DNA from: Candidatus Zixiibacteriota bacterium
GTDB taxonomy: Bacteria; Zixibacteria; MSB-5A5; GN15; JAAZOE01
DNA length: 64,000 nucleotides
Reading direction: 5' to 3'
Assembly (NCBI GenBank): GCA_043819555.1
Contig: JBDREQ010000063.1
Coordinates: 117,486-181,485 of the forward strand
Part shown: positions 1 through 64,000 of the stretch, one piece after another
Layout: each line of letters starts with the position of its first letter
Numbering within the stretch: position 1 is the stretch's first letter
The notes under the pieces: generated by a model
The model's input: only the letters and a program-made list of their open reading frames with translations
The model's database searches: none
What the model was told of the DNA's origin: nothing
Translations under genes and position numbers: made by a program

Positions 1-1
1 T

Positions 2-1576
2 GTTTTCATTCGCGCCGGTACCGGGCAGGAAGATACTCGTGATTACGAAGATATCTGGTCATTTGCCGTAACTTACGGCGGTAATGGTTTGGGTCCTCTT
101 GACGGTGTGCGTATTAAGACATGGAATACCTCGCCTGAACTATTTCCGCTCCGCTGGCCTGAAAATCCAACTATTTTTTCAGGCGAAAAGATAACAAACA
201 GCATTCGCGTTTTTTGCCATGAAATTGGACATAGCCTGGGATTGCCTGACCTGTATGATTATGACGACAAACTGTTGGAATCATCATTTTATACACCCAA
301 CGACAACAACGATCATCCACTATATGACTGGTGCACGATGGGTTTTGGGGGATATGGTTTGTTTTCAATCCGTTCGACGACTCCATCACATTTATGCGGA
401 TGGAGTAAAAAATCATTAGGGTGGATTGAGCCGGTGGTATTAATGGGGGAATATGAACAAGTGGTGATGAATCCAATAACGATCAGCGGCGAAAACTCTC
501 TTTTTATGGTTCCGATTAATCCTCTTGAAGGTGAGTACTTTCTTCTTGAATATAGAAACAATCATCCCAATGCTCAATTTGACCGTACGGATTCTGATTT
601 TAGCTGTTATTTCTGGCCGGATATAACTTATGGCGCCGATCCCAAGGATGAAGGGCTTCTTATAACTCATGTCCACGATTCACTGCCATCGGGCAGTTAT
701 CGGATGAACAATGGCACCCCGACTTATCCCCATTATACCGTTATTGTTGAAGATATTGGGTACAATCCGGGCATGGATTATACCAATAATCCCGATGGAC
801 GCGTATCCGACAGCGCCGAATGGTGGTATCCTTATGAATCCCGCAAATCGGCGTTGTTTAATCCCGACATTCCCGGTAAAGCCGAATTTTCGCCAACAAC
901 GACCCCATCCAGCGACGGATATAATGGTCCTACCGGAATTATTATCAGGGTTGACTATATGGATGAGGATCAGCTCATTGCCTATCTTTTTAATCCTTAT
1001 AATGATACCGATCTGGATGGAACGCAGGACCCGGATGATAATTGTCCCACTACCTTTAATCCCGATCAAGCCAATTCTGATGCTGATGATTACGGAGATG
1101 CCTGCGACAATTGTCCTCAGACAGATAATCCCGATCAGACAGATTCTGATCAGGACGGCAACGGAGATGATTGCGATATATGTATCGGCTCTGACGATTA
1201 CGCTGATGCCGATGGCGATGGCGTTCCCGACGGATGCGATATTTGTCCCGGATATAGCGATTTCGACGACGGCGATGGTGATTTAGTTCCCGATGGTTGC
1301 GATAATTGCCCAGATGTCATAAATCCGGAACAGGAAGATTCTGACGAAGACAATATCGGCGACGCTTGCGATTATATCTGCGGCGACGCCAATGGAGATA
1401 GAGACACAAACGTAGGCGATGCCGTTTTTATAATTAATCTCGCTTTCAAAGGTGGGCCGGCTCCCGTCCCTGTTGAAAGTGGGGACGCCAATTGCAACGG
1501 TAACACCGATGTCGGCGACGCCGTTTATATCATTAATCATGTCTTCAAGGGCGGACCGGCGGCTTGCTGCCCCTAG
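2..1576 (+). CDS. M6-family (immune inhibitor A-like) zinc metalloprotease with thrombospondin type-3 Ca-binding repeats and C-terminal dockerin-like domain; 5'-truncated by window edge
   Basis: Frame open from base 2 (VFIRAGTGQED...). HEIGHSLGLPDLYD zinc motif, PSHLCGWSK..LGW, repeated DxDxDGxxDxCDNCP, and duplicated GDANxxxxTxVGDAVxIINxxFKGGPA dockerin repeat. Confidence 0.9.
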   Translation, partial: VFIRAGTGQEDTRDYEDIWSFAVTYGGNGLGPLDGVRIKTWNTSPELFPLRWPENPTIFSGEKITNSIRVFCHEIGHSLGLPDLYDYDDKLLESSFYTPNDNNDHPLYDWCTMGFGGYGLFSIRSTTPSHLCGWSKKSLGWIEPVVLMGEYEQVVMNPITISGENSLFMVPINPLEGEYFLLEYRNNHPNAQFDRTDSDFSCYFWPDITYGADPKDEGLLITHVHDSLPSGSYRMNNGTPTYPHYTVIVEDIGYNPGMDYTNNPDGRVSDSAEWWYPYESRKSALFNPDIPGKAEFSPTTTPSSDGYNGPTGIIIRVDYMDEDQLIAYLFNPYNDTDLDGTQDPDDNCPTTFNPDQANSDADDYGDACDNCPQTDNPDQTDSDQDGNGDDCDICIGSDDYADADGDGVPDGCDICPGYSDFDDGDGDLVPDGCDNCPDVINPEQEDSDEDNIGDACDYICGDANGDRDTNVGDAVFIINLAFKGGPAPVPVESGDANCNGNTDVGDAVYIINHVFKGGPAACCP

Positions 1577-1600
1577 TCAATAAAAGTGTGTGTTTTTCGC

Positions 1601-1640
1601 CAAAAATAAAAAGGCGGGCCGTATGGCCCGCCTTTCCTTT
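1601..1640. terminator. Bidirectional intrinsic terminator
   Basis: AAAGGCGGGCC-GTAT-GGCCCGCCTTT perfect 11-bp stem (1610-1635), with an A-tract on the left and T-rich sequence on the right. Confidence 0.85.
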
Positions 1641-1692
1641 AACTAAGGGTCTTTTGACGTCTTAAAAAAACCTCAGTAATATATTCCTCACT
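1601..1692 (-). ncRNA. Candidate ~90-nt small RNA
   Basis: ECF-like promoter upstream on the minus strand. Internal 14-bp stem (1642-1677) has two G.U pairs that form only on the minus strand. Ends in the terminator with a U-tract. Confidence 0.4.
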
Positions 1693-1697
1693 CTATG

Positions 1698-1722
1698 TTA
1701 CGATTGAAAATCAATTTTGTTC
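1698..1722 (-). promoter_or_regulatory. ECF sigma-type promoter GAAC-N16-CGTAA
   Basis: Minus strand GAAC (1722-1719), 16-nt spacer, CGTAA (1702-1698); resembles the SigW-type AAC-N16-CGTA architecture. Confidence 0.45.
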
Positions 1723-1859
1723 GCTTTTTCATAATTATTTTCTGATTTTTTTTAGCACAGCACACTTTTTTCTAAAAAAAACCAAACTCTGGCGAAAACC
1801 TTTGAATCTTTTTATTGTTATTCTTATCTAAAGGGTTAATTGCTTCTGAGGAGGTTGTT

Positions 1860-2276
1860 TTGAATATTGAAATGAACTGGCAGGGAGGCTACAAGTTTTC
1901 GGGCCAGTCAATATTCGGTCATGAAATATCGACCGATGCCTCGAAAAAAATAGGGGGCGCCGAGGATGGCTATCAGCCCCTGGAATTATTGATGTATGGT
2001 CTGGCCGGGTGCACCGGAATTGATGTGGTCCTGATAGCCGGGAAAATGAAACAGGAAATTACCGGTATTAGAATCAAAATCAACGCCGAGCAACGTGAAG
2101 AAAATCCCAGAGCCTTTACTAAAGCCCATATTGAATATATATTTGAGGGAAAAAACCTCAGCCGGGGTAAGCTGGAAAAAGCTATCAAGCTATCTGAAGA
2201 AAAATACTGCAGTGCTGCGGCCACCCTCAGCGGAGTAACTGAAATAACTCATAGCTGCATAATAAAGGGAGAATAA
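1860..2276 (+). CDS. OsmC/YhfA family protein
   Basis: PLELLMYGLAGCTGIDV and EKYCSA cysteine motifs. TTG start at 1860 preferred (GAGGAGG upstream) over ORF-track 1815. Confidence 0.88.
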   Translation: MNIEMNWQGGYKFSGQSIFGHEISTDASKKIGGAEDGYQPLELLMYGLAGCTGIDVVLIAGKMKQEITGIRIKINAEQREENPRAFTKAHIEYIFEGKNLSRGKLEKAIKLSEEKYCSAAATLSGVTEITHSCIIKGE

Positions 2277-2278
2277 TT

Positions 2279-2671
2279 ATGAATCTCGAATATGAATTAA
2301 CAACCAATAAGCCATTTGATGCCGTTGTAAAAAGAGTAGAAGAATTAACGGCGGAAAAAATGTTTCGTGTTTTGCATATCCATGATGTCCAGTCTACTCT
2401 GGCCGATAAAGGATTTGAAAGAGGACCTTTAAAAATAATTGAAATTTGCAACGCCAAATTCGCCTATGAAGCCCTGCAAAAAGAAATGAGCGTTTCGCTG
2501 TTTATGCCCTGCAAGATTAATGTTTTCACCTCGGCAGGGAAAACGGTAATAAAAGCCATGCGCCCGGCGGCCATATCGGAGTTTTTTCCGGAAGCTGGTT
2601 TGGGTGATCTGGCGTCCGCTGTGGACAAAACGATTATTGATATAGTCGATGGCGCTGTTAAAGGAGAATAA
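2279..2671 (+). CDS. DUF302 domain protein
   Basis: [10 protein letters not shown] and FMPCKINV motifs, 130 aa. Confidence 0.8.
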
Positions 2672-2676
2672 ATTTT

Positions 2677-2886
2677 ATGCCAATTTTCGAATACAAATGC
2701 AAAGACTGCGGCCATTGTTTTGAAAAGCTGGTCGGAGTGACCGAACCGGAAGGCTTCCCTTTGTGCCCGAAATGCGGGTCAGATAATTGCGAAAAACAAT
2801 TTTCCGCTTTTGCCGTGAATTCATCAGGAAATTCTACCGCCAAAGCCGCTCCTTCATGCGCTGACAGCGGCTGCGGATTTACCTGA
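2677..2886 (+). CDS. FmdB family zinc-ribbon protein
   Basis: [16 protein letters not shown]...CPKCGS...KQFS signature. Confidence 0.9.
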
Positions 2887-2927
2887 AACGCCTAATGAGA
2901 ATTATGCCGGTGGCGTAATAATTTATT

Positions 2928-3422
2928 ATGAAAAAATCTAACCTTCTATTTTTGGCTATTGTCACCATAGCGCTTTTGGCAGTTTACGGCTTTAATGGCC
3001 AGTTCAATAAGCCAGGTATTGAATGGCGCGAAAAAATCGACTGGACCAACCCTTCAATCTCAAAAGAACAAGTTGAACAAAAAGGTAAGCCAATTTTCGT
3101 TCTGGTCAGCACCAAATGGTGCCGGTTTTGCAACATGATGAAAGCGCAGACATTCACCGACGAAAATGTTCAGACCCAGATGAATCAGAATCTTGTCAGT
3201 ATTTATATTGATCCAGAAACCGAAGGCATAGCCAATTTTCTGGGTGGATCTCTAACATTTCCTCAATTTGCCTCAAAATTCAGTGTTAACGGCTATCCCA
3301 CAATGCTGTTTTTCACTCCCCGCGGTGAACTTATTGGCAGCAAATCAGGTTATCTCTCCACCGATCAAATGCTTGAACTGATTGATTATTTTGATCAATA
3401 TTCATCATCTCGAACCATTTAG
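2928..3422 (+). CDS. Exported thioredoxin-like protein (SoxW/DsbD-gamma-like)
   Basis: Signal peptide, WCRFC active site, GYPT cis-Pro motif. Confidence 0.85.
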   Translation: MKKSNLLFLAIVTIALLAVYGFNGQFNKPGIEWREKIDWTNPSISKEQVEQKGKPIFVLVSTKWCRFCNMMKAQTFTDENVQTQMNQNLVSIYIDPETEGIANFLGGSLTFPQFASKFSVNGYPTMLFFTPRGELIGSKSGYLSTDQMLELIDYFDQYSSSRTI

Positions 3423-3530
3423 TAAATGGCGCGTATAATTTCTCCAGAGTCTTTGCCGACAATTGCAAAAAAAAACGTTTCACAACTTGTGGAATTTTCC
3501 TTATGTTTTCCCCATTCGAAAGGACGGGAT

Positions 3531-4169
3531 ATGAAAAATAGCAGATACAGAATTAGACTTACTAAGTTATCAATAATCCTGATTTGTTCTTCATTTATTA
3601 TTTCGTGCGGTGGAAATTCAGGCGATCCTGATAAATTATCATCCGAACAGGTTGAATTGGTCAGGAAATATCAGACCATGAAATTGGCTGGTCTGGCTGG
3701 CGATGTTAAGACATTTCTCTCAATGCGTGATTCGGTCACTAATTTTGAAATTGGTAACTATCATAAAAACTGGGGCTGGACCGTCGATTCAACTAAAGTT
3801 GTCAAATGGACGACAAATTGGCCAGATGTTGCCGGTTTGCCTATTATACAGGATACTTCGGATGGGGAATGGCGCCGAATAGTCTTCACTCATGCCCCGA
3901 CAATCCTTGAAGATGGCAAGGAAGCGGTTATGTGTGTGGTAATTATTTTGCGCAAAAACGGCGATGAATGGAAAGTTTCTAACGTCACTCGAAGTATGAA
4001 TTCGGTTAATAACCCGGATGGATCAAAAGCGGTTTTGAATGAGTTATCTTTCCATCGTCTATTCAGGATTCCGCCCGTCTTCGATGATTTACGCAAATTG
4101 CCCGGGCAGGGAGGAGATTCATTGAAAGTCAAGGATGAGGCGACGAGGGCCCAGCCTACTGGCCGATAA
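3531..4169 (+). CDS. Hypothetical lipoprotein
   Basis: ATG 3531 after AAGGACGGG; basic N-terminus, hydrophobic core, IISC lipobox. Confidence 0.65.
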   Translation: MKNSRYRIRLTKLSIILICSSFIISCGGNSGDPDKLSSEQVELVRKYQTMKLAGLAGDVKTFLSMRDSVTNFEIGNYHKNWGWTVDSTKVVKWTTNWPDVAGLPIIQDTSDGEWRRIVFTHAPTILEDGKEAVMCVVIILRKNGDEWKVSNVTRSMNSVNNPDGSKAVLNELSFHRLFRIPPVFDDLRKLPGQGGDSLKVKDEATRAQPTGR

Positions 4170-6348
4170 CCGTCAGATGAGCATACAAGGCGATTAGTTT
4201 CTTGGGCCCAAATGAATAAAAATCAACATCGACGCGCATATTTTCACCAGAACCGTTTATTGATATGACGCGCCCCTGACCAAACTTGGGATGCTCAACA
4301 ATACAACCCGGACGCATTCCCTCACCGTTTTCATATTCATAATAAATCCCTTCAGGTTTTTTTGGAGTCGGGGTTTTCATATTATTTATTGTCCGGGCTG
4401 GGCCAAATTCATATTTATAAGACCTTCGGTCAATCTTGTCAGTGATATCTTCCGGAATCTCCCGCAAAAAACGAGAAGGCATTGATTCAGTTCCTCCAAA
4501 GCGATGACGAAACCGTGCCGCCGTTAATAATAATTGATATCTTGCCCGCGTCGTCCCCACGTAAAATAGCCGTCTTTCTTCCTCAAGCATGGCCGGATCA
4601 TCGAATGCTCGCGCCAGTGGGAAAAGTCCATCTTCCAGGCCGGTAATAAAAACAGTATCGTATTCCAGACCCTTGACGTTGTGCAGCGTCATCAATGTCA
4701 ATTTTTCATCCGTATCCTGATAATTGTCAAGGTCGGTGTAGAGCGTAATCTCGGCCAGAAAATTATCAAGTGTAGGTTCGGCGTTATGATGAAAAAACTC
4801 CGCCGCTGCGGCAATAAATTCATCAAGATTCTCCAGACGGTTTTCACCGGCCACCGGATCATCATCAACCAGCGCCTTATCCAATTCGGTCTCATCAATG
4901 ATTTGCTGAATTAATCTATCAATCGGGAGATGATTGGAATCCTCAACGAATTTTCCAATCAAGTTCGCGAATTTTTGAAATCCTCGCCGGGCGCGATTAT
5001 TTATTATTTCAATCAATTGGGCTTGCCGCGACGCTTCCAAAAGGGATAAATTATGTTCTCTCGCATAATCAGATAACTTTTCCAGCGACGTCTGACCCAG
5101 AGAACGTTTGGGGTAATTGACGATGCGAACAAACGATGCTTCATCCTTGGCGTTGGAGATCAGTTTCAGATAAGCGACGATATCTTTAATTTCCTTGCGT
5201 TGATAGAAAGACATACCGCCGATAATTTGATAAGGCGTATTTTCGCGCCGCAAAGTTTCTTCGAAAGCGCGAGATTGCGCGTTGGTCCGGTACAAAACTA
5301 CCATTTGCTTAAGCGAATATTTTTCCCGCATGGCCAGACAGCGATTTATTACCCAATCGGCCTCATCGCCCTGAGATTCATATAGGCCGACAATTATTTT
5401 ATCTCCGCCCTCAATTTCTGACCAGAGGATTTTATCTTTGCGCGAAGTGTTATTTTTAATAACCGATGACGCGGCGCTTAGAATCAATTGAGTACTCCTA
5501 TAATTCTGCTCCAACTTGATAACTTCAGCGCCCGGATAATCATTTTCAAAATTAAGAATATTTGAAATATCAGCCCCTCGCCAGCCATAAATCGATTGAT
5601 CCTCATCGCCAACCACGCAGATATTTTTATCCGTCCCGGTCAGAGCTTTTAATAATAAATACTGGGCATGATTTGTATCCTGATATTCATCGACCATGAT
5701 ATAGCGGAAACGATTTTGCCATTTTTGACTAACATCCGCTTTTTCGCTTAGAATTCTGACTGTCATTGCAATCAAATCATCAAAATCAAATGCGGCCGAT
5801 TGACGGAGTTTTTTTTCATAGAGCATGAATACCCGGGCAACTTTTTCATCATAATATCCGTCGGCTTCGGCGGTGAACATCTCGGCGGTATAAAGACTAT
5901 TTTTGGCGGAAGAAATCTTTCTCAAGACCGAATCTGGTGTAAATTGAGATGTGCCGTTCAATCCTAATTCATTAATTGACCGTTTAATCAAAGATTTGCT
6001 GTCATCGCTGTCGAGAATTGTGAAGTTAGACGGATACCCCAGATGCTTTGCTTCCTGACGCAGAAAACGGGAACAAAATGAATGAAATGTCGAGACCCAC
6101 ATCCGGTCAATATCAAATCCCAGAAGCGATTCAATCCGTTCTTTCATCTCACCGGCAGCTTTATTGGTAAAGGTCACTGCCAGAACTTCCCACGGCTTTG
6201 CCTTTTGTTCGGAAATAATATAAGCCAGACGATGCGTCAGTACTCGGGTCTTGCCCGATCCGGCTCCGGCCACGACCAAGAGAGGACCTTCGGTTTTGGT
6301 AACCGCCGAAAGCTGGCGGTTATTGAGATTGTCAAGCAACCTGCTCAT
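4156..6348 (-). CDS. pcrA: ATP-dependent DNA helicase PcrA/UvrD
   Basis: AGAGSGKT, VDEYQDTN, VGDEDQSIYGWRGA, LEQNYRST, KGLEY, EERRLFYVG and C-terminal HPKFGQG Tudor domain. Start at ATG 6348 (MSRLLDNLN). Confidence 0.95.
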   Translation of the reverse strand: MSRLLDNLNNRQLSAVTKTEGPLLVVAGAGSGKTRVLTHRLAYIISEQKAKPWEVLAVTFTNKAAGEMKERIESLLGFDIDRMWVSTFHSFCSRFLRQEAKHLGYPSNFTILDSDDSKSLIKRSINELGLNGTSQFTPDSVLRKISSAKNSLYTAEMFTAEADGYYDEKVARVFMLYEKKLRQSAAFDFDDLIAMTVRILSEKADVSQKWQNRFRYIMVDEYQDTNHAQYLLLKALTGTDKNICVVGDEDQSIYGWRGADISNILNFENDYPGAEVIKLEQNYRSTQLILSAASSVIKNNTSRKDKILWSEIEGGDKIIVGLYESQGDEADWVINRCLAMREKYSLKQMVVLYRTNAQSRAFEETLRRENTPYQIIGGMSFYQRKEIKDIVAYLKLISNAKDEASFVRIVNYPKRSLGQTSLEKLSDYAREHNLSLLEASRQAQLIEIINNRARRGFQKFANLIGKFVEDSNHLPIDRLIQQIIDETELDKALVDDDPVAGENRLENLDEFIAAAAEFFHHNAEPTLDNFLAEITLYTDLDNYQDTDEKLTLMTLHNVKGLEYDTVFITGLEDGLFPLARAFDDPAMLEEERRLFYVGTTRARYQLLLTAARFRHRFGGTESMPSRFLREIPEDITDKIDRRSYKYEFGPARTINNMKTPTPKKPEGIYYEYENGEGMRPGCIVEHPKFGQGRVISINGSGENMRVDVDFYSFGPKKLIALYAHLTVIGQ

Positions 6349-6386
6349 AGGGGAACTAATATAGAAAGTATCAGACCGATTGGCAA

Positions 6387-7580
6387 TCACTCATAGAGCA
6401 ACATTTCGATTATTTTATCAGCCAACAGAAAGCCGGAATCAGTCAAGCACAAACGATTGTCCTCAATCTCAAGAAAGCCGTCGTTTATAAAAGCGGCGGC
6501 TATTTTCCCTTCAAGTAATTCCAGAGCCCGCTCACCAAATTCCCTCAATAGTTTTTTCTTATCAATTCCAGGATTCGTGCGCAATGACAGCATAACTGTT
6601 TCGGTAAATTTCTGCTCCCGACTGAGATTCTCGATTCCCGCAATGGGGAAACGCCCTTCCTCAATCATATTGAGATACGAATCGATATCTGATACATTAT
6701 GGTATCGGTGATTATTGATATATCCATGCGCGGCCGGACCGAGTCCAATGTATGGAGAGCCATCCCAGTAAGATATATTTTGACGGCACCGGAACTCTTC
6801 GGGAGCGAAATTTGATACTTCGTAACGCGCGTATTTTCTATCCATCAAAATATGCGAACCCAATCTGTACATTTGAGCCTGTTTATCTTCGCCGGGCAAA
6901 ACGAGTTTTCCCGATTTTATTTTCCTCTCAAGAGCTGTTCCCGGTTCCACCGTCAATTGATAAAATGAAATATGGTTGGGTTCCAGCGCCAGCACGCGGT
7001 CGATATCGCCGCGTAATTTCTTCATTGTCTGACCGGGGAGGCCAAATATTAAGTCAGCTCCGATATTTTTATATCCGGCCATGCGGGCGTTATAAAACGC
7101 CTGATAAATATTCTTTGAATTTTGAGACCGGCCTAATTTCTTAAGAGATTTTTCATCAAATGACTGAATACCTATTATTATTCTATTCGCCCCAAGCCTA
7201 AATGTCTTTTCCGCAAAAGCAGCAGTCAAGGATTCGGGGTTGGTTTCGATGCTGAATTCAAATCCGGATGAAAAAGTACAAAATCCGCCGACCAATGATA
7301 TCCATTTTTCAAGAAATTGAGTATCGAAAAGCGTCGGTGTCCCGCCTCCGATATAAATTGATGAAATCTCCACCGGTTCCTGCTCAAATGCCGATAAAAC
7401 CATTTCTGTTTCTCGAAGTAACGCCCGGTAATACCGCTGCGCCAGTTCATCCGAGTATTTAACTTTAAAAAAATCGCAATAGTCGCAGAGATTATCGCAA
7501 AAAGGAAAATGGACGTAGAGGGCCAGAGGCCCCGGATACGGTTTGAAAACTGAATTAATCGAGAGACCCGAGGCGGTCAA
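6387..7580 (-). CDS. hemW: Radical SAM heme chaperone HemW (HemN-like)
   Basis: LYVHFPFCDNLCDYCDF, YIGGGTPT, DLIFGLPGQ, YEVSNFA, YIGLGPAAHG. Start uncertain (TTG 7580 or ATT 7559); the 7784 start overlaps lepB too far. Confidence 0.88.
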   Translation of the reverse strand: MTASGLSINSVFKPYPGPLALYVHFPFCDNLCDYCDFFKVKYSDELAQRYYRALLRETEMVLSAFEQEPVEISSIYIGGGTPTLFDTQFLEKWISLVGGFCTFSSGFEFSIETNPESLTAAFAEKTFRLGANRIIIGIQSFDEKSLKKLGRSQNSKNIYQAFYNARMAGYKNIGADLIFGLPGQTMKKLRGDIDRVLALEPNHISFYQLTVEPGTALERKIKSGKLVLPGEDKQAQMYRLGSHILMDRKYARYEVSNFAPEEFRCRQNISYWDGSPYIGLGPAAHGYINNHRYHNVSDIDSYLNMIEEGRFPIAGIENLSREQKFTETVMLSLRTNPGIDKKKLLREFGERALELLEGKIAAAFINDGFLEIEDNRLCLTDSGFLLADKIIEMLLYE

Positions 7581-8364
7581 GGCGCATACGGGTGGGGAAA
7601 GTTTTGAGATTGTGCCAGATAATTTCGAAAGTTTCGCCGATGTACGGCGCTTTCCATTCCGGTGAGCTGGGATCGGGTGCATATGAGAAATATACGAAAA
7701 CTGCCTTGCCTTTGATATACCTTTTATCGAGACAGCCCCAGAAACGGCTATCCTGACTGTCGTCGCGGTTGTCGCCGAGAACAAACACTTGATTGGCGGG
7801 GACCATCATCGGGCCAAAATTGTCGCGGTTGGACAACACCGAGGGGAATATTCGATAATCAATATGCTTAGACATTGGCGGTATCGGAGCCACCTGACCG
7901 TCAACATATAGAACCTTGTCGATTATCTCAACCGTTTGGCCTTCAACAGCGGCGATTCTCTTGATAAAATCTTTGGATTCCTCAAACGGATTTTCAAACA
8001 CAATAATATCACTCGCCTGAGGGGGCGACCAGTTGTAGGCCAGTTTATTGACGAAAATAAAGTCGCCCTCGGTCAGGGTCTCTTCCATTGAACCTGATGA
8101 TACGCGGTAAGCCGATACAATGAAAACCCTCAGGATCAAAGCCGCCAGAAGAGCTATTGCTATCGTTTCAACGTACTGCCGCCATATTGGTTTTTCGATT
8201 CTGGTCTTTTTGCCTGACCGCTGAGGAGTGACTTCCCGCCGGCGCAAAAACTCGCCGGTTTCATAACCGGCATCATATCTGGTATCATTCCCGTTTTTAT
8301 ATCCGGTTTCCTGACCATTATCAAGGCCGGATTTATTCCCGTATTGTGTTTCATTAAAATCCAT
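7555..8364 (-). CDS. lepB: Signal peptidase I
   Basis: SGSMEETL (catalytic Ser), FIKRI (Lys), GDNRDDSQDSRFWG. Confidence 0.95.
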   Translation of the reverse strand: MDFNETQYGNKSGLDNGQETGYKNGNDTRYDAGYETGEFLRRREVTPQRSGKKTRIEKPIWRQYVETIAIALLAALILRVFIVSAYRVSSGSMEETLTEGDFIFVNKLAYNWSPPQASDIIVFENPFEESKDFIKRIAAVEGQTVEIIDKVLYVDGQVAPIPPMSKHIDYRIFPSVLSNRDNFGPMMVPANQVFVLGDNRDDSQDSRFWGCLDKRYIKGKAVFVYFSYAPDPSSPEWKAPYIGETFEIIWHNLKTFPTRMRLDRLGSLD

Positions 8365-8424
8365 ATATGAATGTTATCGGAAAGAGAGCTACAAAGCTTA
8401 GGGCTCTAACAATCTATTTAAACT

Positions 8425-8446
8425 AAAAAAGCCGCCCGAGGGCGGC
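8425..8446 (-). terminator. Intrinsic terminator
   Basis: GCCGCC-CGAG-GGCGGC stem followed by U6 on the minus strand. Confidence 0.75.
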
Positions 8447-8466
8447 CATGAATTTTTTTGGACCAT

Positions 8467-9255
8467 TTATTTTTGCTGTTTATTCTGCCAGTCTTTTTCC
8501 ATTTTTCTAAGGGCTGAGAATCGGAGCAGAATATCTTTTTTTTCGTTTTCAAGTTTATCGAGGTACTCCTGCAATTTTTCCGGCGTCAGACCCAAATCGC
8601 TTTTCTGTTCTTCGGTCAGACTGTTGATGCGTTCCTTTTCATCCATTAGTTCTTTATACTGAATCTCATCGGCGGCATGATTGCCGGGAAACCACTGGCT
8701 ATGATTCAAATCGCGAATGATGTTTTCCCGCGTTACCATGCCCGCTCCGGGGATCTGGTAATGCACTCCGCGCGGGGAATATATTTCCCAGACAACGCCG
8801 CGCTTGCCGAATTTTGGAATCACGCCAAAATAAACGAGTCGTAACGAATCAGACATGATGCTGTGCTGTTTTCTGGCTTTTACGATTACCGAATCGGGAT
8901 TATAATGATGATAGCTGAATTTGCCGTCATGCATCGCGTAATACGGCGGCGACATCTTCCCGATCGACAATAGAACCGATTGACCGGTTTTTTGATTGAC
9001 TTCAATTTCGGCCTGAAAGAACCCATCCTTCAGGAAATACAAAAGATAGAAGTCGTCTCGGCGCATTGATTTCGAATGAACCGGAAGGATGATAATCGTA
9101 TCATAATCGATGCGGTAATGATAAGATTGGTCCGTCAGGTTTTTGATATCTTCTTTGCCGATTTTAAGCGCTTTATTAAGCGACACATCCGCGGCCGCCA
9201 TTCCCGAGACGCCCAGCGCAATAATAAATAAAACGAATACTTTAGCGGTTTGCAT
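8467..9255 (-). CDS. Hypothetical secreted protein with C-terminal coiled coil
   Basis: Long ORF with host-like codon use and signal peptide MQTAKVFVLFIIALGVSGMAAA; no family recognised. Confidence 0.65.
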   Translation of the reverse strand: MQTAKVFVLFIIALGVSGMAAADVSLNKALKIGKEDIKNLTDQSYHYRIDYDTIIILPVHSKSMRRDDFYLLYFLKDGFFQAEIEVNQKTGQSVLLSIGKMSPPYYAMHDGKFSYHHYNPDSVIVKARKQHSIMSDSLRLVYFGVIPKFGKRGVVWEIYSPRGVHYQIPGAGMVTRENIIRDLNHSQWFPGNHAADEIQYKELMDEKERINSLTEEQKSDLGLTPEKLQEYLDKLENEKKDILLRFSALRKMEKDWQNKQQK

Positions 9256-9820
9256 CTTTTGCCTTTTCAATATCGGTCAATCGTCCGCTCGCTTTTTTGA
9301 ATGAAATATTTTTAAGCTGCGGATCCGACTGCATTCCTTCTTTGCTTGTCAGAGTATCGCCCCCCGGTCGGATAATAGTTACAAAACTATCGGTCACAAC
9401 CGAGTCTTTCTTGCCGTCCCATTCGAGATATTCCGTCAGGAGAGTCACCGAATCCTCGCCAATTAGAACAACCGCGCCGTTGACTGCCAAAAAATTATCA
9501 TCCTGGCGAATGTAGCCTTGATTGGAAGTTAATGTTGATAACCTTTGCCCTAAAGAATCATAAAATTCGGCGTGCAGGTTTATGGCGATGGTCGAATCGC
9601 GCTGAGTAAACTGCCGAATCTCATCGGCGAGCAGATCGGTTGTCTTATAGCCCTTCTTGTATAGATAAATATGGGCGTTTGACGTAACCTGGTCGGGCTG
9701 AATTGAATCGATCAGGGTGATTGAGGATTGAGGCGGACGGGTAGTTTCCTCACCGCAGGCCATCATCAAACTGCAGGCTATAATCATGGAGAAAAAAATA
9801 ATTTTTCCAGATAACTTCAC
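9242..9820 (-). CDS. lptC: LPS export periplasmic protein LptC
   Basis: N-terminal lipoprotein-like signal; beta-jellyroll pattern EFYDSLG..STLTSNQG, TLLTEYLEWD, TDSFVTI, GMQSDPQL. Confidence 0.8.
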   Translation of the reverse strand: MKLSGKIIFFSMIIACSLMMACGEETTRPPQSSITLIDSIQPDQVTSNAHIYLYKKGYKTTDLLADEIRQFTQRDSTIAINLHAEFYDSLGQRLSTLTSNQGYIRQDDNFLAVNGAVVLIGEDSVTLLTEYLEWDGKKDSVVTDSFVTIIRPGGDTLTSKEGMQSDPQLKNISFKKASGRLTDIEKAKDANR

Positions 9821-10108
9821 GTTAATACCTCATTTATTTCTATCGACAAAATTATCACCGATATTCATCGATACTCTGATATGTTTTACAATTGTCCAGA
9901 CCAGAAGATAACCAATCTTTGAAAAATATCAACCGCCGCACTTCTGAAAATTGGGAAGATTTCGCCGCAAGCAGGCTTCACAATTCTGGTATTTTTATCG
10001 TTTGTGGAAATTTGCCGCGCACAAGGTGCGAAGTTGACTCCGCCGAATAATCCATCGTAAGCCCGCCCGATAGTTTCTATAGCATAAGTTGTTTAAGGTT
10101 TTGAATTG

Positions 10109-10640
10109 GCTGAGATACAAATTTCAAGTGTTAGCTTTTTTTGCAGAGGGTACCACTTGTGTCCTCGACCAGGAATCATGCCAACCTTTACCCTGAGAAG
10201 AAAAGAGAATAGACAAAGGCTCTATTGGAATAAAACGAACGAGTGTGCGAATCGCGACTTGCCCAAAGCTTGGTTTCTGTCCATTGGCAGATAACACCTC
10301 AGTATGTGTGATGGCTTTCCCGATTGTACGACCAAAGAAATATTCGCACACAAGATAATAGGCAACGATTGTCAAAATGACTTGAGCTTTGGAATTCACA
10401 AAATGTGCACGCAGGAGAGTGAATGCCATATCTATCAGGATCGAAAGCACCAATGCAGCCACCATATCGACGAACCCGTTTGTTAACCGACGCCACTTTG
10501 AAACGGTCCCGGATGTCACTTTCCAAGTGCGGGTAAGTAGTATCAGCAGAGCCCCGATGACCAGGAAAAATAGTATTAACTCATAGATCCCCGTCCCAAA
10601 CATCCTGACTTCCTTCGTCTGACTCGCTTTATATCTCAGC
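10109..10640. repeat. 13-bp inverted repeat pair bracketing the RDD gene
   Basis: GCTGAGATACAAA (10109-10121) and TTTATATCTCAGC (10628-10640), 12/13 complementary. Confidence 0.5.
10124..10603 (-). CDS. RDD family membrane protein
   Basis: WRRL..GFVD, YYLVCEYFFGRTIGK, IRTLVRFIP, GWHDSWSRTQVV. Confidence 0.9.
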   Translation of the reverse strand: MFGTGIYELILFFLVIGALLILLTRTWKVTSGTVSKWRRLTNGFVDMVAALVLSILIDMAFTLLRAHFVNSKAQVILTIVAYYLVCEYFFGRTIGKAITHTEVLSANGQKPSFGQVAIRTLVRFIPIEPLSILFSSQGKGWHDSWSRTQVVPSAKKANT

Positions 10641-10831
10641 TATTGGCCCGCTGCAGCCGTTTTGCATGAGTATATGTAGATATTTTATAGATTCCTGTCA
10701 ATTCAAATCTGTATCCCGCCCCGCTATGATAAAAATCAAGCTGGGGGGCAGCCCGCAAGGAGCTTTAAAATTAAATAAAAGAATCGTTAGTTTGGGACAA
10801 TCTCTGGACACCTGCCCGGTTCGTTTAGTAT

Positions 10832-12100
10832 TTATTCAATATTTAAATTTGATAAAATGTCTCTGGCGTTTTGATTATTGGGATTCAACTCAAGTGATTT
10901 CCTGTAAATGATTATGGCATTAGCCGTATCCCCTTTGGCAAGCAAGGCTTCTGCGAAACTGTCATAGGCATTAAAGGAAGTGGGATTCAAAATAGCACTT
11001 AACCTGAAAAATCCCACTGCTTCATCAATTTTGTCGGACAACAGCCGTTGATATCCTAATTGATTCATGCGGTTTTCATCGAAAGGAAAATTTCCAGAGT
11101 CAATCTTGCCGGACATCACCATATTTTCAATATAGGCATCTATACTATTCTGCGCGATATATTCAAAAAATGAGTTTTCCGAATAAAAATTTTTCACAAG
11201 GGCGTTGAATTCGTCAGGGTGTTCCATATGCGCCAGGTGGCCCGCATTTTTCATTATGTATCGACGGGAATTTTCTATTCCGGCCTCGATAACACCCGCA
11301 TGGGCATGAAGGTCCGGTAAATCGGATTCTCCAATCACGAGCAGCACAGGGACTTTTATTTCATTCAAATTAGGCATTGCCGGTCTTTCGGGATCTTTGG
11401 CAAGTGTGAAATTAGTTCTTTGCAGATTGTGCAAATTGGCCGTTATGATTCGGTCGGCGTACAATCGGACCTGCTGGTTTTCCTTAATGATGGAATATGG
11501 ATCGACATGATATAGGTAAAAACGATAATCATCGTAGCTTTTAAATGAAGCCGGATCAAAATACCCTCCCCGAGTCAGACAATGTTCACTGTAACCATAG
11601 CCGCTAACAACAGCTCCCACCAAAACAAGTGAGATTACTTTATCGGGATGAGCCAGAGTAAAATCGATGGCCAAGCCGCCCCCGGCAGAACATCCGATCA
11701 AATGAGCCTGATTGACTCCAAGCTGGTCGAAAACGGCCAAAAGGTCCTGTATGGGAGAAAATAATTCCGTCGGCTGGCTTGATCGGCCATATCCACGGCG
11801 GTCATATCGAATAACTTCATAATCTTCTGCAAAGACGCCAAATTGAAAATCATAGGTTTCCCGATGTAAAATCCCGTCATGGATAAAAATAAGTTGTTCA
11901 CCTTCACCCGATATTTCATAAAACAATTGCCCGCCCTCAACCTGGACAAAACCGCTGTCGGTAATATTCAGAATGGGCTTTTCCGGGATATTTTCCTGTG
12001 CCATGATATTGTATTCCCATGTTGAAATAAATATGACCGCCAAAATCCAAATAATAGTCCAACAACTATTAACCTTGTTTTTGATTTGATTTTTCTTCAT
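10832..12100 (-). CDS. Exported alpha/beta hydrolase with C-terminal TPR
   Basis: YDRRGYGRS, GCSAGG nucleophile elbow, GESD, AGHLAH; TPR NAYDSFAEALL...YRKSLELNPNN. Confidence 0.88.
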   Translation of the reverse strand: MKKNQIKNKVNSCWTIIWILAVIFISTWEYNIMAQENIPEKPILNITDSGFVQVEGGQLFYEISGEGEQLIFIHDGILHRETYDFQFGVFAEDYEVIRYDRRGYGRSSQPTELFSPIQDLLAVFDQLGVNQAHLIGCSAGGGLAIDFTLAHPDKVISLVLVGAVVSGYGYSEHCLTRGGYFDPASFKSYDDYRFYLYHVDPYSIIKENQQVRLYADRIITANLHNLQRTNFTLAKDPERPAMPNLNEIKVPVLLVIGESDLPDLHAHAGVIEAGIENSRRYIMKNAGHLAHMEHPDEFNALVKNFYSENSFFEYIAQNSIDAYIENMVMSGKIDSGNFPFDENRMNQLGYQRLLSDKIDEAVGFFRLSAILNPTSFNAYDSFAEALLAKGDTANAIIIYRKSLELNPNNQNARDILSNLNIE

Positions 12101-12262
12101 TTATCACTCCTAATATACAGAACCTTCTTTGATAAAATAATTTTATAATGCCGAATCAAGATTTGTTTTTTGCGCCAATAACTTATCGACGAAAAACTAG
12201 GCTGGGTTTTTTAGGGACCGAATCAAGTTTTTGAATCACTAAGGAATTATTTAAATTAATAG

Positions 12263-12352
12263 AACAGGGCAGTGGAGCTGGGATTACTCACGGCCGAGGA
12301 ATTCGACGAGAAGGTAAGACCGGAGGATATGGCAAGGCCCAAGAGGGGATAA
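12263..12352 (+). pseudogene. fumC: Orphan 3'-terminal fragment of a class II fumarase/aspartase-family gene
   Basis: Translates NRAVELGLLTAEEFDEKVRPEDMARPKRG*, matching the FumC C-terminal pattern LGxLTxEEFDxxVRPExM. In-frame stops lie immediately upstream. Confidence 0.7.
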
Positions 12353-12363
12353 TCCCTCTTTTT
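12341..12363 (+). terminator. Terminator overlapping the fumC fragment stop
   Basis: AAGAGGG-GATAAT-CCCTCTT followed by TTT. Confidence 0.6.
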
Positions 12364-12403
12364 GCTGTCGCCCGATTCAATAATACAATTATGCAACTAT
12401 TCG

Positions 12404-12431
12404 GGCGGCCTATTGAGGCCGCCTTTTTTTT
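12404..12431 (+). terminator. Intrinsic terminator
   Basis: GGCGGCC-TATTGA-GGCCGCC followed by T8. Confidence 0.8.
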
Positions 12432-12483
12432 GCAACTAATCCAGATTTGCCTTATATTAATCATGCCAAAACCAAGGTGGATT

Positions 12484-13038
12484 ATGCAACATGCAGTCAC
12501 TCTTACTTTTGATAAAGAAGCCACTTCATTATTGCGAAGCGCCTGGCAAAGTATCGTAGATGCGGGTTTGCCTCAGCCGTTATTTAATACTGATGTGCGG
12601 CCCCATATAACATTAAGTGTATGCGGCCATCTTGATAAGGAACGCTTTTTTATTGAACTCAAAGAATGGACTGCGAGTAATTTACAATTTAATATCAGGA
12701 TTTCGAGCGTCGGGCTGTTTACAACTAATCAACTAGTGCTTTATTACAGTATCACTCCGACCGAATACCTGATTCAGCTTCACCGGAAATTCCATGATAT
12801 GTTTTCTCATTATGCCGAAAACGTCTGGGATTATTTTCATCCCGGTATCTGGGTCCCCCATGTGACGATGTCGGAAGGGTTGAAGGCGGAACAAATTTCT
12901 AAGGCGGTAAACATCGCGTCTCGATTTGAGTTTCCTCTTGTTTGTCGGGCCGAGGAGATTGTCCTGGTGGATGTAAAGAAATTGAGAGAAATTAACGCAT
13001 TCAAATTAGGCCAGGGAGAAGCTACCCACCCGTTATAG
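12484..13038 (+). CDS. 2H phosphoesterase (2'-5' RNA ligase-like) family protein
   Basis: Two HxT motifs (PHITL, PHVTM). ATG 12484 follows AAGGTGG; earlier starts run through a terminator. Confidence 0.85.
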   Translation: MQHAVTLTFDKEATSLLRSAWQSIVDAGLPQPLFNTDVRPHITLSVCGHLDKERFFIELKEWTASNLQFNIRISSVGLFTTNQLVLYYSITPTEYLIQLHRKFHDMFSHYAENVWDYFHPGIWVPHVTMSEGLKAEQISKAVNIASRFEFPLVCRAEEIVLVDVKKLREINAFKLGQGEATHPL

Positions 13039-13076
13039 GGACATCACATCGTCACTTTTACCGCTTTCGACCTTGC

Positions 13077-14072
13077 TTATTTTTCCGGTCTGAATTTTTC
13101 AATAATTTTGGCATCAACCCAGAAAAGAGTCGCGTAGCCGTTTTCCGGCGAGCGGTAGAGCTCGATGTATTGATCAAAATTTTTGCCTTTGAATGATTCC
13201 GGATCAATAGCACGATAACTGGAGAAGAATATATATTTGCCGTCGGGCGACAGGCAGGGATCAAATTCACTGGCCGGAGAATTCACGTCCTTTCCCAGGA
13301 TAACCGGGCTTGACCAGATTCCGTCATTATTTTTGAAACTGACAAAGATATCATTGTTGTATGAACCAGTCAGGCGATTGGAATAAAAAAGGATAAAGCT
13401 TTCATCGGGGGCGATCGCGGGGTGGCCTTCGACTCCAGAAGAGTTGATGTCCGCCAGATTTTCCGGGGGTTGATACTGGCCATTTTCGAAGCGCGACAAA
13501 TATATATCGAACTGGCGGTTTTTATCATAATCTCCCTGAATGTACATATTCCCATTAGCCGCGATCGATCCGATGCCTTCGATGCCGGACGTATTCAGGG
13601 GAGCGCCCATGACAGTCGGTTCCGACCGTCCTTCGGCCATTTTTTCGACATACCAAATGTTGTGTAATTTAAGGGTTGTATCATTAGGAGCAGGGCGGTT
13701 GGAAGTAAAGTAAATGCCTTTGCCATCATGTGAAAATGCAACTGAAATATCTTTATACTCGCCCGACCAGGGAAGGATTTCGGGTGAACCCCAGACCCCG
13801 TTTTTTTCTTTAATTGATACCATGGCGTAATGAGAATAATTATTATCCGTCATGATATAATACAGTTCTTTGCCGTCAGATGAAAACGTCGCGCCAAGCT
13901 CATGAAATCCACGTGAAATAATCCCCGGCGCAAAAATCTCAGGGATGGTATCGGGCGGTGTTTGGCCAAGGTACGGGCCGCGCAATTCAGGAATTTTTTC
14001 CTGTGTTGAGCAGCCGTAAATGCATAATGATAACAAAATGCTCATGAGTATTATAGTATTTTTTGAATTCAT
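13077..14072 (-). CDS. PD40/WD40-like beta-propeller lipoprotein
   Basis: IYGC lipobox, GPYLGQTPP..PEIFAPGIIS, repeated SPDGKYIFFSS-type motifs. Confidence 0.85.
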   Translation of the reverse strand: MNSKNTIILMSILLSLCIYGCSTQEKIPELRGPYLGQTPPDTIPEIFAPGIISRGFHELGATFSSDGKELYYIMTDNNYSHYAMVSIKEKNGVWGSPEILPWSGEYKDISVAFSHDGKGIYFTSNRPAPNDTTLKLHNIWYVEKMAEGRSEPTVMGAPLNTSGIEGIGSIAANGNMYIQGDYDKNRQFDIYLSRFENGQYQPPENLADINSSGVEGHPAIAPDESFILFYSNRLTGSYNNDIFVSFKNNDGIWSSPVILGKDVNSPASEFDPCLSPDGKYIFFSSYRAIDPESFKGKNFDQYIELYRSPENGYATLFWVDAKIIEKFRPEK

Positions 14073-14372
14073 GATTTCCTCCAGCCAATTTGATTTTCAA
14101 TTCGGGTATAAGTTTAATTACCGCCTGGCTGGATAATAAGAAAATAATGACATCAGAGCCAAGTAAATCATTTGCGAAAAAAGGCGGTGTAATTCAGAGT
14201 TCAAAAAAATAGCTCCAATGGACTCTTTCCTTTAGCTGATATCATTATGAATGCTTTTTCATAATCTTCCCGTTATTACTGAATGCCATATTGATTTTGG
14301 AATTCTACAGTTATTGCAGTAATAACAAAGATAAGAACAAGATTGCTCAATTATTCTTTGGGAAAGATAATT

Positions 14373-14408
14373 AAAAAACCCGCGAGATATAAACCTCACA
14401 GGTTTTTA
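14373..14408 (-). terminator. Intrinsic terminator of thiolase/hydratase-dehydrogenase operon
   Basis: Minus strand ACCTGTGAG-GTTTATAT-CTCGCGGGT followed by a U-tract. Confidence 0.7.
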
Positions 14409-14433
14409 TTCAACAAAAATATATTGTAATTGC

Positions 14434-16518
14434 CTAAACCGACATTACTTTGACGGCTTCGGAACCAATCATTCCTTTTTGGCAATATTTACTGCTCATG
14501 AAATCAGCCGAATGTTTGGCTTGAATATTCAAAGCCTCGCCAATCGGGCTTTCGCAGGAATTTCTTATACAATTCAAAATAGCCTTGCGAGCCGCTTCGG
14601 TGGCCGGGTTTCCGGAATCAGTCAAACCCAAATCGGCCGGGATTCCGCTAAGAGGTTTTTCCTCGACCTTCCTGAGGGGAATGTTGTGACCGCCTCCGGA
14701 CGCAATCGACCAGGCAATTTTGATTGCCTCTTCCATTGGGCCGGCAAAATCAGTCAACCAGCCGACTGAATCTTTGGCTTTGACAAATTTGCCGGTTAAA
14801 AGCAGGTGCATAACTTTGGTCCAGTCATCTGATTTGGCTTTCCTGAGCGGCCAATGACACCCTTCCATACCCGGGACGACCGGGAGTGTAACTTCCGGCA
14901 TTCCAAATTGGCCGCCTTCGTCGGAAACCAGATAGTGACAGTGCATCAATAATTCCAGCATACCGCCGAGGCATCTTTTGCCATTTAAGAATCCGACCGA
15001 TACTTTGAATTCATCATTAAAACGGCGGGCAGTTCTGGACCAATTGGTGGAAATTTCCAAACCCTTTTCCAGTTCTTTCAGCGCCGGGTAGAAATCGCTG
15101 GTATCGGCCCCGACCATCTGCGTCGACAGATGGAAATCGCCAGTGAGAATCACTCTTTCAATGCCATCCGCCTTCAGCCAATCGATAGCTCGGTTTAATT
15201 CAGCATTGACCTCGTTGTTATAGCTCTCCCGATTGATGCTGATTACTCCTATAGTCCCGTCATGTTCGGCATTAACATACAGTTGTTGCCAATCGAAATC
15301 ATTTATCTTGTCGAAAACTTCCGGATGCCACGAACCGCCTTTGGCTTCCGGGTGAAGAGTATGATATGCTTCGACGGTTTTGATTGCTTTTTCAGCGCCG
15401 AGATCACGAATGGCCGCCATGATACCATTGCGAAACTGGGCGCAAATCTCACCGATAGCATTGATGTGCGAGAAATGGGAACGATTTTCATAGATCATCA
15501 ATGATGTCATTTGAATCATCGGCCCGAAAAGCCAATTGCGCATCTCTTCGGTTTCGGCGTCATCAAGTTTCCAGTTCACAACCGGACGGAAATGATCAAG
15601 CGGATACCAGTTCTGGCCGGTTACTGAGCGTTCATTGAGTTCCGGAGTAGGCTCAAACAGTTCGCCGTAGTTTTTACTCAGGTGATGCAGGCATGACCAT
15701 GTCAGATAATTGGCCCCGGCCGCCCCAATGGCGTCGTGTGCCCGGAATGGATTTGGACCCATTATCTTTCGGACAAATTTGTCAATTTTCCAATATGGCA
15801 TATTGGACGCTCGATGATACCTGAGTCCCGCGAGCATCAAACCGCAGAAGAGGACATCAAGAACGAATGACCAGTTATCGCTGACCGGTACCGGAATCAT
15901 ACCGACGGCCCAGAATAATTTCGTGATAGGCGATGCCTCATCTTCGACAATTTCCCACATTTTATTTATCTGATGAGGGAAGGCTGGATGAGCGATGCCC
16001 ACTCCGAGTTCCGACTGTGGAAAACCGGACGTGACGGAACGAATTTGAATTTCAGGGAAGGTTTCACGGAAAACTTTATAATGTGCTTTTTTAATCTCAA
16101 GGATTTCCGGTATGGCTTCGAGTAGAAAGCGCGGATTCATGTTTTTCAAGGCAGATGGCAATTGTTTGCCATCGTAATTTAATCGAACAACGTTTGACAT
16201 AATTTTATCGGCTTGGCCTTGTCCGAATGCAGCCCTGAGACCCTGATACTGCGGACCGATGCCATCGGGGGCTCCGGGGAAATCAAGGCAGGCGACAGGG
16301 ATATCAAAAGGCATCAACCTCGAACCCAATTGCATTGTTTTGCCAGCGCCAACAATACCGTTAGCTCCGGAGATGACTAACGCTCCGCGATTGCCGGAGT
16401 TTCCAAATACCTGATCGACCAAATCATCGGCTCGGGCAGGGAGTTTTCCCTTTTGGAATATTTCCAGAACAGAACCGAGTCCCATCGTTTCCAGAGTAGA
16501 TTTTCTCATCTGTTTCAT
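14434..16518 (-). CDS. Bifunctional 3-hydroxyacyl-CoA dehydrogenase / enoyl-CoA hydratase (dehydrogenase N-terminal, crotonase C-terminal)
   Basis: GANGIVG Rossmann loop, LEAIPEILEIK, SVTSGF, GIAHPAFP..WEIV; C-terminal CLGGMLEL and FGMPEVTLPVVPG. Confidence 0.8.
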   Translation of the reverse strand: MKQMRKSTLETMGLGSVLEIFQKGKLPARADDLVDQVFGNSGNRGALVISGANGIVGAGKTMQLGSRLMPFDIPVACLDFPGAPDGIGPQYQGLRAAFGQGQADKIMSNVVRLNYDGKQLPSALKNMNPRFLLEAIPEILEIKKAHYKVFRETFPEIQIRSVTSGFPQSELGVGIAHPAFPHQINKMWEIVEDEASPITKLFWAVGMIPVPVSDNWSFVLDVLFCGLMLAGLRYHRASNMPYWKIDKFVRKIMGPNPFRAHDAIGAAGANYLTWSCLHHLSKNYGELFEPTPELNERSVTGQNWYPLDHFRPVVNWKLDDAETEEMRNWLFGPMIQMTSLMIYENRSHFSHINAIGEICAQFRNGIMAAIRDLGAEKAIKTVEAYHTLHPEAKGGSWHPEVFDKINDFDWQQLYVNAEHDGTIGVISINRESYNNEVNAELNRAIDWLKADGIERVILTGDFHLSTQMVGADTSDFYPALKELEKGLEISTNWSRTARRFNDEFKVSVGFLNGKRCLGGMLELLMHCHYLVSDEGGQFGMPEVTLPVVPGMEGCHWPLRKAKSDDWTKVMHLLLTGKFVKAKDSVGWLTDFAGPMEEAIKIAWSIASGGGHNIPLRKVEEKPLSGIPADLGLTDSGNPATEAARKAILNCIRNSCESPIGEALNIQAKHSADFMSSKYCQKGMIGSEAVKVMSV

Positions 16519-16520
16519 AA

Positions 16521-17729
16521 TTATTTACCCCCGTCCGTTACTTTAAGAATAGCCGCGATACCTACATCTCCGGCGGCGCATCCGAAAATAAGCACATAAC
16601 CTCCACCCAGCGTCACCGCTTCCTCCAAAGCTTCGATAGTAACCCGTGTCAGAGTCGGTCCCTGGGGGTGGCCCCAAACCAGGGGACAGCCGGTATTGTT
16701 CATATTGTGCCAGTCGTATTCAAGCACTTTGGAGAAAATGACATCATTGACGGCAAAGGGATTATGATTTTTTACGACAGTCATATCCGTCATCGTCAAG
16801 CCGGTTTTCTTTAAAAGTTTTTGCACAGCCAGCGCGGGAGATTCGGGCATTAAACTGGGTTGAGTGCGAATTTCTATTTTACCAACGAATCGGATATCGA
16901 TTTCCGGTCGCGGGCTGAGTTCTTTGGCTTTCTCCGGTGATGTAACCAGAAGCGTCGCCATGCCGTCCGAAGCGTGGGTTTGGGTACCGGCTGTGACGCC
17001 ATCATCAAGTTCAAACATGCCTCTCAGGCTATCCATAGTAACCTGCCTGATTCCCAAATCGTCATCAACTGTTCCCAAATACCGGCCCTGGACATTTAGA
17101 ACTTCCAGCGGAACAAGGATTTTATCAAAGAATCCCGATTTTTTTGTATCGAAATATTGCTGATAGCGATGGAAAGCCAGCTCATCCACTTCGCGGCGGT
17201 CACATTTATATTTTCGGGAAGCCTTTCCGGCGCAGGCGATCATTGCTTTCCCGGTTGCCGGATCAAATCCAAAATTATCCCAGACATCGCTTAGTGCGGC
17301 CGTTCTCTGATATGTCCTTCTTTCAGGAAACACTCCCACCGGGGAATCGCTTGTGCGATCAAAAGTCAAAACGCCGACAACATCGTGCGAGCCGCCATGA
17401 ACTTCCGATGCGGCCAGTACTATTGCCTGAAGACCTGTGGCGCAGGCCTGTTCCATATGATATCCGGGGATGCGAACGCCCATACAGCTGGATACAAGCG
17501 GGGCAGTCCAGAATTTCCAATGCCAGGGAATCGTCGATCCGATGACAAGATATTCAAGTTCGCTTACAGGGACTTTCCTTAATCCCAGGATTCGATTGGC
17601 CGCCTCCCCGGCAAATTGGCCGATATTAACTTCGGCCAATGCCGATGTTTGCCAGGCGGGGAAATAACTGCTTCCCCAGGTACCATAAGGTATCCTGGCG
17701 TTACCGAACATCATTTCGTCGGTTTTCAT
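16521..17729 (-). CDS. Thiolase family protein (HNPF variant)
   Basis: QACATG catalytic Cys, ASDG, KNHNPFAVND, GHPQGPT, GCAAGD. Confidence 0.88.
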   Translation of the reverse strand: MKTDEMMFGNARIPYGTWGSSYFPAWQTSALAEVNIGQFAGEAANRILGLRKVPVSELEYLVIGSTIPWHWKFWTAPLVSSCMGVRIPGYHMEQACATGLQAIVLAASEVHGGSHDVVGVLTFDRTSDSPVGVFPERRTYQRTAALSDVWDNFGFDPATGKAMIACAGKASRKYKCDRREVDELAFHRYQQYFDTKKSGFFDKILVPLEVLNVQGRYLGTVDDDLGIRQVTMDSLRGMFELDDGVTAGTQTHASDGMATLLVTSPEKAKELSPRPEIDIRFVGKIEIRTQPSLMPESPALAVQKLLKKTGLTMTDMTVVKNHNPFAVNDVIFSKVLEYDWHNMNNTGCPLVWGHPQGPTLTRVTIEALEEAVTLGGGYVLIFGCAAGDVGIAAILKVTDGGK

Positions 17730-17907
17730 TATTTTCCACTCCCATATAATTTGATATTATTTTTCGGTTTCGCAAATTGTATCATAATCTTATGAAATTA
17801 TAAGAAATTGCTTCACTTGGCAAGAGTCTGAAGATATTTTGTGACTGAATTTTAGTTAAATATCACATGAGGGATAAAAATAATCATATTTAATTGTCGG
17901 ACATAAT

Positions 17908-18717
17908 TTATTTTTGGGATTTGAGAGCCAGGGCCGCTTCAAGCGCCCCGCCGGCGATGGCATTGGCTTTGTCAGATATTCGAAAACAAAAATCACGTTT
18001 TCCCCGCGGATCAATATCGCCAATTTTCTGACCCTGTTTGACTTCACTACCGTTTGCAATCAATCCCCTGATAATACCGCTTGTTCCGCAAGCAACGGCA
18101 GTATCGCCAATTTTTCCTATCTCCTGCCCAATATGAACTTTGTTGGTGATCTCATAATCAGGCATGAAAATGCCATTGCCCGGCGCTCTCAATACCCGCG
18201 CTTCGCTGATACCATCAACGCTGGCCGGAGTGCCGGTATGTGCCTGCGTCGAACCATCGTACAAGACCCGTCCCAGATCAAAACCCCGATTTGTCTCAAT
18301 AGCGGCATGGCAATTTTCTCCGACGGTAAATCCGGGACCGAGACCGATGACAACGGGAGCCATATCGAGATTAGTATCATTTTTGGTTTTCATCATGCGG
18401 GCGTCTATCAGAAAATATGGATTAAGTAATTTGAGGCATTCGGCATCGGGATCAATCAAAATTGGTACGCGTCGCGATTTAAGTGCAGACAAGGCATCAA
18501 TTACCGACGATGCCAATTTCGCAGTAACGCCTTCAATTGTTACCTCTTTTTGATGGACGGCTTCGGCAAAACATACTTTGCGCCTGATACATGTTGGGGA
18601 AGGTTTTTCAAGAGCCACGACATCAAATCCGGCAATAAAAAGTTTCTTTATCACTCCGGATGCCATTTCCCCGGCGCCGCGAACGATAATTAAATTTCGA
18701 TTAATCTCTTCTGTCAT
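17908..18717 (-). CDS. yqeB: Selenium-dependent molybdenum hydroxylase system protein YqeB (EF2563 family)
   Basis: VRGAGEMASG, IRRKVCFAEAV, IGLGPGF, KIGDIDPRG, ISDKANAIAGGALEA. Confidence 0.9.
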   Translation of the reverse strand: MTEEINRNLIIVRGAGEMASGVIKKLFIAGFDVVALEKPSPTCIRRKVCFAEAVHQKEVTIEGVTAKLASSVIDALSALKSRRVPILIDPDAECLKLLNPYFLIDARMMKTKNDTNLDMAPVVIGLGPGFTVGENCHAAIETNRGFDLGRVLYDGSTQAHTGTPASVDGISEARVLRAPGNGIFMPDYEITNKVHIGQEIGKIGDTAVACGTSGIIRGLIANGSEVKQGQKIGDIDPRGKRDFCFRISDKANAIAGGALEAALALKSQK

Positions 18718-19498
18718 ATGATTTTACTAAGAGGGAGTTTTTTACCATAATAATTTCGGCCATTATGGCCAATGCGATTTCGGCCGGGCCTTCCGCCCCA
18801 ATATCAAGGCCAATTGGCGAATGGATTTTACTGATTTGTCCTTTTGTAAAACCATTCTGCTCAAGTTGGGTAAATACTTTTTTGATTTTCGCCTTTGAGC
18901 CGATCATTCCCAGATAGGCTGAGTTTTGTTTCAACACATTTTTCAACACTGCCAGATCGCCTTCATGCGAACTGGTAACAATAACGACATATGAGGAATC
19001 GTCAATGTCGGGTAAGTTGTTTGAATAATGCTCATCTATCAAAATAACATTTGTGCCTTTACTCACATCATCAAGCAATTCCCGGCGGTTATCGGCCACC
19101 GTAATAGAGAAGTCGAATCTCTTCGCGAGCGATGCCAATTCTGAGCCAACATGTCCGGCGCCGAAAATAATTAGTTTATTGGGACGAGTGTTTACTTCCA
19201 TATATACTTCGGCCTCCCCGCCGCATTGCATACCGGTCGCATCGGGACCGTTTTTCGCAAAGCTGTATTTTTTCAATAAAAAGCGATTGCCGCTACTCAT
19301 AAGAGAGAGGCAGTCATCAATAACCTGCTTTTCAAACAGCCCGCCGCCGATTGTTCCGCATATTGTGCCGTCGAGAAAGACAATCATTTTTGCTCCGGTT
19401 TGCCGTGGTGACGAACCGGCCGTGCGAACGATGGTGGCAATAACAAATAGACGGCCTTGTTCTCGGTTGCGAACGATTTCTTTATAAATATCGATCAT
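18701..19498 (-). CDS. xdhC: XdhC/CoxI family molybdenum cofactor chaperone
   Basis: GSSPRQTGAKM, GTIGGG, GMQCGG, GAGHVG, YLGMIGS, PIGLDIGAEGPAEIA. Confidence 0.92.
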   Translation of the reverse strand: MIDIYKEIVRNREQGRLFVIATIVRTAGSSPRQTGAKMIVFLDGTICGTIGGGLFEKQVIDDCLSLMSSGNRFLLKKYSFAKNGPDATGMQCGGEAEVYMEVNTRPNKLIIFGAGHVGSELASLAKRFDFSITVADNRRELLDDVSKGTNVILIDEHYSNNLPDIDDSSYVVIVTSSHEGDLAVLKNVLKQNSAYLGMIGSKAKIKKVFTQLEQNGFTKGQISKIHSPIGLDIGAEGPAEIALAIMAEIIMVKNSLLVKSYDRRD

Positions 19499-19522
19499 AT
19501 AAATAGCGATACGAGCCTGAGA

Positions 19523-20131
19523 TTAATAACTCTCCATTAATTTTTGGTAATCTTCCATAGTGTCAATATCTATCTGCGAGGTGTCATCATAAAGTTCAAA
19601 AACATCATCTTTATGACGGGCAATCAGATAATCCCGCAGGTTCTGACCTTCATATCCCAATATCTCATCAAAAATCCGATATGAAAAGATAATGGGATGC
19701 CCGGGTCCGAACGGCGTATGAGTCGTTAATATCAAAGGATAATGTTTTCTAAATTTATCAACGGCTTTTGATATTAATGCGCTTGCGACTCCGGGTTTGT
19801 CGCCGACCATAAAAAGTGCCGCGTCTGATTTGCCGTAAAGAAAACGCAAGGCGCATTTTATCGATGAGATTCGTCCTTGATTATAATTCCCATTTTTGAT
19901 AATCGCGACTCTGTCGTTAATCAAATTGGCAAGAGTATTCTCAATCCTATCACTCTCAAATCCAGTGACAATGACAATGTCATCGACACTTGATTTTTCC
20001 ATCTGCTCTACCACTTCTTCGATGATAGTCTGCTCGCCGTATTCCAATAAAAGTTTGTTGGCAGTCCCCATTCTTTCGGATTTTCCGGCGGCCAGAATGG
20101 CGCCGGTAATTTGTATCCCCGCTTCGAGCAT
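19523..20131 (-). CDS. mocA: Molybdenum cofactor cytidylyltransferase (MocA/YgfJ family)
   Basis: ILAAGKSERMG.NKLLL, GDKP, GHPIIF, DIDTMEDY. ATG 20131 preferred from promoter geometry (alternative 20140). Confidence 0.85.
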   Translation of the reverse strand: MLEAGIQITGAILAAGKSERMGTANKLLLEYGEQTIIEEVVEQMEKSSVDDIVIVTGFESDRIENTLANLINDRVAIIKNGNYNQGRISSIKCALRFLYGKSDAALFMVGDKPGVASALISKAVDKFRKHYPLILTTHTPFGPGHPIIFSYRIFDEILGYEGQNLRDYLIARHKDDVFELYDDTSQIDIDTMEDYQKLMESY

Positions 20132-20137
20132 GATAAC

Positions 20138-20166
20138 CATATAACCAAACGATATTGAATTGTCAA
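20138..20166 (-). promoter_or_regulatory. Sigma70-type promoter of mocA-xdhC-yqeB
   Basis: TTGACA (20166-20161), 17-nt spacer, TATATG (20143-20138). Confidence 0.55.
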
Positions 20167-20260
20167 GGTGTGGAGAATAGCTCTTCCGGCCTATTATTTA
20201 ATTCAAGCGGGGACTGCCAAATTCCCAGAGAATCAAAAGTGCGGTTTGGATAAATTTTGA

Positions 20261-20809
20261 TCAAGCAGCGGCCATTTCCTGTTCGGCCAGATGTATTCCT
20301 TCGCGCATAGCATTCAAATTCATTTCCTGAGTACCGGCAGGGACATTTTCCGATATGACTTGTTCCAGTATTTTTGGTGAAATCAAATTTGAAAGCCGAT
20401 TCAAATATCCCAGGATTATCATGTTGGCGATGATTTTGCGATTGAATTTGGTGAATGCGATATCGGTTGCACTGATGGCATATCTTTTTATGTTTTCGGG
20501 TTCGTTAGCGTCGTTGGTAATCACCAAATCTTTTTCGACAATAAGCGTCCCGCCGGGTTTCAAAAATGGAATGAATTTATCATAAGCGGGCTGAGCCATG
20601 GCCACCAAAATATCAAATTTTGACGGTTCCAGTTCATAAATTTCCCGGTCGGATATAATCACATCGCCCCGGCATTCGCCGCCTCGCGATTCACTGCCGT
20701 ACGATTGATTCTGGATGGCTTTTTTGCCGTCCAATGATGCCGCCTGCCCGAGAATATAGCTTGACATGACAATCCCCTGCCCCCCGAATCCGGCTAATCT
20801 GATAATCAA
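20261..20809 (-). CDS. korC: 2-oxoacid:ferredoxin oxidoreductase gamma subunit
   Basis: IRLAGFGGQG, QSYGSESRGG, ANMIILG. Confidence 0.9.
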   Translation of the reverse strand: MIIRLAGFGGQGIVMSSYILGQAASLDGKKAIQNQSYGSESRGGECRGDVIISDREIYELEPSKFDILVAMAQPAYDKFIPFLKPGGTLIVEKDLVITNDANEPENIKRYAISATDIAFTKFNRKIIANMIILGYLNRLSNLISPKILEQVISENVPAGTQEMNLNAMREGIHLAEQEMAAA

Positions 20810-21654
20810 TTTTTACTCTCCTCGGCGACCTGTTTCACCATCCGATTGGTCAAATCATGCACTTGAGTCGCGAATTCCGGGCGGTCCCGGTCACACAGTG
20901 TTCCCACTATGAATTTATTTTCCAGTTCTTCTTCCGACATATCTTTGGCTTTTGAGACGCGCACCGAATTTTCCTTGAGATATTTAAGGAATTCGGTTGC
21001 CTTAGGCATGCCCACCCGTCTTCCGAAATTATCGGGACACTGGGAGACGATTTCCACAAAACTAAAGCCATTTTTATTAATTGCTTTTTGAATTGTCCGC
21101 ATCGTTTGGAAAGCATGATACGTCGTCCATCGAGCCACAAAACTGGCTCCGGCGGCCTGGACAAGTTCCGCCACTTTAAAAGGAGGTTCGACATTGTGAT
21201 GGGGCGTGGTCGTAGTTTTTACGCCGATCGGGGTAGTTGGCGCTACCTGCCCGCCGGTCATGCCATAGATCATATTGTTGACCATGATGACCGTTAGATC
21301 GATATTGCGCCGCGCGGCATGGATGAGATGATTGCCGCCGATCCCGGATATATCGCCGTCACCGGCAATAACGATAACTTTCATGTCGGGCCGCATCATT
21401 TTTACGCCAGTAGCGAAAGCAATCGGTCGGCCGTGAGTAGTATGGAGCGTATCGGCTTTGAAATATGGGCTGGGAATCCAGGCCGAACATCCGATTCCGG
21501 AAACGCACACCATTTTCGAAGTATCGAGTTTCAGTTCCTCAACGGCATTAGTAAAAATATTCAGGATTGTTCCGCATCCGCATCCGACGCAAAAACGATG
21601 AGGGAAAATGTCCTCGCGCACGTAATCCATTAATCTATGTCTGGGCTGACTCAT
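20806..21654 (-). CDS. korB: 2-oxoacid:ferredoxin oxidoreductase beta (TPP) subunit
   Basis: FCVGCG, SGIGCS, HTTHGR, GDGD...IGGNH, NNMIYGMTGGQ. Confidence 0.92.
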   Translation of the reverse strand: MSQPRHRLMDYVREDIFPHRFCVGCGCGTILNIFTNAVEELKLDTSKMVCVSGIGCSAWIPSPYFKADTLHTTHGRPIAFATGVKMMRPDMKVIVIAGDGDISGIGGNHLIHAARRNIDLTVIMVNNMIYGMTGGQVAPTTPIGVKTTTTPHHNVEPPFKVAELVQAAGASFVARWTTYHAFQTMRTIQKAINKNGFSFVEIVSQCPDNFGRRVGMPKATEFLKYLKENSVRVSKAKDMSEEELENKFIVGTLCDRDRPEFATQVHDLTNRMVKQVAEESKN

Positions 21655-22817
21655 GAGGCTACCTCCCGAATAGCGCCGTAAATTTCATCGATCGAATGGG
21701 CGATACCGCCGATTTTTGAGACCGGGATAACTTTGCAGTCAACGAATCTCTCGATCTCTCTGTTAATCTGCCCCAGACTCATCTCGGGGACCAAAATGAC
21801 ATCGAGATTTTTGGCAAATTCAGCAATCTGCCTGCCGGCAAATGGCCAGATTGTAATCAATCTCAAAAAATCAACATCGATATTTTCTTCACGTGCCTTC
21901 ATAACCGCACCGAGCGATGGACGCGAGCTGGCGCCGAATGAAATAACGCCGATTTTGGCCTTGCCTCCAGTGTTTTTATTTTCCTCAATCTTTATTATTT
22001 TATCCCGATTAACATCAATCTTCTCATGAAGTCTTTTGATGAGTACTTCATGCACCCTCTGGGTCGTTACGTCTCTCATCCCGTTGGCTTTGTGGGTTGA
22101 ACCGGTAACATGAATGTTTTGACCTTCACCATAATGAACAATCCCGGGAATCAAGTCCCCGCCGCCGAAAACCTGTTCACCCGGTTGAGCTTTTTTTCTC
22201 GAGGCATGCTTGATTTTCGATACATCGGGCATTGTGACGCTTTCACGAATATGCCCGATTTCTCCATCCATAAGAAAGATAACCGGAGTACGGTAAACAT
22301 CGGCCAAATCAAAGCAGTCAAACATCAGGTCGAAACATTCCTGAACCGAGTTGGGGGACAGGGCAATGATGGAATGATCACCATGAGTACCCCAGCGGGC
22401 TTGCATGACATCGCCTTGAGCCGGTTTGGTTGCCTGCCCGGTCGAAGGACCGGACCTTTGGACGTTAACAACAACGGTCGGGGTTTCAGTCATGATCGCG
22501 TAGCCCAGGTTTTCCTGCATGAGTGAAAATCCGGGACCGCTGGTTGCCGTCATTGTCCGCGAATCGGTCCAGGCGGCTCCGATAATGGCCGCGATGCTGG
22601 CGATTTCATCTTCCATCTGGATGTAGATACCGCCCGTTTTGGGAAGCTCCCGAGCCATCAATTCGGCAATTTCACTGGCCGGAGTAATAGGGTAGCCGGC
22701 AAAAAAATCACAACCGGCAAATAAAGCGCCATAGGCGCAGGCTTCATCGCCGAGGAGAAAATACTTCTTTCCTTCGAGCGACCGAAGATATTGTTTTTTA
22801 TTTTCGTTAAGTGCCAT
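21651..22817 (-). CDS. korA: 2-oxoacid:ferredoxin oxidoreductase alpha subunit (2-oxoglutarate-type)
   Basis: FAGYPITPASE, QMEDE, TATSGPGFSLMQE, QRSGPSTG. Confidence 0.92.
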   Translation of the reverse strand: MALNENKKQYLRSLEGKKYFLLGDEACAYGALFAGCDFFAGYPITPASEIAELMARELPKTGGIYIQMEDEIASIAAIIGAAWTDSRTMTATSGPGFSLMQENLGYAIMTETPTVVVNVQRSGPSTGQATKPAQGDVMQARWGTHGDHSIIALSPNSVQECFDLMFDCFDLADVYRTPVIFLMDGEIGHIRESVTMPDVSKIKHASRKKAQPGEQVFGGGDLIPGIVHYGEGQNIHVTGSTHKANGMRDVTTQRVHEVLIKRLHEKIDVNRDKIIKIEENKNTGGKAKIGVISFGASSRPSLGAVMKAREENIDVDFLRLITIWPFAGRQIAEFAKNLDVILVPEMSLGQINREIERFVDCKVIPVSKIGGIAHSIDEIYGAIREVAS

Positions 22818-22832
22818 AATGCTTATTGCCGT

Positions 22833-23066
22833 TTATTGTTCCTTTTCGGTCAGGACGATGGCGAATTCGGGACACATTAGATCGCACAATCGACAACCGG
22901 TACAGGCTTTCATGTTAACAATTACGGGGAGATAATATCCCCTGCGATTTAACTTGTTGGATTTATCGAAGACATCGGTGGGGCAAAACTCGATGCATAT
23001 ATCGCAACCCTTGCATAAATCCTCGTTGATCTCAACCAATGTCTCAGGTTTTTTTGGCAACGCCAT
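22833..23066 (-). CDS. korD: 2-oxoacid:ferredoxin oxidoreductase delta subunit, 2x[4Fe-4S]
   Basis: CKGCDICIEFCP and CTGCRLCDLMCPEFAI. Confidence 0.9.
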   Translation of the reverse strand: MALPKKPETLVEINEDLCKGCDICIEFCPTDVFDKSNKLNRRGYYLPVIVNMKACTGCRLCDLMCPEFAIVLTEKEQ

Positions 23067-23152
23067 AAATATTTAGTTCCATTTTCAAAGTTTCAATGCC
23101 GAATCGAAATCATCGCTCTTAATCGGTTTAGGCCGTTTTTTTCACGAGGGCA

Positions 23153-23181
23153 AGTATAACAAATTGCCGGCCAATATTCAA
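23153..23181 (-). promoter_or_regulatory. Sigma70-type promoter of kor operon
   Basis: TTGAAT, 17-nt spacer, TATACT. Confidence 0.6.
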
Positions 23182-23219
23182 TAGCAAATCAGCGGATACA
23201 ACTTGATTTAAGAAAACGG

Positions 23220-23247
23220 TTGAATTTGGCGGGGGAAGGTGTATATT
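23220..23247 (+). promoter_or_regulatory. Divergent sigma70-type promoter of SDR-thiolase-DUF35 operon
   Basis: TTGAAT, 16-nt spacer, TATATT. Confidence 0.4.
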
Positions 23248-23339
23248 CAGGGCTGGATTTACTATGAGCTATATTTACATCATATTTCAAGAAACGCGAA
23301 AATTGGATTATCTCATTCATATCTTTAGGAGGGATTTAT

Positions 23340-24089
23340 ATGGACTTGGGTCTTGAAGGGAAAGGAGCGATTGTTACCGGCGGCAGCCTGGGCATCGGAA
23401 CGTCAATTGCTCTGGACCTGGCCCGCGAGGGCTGCAACGTGGCCATAAATTACAGGCGCCACGATACCGAAGCCAAGAAAGTCGTCGAGGATATAGAAGC
23501 GATGGGTCGGAAAGGTTTGGCTGTCAAAGCGGATGTTTCCAGCTATGATGACGCCCAGAACATGGTTGATACCGTCATAAAGGAATTCGGCAGTTTTGAT
23601 ATTTTGGTTTGCAACGCCGGAATTAATTGGGATGGCGTCATCTGGAAGATGACTGAAAAGCAATGGGACAGCGTTATTAACGTGAACCTCAAAGGATATT
23701 TCAATTACAATAAAGCCGCGGCATTGGTTTTCAAAGACCAAAAAGGCGGTAAAATAGTCAATATTTCATCCATCAACGGTCTTCGGGGCAAATTCGGACA
23801 GACCAATTATTCGGCCTCAAAAGGCGGCGAAATAGCCATGAGCAAAGCCCTGGCCAAAGAGCTGGGCAAGTTCAATGTCAACGTCAATGTCGTCGCTCCC
23901 GGTATGGTATTAACCGACATGGCCAAAAATATCCCAGCAGAGTTTCTCAATATGGCTATCGATGAAACCGTTTTGGGGCGGATCGCAACCCCAGATGATG
24001 TCGCTTATCTGGTGACATTTTTGTGCTCGGATAAAGCCCGGCATATTACCGGTGAAGTTTTCAAAATCGACGGCGGTCAATACATTTAG
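23340..24089 (+). CDS. Short-chain dehydrogenase/reductase (FabG/BzdZ-like)
   Basis: TGGSLGIG, NAGI, NISS, YSASK, VAPG, IDGG. Confidence 0.9.
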   Translation: MDLGLEGKGAIVTGGSLGIGTSIALDLAREGCNVAINYRRHDTEAKKVVEDIEAMGRKGLAVKADVSSYDDAQNMVDTVIKEFGSFDILVCNAGINWDGVIWKMTEKQWDSVINVNLKGYFNYNKAAALVFKDQKGGKIVNISSINGLRGKFGQTNYSASKGGEIAMSKALAKELGKFNVNVNVVAPGMVLTDMAKNIPAEFLNMAIDETVLGRIATPDDVAYLVTFLCSDKARHITGEVFKIDGGQYI

Positions 24090-24101
24090 GAGGATAAATT
24101 T

Positions 24102-25256
24102 ATGTCCCGAGTGGGAATTATTGGAATAGGACATGGAGAATTCGGGCGCAGGAGCGATGCCACCGTTCAGGAGCTGGCTTTTGAGGCGTATCGCGACGCC
24201 GTGCATGACGCCGAGATTGATCCCAAAGAAATTGACGGCTCGGTCATCGGTTCGGTTCCCGAATATCATAAACAGCGATCATTGCCCGGAGTCGTTCAGG
24301 AATATCTGGGATTAAATCCCAAACCGACGTGGCTGACGGAAGTCGCCTGTTCATCGGGAAGCGCGGCGATCCGGACAGCCTGGATGGGGATCAAATCAGG
24401 GGCTCACCAATTAATGGCCGTTATCGGATGCCAGAAAATGACTGAGCTTTCAACACCGGAAATTTTGGCCCTGATGGGCCGGGTCGGCGAAGTCCAATGG
24501 GAATCGGTTTTCGGCACGACTTTTCCGGCTTATTACGCTTTGTTTGCTAAAAGCCACATGCATAAATTCGGCACGACAAGAGAACAGCTTTTACAGGTAG
24601 CGGTCAAGAATCATTTTTACGGAGCAAAGAATCCCAACGCCTTATTCAGGAAAGAAATCACGATTGAAAAAGCTCTGGCTTCCGATCCGGTATCGGATCC
24701 TTTTCAGGTTTATGATTGTTGTGCCAATGCCGATGGAGCTGCTTGCGTGATTGTAGCGTCGGAAGAAATCGCGAAAAAATCAAAAAAACCGGTAGCATGG
24801 CTCGACGGTATGGGATGCGCGACTTCGAGTATGTCGGTTTTGCGCCGTCCCGATCTGGTCGGACTTCCCAGCGCCGCGGAAGCATCGCGGATTGCCTATG
24901 AAATGGCCGGCGTGAATGCCAAAAATATCAAAGTAGCCGAAGTGCATGACTGCTTTACGATTGCTGAAATTATGGCGTATGAAGACCTCGGTTTTTGCGC
25001 CAAAGGCGAAGGCGGTAAACTCATCGAGAACAAACAATCGTATATCGGCGGTTCGACTCCAGTAAATGTCGATGGCGGATTAAAATCCAAAGGTCATCCG
25101 ATTGGAGCGACCGGAGTTTCGATGACAGTTGAAATCGTCAAACAGCTTCGCGGTGAAGCGGGTGAGAGGCAGGTTCCGGATGCCGATATTGGACTGACTC
25201 ACAACGTCGGCGGCATCGGGCAGTATTGCTTTGTTCAAGTTCTGAGGAGGGATTAG
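24102..25256 (+). CDS. SCP2/archaeal-type thiolase-like protein
   Basis: ACSSGS (Cys retained), EVHDCF, GHPIGATG, HNVGG. Confidence 0.9.
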   Translation: MSRVGIIGIGHGEFGRRSDATVQELAFEAYRDAVHDAEIDPKEIDGSVIGSVPEYHKQRSLPGVVQEYLGLNPKPTWLTEVACSSGSAAIRTAWMGIKSGAHQLMAVIGCQKMTELSTPEILALMGRVGEVQWESVFGTTFPAYYALFAKSHMHKFGTTREQLLQVAVKNHFYGAKNPNALFRKEITIEKALASDPVSDPFQVYDCCANADGAACVIVASEEIAKKSKKPVAWLDGMGCATSSMSVLRRPDLVGLPSAAEASRIAYEMAGVNAKNIKVAEVHDCFTIAEIMAYEDLGFCAKGEGGKLIENKQSYIGGSTPVNVDGGLKSKGHPIGATGVSMTVEIVKQLRGEAGERQVPDADIGLTHNVGGIGQYCFVQVLRRD

Positions 25257-25260
25257 GCTT

Positions 25261-25713
25261 ATGTTTAAATGGTTCGGGAAAGTGAATTTTTCTCCCTATA
25301 CTAAAGTCTCCGATTTTGCCAATCACCTTAAAGATGGCCGCCTTATGGGTTCCAAATGTAAAAAATGCGGAACCGAATCGTTTCCTCCCAAGGCCGATTG
25401 CAGCAATTGTCTATCGGGTGATTTTGAGTTTATCGAAATGTCAGGTCAGGCCAAGCTTGTTTCTTATACCGTTATTCACGCCGCTCCGACCGGTTTTGAG
25501 GATGTTGTTCCCTACACCATTGGGGTTGTGGATTTAAAAGAAACAGGCAGGCTTTTGGCATGGATTGGAGATACTGTCGCCGCCGATAAAATCGAAATCG
25601 GTATGGAGCTTCAGGTTGTACCGCAGATATTTGATGAACTCGAAGAAATTAAAGTCTATTATTCGCTGGAAAAGCCAGGGACCAAATGGTCTAAAGGCAA
25701 TTCGATGACTTGA
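25261..25713 (+). CDS. DUF35 Zn-ribbon/OB-fold thiolase partner
   Basis: CKKCG..FPPKADCSNC, SYTVIH..P.GF...PY, IEIGM. Confidence 0.9.
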   Translation: MFKWFGKVNFSPYTKVSDFANHLKDGRLMGSKCKKCGTESFPPKADCSNCLSGDFEFIEMSGQAKLVSYTVIHAAPTGFEDVVPYTIGVVDLKETGRLLAWIGDTVAADKIEIGMELQVVPQIFDELEEIKVYYSLEKPGTKWSKGNSMT

Positions 25714-25738
25714 TTTTGATGTATAGATTTAAAAAGAT

Positions 25739-25768
25739 AAAGGAATCCCAAAACGGGATTCCTTTTTA
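25739..25768. terminator. Bidirectional terminator between convergent operons
   Basis: AAAGGAATCCC-AAAAC-GGGATTCCTTT. Confidence 0.85.
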
Positions 25769-25795
25769 TTTTAATTATTTACCAATCAGAATAGA

Positions 25796-26572
25796 CTACT
25801 CGTTTTTCCATTCCGGTTTGCGGCGCTCGAGAAAAGAATTGATACCCTCGTTGGCGTCGTTCGTATCCATCAATTCGTCGATATAGAGTTCTTCAAGTTT
25901 ATCCAGTCTCTTTTTCAAGGTTTTGTTGAATTGTCCTCGAGCTGCCCTGACTGCGAATTTCAGAGACGACGCGCTTTTGGGCAGGATATATTTCTCGACC
26001 CAGCCATCCACGCCGGACATCATCGCATCCCGGTCATCAAATACTTCTGTCGCCAAACCCATCTGAAGAGCGACATCGGGTTTGATAATACGTCCGGTCA
26101 AAAGCAAATCATCGGCGCGGGCTTGCCCGATTTTCATTGGAAGAATTACTGATGCCGGAGGCGCGAATACAGCAAGGCTGATTTCCGGCTGTCCCAATCG
26201 CGCTGTTTGGTCGAGAAACATGAAATTGCACATCAAAGCCAATTCCATCCCGCCGCCCAAACATTGACCCGAAACCAATGCAGCTGTCGGGATTGCCAAA
26301 TCTGCCAGAGTATAAAACAGTGCGTGAAATTGTTTGAGCATTTCCGGCGCTTTTTCTTTGGTATGTTCGGGAACGCTGGCCCCGAAACAGAAATGCTCCC
26401 CCTCACCGGTAAATTGAATGAGTTTCACCTGGAGCTGATCTTTCAATTCCTTCAGCGTATTTTGAATATCATCCATCATAACCGCATCGAGAACATTCCC
26501 TTTGTGGGAATTAAGAATAATTCGCACGATTTGATTATCATGCGAATATTGAACGTCGATTTTTTTGGCCAT
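25796..26572 (-). CDS. dch: Cyclohexa-1,5-diene-1-carbonyl-CoA hydratase (Dch/BzdW-like)
   Basis: Crotonase with GNVLD, HFCFGASVPEH, CLGGGMEL, GQPEISLAVFAP, ELYIDELM...ANEGI; adjacent to oah and had. Confidence 0.88.
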   Translation of the reverse strand: MAKKIDVQYSHDNQIVRIILNSHKGNVLDAVMMDDIQNTLKELKDQLQVKLIQFTGEGEHFCFGASVPEHTKEKAPEMLKQFHALFYTLADLAIPTAALVSGQCLGGGMELALMCNFMFLDQTARLGQPEISLAVFAPPASVILPMKIGQARADDLLLTGRIIKPDVALQMGLATEVFDDRDAMMSGVDGWVEKYILPKSASSLKFAVRAARGQFNKTLKKRLDKLEELYIDELMDTNDANEGINSFLERRKPEWKNE

Positions 26573-26575
26573 CTT

Positions 26576-27664
26576 CTATCCCTTCGGTAAAATGGCGTCG
26601 AGCATTTCATCATCCCATGGATGACCTTCGGCCAGCATCAAACGCAGCTTAATGAAATCAACTTCGCGATTGTGTTTTGGACCTTCGTTGAACGCCCGGA
26701 ACCCTGCTTTGGCTTCGGTCATCATATTCAAGCCGAGCCAGTCGCGGTTTGACTGCTGATTGCGATCCCAATGCTCAAGTTTTTTCTTCCGCATACTGTT
26801 TACTGTTTTATTGATACAGTCAGGCATCATATAGAGCAGCTTTGTGCACAGAACATTCACGGCATCATCAAGGGGAGCAAGATCAATAGTACCGCCTGCC
26901 ATCATCTCTTTGCCTTTTTTGTAATCGTCGCCTGATTTGCGTTTACCATAGACGATATCACCGGATTCATCGAGCCATTTATCAGTCACCAGAAGCGGAT
27001 TGCGCACAAATTTATTATCGACTTTCAAAACGGGAATGGCATCGGTGATAAGGCCGATGGTTTTGGCTTCATAAGCGGTCCACATTTCGCAAAGAGTGCA
27101 GCTCTGCATTGCCCTTTCAATACCTACAAACAGATGCAGAAAATCGGTGCTTCCGCCTTCGGGAGCGCTGCCGTGCTTGGGTCCGGCTTGTCCAAAGACA
27201 GACAGATCGCTGGCGATGGCAAAATCGCAGGCCATCCCGATTTCCTGTCCTCCGGCGATGCGCATACCGTTAACGCGGCAGATGACAGGTTTATCACACA
27301 TCAGAATACTGGTAATCATGTCATTGAAAAGACGCATATACTGCTTGTATTCCAGCGGGCGGCCCGTATAATACTCGGCGTATTCCTTGGTATTGCCGCC
27401 GGTACAAAAAGCTTTGTCGCCCACGGCTGTAAAAACAACCGCCACGACCGAACGGTCATTGGATGCTTGCCGGAACGCAAGGATGACCTCTTTAACGGCG
27501 GCAGTTGTGTACGAATTATACTGCTTGGGATTATTCAAAAATATCCAGGCGTTGAAAAGCCCAGAAACTTCTTTGCCCTCTTTATCCAGGCACGGGCGGC
27601 GTTCATAGATAATTTCCTTAAAATCGACTTCCACAAGATTATGGCTGTTTAGTTCTAAGCTCAT
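26576..27664 (-). CDS. oah: 6-oxocyclohex-1-ene-1-carbonyl-CoA hydrolase (Oah/BzdY/BamA)
   Basis: NNPKQYNSYTT, FCTGGNTKEYAEYY, GQEIGMACD, GPKHGSAP, WLGLNMMTEA. Confidence 0.95.
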   Translation of the reverse strand: MSLELNSHNLVEVDFKEIIYERRPCLDKEGKEVSGLFNAWIFLNNPKQYNSYTTAAVKEVILAFRQASNDRSVVAVVFTAVGDKAFCTGGNTKEYAEYYTGRPLEYKQYMRLFNDMITSILMCDKPVICRVNGMRIAGGQEIGMACDFAIASDLSVFGQAGPKHGSAPEGGSTDFLHLFVGIERAMQSCTLCEMWTAYEAKTIGLITDAIPVLKVDNKFVRNPLLVTDKWLDESGDIVYGKRKSGDDYKKGKEMMAGGTIDLAPLDDAVNVLCTKLLYMMPDCINKTVNSMRKKKLEHWDRNQQSNRDWLGLNMMTEAKAGFRAFNEGPKHNREVDFIKLRLMLAEGHPWDDEMLDAILPKG

Positions 27665-27718
27665 TCTCCTGTTCCTCCTTTATATCCGGTATGTTTTCAT
27701 TTCAAATTAATTATCAAA

Positions 27719-28774
27719 TCAAAAATCGGGAGTCAAAACCGATCGTTTCAAAAGTTTATGCTCCAACGTTTTCTTGAATATATCATTAATTTGCGAAAGC
27801 GGGAAGGTGTCGGTAAACGGTTTCAGTTTCAGTTTACCATCGGCGACCAATTTAATGACGTCATTGTATAGTTCCGGCTTGCATCCCCACGTTCCGATAA
27901 TCTGGGCATCAAACGCCATCAAATTACTCAATCGTACTTCCAGTTTATCAAGCGTAAAACCAACGACCGATAGAACTCCGGCAATACCCAGCAGACCAAA
28001 ACCGAGTTCTTGACCCGGTTTGGTTCCCGATGTCTCGAATATTTTCCAGCCGTGGGGCGGTGCGCCCATTTCTTTGCAGGCCGCTTTGACAGCTCCTTTG
28101 ATTGCCTTGAAGTCCATGTCTTTGATATTCAAGGTTGACGTTATGCTTATGTCCCCCAACTGGTCGAGTTTTTTCTGGTCGATATCAAGCGCGAGGACGT
28201 TGGCTCCCACGATATTGGCAAGTTGGGCGGCATATATGCCAATTCCGCCAACTCCGATTACGATAGCGAAATCACCGGCCTTAAGGCCGCTTTTGACAAT
28301 AACCTGATATGGCGTCGAAACCGCATCGGCAATAACCGATAATTCAGCAAGAGAATGTTCCGCTAATGCCGCGTCGGGAACCTCTGCCAAAAATCGCGAT
28401 GGCACTGTGATATGGCTGGCGAATCCGCCGTGAAAATCGTTTCCGGGCATCAACTGATTGCGGCAAATATTGCCTCGCCCGGCTTTACACAGGTCGCATT
28501 CTCCACAAGGGAGTACGGCTGGGATGATGACCGGTTTTCCTTTTAGTTCAGCTGGACCGTCTATTACAATGCCGCTGATTTCGTGTCCCAGAACAAGGGG
28601 CAGTTGCTTTTTTGTTGGAACACCGTAATGCCAAAAGCTCAAATCAGTATGGCAGACTCCGCAGCCGGCGATTTCGACCATGGCATCATCGGCTTTCACT
28701 TCGGGCGGATCAAATTCAACAAGCTCAAACGGCTGATCTTTGGCAACCATCTGATAGGCTCGAATTTTATCCAT
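27719..28774 (-). CDS. had: 6-hydroxycyclohex-1-ene-1-carbonyl-CoA dehydrogenase (Had/BzdX)
   Basis: Zn-ADH CGVCHTD, GHE, CGECDLC; family-typical MPGNDFHGGFASH and LSNLMAFD...WGC. Confidence 0.93.
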   Translation of the reverse strand: MDKIRAYQMVAKDQPFELVEFDPPEVKADDAMVEIAGCGVCHTDLSFWHYGVPTKKQLPLVLGHEISGIVIDGPAELKGKPVIIPAVLPCGECDLCKAGRGNICRNQLMPGNDFHGGFASHITVPSRFLAEVPDAALAEHSLAELSVIADAVSTPYQVIVKSGLKAGDFAIVIGVGGIGIYAAQLANIVGANVLALDIDQKKLDQLGDISITSTLNIKDMDFKAIKGAVKAACKEMGAPPHGWKIFETSGTKPGQELGFGLLGIAGVLSVVGFTLDKLEVRLSNLMAFDAQIIGTWGCKPELYNDVIKLVADGKLKLKPFTDTFPLSQINDIFKKTLEHKLLKRSVLTPDF

Positions 28775-28826
28775 AAAATTCCTCCTTACATTTATTTTTG
28801 TTTATCATAAAATTCCAATTTATAAA

Positions 28827-29774
28827 TCAATGTCCGATATCCGGCAATTCCATCAAATGCACCTGCGCCGTTATGGTTTTGTTAACCGGAGTTGAAATAC
28901 CATGCTTGAGACCATACTCGACTATTTTTCCATTCAGATAATCAACTTCGGTTGGCGCTCCGGCATCGATATCGACCCACATTGACGGCCGGTGATGGCC
29001 GGCCTTTTTTAGATATCCGATACAAAAATCAGCAAAGTCTTCTCTGAATTTGATGTTTTCTTTTGCGGCCACGGCCACCCCTTCATCTATTATACCCCGG
29101 ACGATCTCAACCGATAAATCAAAATCCATAACCTGCTTCATGGTTTTGCCGGTGATGGCGCACATCGCGCTGAGAGATGAGTTTAGAATAACTTTTTCCC
29201 AGACATAGAACAATATGTCTTCAGGAATTTCAGTTTTTAAATTAGCGGAATTCAAAAGATTAGTAACAGTCTTGACCATCTCTTCAGATTTCGGCGACAA
29301 TGCAGCGACATAGTTCGGCGGATTGAAAAAAGTAACATTGACGAGATCATTATTCTCGACGCCTCCGGCATAATTGACTACCATCCGCATTGCTTTCTCA
29401 GGGCCAAATACTCGAACCGCTTCTGCTTCAGCATCAAGGCCATTCTGTGCGCACAGGACATACAATTTATCCGACGCGATTCGCGATAGCTGCGCCATTA
29501 CTTTTTCGTTAGCAGTAGTCTTGACAGATACAACAGCCAGATCGAGATCATGCGTTTTTAGTTTATCAATAGAGGTACAAATATCAGAAACATCGGTTTT
29601 GAATTCAATTGTATTCGACAGTCTGATACCCGAATTCTCAATATTTTCCATTCGTTCAGGTATTATATCGCAGGCAACAACATATACTCCAGCTTTGGCA
29701 AAATGAGCCGCCAATACTGATCCGACAGGCCCCATACCAATCACGGCGACTCGTAGATTTTTATTTTCAGCCAT
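28827..29774 (-). CDS. panE: Ketopantoate reductase (PanE/ApbA) family 2-oxoacid reductase
   Basis: GMGPVG, VK, QNGL, WEKVILN, PSMWVD, TEVDYLNG. Confidence 0.85.
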   Translation of the reverse strand: MAENKNLRVAVIGMGPVGSVLAAHFAKAGVYVVACDIIPERMENIENSGIRLSNTIEFKTDVSDICTSIDKLKTHDLDLAVVSVKTTANEKVMAQLSRIASDKLYVLCAQNGLDAEAEAVRVFGPEKAMRMVVNYAGGVENNDLVNVTFFNPPNYVAALSPKSEEMVKTVTNLLNSANLKTEIPEDILFYVWEKVILNSSLSAMCAITGKTMKQVMDFDLSVEIVRGIIDEGVAVAAKENIKFREDFADFCIGYLKKAGHHRPSMWVDIDAGAPTEVDYLNGKIVEYGLKHGISTPVNKTITAQVHLMELPDIGH

Positions 29775-29789
29775 ATATTTATCCCCCGA

Positions 29790-31202
29790 TTATGTTCCCA
29801 GTTTGATTTTTCTATTATCAAATAAAGGTACCGCAAAAAACGTCAAAAGGCTTATTATCCAGCAAAAATAAATTGGATGCACCAGGCCAAAACTCTTGAA
29901 AAATGCCGGTATCTGCGGGACTAATAGCCATATTACCAGCGCCGCCATGGCCATCAGCAATGTCCAGGTCGCATGTGAGCGGCGGCAGATGCCGGGCCAG
30001 AATAAGGTCATCAAGGTTACCAGCGTATAAGCCGTCGTCAGGGTTAAACCGATAAGCAAAGTTTTCAATATTCCTGAAACGGATACGGCCAGTATATATG
30101 TGAATACGCTTAATACCAAAATAGATAAGCGCGAGTAAACCCGTTCTTTTTGTTCAGACAAATTAGGCGAGAAAAAGCGTTTGATTATATCACCGACAAC
30201 CAGCGTGGCGCTGCCCAACAACAAAGCCGACGCGGTCGATACATCGGCTGCCCACAGCCCGGCCAGGATTATTCCGGCGACAAATGGGCTTAAACTCAAG
30301 ACCATGCGGGGCAAGGCTTCGGTAGGAATAATACCGGGATGCTGAATAGCCGCGGCGATGCCGATTATGGCGCTTACAAACCCAACCGGAAAAATTATAA
30401 AGGCTCCCAGAATGAATCCATTACGCGCGGCTCTGGAATTTTTGGCGGCGAAACTTATCTGGACGATTGATTGCACGGAAAAAGTCGTCGTACACATAAC
30501 GACGAACCAGGCAATGATGAGTCCCCATCCCAACGCACCCAGATCAAAGCCGGGATGTTCGACCGGGAGTTTGGAAATTATCTCTCCGAACCCGCCAACT
30601 TTATCAACCGCCATGACAGCGCCCAAAATAACTCCAGCGTAGATGAAAATCACGTTGATGATGTTAGTCAAACCTGCCGCCCAGAAACCTCCTATTAATG
30701 TAATACCGACGAACACCACCGCCGTAACCAGCATGCCTGATTGAAAAGTGAAAACTTCCGGTAATAGAGATGACAGTATCGCTCCGCCTGCGACATATTG
30801 AAGTGATGTGATGACTATCTGAAGTGTCAATTGACCAACAACGCCGATAACTCGCCCGGATGTATTATAATATTTTTCAAATAACTCAGGCAGGGTGGCT
30901 ACTTCCAGCTTGCGATATCTCTGTGCGGCGAACAGTCCGACTAATAAGGCACCGGCGGCCCAGGCGGCATTATACCAACCGGCTGAAATGCCGGAATTGT
31001 AAGCCCGCTCGGCGACCCCGATAGTGGAAGCTCCACCAATCGCAAGTCCGGTCAGCAGCGGCGCAATTACCCAGGCCGGCAAGCGGCGTCCGGCCAAAAG
31101 ATAACCTACCATTCCTCCCCGGCTGAGATGACGCGACATCCAAGTGATAACATAGAGTAGAATGATATAAATACATACGATTATGAGCGGAATCCAATTC
31201 AT
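29790..31202 (-). CDS. Sodium:solute symporter (SSS) family transporter
   Basis: About 13 TM helices, YLLAGRRLP, IGGASTIGVAE, TLPELFEKYY, AADVSTAS. Confidence 0.9.
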   Translation of the reverse strand: MNWIPLIIVCIYIILLYVITWMSRHLSRGGMVGYLLAGRRLPAWVIAPLLTGLAIGGASTIGVAERAYNSGISAGWYNAAWAAGALLVGLFAAQRYRKLEVATLPELFEKYYNTSGRVIGVVGQLTLQIVITSLQYVAGGAILSSLLPEVFTFQSGMLVTAVVFVGITLIGGFWAAGLTNIINVIFIYAGVILGAVMAVDKVGGFGEIISKLPVEHPGFDLGALGWGLIIAWFVVMCTTTFSVQSIVQISFAAKNSRAARNGFILGAFIIFPVGFVSAIIGIAAAIQHPGIIPTEALPRMVLSLSPFVAGIILAGLWAADVSTASALLLGSATLVVGDIIKRFFSPNLSEQKERVYSRLSILVLSVFTYILAVSVSGILKTLLIGLTLTTAYTLVTLMTLFWPGICRRSHATWTLLMAMAALVIWLLVPQIPAFFKSFGLVHPIYFCWIISLLTFFAVPLFDNRKIKLGT

Positions 31203-31266
31203 AGCCCAATCATCCCTGCATGATTAGCGATAAGCCATTACCTCCCCAAATAAAACTCTTACGCCT

Positions 31267-33345
31267 CTATATTTTCAAACGCGCATCAACTACCTCAACA
31301 CCATAGCCAGCCTCAAACGCGAAGACCGGATTCAAATCCATTTCTTTGATTTCCGGGAAATCGGATGTAAGCTGGGAAATCCTAAGAAGCGTTTCGGCCA
31401 GCTTATCGATATCGACCGCCTTTTCGCCTCTGAAGCCTTCTAATATCCGATAGCCCTTGATTGAAGAAATCATATTATTGGTATCCTGCTCAGAAAGCGG
31501 AGCGAGGCGGATCTGAACGTCTTTCAAAACCTCAACAAAAACGCCGCCGAGACCAAACATAATCGTCGCGCCCAAGCCTTCGTTTGCCTGAGCTCCGATG
31601 ATAATTTCCTTGCCTTCCTTGCGGAATTCCTGCACGACAAATGAAGGCTTGAACTTGCCGAATTTCTTTGACATTTCATCGAATGCCGATATCAATGCCG
31701 CTTCGTCTTTGAGATTGAGATATACTCCGCCCTCGTCAGATTTATGAACAATTTCCTCAGCATCAACTTTGAGTACCAATGGATAGTGCATCTTCGCGGC
31801 CTGTTTGACAAGCTCGTCCTTTGTTTGCACCTTAATAGTCTTGACTGTAGGAATCCCATAACTTTTCAACAATGCGAAAACATCGGCCTGCGGGAGGAAT
31901 TTATCCTGCCCTCGATATTTATCAATAATATCCTTAGCGGTTTTTTTATCGAAGTCGTAAGTTCTGTATTTGGGTTCTTCTCGCCGGATAATCCGGCCGT
32001 ATTTTATCATTGCGTTCAGCGCTTTTGAAGCCGATTCCGGGAAATCATAGACCGGGATCCCGCTCTCGCGAATCAGCCTGACAACTTCGCCGAATTTCTC
32101 CTCGATTGTCAGGATTATGCAGACGATTGGTTTGCTTGCCGTTTTACCAATCTCTGCCAGTTTATGCGCGACCGCTTCACAATCAACAAACGGTGGTGTG
32201 ACAAAATTGAGAATTAGCGAATCGATATTAGGATCTTTCAAGAGCGCATCAACTGTCCCGCCATACTCTTTGGCCCCAGCTGTCGCGATAACATCGACCG
32301 GATTGGATACGATGGCTTCAGAAAATAAAAGCTCACCAAGCGTTTTGGATGTTTCCGGGCTGAGTTTAGCCAGTTTGAGGCCGGATTTTATGCATTCATC
32401 AACGGCAATGATGGCCGGGCCGCCGGTATTGGTGACGATTACGATATTTTCAGATTTTGGAATCGGCTGAGTGGACAGCGCGATGGCCGCTTCAATCATT
32501 TCCTGTTGATTATCAAAGCGCATCACGCCTGCTTTTTCAAAGATGGCATCAGCCAGAGTATCCTGCTCGATAAGCGAACCGGTATGAGATGCCACAGCGG
32601 CGACGCCTTCGGTGGTACGTCCGGTTTTGACAGTCAATATCGGAGTGTTTTTGGTTACACGGTTGGCAACTTCGAGAAATCCGGCCGGGTCTTTAATAGT
32701 CTCAATGTGAGTCATGATGACTTTGGTGCCTTCATCCTGACCATAATAATCAATGATTTCATTCATGCTGACATCAGCCTCGTTGCCAAAGCTGGCATAC
32801 ATCCGCGTACCGATTCCGATATTATAAAGCTGTAGTTTCAGAGTTTCGCCAACCCCGCCGCTTTGCGCTACGATAGAGATATTTCCCGCTATTTGAGGCA
32901 CAAAAGTGAAGTTAGCATACACGGAAACATCGGGATCGGAATTTTGTATGCCCTGCGAGTTAGGGCCATAGATTCGCATGCCATATTTATGAGCAACTTC
33001 GACTATCTTCTTTTCAAGCTCAAATCCTTCTTTACCGACTTCCTTGAATCCGGCTGTATGGACAATTGCGTATTTAATGCCCTTTCTGCCGCAATCTTCC
33101 AAAACGACCGGTACCAAAGTGTTTTTGATCGATATATTGACTAGATCGATTTCATCGGGTACATCCATAACCGATGCGTAGGTCTTAAAACTTTTAATAT
33201 GTTTCGATTTGGGATTGATAGGGTAGATAGGGCCCTTAAAGTTATGGTCAACCAGATTTTGTATAACGATATGGCCAATACTTAAAGGATTATTTGAAGC
33301 TCCAATAATTGCCACTGACCTGGGCTTGAACAAACCGTCAAGCAT
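31267..33345 (-). CDS. ADP-forming acyl-CoA synthetase (ACD, fused alpha-beta)
   Basis: PRSVAIIGAS, YPINP, GPN, QSG, ASHTGSL (phospho-His), TNTGG, NPVD, ATP-grasp HKSDEGGV, DLNP; no GNAT domain. Confidence 0.9.
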   Translation of the reverse strand: MLDGLFKPRSVAIIGASNNPLSIGHIVIQNLVDHNFKGPIYPINPKSKHIKSFKTYASVMDVPDEIDLVNISIKNTLVPVVLEDCGRKGIKYAIVHTAGFKEVGKEGFELEKKIVEVAHKYGMRIYGPNSQGIQNSDPDVSVYANFTFVPQIAGNISIVAQSGGVGETLKLQLYNIGIGTRMYASFGNEADVSMNEIIDYYGQDEGTKVIMTHIETIKDPAGFLEVANRVTKNTPILTVKTGRTTEGVAAVASHTGSLIEQDTLADAIFEKAGVMRFDNQQEMIEAAIALSTQPIPKSENIVIVTNTGGPAIIAVDECIKSGLKLAKLSPETSKTLGELLFSEAIVSNPVDVIATAGAKEYGGTVDALLKDPNIDSLILNFVTPPFVDCEAVAHKLAEIGKTASKPIVCIILTIEEKFGEVVRLIRESGIPVYDFPESASKALNAMIKYGRIIRREEPKYRTYDFDKKTAKDIIDKYRGQDKFLPQADVFALLKSYGIPTVKTIKVQTKDELVKQAAKMHYPLVLKVDAEEIVHKSDEGGVYLNLKDEAALISAFDEMSKKFGKFKPSFVVQEFRKEGKEIIIGAQANEGLGATIMFGLGGVFVEVLKDVQIRLAPLSEQDTNNMISSIKGYRILEGFRGEKAVDIDKLAETLLRISQLTSDFPEIKEMDLNPVFAFEAGYGVEVVDARLKI

Positions 33346-34123
33346 CGAGACCTCCTTTGCCGTTTATAGAATAAAGAGCCGCTCCAAAAGCTCCTGTTAA
33401 CTGAGGATGAGGGGGAACATGAACTTTTTGCCCGATTCTTTCCTCGAACATTTTTACCAGATAGGGATTATGGGCGATAACGCCCCCGCTCATCACGATA
33501 TTCCCGTCCATAGTATCCATTTCCAAAACTCTTTTTATAACTGAAATAAAAATGCCCTTAACGATATCCGCGACCGCAACTCCTTCTCGAATGCGCGCCA
33601 AAATTTCCGTTCCGGTAAAGACAGTGCAATAACTGCCAATGGGAACAGTATTTTCCGCTCTTTCAGCCAATTCGTTTAATTGTCCCAGAGGAATTCTCAG
33701 GCGGTTGGCGATTTCTTCCAAAAACGCGCCTGTGCCGGCGGCGCATTTGCGATTCATTTTGAAATTTGTACGTTTTCCGCTATCATCGATTTTTATAGTT
33801 TTGCTATCCTGTCCGCCGATGTCAATCAAAGTCTGGGTAAAGGGGAAATAATGATAACTACCCGCTGCATGACAACTGATTTCGGTCATGGTTCCCCTCG
33901 CGAATGGGATATTGTTGCGTCCATATCCGGTAGCGGTAACGATTACACCATCGGGATTTTTACATTGGCACATATCACAGGCGGCGCCAAAAGCCTGTTT
34001 GCCGGCTTTTTCAAAATCGGCCCCCGAATCGACAACAGCATTTCCGATGATTTCACGGTTATCATCAATAATGACAGCCTTGGTTGTTGAGGCCCCGATA
34101 TCAATTCCTGCGTAATAATCCAT
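33338..34123 (-). CDS. ATP-dependent CoA-substrate-specific enzyme activase (HgdC/HadI/FldI-like)
   Basis: GIDIGASTTK, ATGYGR, EISCH, DIGGQDSK, MNRKCAAGTG, CTVF. Confidence 0.92.
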   Translation of the reverse strand: MDYYAGIDIGASTTKAVIIDDNREIIGNAVVDSGADFEKAGKQAFGAACDMCQCKNPDGVIVTATGYGRNNIPFARGTMTEISCHAAGSYHYFPFTQTLIDIGGQDSKTIKIDDSGKRTNFKMNRKCAAGTGAFLEEIANRLRIPLGQLNELAERAENTVPIGSYCTVFTGTEILARIREGVAVADIVKGIFISVIKRVLEMDTMDGNIVMSGGVIAHNPYLVKMFEERIGQKVHVPPHPQLTGAFGAALYSINGKGGLDA

Positions 34124-34157
34124 AAAATATCGATTTATCTATAATGCATCGCGAAAT

Positions 34158-35402
34158 TTATCTTGAATCCAATTGTTCGATAAAGGCTTCAATATTGGTT
34201 TTCGCCTGTTCTTCCGAATAACATCGCAAATCGTTGAGATCGCCATTGATTGTCAGCGTCGGTATGCTCAGTTTCTTCGTCAACCGTTCGGGCATGCCGT
34301 AACGGCAGTTGGAATTATTAGGGCAAGTTTTGGAATCATGAAATACGATTCCATCAAGTTTAAATCTATCCACAATATCTTCGATATATTTTTCCTTGAA
34401 ATCCTCATCACGAACGATAAATATCTCAGTGTAGGCGCGAGCCATGCTCAAGAATGGGTCTTTAGGATCAAAGGCATTGAATATCCAACTATTGCAATAG
34501 GTCGATGCGATAACGGCCGTATTAAAACTGATAAAAAATTCGGACAGGTCGCGGAGCTTGCCCCAGATCGGCATACCTTCCCAGTAAAGTCTAAATTTTT
34601 CATCTTCGACCGCGCCGGTATTATTTGCGACTCGTTCTTCCAGTTCTTTAAGAAGCAGCTCGTAATACTCGTTGGCAGTATTTGATCCCCGCAGTACAAC
34701 CGCCGGACCCATGTGAATAGTGGCGTCGAAGAAACTCATCGGTGCGGGCGAGGCAGTATTAGTTTCCAAAACTTTTTTCCACAATTCACTGCATTTTTTG
34801 GAACGAGCCATGACTTCCCTAAATTTATCGATATCAAATCTATTGCCAGAAATTTTCTCGAGTGTCGGGATCAGTTCTTTTATCTGATGAACGATGCCGG
34901 ATAAAACGCCGTCGGATACGTCTCCGATATTCCGAAAAGTGGAAATTCCGATTATGGGAGCGTTAAACTCTCTCGCGTACCACGATAACCAATCCTGAAC
35001 ATCGCGGCATTGATTGGTGTTAAATACTAAAACATCCGGTTTGGGAACCCCTTCGATGCCTTTGTAAGCCATAGATAACGGCGTTTGTTTTTTCAAATAG
35101 GAACCGATATCGCTGGTCAGGTATGAGCAGATATCCGGAGAATAACCAATCGCGTTTGCGGCGGGGATTAAATTGGGCGCCATTCTCGTCGCCCCCAGCA
35201 TGGCGCCATGATTTTCGGGATAATAGACTTTGAATCCCATGCTCAATAAAAGCTCGGCCGGGCCAACGCTGGTGCACCAGGCGACTTTTTGAGAATCATC
35301 CTGAGCGGCGGCATCCAGTTCATAAAAATAATCCGCCATTATTTTTTTCAACTGTCCGGTAGCGGCGATTTTTTTTATGCCAGTTTTTTTCTCTTCGCCC
35401 AT
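34158..35402 (-). CDS. 2-hydroxyacyl-CoA dehydratase family subunit (HGD-D domain)
   Basis: VAWCTS..PAELL, YPENHGA, DICSY, NQCRDV..W, RLYWEGMPIW, DGIVFH..TC, INGDLND, IEAFIEQL. Confidence 0.88.
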   Translation of the reverse strand: MGEEKKTGIKKIAATGQLKKIMADYFYELDAAAQDDSQKVAWCTSVGPAELLLSMGFKVYYPENHGAMLGATRMAPNLIPAANAIGYSPDICSYLTSDIGSYLKKQTPLSMAYKGIEGVPKPDVLVFNTNQCRDVQDWLSWYAREFNAPIIGISTFRNIGDVSDGVLSGIVHQIKELIPTLEKISGNRFDIDKFREVMARSKKCSELWKKVLETNTASPAPMSFFDATIHMGPAVVLRGSNTANEYYELLLKELEERVANNTGAVEDEKFRLYWEGMPIWGKLRDLSEFFISFNTAVIASTYCNSWIFNAFDPKDPFLSMARAYTEIFIVRDEDFKEKYIEDIVDRFKLDGIVFHDSKTCPNNSNCRYGMPERLTKKLSIPTLTINGDLNDLRCYSEEQAKTNIEAFIEQLDSR

Positions 35403-35478
35403 TATTTACTCCCGATTATTTTCGTTATGATTGGGTATTCCAAAATTTCTTCCCACCCAGATAGTACAGTATAAGCTT

Positions 35479-35508
35479 TAAATAACTAAATTTACGGCCA
35501 ATATTCAA
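35479..35508 (-). promoter_or_regulatory. Putative internal promoter sharing a 14-bp motif with the kor promoter
   Basis: TTGAATATTGGCCG (35508-35495) is identical to 23181-23168. Confidence 0.45.
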
Positions 35509-35521
35509 GAGGCTCGGCCAA

Positions 35522-35740
35522 TTAATTTTTCTTCCGCGTAAAAATCATTACGGTTTTGTCGTTTTTATCCTCAAAACATACGTTACAGCCGCCGCAATCA
35601 AGATCGCGAACCGCTACGGTTTTGATTTCGAATCCCAGCATCTCATAATTCTCAAGCGCTTCTGCAAGCCTTGGACCCGATGCTGTAAATTGAGGATTCC
35701 AGCCGTCCGCTTTCAATTTTTCAATAGATATGTTATCCAT
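35522..35740 (-). CDS. Small hypothetical protein with CxxCxxC motif
   Basis: 72 aa, start overlaps the bzdV stop (TGATG); GW..QF.ASGPRL.E...YE.LGFE and CGGCNVC. Confidence 0.75.
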   Translation of the reverse strand: MDNISIEKLKADGWNPQFTASGPRLAEALENYEMLGFEIKTVAVRDLDCGGCNVCFEDKNDKTVMIFTRKKN

Positions 35741-38268
35741 CAGAAAAGATCATCCAAATCATCTTCCCCGCCGCCACCGCCCGGCATTTCTCCATGCTCC
35801 TGCAAATATTGCTGAATAAGTTCGCTTTCGCGTTTGGTGTACATCGGATCTTCTTCCCAGATAAACCACCTGGCTTCACCGGGATTTCCCAGACATTCGC
35901 TCAGGCCGTTACGGATATTACTCACGCCCGAAATGCGAATAACTTTTTTACTCTCATCCAGCAATCGAAAAACACCTTCAGCATTGGGCAGGGATTCAAT
36001 CGATTCTTGATTTAACGGAAGCCACGGTTCAGGTGGTAAAGTCACCGGAGATATTCTTTGCCTTTGATAGCATTGCAGACAACGCCGTGACTCACGGACG
36101 GCATGCTCTTCATCCATCGTAACAGTTATTAGATTAAAATTGCTTTTTCTTTTTTCCGGATTGACCGAATCAACCACTGTTCGAGAATGCTGGAATGCAT
36201 CATGCGGGATTTCTATTCGGGAATACTCGTATTCCGAGTTGTTAAAATCAGGTTCTGGGATTCCCGAACCTCCGAGAAATTTGTCAATTCGGTCGACCGC
36301 AATTCGTCCTTCGGCAATGGCATCAATGACCGACGTCGGCCCCCGCATAACATCGCCGGCGACAAAAACATTTTCTGATACTTCAATATCAATGGCCTGC
36401 TCGATGTTTATTCCGAATTTATCTGAGAAATAACTGTTTAACTTTTCATCAACTTCCTGCCCAATAGCGACGATGGCTGCCTCGGCGGCAATTTCTTTGC
36501 TTTCGTTTTCATCAAACTGAGGATTAAATCGGTTTTTTTCATCAAAGACTCGTGTACAACGAATGAATTCTATTCCGGCAAGTTTTTCTCCGTCGCTGAT
36601 GAATTTTCTTGGGCCCCAGGAATTCTCAATTTTGATTCCTTCCTCTTCGGCCTGTGCTATTTCCCACTTATGAGCAGGCATTTCTTCTCTGGATTCAAGG
36701 CAAACCAAAGTTACTTCATTGGCACCCAACCTGCTGGCTGTCATGGCGGCATCAATAGCGACATTCCCTCCGCCGATGACTATTACTTGTCCGGTAAGTT
36801 TTGGTTCATGCGACAGTTTGGCTGACTTTAGAAAATCCAGTGCTGGATAAATACCGTTTAAATTCGAATTTTCGATATTTAATATTTTACTTGCCGATAC
36901 ACCCGCCGCAATTAGCATCGCATCGTATCCATCAGCTTTTAATTTGTCTATTCCCGCCGTATCGCCAAATTCATTATTAGGATGAATTTTAATTCCCAGT
37001 TTTTCGATAGTTTTCAATTCACGGTCAAGAATATCCTGCGGCAATCTATAATCAGGAATGCCATGGCGGAGCATCCCGCCCGGCTGGTTTTCCTTTTCAA
37101 ATATCTCAACCGCATGGCCCTGCATTGCAAGATAATAGGCCGATGTCAATCCTGCCGGTCCAGAACCGATAATCGCGATTTTTTTTCCAGTACTTTGTTT
37201 TTTATTTGATAACAGAAAATCAAGATGCCCGACTTTCTCGGCCGCAAAACGTTTCAGATCGCATATCGCTACCGGCTTATCGATCTCACTTCGGCGACAA
37301 CCAGATTCACAGGGATGAAAACATACATACCCAAGAATACCCGGAAAAGGAACCTTGGCGCAAATTACTTCAAGCGCCTTTTGATATTCGCCTCGTGCGA
37401 TAAAATGCAAATAGCGGGGAATATCAATCCCGGCCGGGCATGAAGAAACGCAGGGGAGAGCCTTACCGGCCTGAACCGGAGTTACACCTTCTTTATCGCG
37501 CATGGCTCCCGTTGGGCAAATTTCGATACATGCTCCACAGTTGCGACAAATACTTTTTTCTGAATCTGTTTCGTCATTGAAACCAATCCAGGCGCCGCTA
37601 TCTTTCCAGACAGCTCCGAGAATATCTGCTTGATGAATATCATCGCAAATTCTGACGCATCGCAGGCATCCAACACATAAATTATAATCGCGGATAAAGA
37701 ACGGTACATTGGATGAAATTGGCCGGTTTTGTGGAATATACTTTGGCGTTTCACCGGGAATGCCGATGTAATCGCTGATTTTTTCAAGTTCGCAATGTCC
37801 CAATAGGGGGCAGCATCTTTCATTCACAGGAACATTTGATGAGCAATCGGTACGGCTGCATCCTTCTTTTTGGGCGCAGGTCAGACAGGCATGGGGGTGA
37901 TCTGATAAAATCTTACTTAAGGAATCTCGGCGTTTTTTGATTAATTTTTCAGATGTAGTGGAAATGTTCATCCCATCGATGACTTCAGTCACACAGGAAT
38001 TCACCGGTTCCGGTTGGCCATCAACTTCAACAATACATAAATTACAATGGCCGTTTTCTCCCGCTGATTCGTCTGTTTTCTCCGAGTTGATTTCAATATT
38101 TGTCTGATATATCGAGTCGGCCCACGTGACTTTATCTGAGGGAGAAATATCGGGATGGTGACACAAACGCGGGATATAGATCCCTGCGCCGTCGGCAACT
38201 TCGAGGATTGTTTTTCCCTCTGCAGACGAGACACTCACACCATCGATATTTATTTTGATATCAGGCAT
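35740..38268 (-). CDS. bzdV: BzdV-like NAD(P)H:ferredoxin oxidoreductase (NuoG-like FeS N-terminus, GltD-like FAD domain, small C-terminal domain)
   Basis: IPRLC..CNLC..SC, HPHACLTC, two CxxCxxC ferredoxin motifs, CVSSCPAG, GSGPAG, GGGNVAID, AGD; follows bzdM. Confidence 0.8.
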   Translation of the reverse strand: MPDIKINIDGVSVSSAEGKTILEVADGAGIYIPRLCHHPDISPSDKVTWADSIYQTNIEINSEKTDESAGENGHCNLCIVEVDGQPEPVNSCVTEVIDGMNISTTSEKLIKKRRDSLSKILSDHPHACLTCAQKEGCSRTDCSSNVPVNERCCPLLGHCELEKISDYIGIPGETPKYIPQNRPISSNVPFFIRDYNLCVGCLRCVRICDDIHQADILGAVWKDSGAWIGFNDETDSEKSICRNCGACIEICPTGAMRDKEGVTPVQAGKALPCVSSCPAGIDIPRYLHFIARGEYQKALEVICAKVPFPGILGYVCFHPCESGCRRSEIDKPVAICDLKRFAAEKVGHLDFLLSNKKQSTGKKIAIIGSGPAGLTSAYYLAMQGHAVEIFEKENQPGGMLRHGIPDYRLPQDILDRELKTIEKLGIKIHPNNEFGDTAGIDKLKADGYDAMLIAAGVSASKILNIENSNLNGIYPALDFLKSAKLSHEPKLTGQVIVIGGGNVAIDAAMTASRLGANEVTLVCLESREEMPAHKWEIAQAEEEGIKIENSWGPRKFISDGEKLAGIEFIRCTRVFDEKNRFNPQFDENESKEIAAEAAIVAIGQEVDEKLNSYFSDKFGINIEQAIDIEVSENVFVAGDVMRGPTSVIDAIAEGRIAVDRIDKFLGGSGIPEPDFNNSEYEYSRIEIPHDAFQHSRTVVDSVNPEKRKSNFNLITVTMDEEHAVRESRRCLQCYQRQRISPVTLPPEPWLPLNQESIESLPNAEGVFRLLDESKKVIRISGVSNIRNGLSECLGNPGEARWFIWEEDPMYTKRESELIQQYLQEHGEMPGGGGGEDDLDDLF

Positions 38269-38344
38269 TAGCGACTGACTTTCAATTATAAGAATCCCGT
38301 CCTGGCCGCCCCAATAAAGCGGTCAGGATAAACGAAAAATGCTA

Positions 38345-38626
38345 TTACCACGAATGCGAAACCGCTTCGAGGGTACAAGCCTCAACGCATGGCAGAGGCG
38401 GTCGTTCTCCGGTCGGTTTGCACGGGCCGCAATCGTATTTCACTTTTTTGCGAAACTCTTCCTTGATCGCCGCGACTTCATCATCATAATCGTCCACAAT
38501 CATTTCAAACATACCGATCGGACAGGCCGAAATGCAGGCATGATGTTCACATTCGATGCACTTATCGGTATCGATAGTAATGAAAAAATCACCGCTTCCA
38601 TCCATATATCCATAGTTAGCTTTCAT
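38345..38626 (-). CDS. bzdM: Benzoyl-CoA reductase-associated ferredoxin BzdM
   Basis: ANYGYMDGSGDFFITIDTDKC, ACP, KYDCGPCKP...LPCVEAC...HSW. Confidence 0.88.
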   Translation of the reverse strand: MKANYGYMDGSGDFFITIDTDKCIECEHHACISACPIGMFEMIVDDYDDEVAAIKEEFRKKVKYDCGPCKPTGERPPLPCVEACTLEAVSHSW

Positions 38627-39513
38627 GCTGACGCTTTCTTCCTTTGTTTTTCCATTAATGCTTTGGCGAACAAAGCGGCACCAAAAGCTCCGGCAATCTG
38701 AGTGTCGTATTTCGATTTGAGAGCGGTTACGTTTAGTTCTTTCTCGAGGCGTTTGACGACGCCGGCGTTTTTGGCAATTCCTCCGGTTATGGCAAAATCC
38801 GTCTCAACGCCGACCCGTTCCAATAACGAAACAACGCGATGAGCCATAGCCGAGCAGTAAGCTGCCAAAACTCTCTTTTTTGACCAGCCTTCACGCAAAA
38901 GTGAAGACGCTTCCGATTTGGCAAAAACGACACAGGTCGAAGAAACCGGCGGCGGTTCTTCTTCAACATCAAGAGACATCTCACCGACTTCCTCAATCGG
39001 AATCGCCAGAAGATCAGCGAAAACCTCCATGCCTCGTCCGGTTCCAGCGGCGCACTTATCATTCATGAGGAAGTTTTTGACTTTGCCTTTTTCATCGCAC
39101 AGGATCGCTTTACAATCCTGTCCGCCCATATCGAGAATAGTCCGAACGGTATTGCCGTACATCAAATTGCCGCCACGGGCATGGCATGCGATTTCAGTAA
39201 TAGCCCGATCTGCAAACGGTACATTGACGCGCCCATATCCGGTTCCAACGGTGTAATGCACATCAGCAATTGTCAATCCGGTATTTTCCAGCGCCCAGTT
39301 CATGGCATTTTTGGCGCTGTTGGGGCTGTCTGAACCGGTGCGCATATTGGAGTACGCGTAAAGCTCCCCATCCAGAAGTATGACCGCCTGCGAGCTTACC
39401 GAACCGACATCGACTCCTGCCGAGATAATATCAGCGCTTTTGGGATCTTTGTTTTCATCGTGCCAGTTATATTCTTTCCAGCGCCAGAATTCTTTTTTAT
39501 TCTCCGTCATCAT
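38623..39513 (-). CDS. bzdQ: Benzoyl-CoA reductase bzd-type subunit Q (activase module)
   Basis: EFWRWKE N-terminus, GVDVGSVSSQ, MRTGSDSP, GTGYGRVNVP, NDKCAAGTGRG. Confidence 0.93.
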   Translation of the reverse strand: MMTENKKEFWRWKEYNWHDENKDPKSADIISAGVDVGSVSSQAVILLDGELYAYSNMRTGSDSPNSAKNAMNWALENTGLTIADVHYTVGTGYGRVNVPFADRAITEIACHARGGNLMYGNTVRTILDMGGQDCKAILCDEKGKVKNFLMNDKCAAGTGRGMEVFADLLAIPIEEVGEMSLDVEEEPPPVSSTCVVFAKSEASSLLREGWSKKRVLAAYCSAMAHRVVSLLERVGVETDFAITGGIAKNAGVVKRLEKELNVTALKSKYDTQIAGAFGAALFAKALMEKQRKKASA

Positions 39514-40283
39514 TTATTCCTTTCCCCGGCGACAATCGCGGCGCCGAGAGCGCTCACGTAATCCGGATCTTCGGGAACGATAAGTTCGGTTTCCAGGCTT
39601 CTCTGGATGGCGTCAACGAAACCGGGACTATGAGAAACGCCACCGATTAGAGCGATGTCATTGTTGATCCCCACTCGGCGAACCATCGAGACGATTCGGC
39701 TGGCAATAGCATCATGCACCGCCCGAGAAATATCTTGCTTCGGCGTTTTGGCATGGACCAGCGAAACGACTTCGCTTTCGGCGAAAACGGCGCATTGCGC
39801 GTTCATTGGAATCGATTTGTCTGATTGCAACGATAGTTTCCCGAATTCTTCGAGCGAGACGTCCAATGCTCGCGACATCGATTCAGCAAATGCTCCGGCT
39901 CCGGCCGCGCATTTTTCATTGACGGCAAAATCGATGACTTTTCCCTCGGCGTCAATTTTTATCGCCCGGCCTTCTTCAGCGCCGACATCGATCACGGTTT
40001 GCACACCTTTTTTCAAATGAACCATGCCTTTGGCGGCCGCGCCAACATCGGTAATATCCGAATGCGCATTGGGTGCGTTTTTGCGACCGGCCCCGGTAGC
40101 GGTAATGTGAGCAATTGTTCCGGAATCGATTCCCGCCATGTCAACCGCCTCTTTCATACAAGCCGAAGCCGCTTCAAGCGGATCAAAACCGGTCGTAGCC
40201 ATGGCTTTGCCCTTGACAGCTCCATCCTGCAGAATGACCACCTTAACATATTTGGCGCCCATGTCTATACCTGCGGTAATCAT
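39510..40283 (-). CDS. bzdP: Benzoyl-CoA reductase bzd-type subunit P (activase module)
   Basis: GIDMG, ATGAGR, DVGAEEGRA, NEKCAAGAG, MNAQCAVFAESE. Confidence 0.9.
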   Translation of the reverse strand: MITAGIDMGAKYVKVVILQDGAVKGKAMATTGFDPLEAASACMKEAVDMAGIDSGTIAHITATGAGRKNAPNAHSDITDVGAAAKGMVHLKKGVQTVIDVGAEEGRAIKIDAEGKVIDFAVNEKCAAGAGAFAESMSRALDVSLEEFGKLSLQSDKSIPMNAQCAVFAESEVVSLVHAKTPKQDISRAVHDAIASRIVSMVRRVGINNDIALIGGVSHSPGFVDAIQRSLETELIVPEDPDYVSALGAAIVAGERNK

Positions 40284-40321
40284 TTATCCTCCTCTATATA
40301 AAATCTATTTTTCAAATTAAA

Positions 40322-41638
40322 TCACGCGGTTTTTGTTGTTTGCTCCAATATGTCATAACCCAAAGTTTCCATGAAGGAATCTATCCGCGTTACAGTTCTC
40401 TTTTCATCAAATTCACGTTCGTCGCCCATATTTCCCTCGAATGTCATAACCGGAACTCCGGCTTTTGCAATACCGAGACGATTTTCCATGATACCGCATG
40501 ACAGCCCTTCGCAGCCGCGATTAAGATGCAGCATAACGCCGTCAAGCTTCCACTGTTTGACAATTTGCAGCATCATTTCGGTTTTGATGTTAGGATCATA
40601 GAAATGCTGCCATTCCGGTTTGGAGAGATTCCAATCGGCCAGATGCCTTAGAGCCTGGTCGCGGGTGGTGATGTCTTCGCCTTTTTGCATCGGCGTTGTT
40701 CGCGGTCCCCAGGTACCATCAGGTTTGGTCTCCCAGATGCCAATCAAGCCAAACGTGTACAACGATCCCACTGAAATTGCGCCGAATTTTTCAAGATACC
40801 GAAAGACCTTTAAAAATCCCCAGGGCGGCTGAGTATCCGACATCAAGCGGCACTTTTCATTCGGAACTGCGGCAATATTGTTATCAACCCGGTATTTTAC
40901 TTCATCGCGCAGTTCTTCATAAAAGTCGGCGATTTCTTTGTTGTGTTTGGCCAGAGTACCGTGGACATAAAGCGAGTACATTGTTTTTTCATCAAGCGGG
41001 GCCGGTTTGGCCATATTGAGATAACATATCTCAGCCCAGGTCGATGTCGAACGCATCTCGTTTTTGACCGCTTCGATCAAAAGCTCATCCTGATACTTGC
41101 GCCCGGTAGTTTTTTCGAGCCATTCGATTGATTCATGCATCTGATTGACGACAAACATCAGTCGGTCTTCGTCTAGGTCCTTGTATGGACCCACCGATAC
41201 ATCAATACAGAAATACGGAATCTTTTTGTATTCGGCGACATGCTGATACCATTTGGCATGGCTGCAGCAAATGTGATCCTGAAAACAAAAATCCGGTTTG
41301 GGGTATTCACCGCCGAAAGCATATTTATTAAGATACATCGAGCCCCAGTAATTGCGCATGTAACTGCACAAATCGCGCGCCCAGCCTTTGGCTTCGGCCG
41401 CTTCCAGACATTCCATCGATAGTTTTTTGTCAAACGCGATTGAGGCGCCATACGGTTCGCCGGTGATGTTGTAAACATCATGGCCCAGTCCGGCCGGAAT
41501 CGCATCGAATGACCAGGCTCCGCCCGTCCAGCGGATGCCGCCTTTTGTGTGGGCGTTCTGGTAATCCTCATAGTATTTTTGCCGCAACTCTTTGGCTTTT
41601 TTCCAGCTTTTCAGCGGCTCCGTTTTATATACAGCCAT
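40322..41638 (-). CDS. bzdO: Benzoyl-CoA reductase bzd-type subunit O
   Basis: [63 protein letters not shown]. Confidence 0.95.
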
Positions 41639-41661
41639 TTATTCTCCCTTTCTTGTAATCA

Positions 41662-42786
41662 TTAAAATAATTCTTCCACCCCCAACATTTCCAAAAATGC
41701 CTCGACCCTGATTCTAAACTGACCCATAGGGACGGTAACATCGAATTCAAGGAAAAGAGTCGGGAAGCCGTTACTGTTTAGATACTCTTTCAGCGGGACC
41801 ATGTCGCATTCGTGGGGGTCACAGAATTTCTGTTGAATGAGAATTATGCCTTCGACATTGTAATCCTGAGCCAGCTTGAGGATATGCGGAAATCTGGTTC
41901 GTTCTTCCCAGTCTTTGGTCGGACAGGGGGGGCGGTCAACGTATCGATTGGTAATATCCTGGATAATGTCCCCTTTGAATTCGGTTTCATTCCAGAAGTA
42001 ACGCGATCCGGTGCAATGGTCATCGACAACAACGGTCGCCCCGACGTTTTCGACCATCTTGATAAATTCAGTGTCATCGTCTTCTGAACCGACAATCATC
42101 AATCGTCCACCGGTTTCGCGGTCGAGCTTTCGTGATTTCAATTCCGGCAGGATACGCTTCAATTCGGCGTTGTGATCTTTTTTATCAACGAAAAAGGATG
42201 AGGCGACCATGACCATCGCTTCCAGGCCAGTTAAGGGAGGATTGGGACCCTGGCGAAGCTCGTAGACTTCTCGCATCAAACGGCGGTTTTCATTATACAG
42301 CTCGGCCGCCTCCCGAAGCTTTTCGTCGGAAATGGGATTACCTGTCCATTCTTCAACAGCCTTTTTGAATTTAGCAAGTTCGGTCGCATAATAAGTGTAA
42401 GCATGTTCCGTCTGAACTTTGTTGGGCATGTATATGTAATAGCTGAATTCTTCGGGAACATGATTTTTCCACGAAGTGTAGGCCTGCCGCAAATGCAGAC
42501 ATGACTGGGCAATGACGATGCCCTTCATGTAGCTATAGCGTCCCTTCAGCCCCTGGGCGAGGACATCACGGCAGAACGGACAGAACATCCCAAAGATATG
42601 CGGCTCGGTGACGTCCTGCGGCTCGTGCGAGCCGAGCATCCTGACCGGCAGATTGCCCGAGGCATAGATGATTTCCTCGGGGACATAACTGCAAAAACAC
42701 CCGACCACTTCGCCGTCGTTTTTGCCGAGCCAGTCGCGAGCGTAATCATGTCTCTTTTCGTACCATTCAAAAAATTTAGTAAACAT
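41662..42786 (-). CDS. bzdN: Benzoyl-CoA reductase bzd-type subunit N
   Basis: RHDYARDW, CSYVPEE, FCPFCRD.LAQGL.GRY, DDHCTGSRYFW, QKFCDPH, IRVEAFLE. Confidence 0.95.
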   Translation of the reverse strand: MFTKFFEWYEKRHDYARDWLGKNDGEVVGCFCSYVPEEIIYASGNLPVRMLGSHEPQDVTEPHIFGMFCPFCRDVLAQGLKGRYSYMKGIVIAQSCLHLRQAYTSWKNHVPEEFSYYIYMPNKVQTEHAYTYYATELAKFKKAVEEWTGNPISDEKLREAAELYNENRRLMREVYELRQGPNPPLTGLEAMVMVASSFFVDKKDHNAELKRILPELKSRKLDRETGGRLMIVGSEDDDTEFIKMVENVGATVVVDDHCTGSRYFWNETEFKGDIIQDITNRYVDRPPCPTKDWEERTRFPHILKLAQDYNVEGIILIQQKFCDPHECDMVPLKEYLNSNGFPTLFLEFDVTVPMGQFRIRVEAFLEMLGVEELF

Positions 42787-42804
42787 AATCCTCCTGTAGC
42801 TTTT

Positions 42805-43410
42805 TCAAGACTTTATTCCATTTAAAAATATTTTCAAATATTGAGATGACAGCTTTTTGATATTCGCGTTCCGTTTTGGATTATACCACATATAAACCCA
42901 GTTGAGCGAACCAAACAGGCATAACGCCGTCAGGTCGGTATCGTGTTTGGAACCATTCGAAAATTCGGAAACAACAGCTTTGACCAATCCAAAATATGTC
43001 CGCCGAAGCTTCAATATTTCATTGTAATATTTGCCGGACAAAGATTCGATTTCATGAACGCAGACTTTGAGATTATCCATATTATTGACAAAAAATTCAA
43101 AATGATTCTCGATGACCGCCTTCAATTTTTCTTCGGGAGATGACGAATCTTCCAGCCGTTTGTGGAGAGTGTCGGCCAGAGTCGAAAAAGCATGGTGTTG
43201 AAGAGCGTATAAAAGTTCGTCTTTGTTTTCAAAATAATAATAAATGCCCGAAAGGTTGATTTTGGCCCGGGCCGCCACATCCCGAATCGAAGCCCCCTCA
43301 AATCCATCGCGGGCGATAATCTTTGAAGCCGCCCTTAGAATAGCGTCCTGGCGTTTGTGGAACTGGCTGTTTCGGCGCTGCGGCGTGGCTTTGGTTGCGG
43401 GCTGAGGCAT
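42805..43410 (-). CDS. TetR/AcrR family regulator (KstR2/PaaR-like)
   Basis: HTH ILRAA..I...GFEGASIRDVA...IYYYFENKDELL; C-terminal LNWVYMWYNP. Start ATG 43410 or TTG 43416. Confidence 0.9.
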   Translation of the reverse strand: MPQPATKATPQRRNSQFHKRQDAILRAASKIIARDGFEGASIRDVAARAKINLSGIYYYFENKDELLYALQHHAFSTLADTLHKRLEDSSSPEEKLKAVIENHFEFFVNNMDNLKVCVHEIESLSGKYYNEILKLRRTYFGLVKAVVSEFSNGSKHDTDLTALCLFGSLNWVYMWYNPKRNANIKKLSSQYLKIFLNGIKS

Positions 43411-43435
43411 TATCAATAATTCCTCTTAAATAAAT

Positions 43436-43449
43436 CGAACGTTCGTTCT
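43436..43449. promoter_or_regulatory. Pseudopalindromic operator CGAACGTTCGTTCT over the predicted +1
   Basis: AACG-NN-CGTT core directly downstream of the -10 box. Confidence 0.6.
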
Positions 43450-43450
43450 A

Positions 43451-43479
43451 ATTATAACGAAATATGACTCTCTTGTCAA
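43451..43479 (-). promoter_or_regulatory. Perfect consensus sigma70 promoter of the tetR-bzd operon
   Basis: TTGACA (43479-43474), exactly 17 nt, TATAAT (43456-43451). Confidence 0.85.
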
Positions 43480-43499
43480 GCGAATCCGATATCCGAAAA

Positions 43500-45410
43500 C
43501 TATAAAGTTTTGATAATAATTGAGGTCACATCGTCCTGCAGAATTTGATCTTTGGCAAATGATTTACTGGCCAGGCACAGGTTCTTGGCGATTTGGGCGG
43601 CAGGCAGGTAATAATTGTCTTTGACGCAGGCTATGGCGCCGTCGCTTTCAAATTCTTTATCATCGGAGGATCTTGAATCTGTAACTCCGTCGGTTAACAA
43701 CAATATCGTTTGTCCCGGCTTTAACGGGGGCGTTTTGTGAGAGGAGTATTTCCTTTTGGGCAGCATCCCCAGTGGAGGTCCGGTACTATTTATAATATAT
43801 TCCGGTTTCCCGGTTTCGCTCAAAATATAACCGTATTCATGGCCGGCATTGGCGTAAGTTATGGTTTGATTTTGCGGATCAAGACAGATAAGCAATAGCG
43901 TAACAAAGCGGCCTTCATCCAAATCCGGTTCAAGAACCCGCTTGACCTGAGTCATGATTGAACCAACATCTGAATTGTTCGAAGCAAAGGCTCGGATCAA
44001 AGCCCTGGTCTCAGCCATGACTATGGCTGAGCTGATACCGTGTCCGCTGACATCCCCGATAGCAATTCCCAACCGATTGTTGGGCATATTGATAAAATCG
44101 AAATAATCGCCACCGGTGGCATCGGCTGGAAAAGCAGCACCGGCAATATCATATCCGGGCACTGATGCCCCAGCTTTATAATATCGCTGCTGAACCTGCC
44201 GCGCCAGACGCATCTCGACTTCCTGTTCCTTCTTTTTCAAAAGCTCGGTTATATCTTTCAAAACTGAGACAAAGTGTGTAATTTTTCCATGATTGTTTTT
44301 AATTGGCGTGATAGTTTGTTCAGCCCAGTATAATTCGCCCGTTTTCTTTAGATTGACCAGCGTTCCCTTAAATGTTTCTCCGGAAGTAATTGTATCCCAG
44401 AGCTCTTTATAAAATTTCCCATCTTGTTTTCCGGATTTTAATATTTGAGGCGTTTGGCCGCACGCTTCGGAACTTGTGTATCCAGTAGTTGTTTCGAAAG
44501 CCCGATTGACATATTCAATTATGCCATTTCTCCCGGTAATGACAACGCTATCGGCAGTTTGCTCAAGAGCCTGGCTCAAACGTTCAAAAAGATGAATCTT
44601 ATCTTGTATTATTTCGCGATCGGTGACATCCCAATACTGCCATAAATGACCATAGCATTCATCGCCGGTAATGACGGGAATATAGTCACGCTCCAGTAAT
44701 CGGCCGTTTTTCAAAAGGAGTCTTTCATTGGTGACTATCGAACATGATTCCCGCAATTCCTCGATTCGATTAATGAATTTATCAGGATCTGAAAATATAT
44801 TTTTAATTTTTTCGACAAATTGGGTACAGTTCGTGTTAATTAAATCCCAGGGATCACCAGGAATGTCAAAGAGTTCGCAAAATGCGCTATTCACCGATTG
44901 AATCTGACTCTTATTGTTTTCAACAAGGGTGGCGGCTTTCTGATTTTCAAGAAGAGCCGTAAATTGCTGAAAGTTGGAGTTCATGCTTTCTTTAATGTTC
45001 ATTTTCTCCGTGATATCTCGGAAGAAAACCAAGCCACCCCAAATTTCTCCACCTTCGTCAGCAAGCGGCTGGCCGCTGACGCTAATCCATATACCATCCA
45101 ATTTATCATTGTTTTTTATATATATTGGCTCGTCATGTACTCGCTCCCCTTTAATTGCGCGGGCCAAAGGCAGAAGATCGGGAGGGTACAACGTTTTCTT
45201 ATCCTTCTGATAACAGCCGTAAACAGAAGGCCAATCGCCCGGACCGATATTTCTGGTCCCAATGCCCAAAATAGACTCAGCGGAAGGATTAAATAGTAGA
45301 AAGTCGCCTTCTGAATCGGCCACGATGACCCCATCAGCCAAACTTTCAAATATATTTTTTAATAGGGTCGCTTCGCCCCCCTGAGTCATGAAGTTAGTTT
45401 TCTCACTCAT
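43500..45410 (-). CDS. Multi-PAS SpoIIE/PP2C (RsbU-like) serine phosphatase
   Basis: Three PAS domains, then ARQVQ, TGGDYFD, IGDVSGHG, NAGH, LTDGV, DDVT. Start ATG 45410 or TTG 45422. Confidence 0.9.
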   Translation of the reverse strand: MSEKTNFMTQGGEATLLKNIFESLADGVIVADSEGDFLLFNPSAESILGIGTRNIGPGDWPSVYGCYQKDKKTLYPPDLLPLARAIKGERVHDEPIYIKNNDKLDGIWISVSGQPLADEGGEIWGGLVFFRDITEKMNIKESMNSNFQQFTALLENQKAATLVENNKSQIQSVNSAFCELFDIPGDPWDLINTNCTQFVEKIKNIFSDPDKFINRIEELRESCSIVTNERLLLKNGRLLERDYIPVITGDECYGHLWQYWDVTDREIIQDKIHLFERLSQALEQTADSVVITGRNGIIEYVNRAFETTTGYTSSEACGQTPQILKSGKQDGKFYKELWDTITSGETFKGTLVNLKKTGELYWAEQTITPIKNNHGKITHFVSVLKDITELLKKKEQEVEMRLARQVQQRYYKAGASVPGYDIAGAAFPADATGGDYFDFINMPNNRLGIAIGDVSGHGISSAIVMAETRALIRAFASNNSDVGSIMTQVKRVLEPDLDEGRFVTLLLICLDPQNQTITYANAGHEYGYILSETGKPEYIINSTGPPLGMLPKRKYSSHKTPPLKPGQTILLLTDGVTDSRSSDDKEFESDGAIACVKDNYYLPAAQIAKNLCLASKSFAKDQILQDDVTSIIIKTL

Positions 45411-45640
45411 GATATTAAACAATACGGATTAATATACTCCATGATTGTATATATTTGAAAGATCAGGTTATGAGTTGTTTCCGAGGCTAATTGCCAAACA
45501 GGCAGGAGTTTAACCCCAAAAATAAAACAATCGGATAGGGAGTTTTGATTAGATGACAGTTTAAATAAAGGCCGCTTTAATCATAAAACGGCCATTTCTA
45601 TGTCTTTCTTGCCGAAGAACTGCGTCAAATTGTACAAATA

Positions 45641-46942
45641 TCAATATCCAAATCTAGGGTTGACAACATTATTATAGATTGATCCGAAGCTGTAACTAAG
45701 GCCAAATGACATGTAATATCTATAGCTTGTAGGCAATTCAATATTGCCGAATAGTACATCGGTTATTTGAACGTCATCTTCACTAATTGCAAGAGAAATT
45801 TGATCCTGAATTTTCGAGTAATCTCCATAAATATTAAATGACAATCCTTCATATAATCTAACGGACAACTCGCCATCAAGACTAAAGTTATACATAGATA
45901 AATCATATAAATAGTGAGCTAATGAAGCGCCAATTTCAGCTTTCCCCCAGGGTTCAATCATTTCAAGCGATATGTCCAGATGGTCACGCCCGATCCACTC
46001 ATTATATTTTCCCAGAATGGTCAGTTTTTCATAGTCATAATATTTAAAGCCAAGAAGATAAGCAAATCTTAATTGTCGTCTTGTTGATTCAGAGTAGGGA
46101 AAGAGATTATACTCAATAGCTGGGAAGATTTCGGTGCAAAATTTTATATTACTATATGACGATGTATAAGCTTCTACATAAAATCCTGCCGACCAATGTT
46201 CGCCCAAGTTAAAATATACCAATCCATAGCTATTTTTACTATTTGTGCTTGTTGTTGTGTCCTTTGTTATCAGGTGGTCTTGACTATCGTTTTCGGAATA
46301 TTCATACCAGTTTTGATTATAGCTTCCACTAAAAGAAAATTGCATTCGGATCTCCTCTGTAACTCTTTTTGCTGAAATATTCCCATGCAAGCTTAAATTA
46401 CGGCGTGATCTTTCTCCATTCATCCAAACGTCACTTCCAATACTAAACACCCAGTAATTCCATTTATCTTTCACTTCTTCTTTCTTGATCGGGGATGAAT
46501 AAGAAACAGAAAGATACTCAAGTTGGGGCGTCCGAGCTAAATATCTTACAAGCCCGGCGTTAATCTTTTTAACCAGACCCTCTCTAATCATGTCCTCCGT
46601 GTCTGATTCACCGGAGTAATAGACTAAAGTATCCCGCATTTCATTAAATTGGCCTTGCCCTATAAATTCAATGGTATATTCATTTCCCCCACTGCCAGTA
46701 TGCTGAAGGGTAATTAGAATATGAATGTCAGCCTGTTTGCGGTCGCGGACAAAATTGGCCATCGTAATATTTTCACGAAAATAATCAGAGCCCCCAAATG
46801 GGCCATCAACAAATATATTGATGGTGTTGTCGGTAGTTGCTTCGATTGCATCGTTTGCCCCCTGAGCCGAAATCAAACCGGCCAAAACAATCATTGCCAT
46901 AGCCAAAACTATTGAAGTTCGAAGTTGAGCTGCAGGTATCAT
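45641..46942 (-). CDS. Probable outer-membrane beta-barrel protein of unknown function
   Basis: Signal peptide, aromatic-rich alternating strands, C-terminal FGLSYSFGSIYNNVVNPRFGY. Confidence 0.7.
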   Translation of the reverse strand: MIPAAQLRTSIVLAMAMIVLAGLISAQGANDAIEATTDNTINIFVDGPFGGSDYFRENITMANFVRDRKQADIHILITLQHTGSGGNEYTIEFIGQGQFNEMRDTLVYYSGESDTEDMIREGLVKKINAGLVRYLARTPQLEYLSVSYSSPIKKEEVKDKWNYWVFSIGSDVWMNGERSRRNLSLHGNISAKRVTEEIRMQFSFSGSYNQNWYEYSENDSQDHLITKDTTTSTNSKNSYGLVYFNLGEHWSAGFYVEAYTSSYSNIKFCTEIFPAIEYNLFPYSESTRRQLRFAYLLGFKYYDYEKLTILGKYNEWIGRDHLDISLEMIEPWGKAEIGASLAHYLYDLSMYNFSLDGELSVRLYEGLSFNIYGDYSKIQDQISLAISEDDVQITDVLFGNIELPTSYRYYMSFGLSYSFGSIYNNVVNPRFGY

Positions 46943-47142
46943 TTTTCCTCCAGGAAACGGAAACGCAATTAATATAAGTTATTGAGAAAAGGTCAACCGG
47001 AACAAGTTTGAATTATAACAGATTTTCTTCAATAAAGCAATGTCATTTAATGCCAAAGCAAAGGCTATTGGAATAGAATGGCAATTGCCATTGACTTGGT
47101 TTTGTCTACCATTTATGTTCGTCTCAAATCGGAGGTGAGGAG

Positions 47143-48687
47143 ATGTTTAAGATTTCACAAGCGGTACTTTTTGTTCTTATTTTTTCCTTATTTGCATTCG
47201 AATTTGCTTATTCTCAGGACAATAAGAATACGGAAAGCAAAGAAGGGAAAAAGCCGACCAAAACAGAAGTAAAAGAAAATTTGATTGAAGCCACCCATGA
47301 AATTGTAATCGATGGCAAAAAAATCGAATATAAATCTATCACGGGAACAATGCCGTTGAAAATTGACACCAAAGACGTAATCGCTGAAGTATTTTTTATC
47401 GCTTATTTTCGCACTGATGCCAAAGATCCGGCCCGGCGTCCGATAACTTTTTCTTTTAATGGCGGTCCGGGTTCATCATCGGTCTGGCTGCACATGGGGC
47501 TTTTAGGACCGCGCCGAGTTCTGATGACTCCGGATGGCGGCGCTTTACCGCCCCCGTATGAGTTGACCGACAATGAATATTCGCTTCTCGATAAAACCGA
47601 TTTGATTTTTATCGATCCGGTCAGTACCGGTTTCAGCCGCGCCGTCGAAGGCGAGGATCCCAAACAGTTTCATGGTGTTGACGAGGATATTTCCTCCGTC
47701 GGTGAATTTATCCGTTTGTGTTTGACTAAATACGAACGTTGGAGCTCGCCCAAGTTTTTAATCGGTGAAAGTTACGGGACCCTTCGCGCGGCCGGGCTTT
47801 CCGATTATCTGCAGGGGCGGCACGGCATGTATCTGAACGGCATCATTCTTGTCTCATCAATATTGCAATTTCAAACTGCCCGCTTTTCGGCCGGAAACGA
47901 CCTGCCCTATATCCTCTTTTTACCCACCTATACCGCGACGGCCTGGTACCACAAGCGGCTCGATGACGATTTGCAGGCGGATTTAAAAGCCACCTTAAAC
48001 CAGGTTGAGGAATTTGCCCTGGGAGAATACGCCACCGCCCTGCTAATGGGCGATAAATTGCCCGATAATAAATATAATGAGATTGTGGCAAAACTGGCTC
48101 GCTATACCGGACTTTCGGAAGAATATGTCAGACAAACCAACATACGCATTATGATCTACCGTTTCGTCAAAGAATTGCTGCGCGATGAGCACAGAACTGT
48201 TGGCCGTCTCGATAGCCGTTTCATAGGAATCGATTCGGATGCAGCAGGGGAGGGCGTCGATTATGATCCCAGTTATGACGCTGTAATTCTGGGCCCCTAT
48301 TCCACGACGTTTAATGATTATGTTCGCCGGGAGTTGAAATTCGAAAGTGAATTGCCTTATGAAATCTTAACCGGCCGCGTGCAGCCCTGGAGCTACAAGA
48401 GCTATCAGAATCGCTATGTTAATACGGCCGAAAACCTCCGCGAAGCGATGACAAAAAATCCTTATCTGAAAGTTTTTGTCGCCAACGGTTATTACGATTT
48501 GGCCACGCCTTATTTTGCGACCCGGCATACCTTCAATCATCTCGGCCTGGATAAAAGCCTCAGGAGTAATGTCACTATGGGCTATTATGAAGCGGGTCAC
48601 ATGATGTACATTCGCGAAGCCTCTCTGCAAAAATTGAGGGGAGACCTGGCTGCTTTTTTGGAGAATGCGGCCAACCAGAGAGAATAA
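47143..48687 (+). CDS. Exported peptidase S10 (serine carboxypeptidase)
   Basis: FNGGPGSSS, IDPVSTGFS, GESYG, GYYDLATP, AGHMMY; signal peptide. Confidence 0.92.
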   Translation: MFKISQAVLFVLIFSLFAFEFAYSQDNKNTESKEGKKPTKTEVKENLIEATHEIVIDGKKIEYKSITGTMPLKIDTKDVIAEVFFIAYFRTDAKDPARRPITFSFNGGPGSSSVWLHMGLLGPRRVLMTPDGGALPPPYELTDNEYSLLDKTDLIFIDPVSTGFSRAVEGEDPKQFHGVDEDISSVGEFIRLCLTKYERWSSPKFLIGESYGTLRAAGLSDYLQGRHGMYLNGIILVSSILQFQTARFSAGNDLPYILFLPTYTATAWYHKRLDDDLQADLKATLNQVEEFALGEYATALLMGDKLPDNKYNEIVAKLARYTGLSEEYVRQTNIRIMIYRFVKELLRDEHRTVGRLDSRFIGIDSDAAGEGVDYDPSYDAVILGPYSTTFNDYVRRELKFESELPYEILTGRVQPWSYKSYQNRYVNTAENLREAMTKNPYLKVFVANGYYDLATPYFATRHTFNHLGLDKSLRSNVTMGYYEAGHMMYIREASLQKLRGDLAAFLENAANQRE

Positions 48688-48721
48688 TTAGGGACAACAG
48701 ATTTAATTAATTTCCAGAGAT

Positions 48722-48764
48722 AAAAATCAGCCGGAAAAAATCAAATTCCCGGCTGATTTTTTTT
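48722..48764 (+). terminator. Intrinsic terminator
   Basis: AAAAATCAGCCGG...CCGGCTGATTTTTTTT. Confidence 0.8.
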
Positions 48765-48888
48765 CAATAATATTGGTCAATCCGGTTTTATTTATTCCCA
48801 TTTCTCCCCGAGGGAACAAAATCTCTTTTCCAAAGGTTTTAACATAAGACAGGAACAAACATTGAATATGTTTTGAAAGCTGGTTGAT

Positions 48889-49830
48889 ATGTTAAAACTA
48901 AGCCAAATTACTTTTGGGGTGGCAATTGGCCTGCTATTACTATTTGAGGTTACGATAATGGCTGATGATAATAAAAACACGAAATATAATGAGCTGACTC
49001 CCGCCGAAACGGCGGTCATCATTCACAAAGGCACGGAACGCCCGTTCAGCGGAGAGTTTTATGACCATTCGGAAACAGGAACTTATGTCTGTAAACGCTG
49101 CGATGCGCCGCTTTATATGTCCCAGGATAAATTTGACGCTTCCTGCGGCTGGCCCAGCTTCGATGACGAAATAAAAGGCGCCATCAAACGGCAGACCGAT
49201 GCCGATGGGAAGAGAACTGAAATCCTGTGCGCCAATTGCGGCGCTCATTTGGGACATCTATTTTTGGGCGAGAGGCTCACCGACAAGAATACCCGCCATT
49301 GTGTCAATTCCATCTCTATGAAGTTTATTCCCGAAGAAAAACCCGTAAAATATCAAAAAGCGTATTTCGCGGGCGGATGTTTCTGGGGTGTTGAATACTA
49401 TTTGCAGAAGACCGACGGTGTTATATCGACTACTGTCGGTTATGTTGGAGGACAGACCGAAAATCCGTCTTACAAAGAAGTCTCCCATGAAAATACCGGC
49501 CATGCCGAGGCGGTCGAAGTTGTCTATGATCCCAGCCTGATAGATTTTGAGGCGTTGGCAAAACTGTTCTTTGAAATTCACGATCCGACTCAGGTAAATC
49601 GCCAGGGGCCGGATATTGGCAATCAATACCGTTCAGAAATTTTCTATACTGATGAAAATCAAAAGCAGGTTTCTGAAAAGCTGATCGGTATTTTGAAAAG
49701 CAAAGGTTATAAAGTCGCCACAGAATTAACTCCGGCGGGAGCTTTCTGGCCGGCTGAAGATTATCATCAGGATTATTATTCCAACAAAAACGGCCAGCCT
49801 TATTGTCATGTTTATGAAAAGAAGTTCTGA
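48889..49830 (+). CDS. msrAB: Bifunctional methionine sulfoxide reductase MsrB-MsrA
   Basis: GTERPF, CGWPSF, HLGH, RHCVNS (MsrB) followed by GGCFWG, HDPT, QYRS, AEDYHQDY (MsrA). Confidence 0.95.
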   Translation: MLKLSQITFGVAIGLLLLFEVTIMADDNKNTKYNELTPAETAVIIHKGTERPFSGEFYDHSETGTYVCKRCDAPLYMSQDKFDASCGWPSFDDEIKGAIKRQTDADGKRTEILCANCGAHLGHLFLGERLTDKNTRHCVNSISMKFIPEEKPVKYQKAYFAGGCFWGVEYYLQKTDGVISTTVGYVGGQTENPSYKEVSHENTGHAEAVEVVYDPSLIDFEALAKLFFEIHDPTQVNRQGPDIGNQYRSEIFYTDENQKQVSEKLIGILKSKGYKVATELTPAGAFWPAEDYHQDYYSNKNGQPYCHVYEKKF

Positions 49831-49984
49831 TTGATTTAGCCGCCTCAATTCATTCATATTGTAAGGCTTTGAATTCTTATTTTTATATTTCCCGAATCAA
49901 TTGCCCTGATTAATCGTATTCAGTATAATATCATTTAATAATACGGAGATTTTGTTCCTGTCAATTTCTTGCTTGGAGGAAATT

Positions 49985-52900
49985 ATGAGGCGGAGCTTCT
50001 TTTTATCTTATCTTTTTTTAATTCTGTTAGCCTGTTCGAGTTCATCTGTTATTTTGGCCGGCCTGGATGGAGCGTCGGGTGAGACCGGATATTATCGTTA
50101 TCCGGCCATCCATGGCGAAATCATTGTCTTTGTTGCCGAAGGCGACTTATGGAAAGTAAGCGTTAATGGCGGCACGGCACGCCGTTTGACGACTCATCCC
50201 GATCAGGAAACGCATCCCGCCATTTCGCCCGACGGAAAAATGATCGCCTTCACGGCCCGATACGAGGGGCCGGCGGATGTGTACGCTATGCCGATAGACG
50301 GCGGATTGCCAAAACGGTTGACCAGCAACAGCCGACCTTCATTCGTGCAGGGATGGTCGCCGGATGGAATGATTCTGTATTCGACCGGTTCTTTCTCGAC
50401 CCTTCCCAATACTCAAATAGTAAGTATAAGTCCATCCACCGCTCAATTTGATATTATCCCGCTCAGTCAGGCGGCTGACGGGGCATATCATTCCTCCGGC
50501 GATGTTTTTTATTTCACACGATTGCCGTTTCAGGGGAGTTATACCAAGCGATATCATGGAGGGTCCGCGCAGGATATTTGGAAATTTGAAGATGGTTTGG
50601 ACGAAGCGATCAATCTGACTAAAGATTATACCGGCACAAATAGTTCGCCGATGTACGATAATGGCCGGATTTATTTTCTGAGCGACCGCGATGGCATTAT
50701 GAATATCTGGTCTATGGATGAAAGCGGAAACGATAAGAAACAGCATACTTATCAATCCGGCTTCGACGCCAAATCCCCATCATTATCAAATGGTAAAATA
50801 GTCTATCAATCCGGCGCCGATTTATTCCTGTATGATATCACAACCAATACAGATAAAAAACTCGATATCCATCTCTCATCCGATTTCGACCACCTGCGGG
50901 AAAAATGGATAAAGGAACCGTTTACTTATTTGGAAAGTATGCATTTGTCGCCATCAAATGATAAAATCGTGATGACGGCGAGAGGCCGTGTCTTTGTCGC
51001 ACCGGTCGAGAAGGGACGCTTAATTGAAGCCACCCACGAAAACGGCATCCGTTATCGCGACGTTCAATTTTTGCCTGGAACCGATTCATTGATTGGTTTA
51101 TCCGATGCCTCGGGCGAGATGGAATTCTGGCAAATCCCCGGCGATGGAATTGGAAATCCGAAACAGCTTACGGATAATGGAAAAATATCGCGTTTTGACG
51201 GCATTCCATCCCCGGATGGAAAGTTTCTGGCTTACACCGACAAGGATCAAAAACTCTGGCTGTATGACATCAATGACAATTCGCATATTGTAATTGATAC
51301 CTCCGAAATTTATGATATCTCAAATGCTTTCTGGGCTCCAGATAATCGCTGGCTGGCGTACTGCAAGAACGTCGCTACTGATCTTTATCAAATCTTCATT
51401 TATAATGTAGAGGATAAATCAAAATTTGCTATAACATCAGAACGCTATGAAGACTACAGCCCATTCTGGAGCCCGGACGGAAAATGGCTCTATTTCCTGT
51501 CCGATCGAAATTTCCAACCCTTAACCGGCAGTCCATGGGGAACTCGCCAGCCGTTTACATCACTTGATAAGATGACAAAAATCTTCATGATTCCTCTGAA
51601 AAAGGACCAGATATCTCCATTCCAGCAGGAAAACGAACTATCCGCTAAAAAAGAAGAGGAATATGATAAGGATGACAAGGGTAAAAAGGATGAAAAGGAT
51701 GATAAAGACAAAGATGACGAGGAAGAAATATTCGTTATCTCGATAGATACCGACGGCATTATTTCGCGCCTGATGGAGGTCCCCGTTCCGGCCGGGAATT
51801 ATTTTTCAATGAGTGCGAATGATAAACAACTATTCTGGTTATCGCGGCCCATGCATGCCGATGGCAACGAGCTCCAGACAATTGAAATAAAAAATAAAGA
51901 TGCTGAAGTAAAAACGTTGCTTTCCGGAGTAAGAAGCTATGAATTATCTCAGGATGGGAAAATGCTGCTCGTCAGAAAAGGCGATGCCTTTTATGTCATC
52001 GAGGCCAAAACATCGGCCCCGTCAGAACTATCTGAACACAAAGTTGATCTGAGCGATTGGACCTTTACCGTCGATCCCAAACGGGAGTGGCGCCAGATGT
52101 TTATTGACGCCTGGCGGATGGAACGCGATTATTTCTACGACCCCAACATGCACGAACTGGATTGGGAAGGCATCCTCGATAAATATTTGCCACTGGTAGA
52201 CCGCGTAACCGATCGCAACGAACTTTCCGACCTCATCGGAGAAATGGTTGGCGAATTATCGACTCTTCATATATATGTTTTTGGAGGAGATTTCCGAAAA
52301 GGCGACGATGATATCAAAGCCGCTTCGCTGGGTGCTCTTTTGATGCGGGATGAGAAGCGGGGCGGTTTTCGAGTTGAATATATTTATAAATCCGACCCCG
52401 ACGAACCCCATACCGGCAGCCCCCTAAATGATCCCGGTGTAAATGTCAAAGAAGGAGATGTAATCGTTGAGGTTAATGGCGTGGCGGCCTTGTCCGTTCC
52501 GCAATTGGAGATATTGCTTCGCGGCCAGGTCGGGAATCAGGTTCGGATGAAAATTAAGCCATCCGGCAGCGGCGCGAACCGCGATGTTATTGTAAAGCCG
52601 ATTTCGTCCGGCGACATTAGAAACCTGCGCTATATCGATTGGGAATATACGCGGCGTCTGAAAGTCGAAGAAGACAGCGATGATGATATCGGGTATGTGC
52701 ACCTTAGAAATATGGGAACCGATAGTTATACCGCCTGGGTGCGCGACTTCTACTCGTCTCTGAATAAAAAAGGACTCATCGTCGATGTGCGCAATAATAC
52801 CGGCGGCAGCACCGATAGCTGGATTTTATCCTCATTGATTCGCAAACCGTGGGTTTACTGGAAATCGAGAACGGGCCGGCCATACCCAAATATGCAAAGT

Positions 52901-53296
52901 TCTTTCGGCGGTCATGTCGTCGTATTGTGTAATGAATGGACGGCATCCGACGGCGAGCTGTTCTGCGAAGGCATCAGGCAGCTTGGGATCGGAAAAGTCA
53001 TCGGCGTCCGCACCTGGGGCGGTGAAATATGGTTGTCTTATGGAAATCGCATGGTCGATCGGGGCATCGCGTCAGCGGCTCAATCCGGCCTTTATATCGA
53101 CGATAGCGAATGGGTCATCGAAGGACTTGGGTTTGAACCCGATATCGTCGTTGATAATCTGCCGCATGAAACGTTTAAGGGCAAAGATGCGCAACTGGAC
53201 GCGGCTATTGAATATCTGAAAGAACAGATTAGACTCCATCCGGTCGAAGTCCCCAAACCGCCGCCTTATCCGGATAAATCATTCAAGAAGAAATAA
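49985..53296 (+). CDS. Tricorn protease homolog (peptidase S41, beta-propellers + PDZ)
   Basis: PD40 repeats, RMERDYFYDPNMH, GYVHL, DVRNNTGG, ASDGE, GVRTWGG; ATG 49985 follows GGAGG. Confidence 0.93.
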   Translation: MRRSFFLSYLFLILLACSSSSVILAGLDGASGETGYYRYPAIHGEIIVFVAEGDLWKVSVNGGTARRLTTHPDQETHPAISPDGKMIAFTARYEGPADVYAMPIDGGLPKRLTSNSRPSFVQGWSPDGMILYSTGSFSTLPNTQIVSISPSTAQFDIIPLSQAADGAYHSSGDVFYFTRLPFQGSYTKRYHGGSAQDIWKFEDGLDEAINLTKDYTGTNSSPMYDNGRIYFLSDRDGIMNIWSMDESGNDKKQHTYQSGFDAKSPSLSNGKIVYQSGADLFLYDITTNTDKKLDIHLSSDFDHLREKWIKEPFTYLESMHLSPSNDKIVMTARGRVFVAPVEKGRLIEATHENGIRYRDVQFLPGTDSLIGLSDASGEMEFWQIPGDGIGNPKQLTDNGKISRFDGIPSPDGKFLAYTDKDQKLWLYDINDNSHIVIDTSEIYDISNAFWAPDNRWLAYCKNVATDLYQIFIYNVEDKSKFAITSERYEDYSPFWSPDGKWLYFLSDRNFQPLTGSPWGTRQPFTSLDKMTKIFMIPLKKDQISPFQQENELSAKKEEEYDKDDKGKKDEKDDKDKDDEEEIFVISIDTDGIISRLMEVPVPAGNYFSMSANDKQLFWLSRPMHADGNELQTIEIKNKDAEVKTLLSGVRSYELSQDGKMLLVRKGDAFYVIEAKTSAPSELSEHKVDLSDWTFTVDPKREWRQMFIDAWRMERDYFYDPNMHELDWEGILDKYLPLVDRVTDRNELSDLIGEMVGELSTLHIYVFGGDFRKGDDDIKAASLGALLMRDEKRGGFRVEYIYKSDPDEPHTGSPLNDPGVNVKEGDVIVEVNGVAALSVPQLEILLRGQVGNQVRMKIKPSGSGANRDVIVKPISSGDIRNLRYIDWEYTRRLKVEEDSDDDIGYVHLRNMGTDSYTAWVRDFYSSLNKKGLIVDVRNNTGGSTDSWILSSLIRKPWVYWKSRTGRPYPNMQSSFGGHVVVLCNEWTASDGELFCEGIRQLGIGKVIGVRTWGGEIWLSYGNRMVDRGIASAAQSGLYIDDSEWVIEGLGFEPDIVVDNLPHETFKGKDAQLDAAIEYLKEQIRLHPVEVPKPPPYPDKSFKKK

Positions 53297-53304
53297 AATC
53301 TCCA

Positions 53305-53332
53305 AGCCCGGTTTAACAGCCGGGTTTTTTTA
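53305..53332 (+). terminator. Intrinsic terminator
   Basis: GCCCGGT-TTAAC-AGCCGGGT followed by a T-tract. Confidence 0.75.
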
Positions 53333-53341
53333 TGCAACATT

Positions 53342-53510
53342 TTCCCTTCTTGAGAGGGGTGCCCGAAGGGTGGGGTGTGTTCCTCTTTATGCCCATGCCT
53401 ATGTCATTCCCGAGAGCGAAATCCCGTTAGGGGTGAAGCGAGTCGGAAATCCACATTGCGTTAAAAACCTCGTTGCTATTATCCTTCCGGTTTCGACACT
53501 CAGGATGAAT
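53342..53510. repeat. REP-like palindrome mosaic
   Basis: TTCCCTTCTTGAGAGGGGTGCCCGAAGGGTGGGGTGTGTT (first 20 nt 19/20 identical to 63830-63849), GTCATTCCCGA...TCGGAAATCC and CTCAGGATGA. Confidence 0.6.
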
Positions 53511-53516
53511 GCATCA

Positions 53517-54032
53517 TCAAAAGTTCCAACTAATCGCCAGACCGATACTTTTGTCTTCAGGCTTAGTTTTTACTTTCATCGAAATGTATAAATCATCCAA
53601 ATCAATCGGCTGGTCTGATTTAATCAACGAACCTAAGATATATCCCGGTACACTAAGAACAAGTCCGGAAAAACCAATGGCGTATCCAATGCCTTTGCCT
53701 TCCGGGTCATCCTTTACTTTCATGGTATGAATCAAATAATAAATAAGAGTGCCGCCGACAATCCCGACTACAAATCCTTCCTGCGCGTAATTTCCACGAC
53801 GGTAGGAGGAAGCGATATCATTGCGATTAATGAGAATATATTTGCCGGTTTTCAGATTGATGCTGATAGCATTGTCATTGGCAGTTTCATATTTGCCAAA
53901 ATGCGTGATACCATCTTTGGTAACGATTTTTAACTTTGTACCGGGCAGGATTTCTTTGGCGGACACAAACGAATTAATTATAAAAAGAGATAGGCAAAGT
54001 ACCACTAGAAGAAGTGATTTTTCCTTCCCCAA
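53517..54032 (-). CDS. Hypothetical exported/membrane protein
   Basis: TTG 54032 follows GGAGG; signal peptide, Sm-like N-domain pattern, Gly-rich hydrophobic hairpin, terminal aromatic strand ISWNF. Confidence 0.6.
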   Translation of the reverse strand: MGKEKSLLLVVLCLSLFIINSFVSAKEILPGTKLKIVTKDGITHFGKYETANDNAISINLKTGKYILINRNDIASSYRRGNYAQEGFVVGIVGGTLIYYLIHTMKVKDDPEGKGIGYAIGFSGLVLSVPGYILGSLIKSDQPIDLDDLYISMKVKTKPEDKSIGLAISWNF

Positions 54033-54161
54033 ATTTCCTCCTCGCCCCCAGGAATTCAAGTCGTCGAATAATAATTATACTGATAAAGATCGCGTCCTGC
54101 AAATGAAAAAGGCAGATATTTTAATCAATGACGGCCTTTTAATTTTATGTGATGGCATGAA

Positions 54162-57110
54162 TCACTTCATGAGTACCATCTTGCGTGTCAGGCTGGTATT
54201 TTCATATGTAACTCGATAAAAATAAATCCCGCTCGCAGCTGATGCGCCGCTCTCATCGGTTCCATCCCATTCGACTTCATGACGACCGGCAGGATATATT
54301 TTATCTTCAAGAGTCTTTACAACACGGCCCAGAATATCGAAAACTTCGACTTTCACATTACCTGATTTGGGCAGCGAAAACGAAATTGTCGTCGCCGGAT
54401 TGAACGGATTGGGAAAATTTTGATACAATGCGAATGTTCCCGGCAATGCCGGACCATCATCGTTCACATCGGTTGGCAGAAGATCATACACCACCTGCGC
54501 CCGCTGAGCATTAGTAATAAAGTCATCCCAGGCATCGCCGCCGATGATAGAGAATGCGGCTGTATCCGATTGCCCCGGACTGAGTGAAAATGGTCCGGTC
54601 GAAGTAATATGAGCCACGTCAATCACTCCATTATAATATGGTCGGAAATCAATGGCGAGTCCACGAAATTTTAATCCTTCATGAAAAAAACTGCCATATG
54701 TCTCAGCCGGACTTAACAATATTTCGTGATTGAACATCCCTTCCGGATTGAGAGCTCGCACGCCGCGAAAATCCGATGAATCAGTGACCGATGCCCAGCA
54801 GACATACCCCAGGTCTTCACTTGCGACCGGTCGGCCATGATTCTGGCTCCAGACATTGATATCCCAGTCAAAATACAAACCGGCATACAGATCGGTGATA
54901 TCAGTTATGTTGTCGTTAGTGATGATATATTCAAGAATAATAAACTTATCATCAGGGGCCGTATCCCAGGCATAGCTCTTCTGAACGATTGACACACCCA
55001 GCGGATTTTCGGCGTAACTGTCGTCAAATGACGAAACAGTTTCCTGATCGGAGTAAATACCCGATGTCGTCGATTGGATTGTTCCTCCCCCGGTTACAAA
55101 GAAATCACCGTCGAGTTCCTGAGCGACATTATGGGCGCCGTCGGAGACATGGGCCGAATCGGTTCCGAGCAAAAAGGCGCCTTCGTACATATCATTTACA
55201 GAGCTGCCGAATTGAAATCCGGAATATCCAAAAGGAGTATATGAGTTGTCATTAAATCCAAATGCGCCATAATTGGAGATAGTAAATGAGATTGTTTCAT
55301 TCTGATGAGTGTAATACGATCGTTCGCCGCGCGACCCGACATAAAACTTCAGTATCTGGGCGTGACCATATCCTCCATTGGCGGATATTAACATATCGAT
55401 AGTATAATAACGATTGATTTCAATCTCATTATCAAAAGATAGCGTTAGAGGCGACGCTCCGGTTACCGAACCATTGCGGTTAATAGTCCCGAAGTTGACT
55501 TGAGTGGTGATAAGATTGACACCGGTTTCCGGATTGGAAAAATCGGCGATAACATTAAAAGCGTCGGCGCCGATATTTTTGATCGACATAGTCAGATCCA
55601 GCTGATCGCCGGGATTAATATGGGGTATATCAAATCCTTTGACCTGCAATGACGGTGTTGTCAATAGAGTTAACTCTTCGAGGGCTTTGACGATATCAAT
55701 CAATCCCCATCCATATGTATTATCCGGTCCGGCCGTCCCCAGATCATGGGCCGAATTCAGCAAGGCCGTCTTAATCTCATCAACTGTCGCGTCAGGATTC
55801 TTCTGGCGCAATATCGCCACCGCCCCCGATACATGCGGAGCCGACGCCGAGGTTCCGCTGCGGATAGCATAAACGTTATTGGGCTCAGATGAACGCACCG
55901 ACTGTCCGGGAGCGACCACGTTCGGCTTGATGGAAATACCGTCGCAATTTGACGGGCCGCGCGACGAACCTGACCAGATTGATGAATCGGGTGCATAAAC
56001 CGCCCCAATAGCAAAATTAGTAATTGAGTCCTCAGCCCGATTGGCGGGACTTCGTATGGCGTTGGCGGTGTTTCCTTCATTGCCCGCCGAAAAAACATTG
56101 ACGACTCCCAGGCCGTCTTCGAGATTATCAATCACACCCCAGAATAATTCGCTGCATCCGATATCTTTGATACCATAACTGTGATTGATGACGTCGGGAA
56201 TATCGGTTACCGTATTGGGATTGCCGTCCGGGTCAGCCGCCCATTGAAAAGCATCGAAAATTGAAGCCCCGGGAACATCAATGGCCAGTGCGGCAATCCA
56301 GTCCGCTCCCGGAGCGACGCCGATCGTATCTCCGGTGGCATCATCATGCCCGACCATAATTCCTGTCGTGTGGGTTCCATGAGCCCGCGAAGTCCCTGCT
56401 TCGGGAAAATCATGAGGGTACGTGGAAGTATCAACTCCCGGATACCAGCATTCGCGCGCAGAATAACCTTTATTGCCACGATAATTGCTCGATAGGGCCG
56501 GATGATCTCCGTCAACCCCGCTGTCAAAACTGCATACAATCCGTCCGCTGCCGTCATAACCCAGAACCCAGGCCGAATCAGCGTTAATCGCGGAAAGATT
56601 AACTTCAACCCCAACCGATGATGACAGAGACTCGATCCTGCTTTTTGGAGCGGGGACAGGTTCAATTTCGGGATAAACTTCAATTGATTTAACAAATGGA
56701 TTATTTGATATGGTTTTCAATTTATCAGATCTGATTTCGGCCTCAATTAGATTATCTATCCAGAAGTATTTTATATTCTTTGCCTGCCTGGTTTTTTCGA
56801 GACTATTCAGAATGCCCTTGAGCGGTTGCTGGGATTTCTCAGCGTTTTCTTTCAATCGGTCAATGGCTGCCCGGCGGCGATCGGATAATTTCTTGTAATT
56901 TGCATTCAAGGATGATTTAAATGCGGCTTGATTTTTATCAGATTCGGGGATTATAACAACCCGAATCATTTCATATGCTTTGCTTGCCTGAATCTTACTT
57001 TCAAGCCCGGGAGATATTTCTCCAGCCAAAACCGCCGAGGCGAATAAAGCACAGGCGAAAGCAAAAGCAAGAAAACCGATTAGATGATATATTGCCGAAC
57101 GTATAGTCAT
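54162..57110 (-). CDS. Secreted S8 subtilase (bacillopeptidase F-like) with FlgD-Ig/T9SS-type C-terminal domain
   Basis: FDSGVD, HGTHTTG, SAGNEG, SGTSASAPHVSG; C-terminal LYQNFPNPFNP...WDG...ASGIYFYR...KMVLMK. Confidence 0.92.
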   Translation of the reverse strand: MTIRSAIYHLIGFLAFAFACALFASAVLAGEISPGLESKIQASKAYEMIRVVIIPESDKNQAAFKSSLNANYKKLSDRRRAAIDRLKENAEKSQQPLKGILNSLEKTRQAKNIKYFWIDNLIEAEIRSDKLKTISNNPFVKSIEVYPEIEPVPAPKSRIESLSSSVGVEVNLSAINADSAWVLGYDGSGRIVCSFDSGVDGDHPALSSNYRGNKGYSARECWYPGVDTSTYPHDFPEAGTSRAHGTHTTGIMVGHDDATGDTIGVAPGADWIAALAIDVPGASIFDAFQWAADPDGNPNTVTDIPDVINHSYGIKDIGCSELFWGVIDNLEDGLGVVNVFSAGNEGNTANAIRSPANRAEDSITNFAIGAVYAPDSSIWSGSSRGPSNCDGISIKPNVVAPGQSVRSSEPNNVYAIRSGTSASAPHVSGAVAILRQKNPDATVDEIKTALLNSAHDLGTAGPDNTYGWGLIDIVKALEELTLLTTPSLQVKGFDIPHINPGDQLDLTMSIKNIGADAFNVIADFSNPETGVNLITTQVNFGTINRNGSVTGASPLTLSFDNEIEINRYYTIDMLISANGGYGHAQILKFYVGSRGERSYYTHQNETISFTISNYGAFGFNDNSYTPFGYSGFQFGSSVNDMYEGAFLLGTDSAHVSDGAHNVAQELDGDFFVTGGGTIQSTTSGIYSDQETVSSFDDSYAENPLGVSIVQKSYAWDTAPDDKFIILEYIITNDNITDITDLYAGLYFDWDINVWSQNHGRPVASEDLGYVCWASVTDSSDFRGVRALNPEGMFNHEILLSPAETYGSFFHEGLKFRGLAIDFRPYYNGVIDVAHITSTGPFSLSPGQSDTAAFSIIGGDAWDDFITNAQRAQVVYDLLPTDVNDDGPALPGTFALYQNFPNPFNPATTISFSLPKSGNVKVEVFDILGRVVKTLEDKIYPAGRHEVEWDGTDESGASAASGIYFYRVTYENTSLTRKMVLMK

Positions 57111-57289
57111 GTTTACTCCAGCCACAATATTACCTACCTCTCCAGAGCGAAGATTATGCCGAGAAGCAAAAGAAATTATTATTTTTTACCTCAAGGCAAA
57201 TAACAAGTTACAACCTATAAAACAAAAAAACGGTTTGAGTGTGCAATATAATCACACATTTATGCCAATTTTCTTCGCGATAAAATTTG

Positions 57290-57601
57290 TTATAATTTTA
57301 CGGCCGTGCCGGAAACCGCCACCATCAGCATTCCTTCACGAATTACTTCATAGTCAAGGTCGATACCGACTACGGCATTGCCGCCCATTCCCTGTGCCTC
57401 GACTATCATCTCATCAATGGCGATTTTGCGGGCTCTTTGCAATTCCTTTTCGTAGGTCCCCGACCGACCGCCGACGATATCGGTTATCGAAGCAAATAAG
57501 TCTTTGAAAACGTTGGCGCCCATGATTGCTTCACCGGTGACGACGCCCAGATATTCACGAACTTCCTTTCCCTGAATGGTCGGAGTAGTTGTGATAATCA
57601 T
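57290..57601 (-). CDS. ybjQ: YbjQ/UPF0145 family protein
   Basis: [18 protein letters not shown]...[23 protein letters not shown]. Confidence 0.92.
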
Positions 57602-57611
57602 TTCTTTTCTC

Positions 57612-58061
57612 CTAATCTTCATCGATTATTCCCCGGCCGACAAGGTATCCTGCGACCGCGCCGATTATAGCATAAATTAAAAAATCCAGGACAATTTCAA
57701 ATAGCAGCCAGTTGGAAAGTTTTAGAATAATCTGTCTTTTTATGATCCATACCGGCGATGAAGCGGCCCAGATAATAAGTCCTGATTTAATTTCCACCCG
57801 CCAATCTGGTTCATCAAAAACTTTCATCAAAAGCGCCGACAAATAGGCGATCGCCACACCTACAATCGAATTCAAAATTAAATAATAAAACCCGACGATA
57901 CGGGTTGAATCCCGGACAATATCGGGATTGGCCAGATAATATCTGTCAAATAAAAGATAGGCCGCCGTACCCTGAAAGATATGACACAACACTCCCGCGG
58001 CCGCTCCCGCCAATATGATTCGTTTGACCGGCATAGATTGAAAATAACTATCTCGAACCAA
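57612..58061 (-). CDS. Hypothetical 4-TM membrane protein
   Basis: Four hydrophobic segments; start uncertain. Confidence 0.6.
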
Positions 58062-58132
58062 AATTCCAAAAATTTACTTTGAAAATTTCGAAAAATTGTT
58101 TAGAGTCCGGAAATTAATCAGCGGATGACAAA

Positions 58133-58699
58133 ATGGCTTTTTGGGAAATACTAATGATCGCCATTGCGCTTGCGATGGATGCCTTTACCGTTGCCATGGC
58201 GGTCGGTCTTCACCTGTCAGTAAAGGGCAATATTCGTCCACGGCAATATTTTCGACTGGGATTTCATTTTGGGCTGTTTCAATTTTTTATGCCGATTTTG
58301 GGCTGGTTGACCGGATCGACAATCAGTTCATACATTAAGGCCGTTGACCATTGGGTTGCCATGATTTTGCTGACCTATATCGGAATTAAGCTTATTCGTG
58401 AAGGCGGAAAATCTGAAGAATACGCCCGCCCGGATCCAACCAAAGGGGCATCGCTGGTAATACTGTCGCTCGCGACATCAATTGATGCTTTGGCAATGGG
58501 TCTATCCCTGGCATTACTGGGAACTGCAATCATATATCCATCAATAATTATTGGAGTCGTGGCCTTGCTATTTACTCTTGCCGGGTTGTCATTGGGCAAT
58601 AAAATCGGATTGAAATGGAGACAAAAAATTGCCTGGCTGGGAGGCTTAATCCTAATCGGAATCGGTCTTAAAATTCTTGTCGAGCATATCTTTGGTTAA
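58133..58699 (+). CDS. mntP: Manganese efflux pump MntP
   Basis: ALAMDAF, FGLFQ..MP.LGW, DHW, ATSIDALAMG, GGLILIGIG.KIL.EH. Confidence 0.92.
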   Translation: MAFWEILMIAIALAMDAFTVAMAVGLHLSVKGNIRPRQYFRLGFHFGLFQFFMPILGWLTGSTISSYIKAVDHWVAMILLTYIGIKLIREGGKSEEYARPDPTKGASLVILSLATSIDALAMGLSLALLGTAIIYPSIIIGVVALLFTLAGLSLGNKIGLKWRQKIAWLGGLILIGIGLKILVEHIFG

Positions 58700-58836
58700 A
58701 ATATTATTTCTATCCCGAAACAAATTCATTCCTGACCGGTCCTATTTAATAGAATTGCTCGAAACAATGAGTACCTAACTAGCGTAAATATAACTCAGGT
58801 TTCAATCGAGTATTTGCTAAACGGATGGAGTAACTA

Positions 58837-59928
58837 ATGATAAAGAAAATAGCCATTATCGTTGTCTGTATAGTTATCCTTGGAGCGTCATTATTCTTTT
58901 TGGTCAATAATGGCAATGCTTCCAAAGATGAAAATTTCACTACCGTCGCATGCGCCAAGGGAAATATTATCGACAAAGCTTTGGCGGTGGGCACGATCGT
59001 GCCCCGCGAAGAAATCGCCGTAAAATCCAACATCTCCGGAATCGTCAAGAAATTGCATGTCGATATTGGCGATGTCGTTAATATTGGCGATCCTTTGATT
59101 GATATCGCCCCCGATCCGACCCCGCTTGAATATGCTGAAACAAAACGCCAGGTTGAAATCAGCGAAGTCGCTTATGAAAACGCCAAACGCGAACTCGATC
59201 GCTCCAAGGCATTGATTGACAAGAATCTTGTTTCTCGGCAGGATTATGAGTCGACCAAGTCGAAATGCGATGAAATGGAGTTGCGTCTGAATCTGGCCAA
59301 AGAAAGGCTATCATTGATTGAAAGTGGTCAAACCAACATTGCTGGCAGGGTAGTAGAAAATGTCATCAAATCACCAATTAACGGTACAGTTTTGACGCGA
59401 AATGTGAATGTCGGTGATCCGGTCGTTCCGTTAACCAGTTTCCAGGCGGGGACCGAATTGATGCTTATGGCTGATATGACTGATTTGATGTTCAGAGGCC
59501 GGGTTGATGAAATTGACGTTGGCAAACTTCAGGAAGGTATGAAAGTCGAGATTAAAATTGGGGCCTTACCGGAGGCAAACGTTTCGGGCAAACTAACAAA
59601 AGTTTCACCCAAGGCCCATCAGGATCAGGGTTCGACAGTCTTTGCCATTGAAATTGTCTTAACAAAGGTTGAAAACACTGTCCTCCGTGCCGGATACTCA
59701 GCCAATGCCGACATAATTATCACAAAAAAAGAGGAAATCCTGCTTATTCCGGAACGGTTGATCGAATTTGTCAACGATACTGCTTTTGTCGAAATTCAGG
59801 ATAGCCTTGGAGTCCCCTTAAAGACCATACTTGAAGTGGGGCTTTCCGACGGAATCAATATTGAAGCTGTTGACGGCCTGACCGAAGGACAATTGGTTAT
59901 CGAACGTCCGCCCAAAGAGATTGAATAA
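58837..59928 (+). CDS. Membrane fusion protein (MacA-like periplasmic adaptor)
   Basis: N-terminal anchor, VKSNISGIV...GD.V..GD, IKSPINGTV, VDEIDVGK, GLSDG. Confidence 0.9.
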   Translation: MIKKIAIIVVCIVILGASLFFLVNNGNASKDENFTTVACAKGNIIDKALAVGTIVPREEIAVKSNISGIVKKLHVDIGDVVNIGDPLIDIAPDPTPLEYAETKRQVEISEVAYENAKRELDRSKALIDKNLVSRQDYESTKSKCDEMELRLNLAKERLSLIESGQTNIAGRVVENVIKSPINGTVLTRNVNVGDPVVPLTSFQAGTELMLMADMTDLMFRGRVDEIDVGKLQEGMKVEIKIGALPEANVSGKLTKVSPKAHQDQGSTVFAIEIVLTKVENTVLRAGYSANADIIITKKEEILLIPERLIEFVNDTAFVEIQDSLGVPLKTILEVGLSDGINIEAVDGLTEGQLVIERPPKEIE

Positions 59929-59948
59929 TTAATCCGGAGTTAATACCG

Positions 59949-61196
59949 ATGTTGCCGCTTTTGTCAATCAAACAATTCCTTCAGGACTTGCGTAATCAAA
60001 AACTGCGTACGTTTATGACTATGTTCGGCATCCTGTGGGGAACGGTATCAATCATTCTCCTGATGGCTTTCGGAACCGGAATGTCTGAATATCATATGCG
60101 CAAAGCTCGGGGATTGGGCGAAAATATAGCCATAATCTGGCCCGGCATCACATCCGAACCCTGGAAGGGTTTACCCCGGGGCAGAAGAATCCCCTTCACC
60201 TCTGAAGATGTTGCCCGTATTAAAGAATCCAATCCGCTCGTTGAAATAATTTCGCCAGAATTTCCAGCCGGTAATGTGATGCTAAAATCGCAGCGGAATA
60301 ACATGCGAGCTAGGGTTGTTGGCGTCTGGCCGGAATTCCACGAAATGCGAAATATCTTTCCGCAGGCTGGTGGTCGATTTATAAACGATAAAGATTTGTC
60401 GGATAAACGCCGGGTTGTTTTTATTGGAGATGAACTTGCCGAAAAATTGTATCCCGGCGAGGATCCCGTCGGACAAACTATGCAGATTCGAGGCACTCCA
60501 TTTGTTATTGTTGGAGTTATGCAATCCAAAGAACAAAACAGCAGTTACGGCGAACGAGATAGGCGCATCGCCTATGTTCCTTCAACAACTTTCCATACTA
60601 TGTTCTCTCGGCAATATCCGGAAAATATGGTTCTCAAAGCAATCGATGATAACTCAATACAGGGCGCGATAGATGGTGTTTATCGCTATTTGGCGGCCAA
60701 ATATAATTTTAATCCGGATGATACCGAGGCTCTTTCAGTTTGGGATGTGACCGAGGGATTCAAATTCCTCAATACTTTTTTTCTCGCCTTCCGCCTGTTT
60801 TTGGTCGGAACCGGATGCCTGACTCTAATAACCGGCGGTATCGGCGTGACTAATATAATGAACGTCGTCCTGGAAGAGCGAACCAAAGAAATAGGCATCA
60901 AGATGGCTCTGGGAGCAAAAAAACGAACGATTATGTCACAATTTATTTTCGAGACGGTTCTCCTGACCGGTTTGGGTGGAGCCATTGGTTTTGGCATTGC
61001 TTACGGCATCGTCACGGCTTTTTCTTTTTTGGATCAAAATTCGGATGTTATAAAAAATCTCGGCATACCAACGATGCATACTGTTGAAAATATCGCCGCC
61101 GTGTGTATTCTCGGCTTAATAGCTTTTCTGGCCGGATTTTTCCCGGCCCGAAGGGCCGCAAATCTGGAACCTGTAAAAGCGCTGAAACTGTTTTAG
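59949..61196 (+). CDS. MacB/FtsX-family ABC permease
   Basis: KLRTFMTMFGILWG, GGIGVTNIM, ERTKEIGIKMALGA, PARRAA. Confidence 0.92.
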   Translation: MLPLLSIKQFLQDLRNQKLRTFMTMFGILWGTVSIILLMAFGTGMSEYHMRKARGLGENIAIIWPGITSEPWKGLPRGRRIPFTSEDVARIKESNPLVEIISPEFPAGNVMLKSQRNNMRARVVGVWPEFHEMRNIFPQAGGRFINDKDLSDKRRVVFIGDELAEKLYPGEDPVGQTMQIRGTPFVIVGVMQSKEQNSSYGERDRRIAYVPSTTFHTMFSRQYPENMVLKAIDDNSIQGAIDGVYRYLAAKYNFNPDDTEALSVWDVTEGFKFLNTFFLAFRLFLVGTGCLTLITGGIGVTNIMNVVLEERTKEIGIKMALGAKKRTIMSQFIFETVLLTGLGGAIGFGIAYGIVTAFSFLDQNSDVIKNLGIPTMHTVENIAAVCILGLIAFLAGFFPARRAANLEPVKALKLF

Positions 61197-61202
61197 AGAA
61201 GT

Positions 61203-62462
61203 ATGAAACTATCAATTTTATTTAATGTTTTTCTCAGGGATTTCAAAAAGCAGCGCAAGCGGATGCTTTTAACGCTGGTTGCCATTCTCTGGGGCACGAT
61301 GGCAATAATGCTTCTATTAGCCTACGGCGAAGGAATGCGCACCCAGTTTTCCAAAAACCTCAGTGGTCTGGGCGAAGGAATCGTCATCCTCTGGGGCGGG
61401 CAAACATCGATACCTTATCAGGGATATGGCAAAGGCCGCAGGATTTCTTTATTACCGGATGATGTTGATTATCTCTCAAACCGTATGCCCGAACTTGAGA
61501 TAGTCGCCGGAGAATATATTCGCTGGGGCGCGGCGGTAAAATATAATGACAAAATTCTCAATGAACGGATCAACGGCGTTTATCCGGTTTATCAACAAGT
61601 TCGAAATTTCATTCCCGAAATGGGCGGACGAATGATCAATGATCTGGATATGAAATATCGCCGACGAGTCGCGTTTTTGGGTAATAACACCAAAAACCGC
61701 CTATTTGGTCCGGAAATTTCCGTTGAGGATGTTGTTGGCGAAACTATTTACATATATTCGACTCCTTTTACCGTTATCGGAGTGATGAAACCGAAAATTC
61801 AAATGAGCTCATATCAGGGACAGGACGAAGATGTTATCGCAATTCCGGCAACGACTTTTCATACTATTCTGGGTGATCCATATCTCGACAATATCATATT
61901 CAAACCTAAAGCAGGACTCACTTTCAAACAGATTGAAAAACGGCTATTCGAGGTAATGAGCGCCAAATACAAATTTGATCCATCAGATGACGCCGCGCTA
62001 TCAACCTGGGATTTAGTTGAAGAGCGTGAAATTACCATGGCTATATTTTTGGGTATTCAAATATTCCTTGGTTTTATTGGGGCTCTTACCCTTTTGATTG
62101 CTTCAGTCGGAGTCGCCAATATTATGTATGTTTCCATCAAGGAACGAACGCGAGAAATCGGCGTCAAAATGGCCATGGGCGCCAAAAAAGTTTATATCCT
62201 GACACAGTTTATTATAGAAGCGCTGGGGATTACGTTCGTAGGCGGAGGTTTCGGAATATTGATAGCCTTTATCCTGACAGAGAGTTTCAAGTTGGTCCCG
62301 ATTGAATCGGATGTACTGGACTTTATGGGACGACCTACGGTTTCGCTGGAAATTGGAATAATCGTGACAGTTATTTTGGGCTTACTTGGTTTTATTGCCG
62401 GATTGTTTCCGGCCATCAAAGCGGCATCGGTGAATCCAACCGAGGCGTTGCGATATGAATAA
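61203..62462 (+). CDS. MacB/FtsX-family ABC permease (second paralog)
   Basis: GVANIMYVSIKERTREIGVKMAMGA, PAIKAA...EALRYE. Confidence 0.92.
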   Translation: MKLSILFNVFLRDFKKQRKRMLLTLVAILWGTMAIMLLLAYGEGMRTQFSKNLSGLGEGIVILWGGQTSIPYQGYGKGRRISLLPDDVDYLSNRMPELEIVAGEYIRWGAAVKYNDKILNERINGVYPVYQQVRNFIPEMGGRMINDLDMKYRRRVAFLGNNTKNRLFGPEISVEDVVGETIYIYSTPFTVIGVMKPKIQMSSYQGQDEDVIAIPATTFHTILGDPYLDNIIFKPKAGLTFKQIEKRLFEVMSAKYKFDPSDDAALSTWDLVEEREITMAIFLGIQIFLGFIGALTLLIASVGVANIMYVSIKERTREIGVKMAMGAKKVYILTQFIIEALGITFVGGGFGILIAFILTESFKLVPIESDVLDFMGRPTVSLEIGIIVTVILGLLGFIAGLFPAIKAASVNPTEALRYE

Positions 62463-62483
62463 AAATTCAAACAGGTGATTGTT

Positions 62484-63188
62484 ATGTTAAAAATGAATGG
62501 CATAAGAAAAGCATATCAAACCGGAAAAATCCGTTTTGAGGCTCTGCGCGGATTAGATCTGGAAATCAAGGATAATGAATTTATCGCTATAGTCGGACCG
62601 TCCGGTTCGGGCAAATCGACCCTGATGAATTTGATTGGGTGCCTGGATACGCCCACCGAGGGCGAATATTATTTCGATGGCGAACTCGTTCCCTCTCTGT
62701 CATCCAATCAGCTGGCCGAAATCCGCAACCGTAAAGTCGGATTTGTTTTTCAGGCTTTTAATTTACTGCCCTACGCCACCGCTTATGAAAACGTCGAACT
62801 TCCGCTGTTGTATGCCGGGCTATCCGGCAAAGAGCGAAAGCAACGGGTGACCGATCTTTTGGCCCAAGTCGGCCTGGCCGATAAAACGGCCAATAAGCCA
62901 ACCGAAATGTCGGGAGGCGAAATGCAGCGTGTGGCCATCGCCAGAGCATTGGGAAACAAAGCCAAATTAATATTAGCCGATGAACCAACCGGCAACCTCG
63001 ATAGCAAATCAGGCCGGGAAATTGTGAAAATATTTGAAGATCTCTGGAAAGAAGGTCATACAATCATCATTATTACGCACGATATGAATATCGCCAATCG
63101 CGCCCAGCGTGTAATAAAATTGAAAGATGGCCTTTTGGATAATGATAAATTAAACGGTAATGGAATTGCCGCGGCCAGGGTTGCCTAA
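62484..63188 (+). CDS. ABC transporter ATP-binding protein (LolD/MacB type)
   Basis: GPSGSGKST, GFVFQ, MSGGEMQRVAIARAL, ADEPTGNLD, ITHD. Confidence 0.95.
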   Translation: MLKMNGIRKAYQTGKIRFEALRGLDLEIKDNEFIAIVGPSGSGKSTLMNLIGCLDTPTEGEYYFDGELVPSLSSNQLAEIRNRKVGFVFQAFNLLPYATAYENVELPLLYAGLSGKERKQRVTDLLAQVGLADKTANKPTEMSGGEMQRVAIARALGNKAKLILADEPTGNLDSKSGREIVKIFEDLWKEGHTIIIITHDMNIANRAQRVIKLKDGLLDNDKLNGNGIAAARVA

Positions 63189-63217
63189 GACAATCCTGCC
63201 TCAAATACCTTCACCGC

Positions 63218-63252
63218 CCCGCCCGCCATCCCCTCCGGCGGGCGGTTTTATT
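63218..63252 (+). terminator. Intrinsic terminator
   Basis: CCGCCCGCC-ATCCCCTCC-GGCGGGCGG followed by TTTTATT. Confidence 0.8.
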
Positions 63253-63391
63253 ATTGTCATTTTGAGTATCGGTCTATATTTTGCGACTTATAAAATGCAG
63301 GGTGCCCCATGCCTTCGGGCGTGTTGATGAATCCTGATAATAATATTTATACTCTTTGTAAATCCGCAACCCATCGGTGTTGTATCCGACT

Positions 63392-63860
63392 GGTGGCCCA
63401 CTGCAACTTGTTGCGGTGGGTTCCCGCTTGAGAGCCTATATTTCAATCTCGTCTATCTCTAATGGCACATTGCCCAGGATTCCGCATTCGTATTTAATGA
63501 TAGAGTAATTGTACGATAATCACAACGGATTTTGTTCGTCATGGCCTGTCATTATAAGTAAGTCAAAGAATGTGTGAAAAAAACGACAACCACATTTTCC
63601 CAACAAATCTGGTGTAATTTCCGAAATCATCCGTTTATATAAGATGGAACATATTGCGAGAAAACAATTATCAGTAGGGGCTCGTCGCGACAAGCCCGCA
63701 ATATCTTTGTCATGCCAGCGGACGCATCCATGCGGACTAATCATAAACATTTTTATACGGAGTATCTTCCAATTTTGTACGATACCTACATGCGTAGGTA
63801 TGACAAGAAAAAAAACAGGCTTTCGCCTGTTCCCCTCTTGAGAGGGGTGGACGGCGTCAG
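63392..63860. repeat. Cluster of REP-like palindromes
   Basis: CCCACTGCAAC-TT-GTTGCGGTGGG; GTAG-GGGCTCGTCGCGACAAGCCC; TACCTAC-ATGC-GTAGGTA-TGACA; TTCCCCTCTTGAGAGGGG. Confidence 0.6.
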
Positions 63861-64000
63861 GTATAGACCGGATAGATAGGTAACAGTTTAGACCGGTGAC
63901 ATAGGTAACAGGTATATTACGGCATAATTGAAGGAGGTTTGGTTATGTCGTGGAAAGAGACCTGTCCTATGGATGAAAAAGTTAAGTTTTTAAATTATTA
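63860..64000 (+). mobile_element. Left end of an IS481-family-like insertion sequence (runs off window)
   Basis: Tandem 23-bp subterminal repeats TAGACCGG-N4-ATAGGTAACAG (63864-63886, 63889-63911), then AAGGAGG and a transposase-like start. Confidence 0.7.
63945..64000 (+). CDS. IS481-family-like transposase N-terminus (partial)
   Basis: MSWKETCPMDEKVKF resembles the MPWKExxxMxERxxF N-terminus of IS481-type transposases; only 18 codons are visible. Confidence 0.65.
   Translation, partial: MSWKETCPMDEKVKFLNY

Follow-up and report, generated by a model that had tools for sequence, protein, structure and literature searches.

A five-gene cassette set within a run of benzoyl-CoA degradation genes stands a little better than an even chance of being one of the versions in which a portable catabolic module occurs; this module would convert an aromatic 2-oxo or 2-hydroxy acid to an enoyl-CoA that feeds the benzoyl-CoA pathway. 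Seen directly in the sequences are the gene set, its domain families, the lack of a beta-subunit gene, the recurring partners and fusions, and the link with Oah. We infer which way the flux runs and how the dehydratase assembles, and we take the substrate from context; phenylpyruvate or phenyllactate would be the likely substrates, and probably also their 4-hydroxy forms.

A five-gene set in a benzoyl-CoA gene run

We analyzed a 64,000-nucleotide stretch of DNA (the window); all coordinates are positions within it on the forward strand. The cassette and the gene blocks on either side are as follows.

35740..43416, minus strand: tetR, bzdNOPQ and a gene for a bzdV-like oxidoreductase, upstream of the five-gene set
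34158..35402, minus strand: dehydratase candidate with an HGD-D domain, 414 aa (ORF, PF06050)
33338..34123, minus strand: activase, 261 aa (ORF, TIGR00241 and PF01869)
31267..33345, minus strand: fused alpha-beta ADP-forming acyl-CoA synthetase (ACD), 692 aa (four ACD domains)
29790..31202, minus strand: sodium:solute symporter family (SSS) transporter, 470 aa (PF00474 SSF)
28827..29774, minus strand: PanE-family reductase, 315 aa (ApbA and ApbA_C, TIGR00745)
25796..28774, minus strand: had, oah and dch of the lower benzoyl-CoA pathway, closely packed behind the five-gene set

The initial annotation had described five co-oriented, tightly packed genes between bzdV and had-oah-dch, which the ORFs, strand and coordinates confirmed, and domain searches agreed with its family names (dehydratase subunit, activase, ACD, SSS and PanE). 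By ORF coordinates, the first two genes of the set are 34 bp apart, the second and third overlap by 8 bp, and the next two gaps measure 64 bp and 15 bp, whereas the spacing onward from PanE through had and oah to dch is 52, 54 and 3 bp; i.e., all gaps from the set through had-oah-dch are at most 64 bp. The bzdV-like gene lies upstream across a 337-bp gap. The complete five-gene order was repeated in four relatives and the core alone in two more, indicating that the arrangement is not due to chance. The synteny held, whereas the five genes as such were not the evolutionary unit.

In the upstream block, which includes the TetR regulator, bzdN (TIGR03190, 514 bits), bzdO (TIGR03191, 739 bits) and bzdQ (TIGR03192, 455 bits) all exceeded the curated cut-offs, and the bzdV-like oxidoreductase is an 842-aa Fer2/Fer4/GltD-like protein. 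The gene at 39510-40283 matched the activase domain model TIGR00241 only (202 bits); its name, bzdP, is purely positional. A sigma-70-like site at 43479-43451 matched at 12/12 positions. Downstream, had (TIGR03201, 440 bits) and oah (TIGR03200, 570 bits) were over their cut-offs, and dch (TIGR03189, 224 bits) was under its cut-off of 292.5. A terminator-like hairpin was seen at 25739-25765, just past dch.

The dehydratase-family protein and its exchangeable partners

The 414-aa protein carries the PF06050 HGD-D domain (E 3.8e-63) and is one of three PF06050 genes in the whole genome. Its best PDB match was HadB alpha (3o3m_A, 175 bits, residues 22-414), the second was MbdO (130 bits), and the BcrB model scored 155 bits. 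With the NCBIfam HadB equivalog it scored 226 bits, where the cut-off is 750, which counts against the aryl-lactate reading. Three conserved residues, Cys92, Cys132 and Cys360, fall opposite cysteines of HadB and MbdO in the alignment. In the tree, the protein falls within a clade of 30 rows (SH-aLRT 100) of its own, separate from the BzdO, BcrB-like and HadB-nearest clades. The protein is a radical enzyme of the alpha type and a candidate (R)-2-hydroxyacyl-CoA (aryl-lactyl-CoA) dehydratase.

The initial annotation called this protein a dehydratase subunit and overlooked that its gene stands alone. We found no paralogous beta-subunit gene for it in its own genome, none adjoining it across 80 related loci and none anywhere in one closed chromosome. 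To our knowledge, every characterized 2-hydroxyacyl-CoA dehydratase needs a beta subunit, whereas this protein has no gene for such a partner; therefore, it might catalyze something else. Among the 16 longer relatives detected at E<=1e-60, 15 were PanE::HGD-D fusions, the remaining one was a GlcD/FeS/CCG::HGD-D fusion, and none was an alpha-beta fusion. This stripped-down radical enzyme is widespread in sediment microbes.

The 261-aa protein matched the acyl-CoA dehydratase activase model TIGR00241 at 219 bits (cut-off 125), as well as PF01869; by sequence it is an ATP-dependent activase of the HgdC/HadI type, encoded by a single gene. That gene adjoins the dehydratase gene, in keeping with the earlier view that the dehydratase has its own activase, and the same pairing was observed in 35 of the 38 well-flanked loci (those with 5 kb or more of sequence to either side). 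ACD was present in 23 of these 38 and was replaced by an AMP-forming ligase in 17 of the 80 loci. The dehydrogenase slot beside HGD-D was occupied by a PanE-like enzyme (23/80 loci), a GlcD/FeS/CCG enzyme (15/80) or an Ldh_2 enzyme (3/80); these three unrelated types of 2-hydroxyacid dehydrogenase suggest that a free 2-hydroxy or 2-oxo acid is the shared metabolite. The evolutionary unit is the dehydratase, the activase and a CoA-activating enzyme, either ADP-forming synthetase or AMP ligase, and the dehydrogenase and transporter are exchangeable. Three observations count against the aryl-lactate reading: 15 of the 38 well-flanked loci had no dehydrogenase within 6 kb, 12 had no CoA-activating gene, and there is no CoA-transferase, in contrast to the Fld, Had and Hgd systems. 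In addition, GlcD/FeS/CCG-type dehydrogenases normally oxidize hydroxyacids, so that flow to the 2-oxoacid would fit them better than flow to the dehydratase.

The 692-aa ACD contains CoA_binding_2, Succ_CoA_lig, Ligase_CoA_2 and ATP-grasp_5 domains. Its best PDB match was a 4-hydroxybutyrate-CoA ligase [ADP-forming] (8wzu_A, 487 bits), and it was under the cut-off for all NCBIfam equivalogs (573 vs 1300); it may activate an aryl acid of the 2-hydroxy (or 2-oxo) type, and perhaps benzoate as well. ACD and the symporter travel together, at 73-82% identity, in Zixibacteria-like and Aminicenantes loci, and the symporter is a candidate importer of the acid substrate. It scored far under the cut-offs for PanF (77.8 bits, cut-off 328) and PutP (89.4 bits, cut-off 515.5).

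The 315-aa PanE scored 178.8 bits with TIGR00745 (cut-off 141.35) and is the sole strong ApbA gene of the genome. The GxGxxG motif, N111, K194, S264, D268 and E276 are retained in 24-25 of 25 rows. Among 41 relatives of the same order, PanE occurred in 8, exactly those with the HGD-D gene, and panB occurred in 40, 32 of which had no PanE-family gene. PanE thus follows HGD-D rather than panB, indicating that it is not a housekeeping enzyme. The pairwise identities of PanE and HGD-D were only moderately correlated (r 0.54), which counts against the aryl-lactate reading. By family, PanE is an NAD(P)H 2-oxoacid reductase or D-2-hydroxyacid dehydrogenase, and we consider it a candidate aryl-pyruvate reductase.

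Among the same 41 relatives, all but one of the 8 HGD-D bearers had the ring-opening hydrolase Oah (7/8), and none of the 33 non-bearers did. Of 50 genomes with the module, drawn from several phyla, 43 had Oah (40 over the cut-off). A class sample of 121 genomes gave Oah in 29 of the 37 bearers versus 13 of the 84 others. The suggested co-occurrence of the cassette with benzoyl-CoA clusters was therefore borne out within the order and across phyla. The bearers in which Oah was not found (7/50 and 8/37) count against the aryl-lactate reading. The ring reductases accompanying the module were Bzd-type, Bcr-type and class II BamB, the last being carried by genomes whose sole HGD-D gene is that of the module.

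Proposed route to benzoyl-CoA and competing readings

In the proposed route, the SSS transporter would bring in the acid, and the PanE-like enzyme would use NAD(P)H for the interconversion of aryl-pyruvate and (R)-aryl-lactate. The ADP-forming synthetase would form the CoA thioester either before or after reduction. With ATP, the activase would donate a single electron of low potential to the [4Fe-4S] cluster in HGD-D, whose ketyl-radical chemistry would remove water to give cinnamoyl-CoA or p-coumaroyl-CoA. The hydratase, dehydrogenase and thiolase of the cluster would then shorten this product to benzoyl-CoA (or 4-hydroxybenzoyl-CoA) and acetyl-CoA, and BzdNOPQ, Dch, Had and Oah would process benzoyl-CoA onward. 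Of the funnel envisaged in the initial annotation, the logic from 2-oxoacid through 2-hydroxyacid and 2-hydroxyacyl-CoA to enoyl-CoA fits all comparative tests run here, whereas the five-gene unit did not stand and the novelty was overstated.

We favor this funnel as the best reading because of the distribution of PanE and Oah, the aryl-related neighbors and a precedent in Desulfococcus multivorans. Three loci (L095-L097) have IorB, PaaK and a candidate IorA-like gene (621 aa, KorA-like) as neighbors, and a 4-hydroxybenzoyl-CoA-reductase-alpha-like enzyme (721 bits) lies near the module in 5-6 loci. In one locus (L070), bzdNOPQ is followed by two PanE genes that flank a HisC-family aminotransferase gene; ACT-pair proteins also occur beside the module, as do TRAP transporters. 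The genome itself has no PadG over the cut-off, no PaaK and no IOR, as the proposed bypass of the pad genes would have it, and no benzoate-CoA ligase over the cut-off.

Table S1 of a 2016 paper on D. multivorans lists a predicted R-phenyllactate dehydratase alpha, an activator and a phenylpyruvate reductase, encoded in the same order as here, and by gene order and lengths they are putative orthologs of the cassette genes (PMC5109826). The paper reports growth on phenyllactate, a lack of padB and padEFGHI, and formation of FadD4 specifically on phenylacetate and phenylpyruvate, as well as of its neighbors (ligase, TRAP system, hydratase, Hbd5 and thiolase) (PMC5109826). Phenylpyruvate to cinnamoyl-CoA to benzoyl-CoA has also been drawn as a hypothesis (PMC13416013). 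The funnel is therefore not wholly undescribed, and the earlier word "undescribed" was too strong.

An unlikely alternative is that the substrates dehydrated by the module are aliphatic (R)-2-hydroxyacyl-CoAs arising when amino acids or lactate are fermented (e.g., 2-hydroxyisocaproyl-, lactyl- or 2-hydroxybutyryl-CoA), the benzoyl-CoA genes being nearby only through shared anaerobic catabolic islands. PanE-family enzymes reduce branched 2-oxoacids, the best solved relative of HGD-D is the leucine-pathway enzyme HadB, many loci hold HGD-D and activase only, among unrelated genes, and the class-sample bearers without Oah point the same way. However, the enrichment of Oah in bearers and the neighboring IorAB/PaaK and 4-hydroxybenzoyl-CoA-reductase-like enzymes argue against this, and the HadB-nearest clade (P0189, 512 bits) is distinct from that of HGD-D. 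The D. multivorans cluster responds to phenylacetate and phenylpyruvate (PMC5109826).

Distinctly unlikely is a reverse hydroxyglutarate shunt, in which HGD-D would hydrate glutaconyl-CoA of the lower pathway to (R)-2-hydroxyglutaryl-CoA, the ADP-forming synthetase would cleave this with a gain of ATP, the dehydrogenase would yield 2-oxoglutarate, and the adjacent 2-oxoacid:ferredoxin oxidoreductase would re-reduce ferredoxin for the ring reductase. ADP-forming synthetases are reversible, the module is associated genome-wide with Oah, and korABC sets directly adjoin it in the window and three other loci (L030, L036 and L070). The GlcD/FeS/CCG neighbor has the architecture of the D-2-hydroxyglutarate dehydrogenase YdiJ model (220 bits), and the electron stoichiometry would close. 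However, the AMP-forming ligases that replace ACD fit activation, not cleavage; the shunt does not account for the importers (SSS and TRAP), the aminotransferase, IorAB/PaaK or the ACT proteins; and the module is also found with class II reductases. The D. multivorans neighbors are described as specific to phenylacetate and phenylpyruvate, not to all aromatics (PMC5109826).

We consider it very unlikely that HGD-D and the activase form a reductase, i.e., an ATP-driven reductive dehydroxylase or dearomatizing enzyme that would turn a substituted benzoyl-CoA into a ketone for the PanE-like enzyme to reduce. HGD-D is about equally near the benzoyl-CoA reductase catalytic subunits (MbdO and BcrB) and the dehydratases (HadB, 175-226 bits), the trio directly precedes had-oah-dch in two genomes (G007 and G029), and some lineages have PanE fusions with each of the two proteins. 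However, the set has a single dehydratase-type activase gene and no double-cubane-type N/C subunit, PanE is replaced elsewhere by GlcD-type or Ldh_2-type enzymes acting on free 2-hydroxyacids, and the HGD-D clade is separate in the tree from those of BzdO and the BcrB-like proteins. BamB in the genomes with the module HGD-D alone indicates that no extra ring reductase is needed.

The remaining alternative, already raised in the initial annotation, that PanE serves as the ketopantoate reductase and that pantothenate taken up by the symporter would increase the CoA available to a CoA-hungry pathway, has almost no chance of being correct and was rejected as largely refuted: although PanE exceeds the TIGR00745 subfamily cut-off and is the only strong gene of its family in a genome with panB, it occurs only alongside HGD-D, is fused elsewhere to HGD-D or activase (PanE::activase in L079), and the symporter scores far under the PanF cut-off.

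Genes further downstream

The window holds four more blocks.

23340..25713, plus strand: SDR, SCP-x-type thiolase and DUF35/OB-fold protein, BbsAB-like (adh_short, Thiolase_C_1, OB_ChsH2_C)
20261..22817, minus strand: 2-oxoacid:ferredoxin oxidoreductase alpha, beta and gamma (POR_N, TPP_enzyme_C, POR)
17908..20140, minus strand: yqeB, xdhC and mocA, molybdenum-cofactor maturation (TIGR03309, TIGR02964, TIGR03310)
14434..17729, minus strand: thiolase (402 aa) and 694-aa protein with C-terminal crotonase domain (Thiolase_N/C, ECH_1)

The thiolase/crotonase pair is a candidate for beta-oxidation of the enoyl-CoA, and such a pair lies directly upstream of HGD-D in G003, G009, G012, L020, L021 and L027. 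The BbsAB-like trio (BbsB 189 bits and BbsA 53 bits, both under the cut-off) may be a second beta-oxidation set; an SDR/thiolase/DUF35 trio follows the module in two Aminicenantes-like loci (L034 and L039). The presence of thiolase and hydratase genes is not discriminating, since the lower benzoyl-CoA pathway also needs them. The 2-oxoacid:ferredoxin oxidoreductase (NF006412, 506 bits, over the cut-off) probably supplies ferredoxin to the ring reductase. In the molybdenum-cofactor block, TIGR03309 exceeded its cut-off (307 bits), and xdhC (TIGR02964, 150.2 vs 161.6 bits; NF045664, 244.8 vs 350) and mocA (TIGR03310, 143.6 vs 186.45) were under theirs. Outside this block, the genome also has a gene resembling that of 4-hydroxybenzoyl-CoA reductase alpha (973 bits, cut-off 994.55).

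The cassette and its flanking genes

We lean slightly towards reading the cassette as an aryl-lactate funnel into the benzoyl-CoA pathway. The five genes proposed in the initial annotation were recovered as minus-strand open reading frames, each in its predicted position and family.

Genes of the cassette (28827..35402, minus strand)
34158-35402, minus strand: HGD-D protein, 414 aa; PF06050, E 3.8e-63
Minus strand: acyl-CoA dehydratase activase, 261 aa; TIGR00241, 219 bits (cut-off 125)
Minus strand: fused ADP-forming acyl-CoA synthetase (ACD), 692 aa; PF13380 + PF13607 + PF19045 + PF13549
Minus strand: SSS transporter, 470 aa
Minus strand: PanE-family reductase, 315 aa; TIGR00745, 178.8 bits (cut-off 141.35)

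The genes are separated by 34 bp, an 8-bp overlap, 64 bp and 15 bp; had, oah and dch extend the run with spacings of 52, 54 and 3 bp, and a terminator-like hairpin at 25739-25765 closes it. On the 5' side lie a bzdV-like gene (gap of 337 bp), bzdNOPQ and tetR. A sigma-70-like site (12/12) was located at 43479-43451, upstream of the tetR-bzd run, by a consensus scan, which is no proof of function. The closest homologues carry Zixibacteria and Aminicenantes labels.

Immediately 5' of the tetR-bzd run, a multi-PAS protein with a PP2C/SpoIIE phosphatase domain (43500-45422) may act as a sensor for the cluster. A 433-aa protein (45641-46942) had no Pfam or NCBIfam match, and a 59% identical copy occupies the same place 5' of tetR in G001, a genome of the same genus. 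Large secreted-type peptidases flank the cluster at 47143-57125, namely an S10-like protein, a tricorn/S41 protein (1114 aa) and an S8 protein with a Por secretion tail (987 aa); they fit an organism that lives on protein breakdown, which would be a source of aromatic amino acids.

A putative alpha-type dehydratase and its dehydrogenase

The genome that carries the window (97% complete) contains three PF06050 genes, bzdN, bzdO and the module HGD-D gene. Three were likewise found in each bearer of the module HGD-D gene among 41 relatives from the order, except for the fragmented G007, which has two. When all ORFs of 80 related loci were searched with a profile, 77 loci showed one HGD-D ORF each and the other three held subunits of benzoyl-CoA reductase (BCR); the module HGD-D gene is the sole PF06050 gene of two further genomes, G042 (closed 4.1-Mb chromosome) and G045. 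No beta-subunit gene was found beside HGD-D in the window's genome, the 80 loci, G042 or G045, and none of the 16 longer relatives (>725 aa, E<=1e-60) is an alpha-beta fusion. To our knowledge, no characterised member of the 2-hydroxyacyl-CoA dehydratase family works without a beta subunit.

HGD-D is of the catalytic alpha/O/B type, matching the HadB alpha subunit with 175 bits (residues 22-414), MbdO with 130 bits and BzdO with 87 bits. It has the fold and the three cysteines of 2-hydroxyacyl-CoA dehydratases; Cys92, Cys132 and Cys360, which line up with cysteines in HadB and MbdO, reach at least 90% conservation over 30 rows, and we take them to be the ligands of its [4Fe-4S] cluster. A single-gene ATP-dependent activator accompanies it and lies next to it in 35 of the 38 loci with sufficient flanks. 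HadBC with HadI (3o3m) is the best solved relative; however, the module has no HadC, HGD-D scored only 226 bits against the HadB equivalog NF052455 (cut-off 750), and the HadB-nearest sequences fall in another clade. A quick maximum-likelihood tree with 115 rows contains a clade of 30 rows (SH-aLRT 100) that takes in all 12 module proteins and three fusion proteins and is separate from the BzdO, BcrB-like and HadB-nearest clades.

Class I BCRs (BzdNOPQ, BcrABCD, MbdO; 8s02, 9g87), the neighbours of the cassette in the window, have the superfamily and ATP-driven electron injection in common with the module. However, they have two HGD-D and two ATPase genes where the module has one of each, and HGD-D stayed below the BcrB model TIGR02260 (155 vs 487 bits) and the BzdO model TIGR03191 (84 vs 449), as did the module activase below TIGR03192 (133 bits, cut-off 380). 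The double-cubane cluster protein (6eno, 7yyl) is likewise a single HGD-D-type protein with a one-gene activase, but the match is marginal (E 3e-4; NF040772, 59 vs 350 bits, in the C-terminal part of HGD-D only), and that protein resembles the N/C (beta) subunits, whereas HGD-D is of the alpha type.

Fusions join HGD-D to a dehydrogenase. Fifteen of the 16 longer relatives are PanE::HGD-D fusions of 728-772 aa, which come from NCBI, JGI, ENA and Logan; one cluster has 27 members, and the three fusions checked were singletons at 90% identity. The remaining one, P0391 (1322 aa), is a GlcD/FeS/CCG::HGD-D fusion. Its GlcD-like FAD/FeS/CCG part (residues 41-714) precedes the HGD-D part (988-1305), the same order as that of the genes in 15 loci, and it could be a read-through artefact. 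In L079, a locus from a Ferruginibacter-labelled MAG, a 612-aa PanE::activase fusion (11214-13052) has the HGD-D gene on one side and a thiolase on the other; had, oah and dch come next, and a Bcr-type reductase precedes the fusion.

The PanE-like protein matches the ketopantoate reductase PanE family HMM and has its catalytic residues; GxGxxG, Asp36, Asn111, Lys194, Ser264, Asp268 and Glu276 are each retained by 23-25 of the 25 rows, which include the fusions. TIGR00745 is a subfamily-level model, and all equivalogs stayed under cut-off. The catalytic roles of N111, K194 and E276 are presumably those known from E. coli KPR, and by general Rossmann-fold rules the retained Asp36 suggests NADH use. 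The fold, GxGxxG and the five residues N111, K194, S264, D268 and E276 are common to PanE-family 2-oxoacid reductases (2ew2, 8wl3, 3wfi, 1ks9), of which we take 3wfi (PDB title, 2-dehydropantoate 2-reductase) to be a D-mandelate dehydrogenase. However, the nearest of these structures reached only 74-79 bits, and E. coli KPR only 27 bits.

We considered PanE as a structural stand-in for the beta subunit. This reading is weakened because an unrelated GlcD/FeS/CCG dehydrogenase occurs in the same place, once fused, and because the pairwise identities of PanE and HGD-D correlate with an r of only 0.54; a complex prediction of HGD-D with the PanE-like protein scored 0.00 and was uninformative either way. 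The initial annotation had also offered an alternative in which PanE and the symporter simply boost pantothenate/CoA supply, that is, a housekeeping ketopantoate reductase with a pantothenate importer. We reject it. TIGR00745 was present in 8 of the 41 relatives, precisely the HGD-D bearers, whereas panB was present in 40 of 41; each bearer has one PanE copy, adjoining the module wherever the contig permits. In its phyletic pattern, PanE goes with HGD-D, not with the synthesis of pantothenate. By score, the SSS protein falls well outside PanF (TIGR02119, 77.8 vs 328) and PutP (TIGR02121, 89.4 vs 515.5); it is also under the cut-off of the sss superfamily (129.7 vs 184).

Companion genes and benzoyl-CoA catabolism

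Scanning a single genome for each species, with a 6-row alignment as the query, returned 577 relatives, and a protein search returned more than 7,000 proteins at E<=1e-100; the module is very common. The best 80 of the 577 loci were kept (57-83% identical). Their labels are Zixibacteria, Ignavibacteria, Aminicenantes, Desulfobacterales, Desulfomonilaceae, Syntrophaceae, Geobacter, Planctomycetota, Bacteroidota, Acidobacteriota and Thermoplasmata, and the cultured strain NaphS2 is one of them. Neighbours were counted in the loci with sufficient flanks.

Genes within 6 kb of HGD-D in the 38 loci with at least 5 kb on each side
Activase: 35/38
ACD: 23/38
AMP-forming ligase: 6/38
Either CoA-activating enzyme: 26/38 (absent from 12/38)
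PanE-like protein: 15/38
GlcD-like FAD/FeS/CCG protein (864 aa): 6/38
Ldh_2 protein: 2/38
Any dehydrogenase: 23/38 (absent from 15/38)
SSS transporter: 11/38
Thiolase: 11/38

Three unrelated types of 2-hydroxyacid dehydrogenase share one slot, indicating that a free 2-hydroxy or 2-oxo acid is the shared metabolite. GlcD-type dehydrogenases usually work toward the 2-oxoacid. The 692-aa synthetase contains CoA-binding, ligase-CoA and ATP-grasp domains in a single chain and matches 8wzu_A with 487 bits over residues 5-690, with all substrate-specific equivalogs under cut-off. No CoA-transferase domain was found among the 28 window proteins scanned; an ADP-forming synthetase or an AMP ligase stands in its place.

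HGD-D, ACD and SSS of the window are 70-77% identical to Aminicenantes-like versions, whereas HGD-D is only 49% identical to the copies in G007 and G029 of its own order. These cross-phylum identities suggest an inter-phylum exchange of a block of four genes. Outside its own genus, window PanE is roughly equidistant (52-58%) from all other Zixibacteria-like copies. The differing identity patterns suggest that the five genes, which the initial annotation had treated as a unit, are not one evolutionary unit.

The ring-opening hydrolase of the benzoyl-CoA pathway, Oah (TIGR03200), was found in 7 of the 41 relatives, every one a bearer, and in none of the 33 non-bearers; in the eighth bearer, which had no Oah match, the contig stops right after had. 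We surveyed 50 genomes out of the 80 loci, mostly those with longer loci, and detected Oah at E<=1e-60 in 43 of them (40 above cut-off). Two Aminicenantes-like loci (L034, L039) have a true Oah inside the locus, directly 3' of the symporter. In a 121-genome sample of the class around G088, the module was present in 37 and Oah in 42 (both, 29; module only, 8; Oah only, 13; neither, 71), giving an odds ratio of 19.8, which is overstated as kin are not independent. Habitat and kinship inflate these module-Oah associations.

The module accompanies Bzd-type, Bcr-type and class II (BamB) reductases; that is, it is linked to the pathway and not to a single reductase, and it is not needed as a ring reductase. 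The idea that the module serves as the ring reductase where class I BCR is absent was rejected, as G042 and G053 have BamB (876 and 1234 bits to 4z3w_A). In a Thermoplasmata-labelled archaeal MAG, the contig of L064 (G044:C21) has, approximately 15 kb from the module, genes resembling BzdN and BzdO that match PF06050 with 305 and 129 bits.

Several neighbours point to aryl substrates. In L095-L097, a 621-aa KorA-like gene, IorB and a PaaK-like ligase lie directly 5' of PanE, activase, HGD-D and ACD; IorB (197, cut-off 206) and PaaK (541 vs 646) are slightly under cut-off, and, judging by its size and its position next to IorB, we read the KorA-like gene as IorA. ACT-pair proteins and TRAP transporters each occur in five loci. 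The order in L070 is bzdNOPQ, bzdV, ACD, HGD-D, PanE, a HisC-family aminotransferase (304 bits vs 277), PanE, mocA, xdhC and korABC. A molybdenum hydroxylase occurs in 5-6 loci, its best family being the 4-hydroxybenzoyl-CoA reductase alpha subunit (721 bits vs 995), and another contig of the window's genome has a similar alpha-like gene (G000:C73:280130-282355; 973 bits vs 994.55, 939-aa frame). The molybdenum-cofactor maturation genes yqeB, xdhC and mocA lie in the cluster at 17908-20140, and the window holds no molybdenum enzyme. In L030 and L036, the stretch from bzdV to the module holds two consecutive 2-oxoacid:ferredoxin oxidoreductase sets, ~61% and ~50% identical to the window korA; one of them may supply ferredoxin, and the other may handle an aryl 2-oxoacid.

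In the window's genome (97% complete), IOR was not found (best, 65 bits), PaaK had no match, and benzoate-CoA ligase was under cut-off (212 vs 375). Of the pad genes whose absence the initial annotation suggested checking, PadG was under cut-off there (131 vs 700 bits). A full Bzd-type cluster is present without a benzoate-CoA ligase equivalog or PaaK; ACD may also be the benzoate activator.

A candidate route and its precedents

In the funnel that we favour, the transporter would take up an aromatic acid, and interconversion of aryl-pyruvate and aryl-lactate and CoA activation by the ADP-forming synthetase would follow in either order. ATP-primed radical dehydration by HGD-D would then yield cinnamoyl-CoA or p-coumaroyl-CoA, and one round of beta-oxidation would lead into the benzoyl-CoA pathway. 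Candidates for this round are a thiolase with a 694-aa crotonase protein (14434-17729), a pair that precedes the module in six related loci, and, secondly, an SDR with a BbsAB-like thiolase (23340-25713). If IOR ran in reverse, phenylacetate could enter in the same way. Against this funnel stand the absence of a beta subunit, the usual direction of GlcD-type dehydrogenases and the bearers that have no Oah.

The phenyllactate dehydratase system of Clostridium sporogenes, for which PMC13416013 (section 4.2.3) cites Dickert et al. 2002, consists of FldH, FldA, FldBC and FldI. The proposed sequence from aryl-pyruvate through (R)-aryl-lactate and aryl-lactyl-CoA to cinnamoyl-CoA, with an ATP-primed HGD-D radical dehydratase, follows the same chemistry. 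However, the module has no FldC-type beta subunit, an ADP-forming synthetase or AMP ligase replaces the FldA CoA-transferase, and the dehydrogenase is of the PanE family instead of the D-2-hydroxyacid-dehydrogenase family. In addition, the product would be oxidised to benzoyl-CoA, whereas the Fld product is reduced to phenylpropionate.

More tentatively, and with doubts that outweigh our confidence, we join two readings: a new alpha-only, dehydrogenase-coupled architecture of the BCR/dehydratase family and a missing Pad-independent route via cinnamoyl-CoA. In the former, HGD-D would take its electron from the activase without a beta relay subunit, and it is coupled to a 2-hydroxyacid dehydrogenase, to which it is covalently fused in 15 sequence clusters. 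In the latter, HGD-D and a CoA-activating enzyme (ADP-forming synthetase or AMP ligase) would act in strict anaerobes (sulfate reducers, Zixibacteria-like bacteria, Aminicenantes and Thermoplasmata) on phenylalanine, phenylpyruvate, phenyllactate and, by reversed IOR, phenylacetate. Reduction might even take place on the CoA ester (2-oxoacyl-CoA), in which case the fused steps would be consecutive.

A precedent is found in Desulfococcus multivorans, in which Dmul_24850-24880 (PMC5109826, Table S1) match the Desulfobacterales loci L092 and L085 by gene order and product lengths. The common order is ACT, PanE-like, activase, HGD-D and AMP ligase; in contrast to the window cassette, ACD and SSS are absent. 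The genes are annotated there, by annotation only, as a predicted R-phenyllactate dehydratase alpha subunit, an activator and a putative phenylpyruvate reductase. According to that study, D. multivorans grows on phenyllactate, padB and padEFGHI are absent, the authors read the genes as converting phenyllactate to phenylpyruvate, and the path to benzoyl-CoA is called unclear. FadD4, a ligase, a TRAP system, a hydratase, Hbd5 and a thiolase were formed specifically on phenylacetate and phenylpyruvate (PMC5109826); reversed-IOR entry would fit these enzymes. For a benzene-degrading sulfate reducer, section 4.2.3 of PMC13416013 shows a hypothetical path from phenylpyruvate through cinnamoyl-CoA to benzoyl-CoA and remarks on a 'singular' FldB-like gene. 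A term search of the NaphS2 paper (PMC2988823) returned no mention of the module genes, and phenyllactate was not found in the text passages and one supplement of the Desulfosarcina paper (Sci Adv 2025, PMC11887813). In a search of openly available literature, we found only PMC5109826 and PMC13416013 on such genes, and no published account of an alpha-only, dehydrogenase-coupled module.

The module is a concrete candidate for the route from phenylalanine, phenylpyruvate and phenylacetate to benzoyl-CoA in strict anaerobes that lack the PadBCD and PadEFGHI of denitrifiers. If true, the cinnamoyl-CoA route would account for the step left 'unclear' in the D. multivorans proteogenomic study (PMC5109826). 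It would also add a source of benzoyl-CoA from the decay of protein and plant phenylpropanoids in anoxic sediments. ADP-forming activation would halve the ATP cost of entry, which is relevant to organisms spending 2 ATP per ring reduction, and a dehydratase that works without a beta subunit would alter the view of how electrons are delivered in this family of radical enzymes.

The 694-aa protein (14434-16518) matched no Pfam family or PDB structure over its first ~406 residues and has a weak C-terminal crotonase domain (residues 417-620). In relatives it keeps 68-70% identity and in every case has the thiolase as its partner beside the module.
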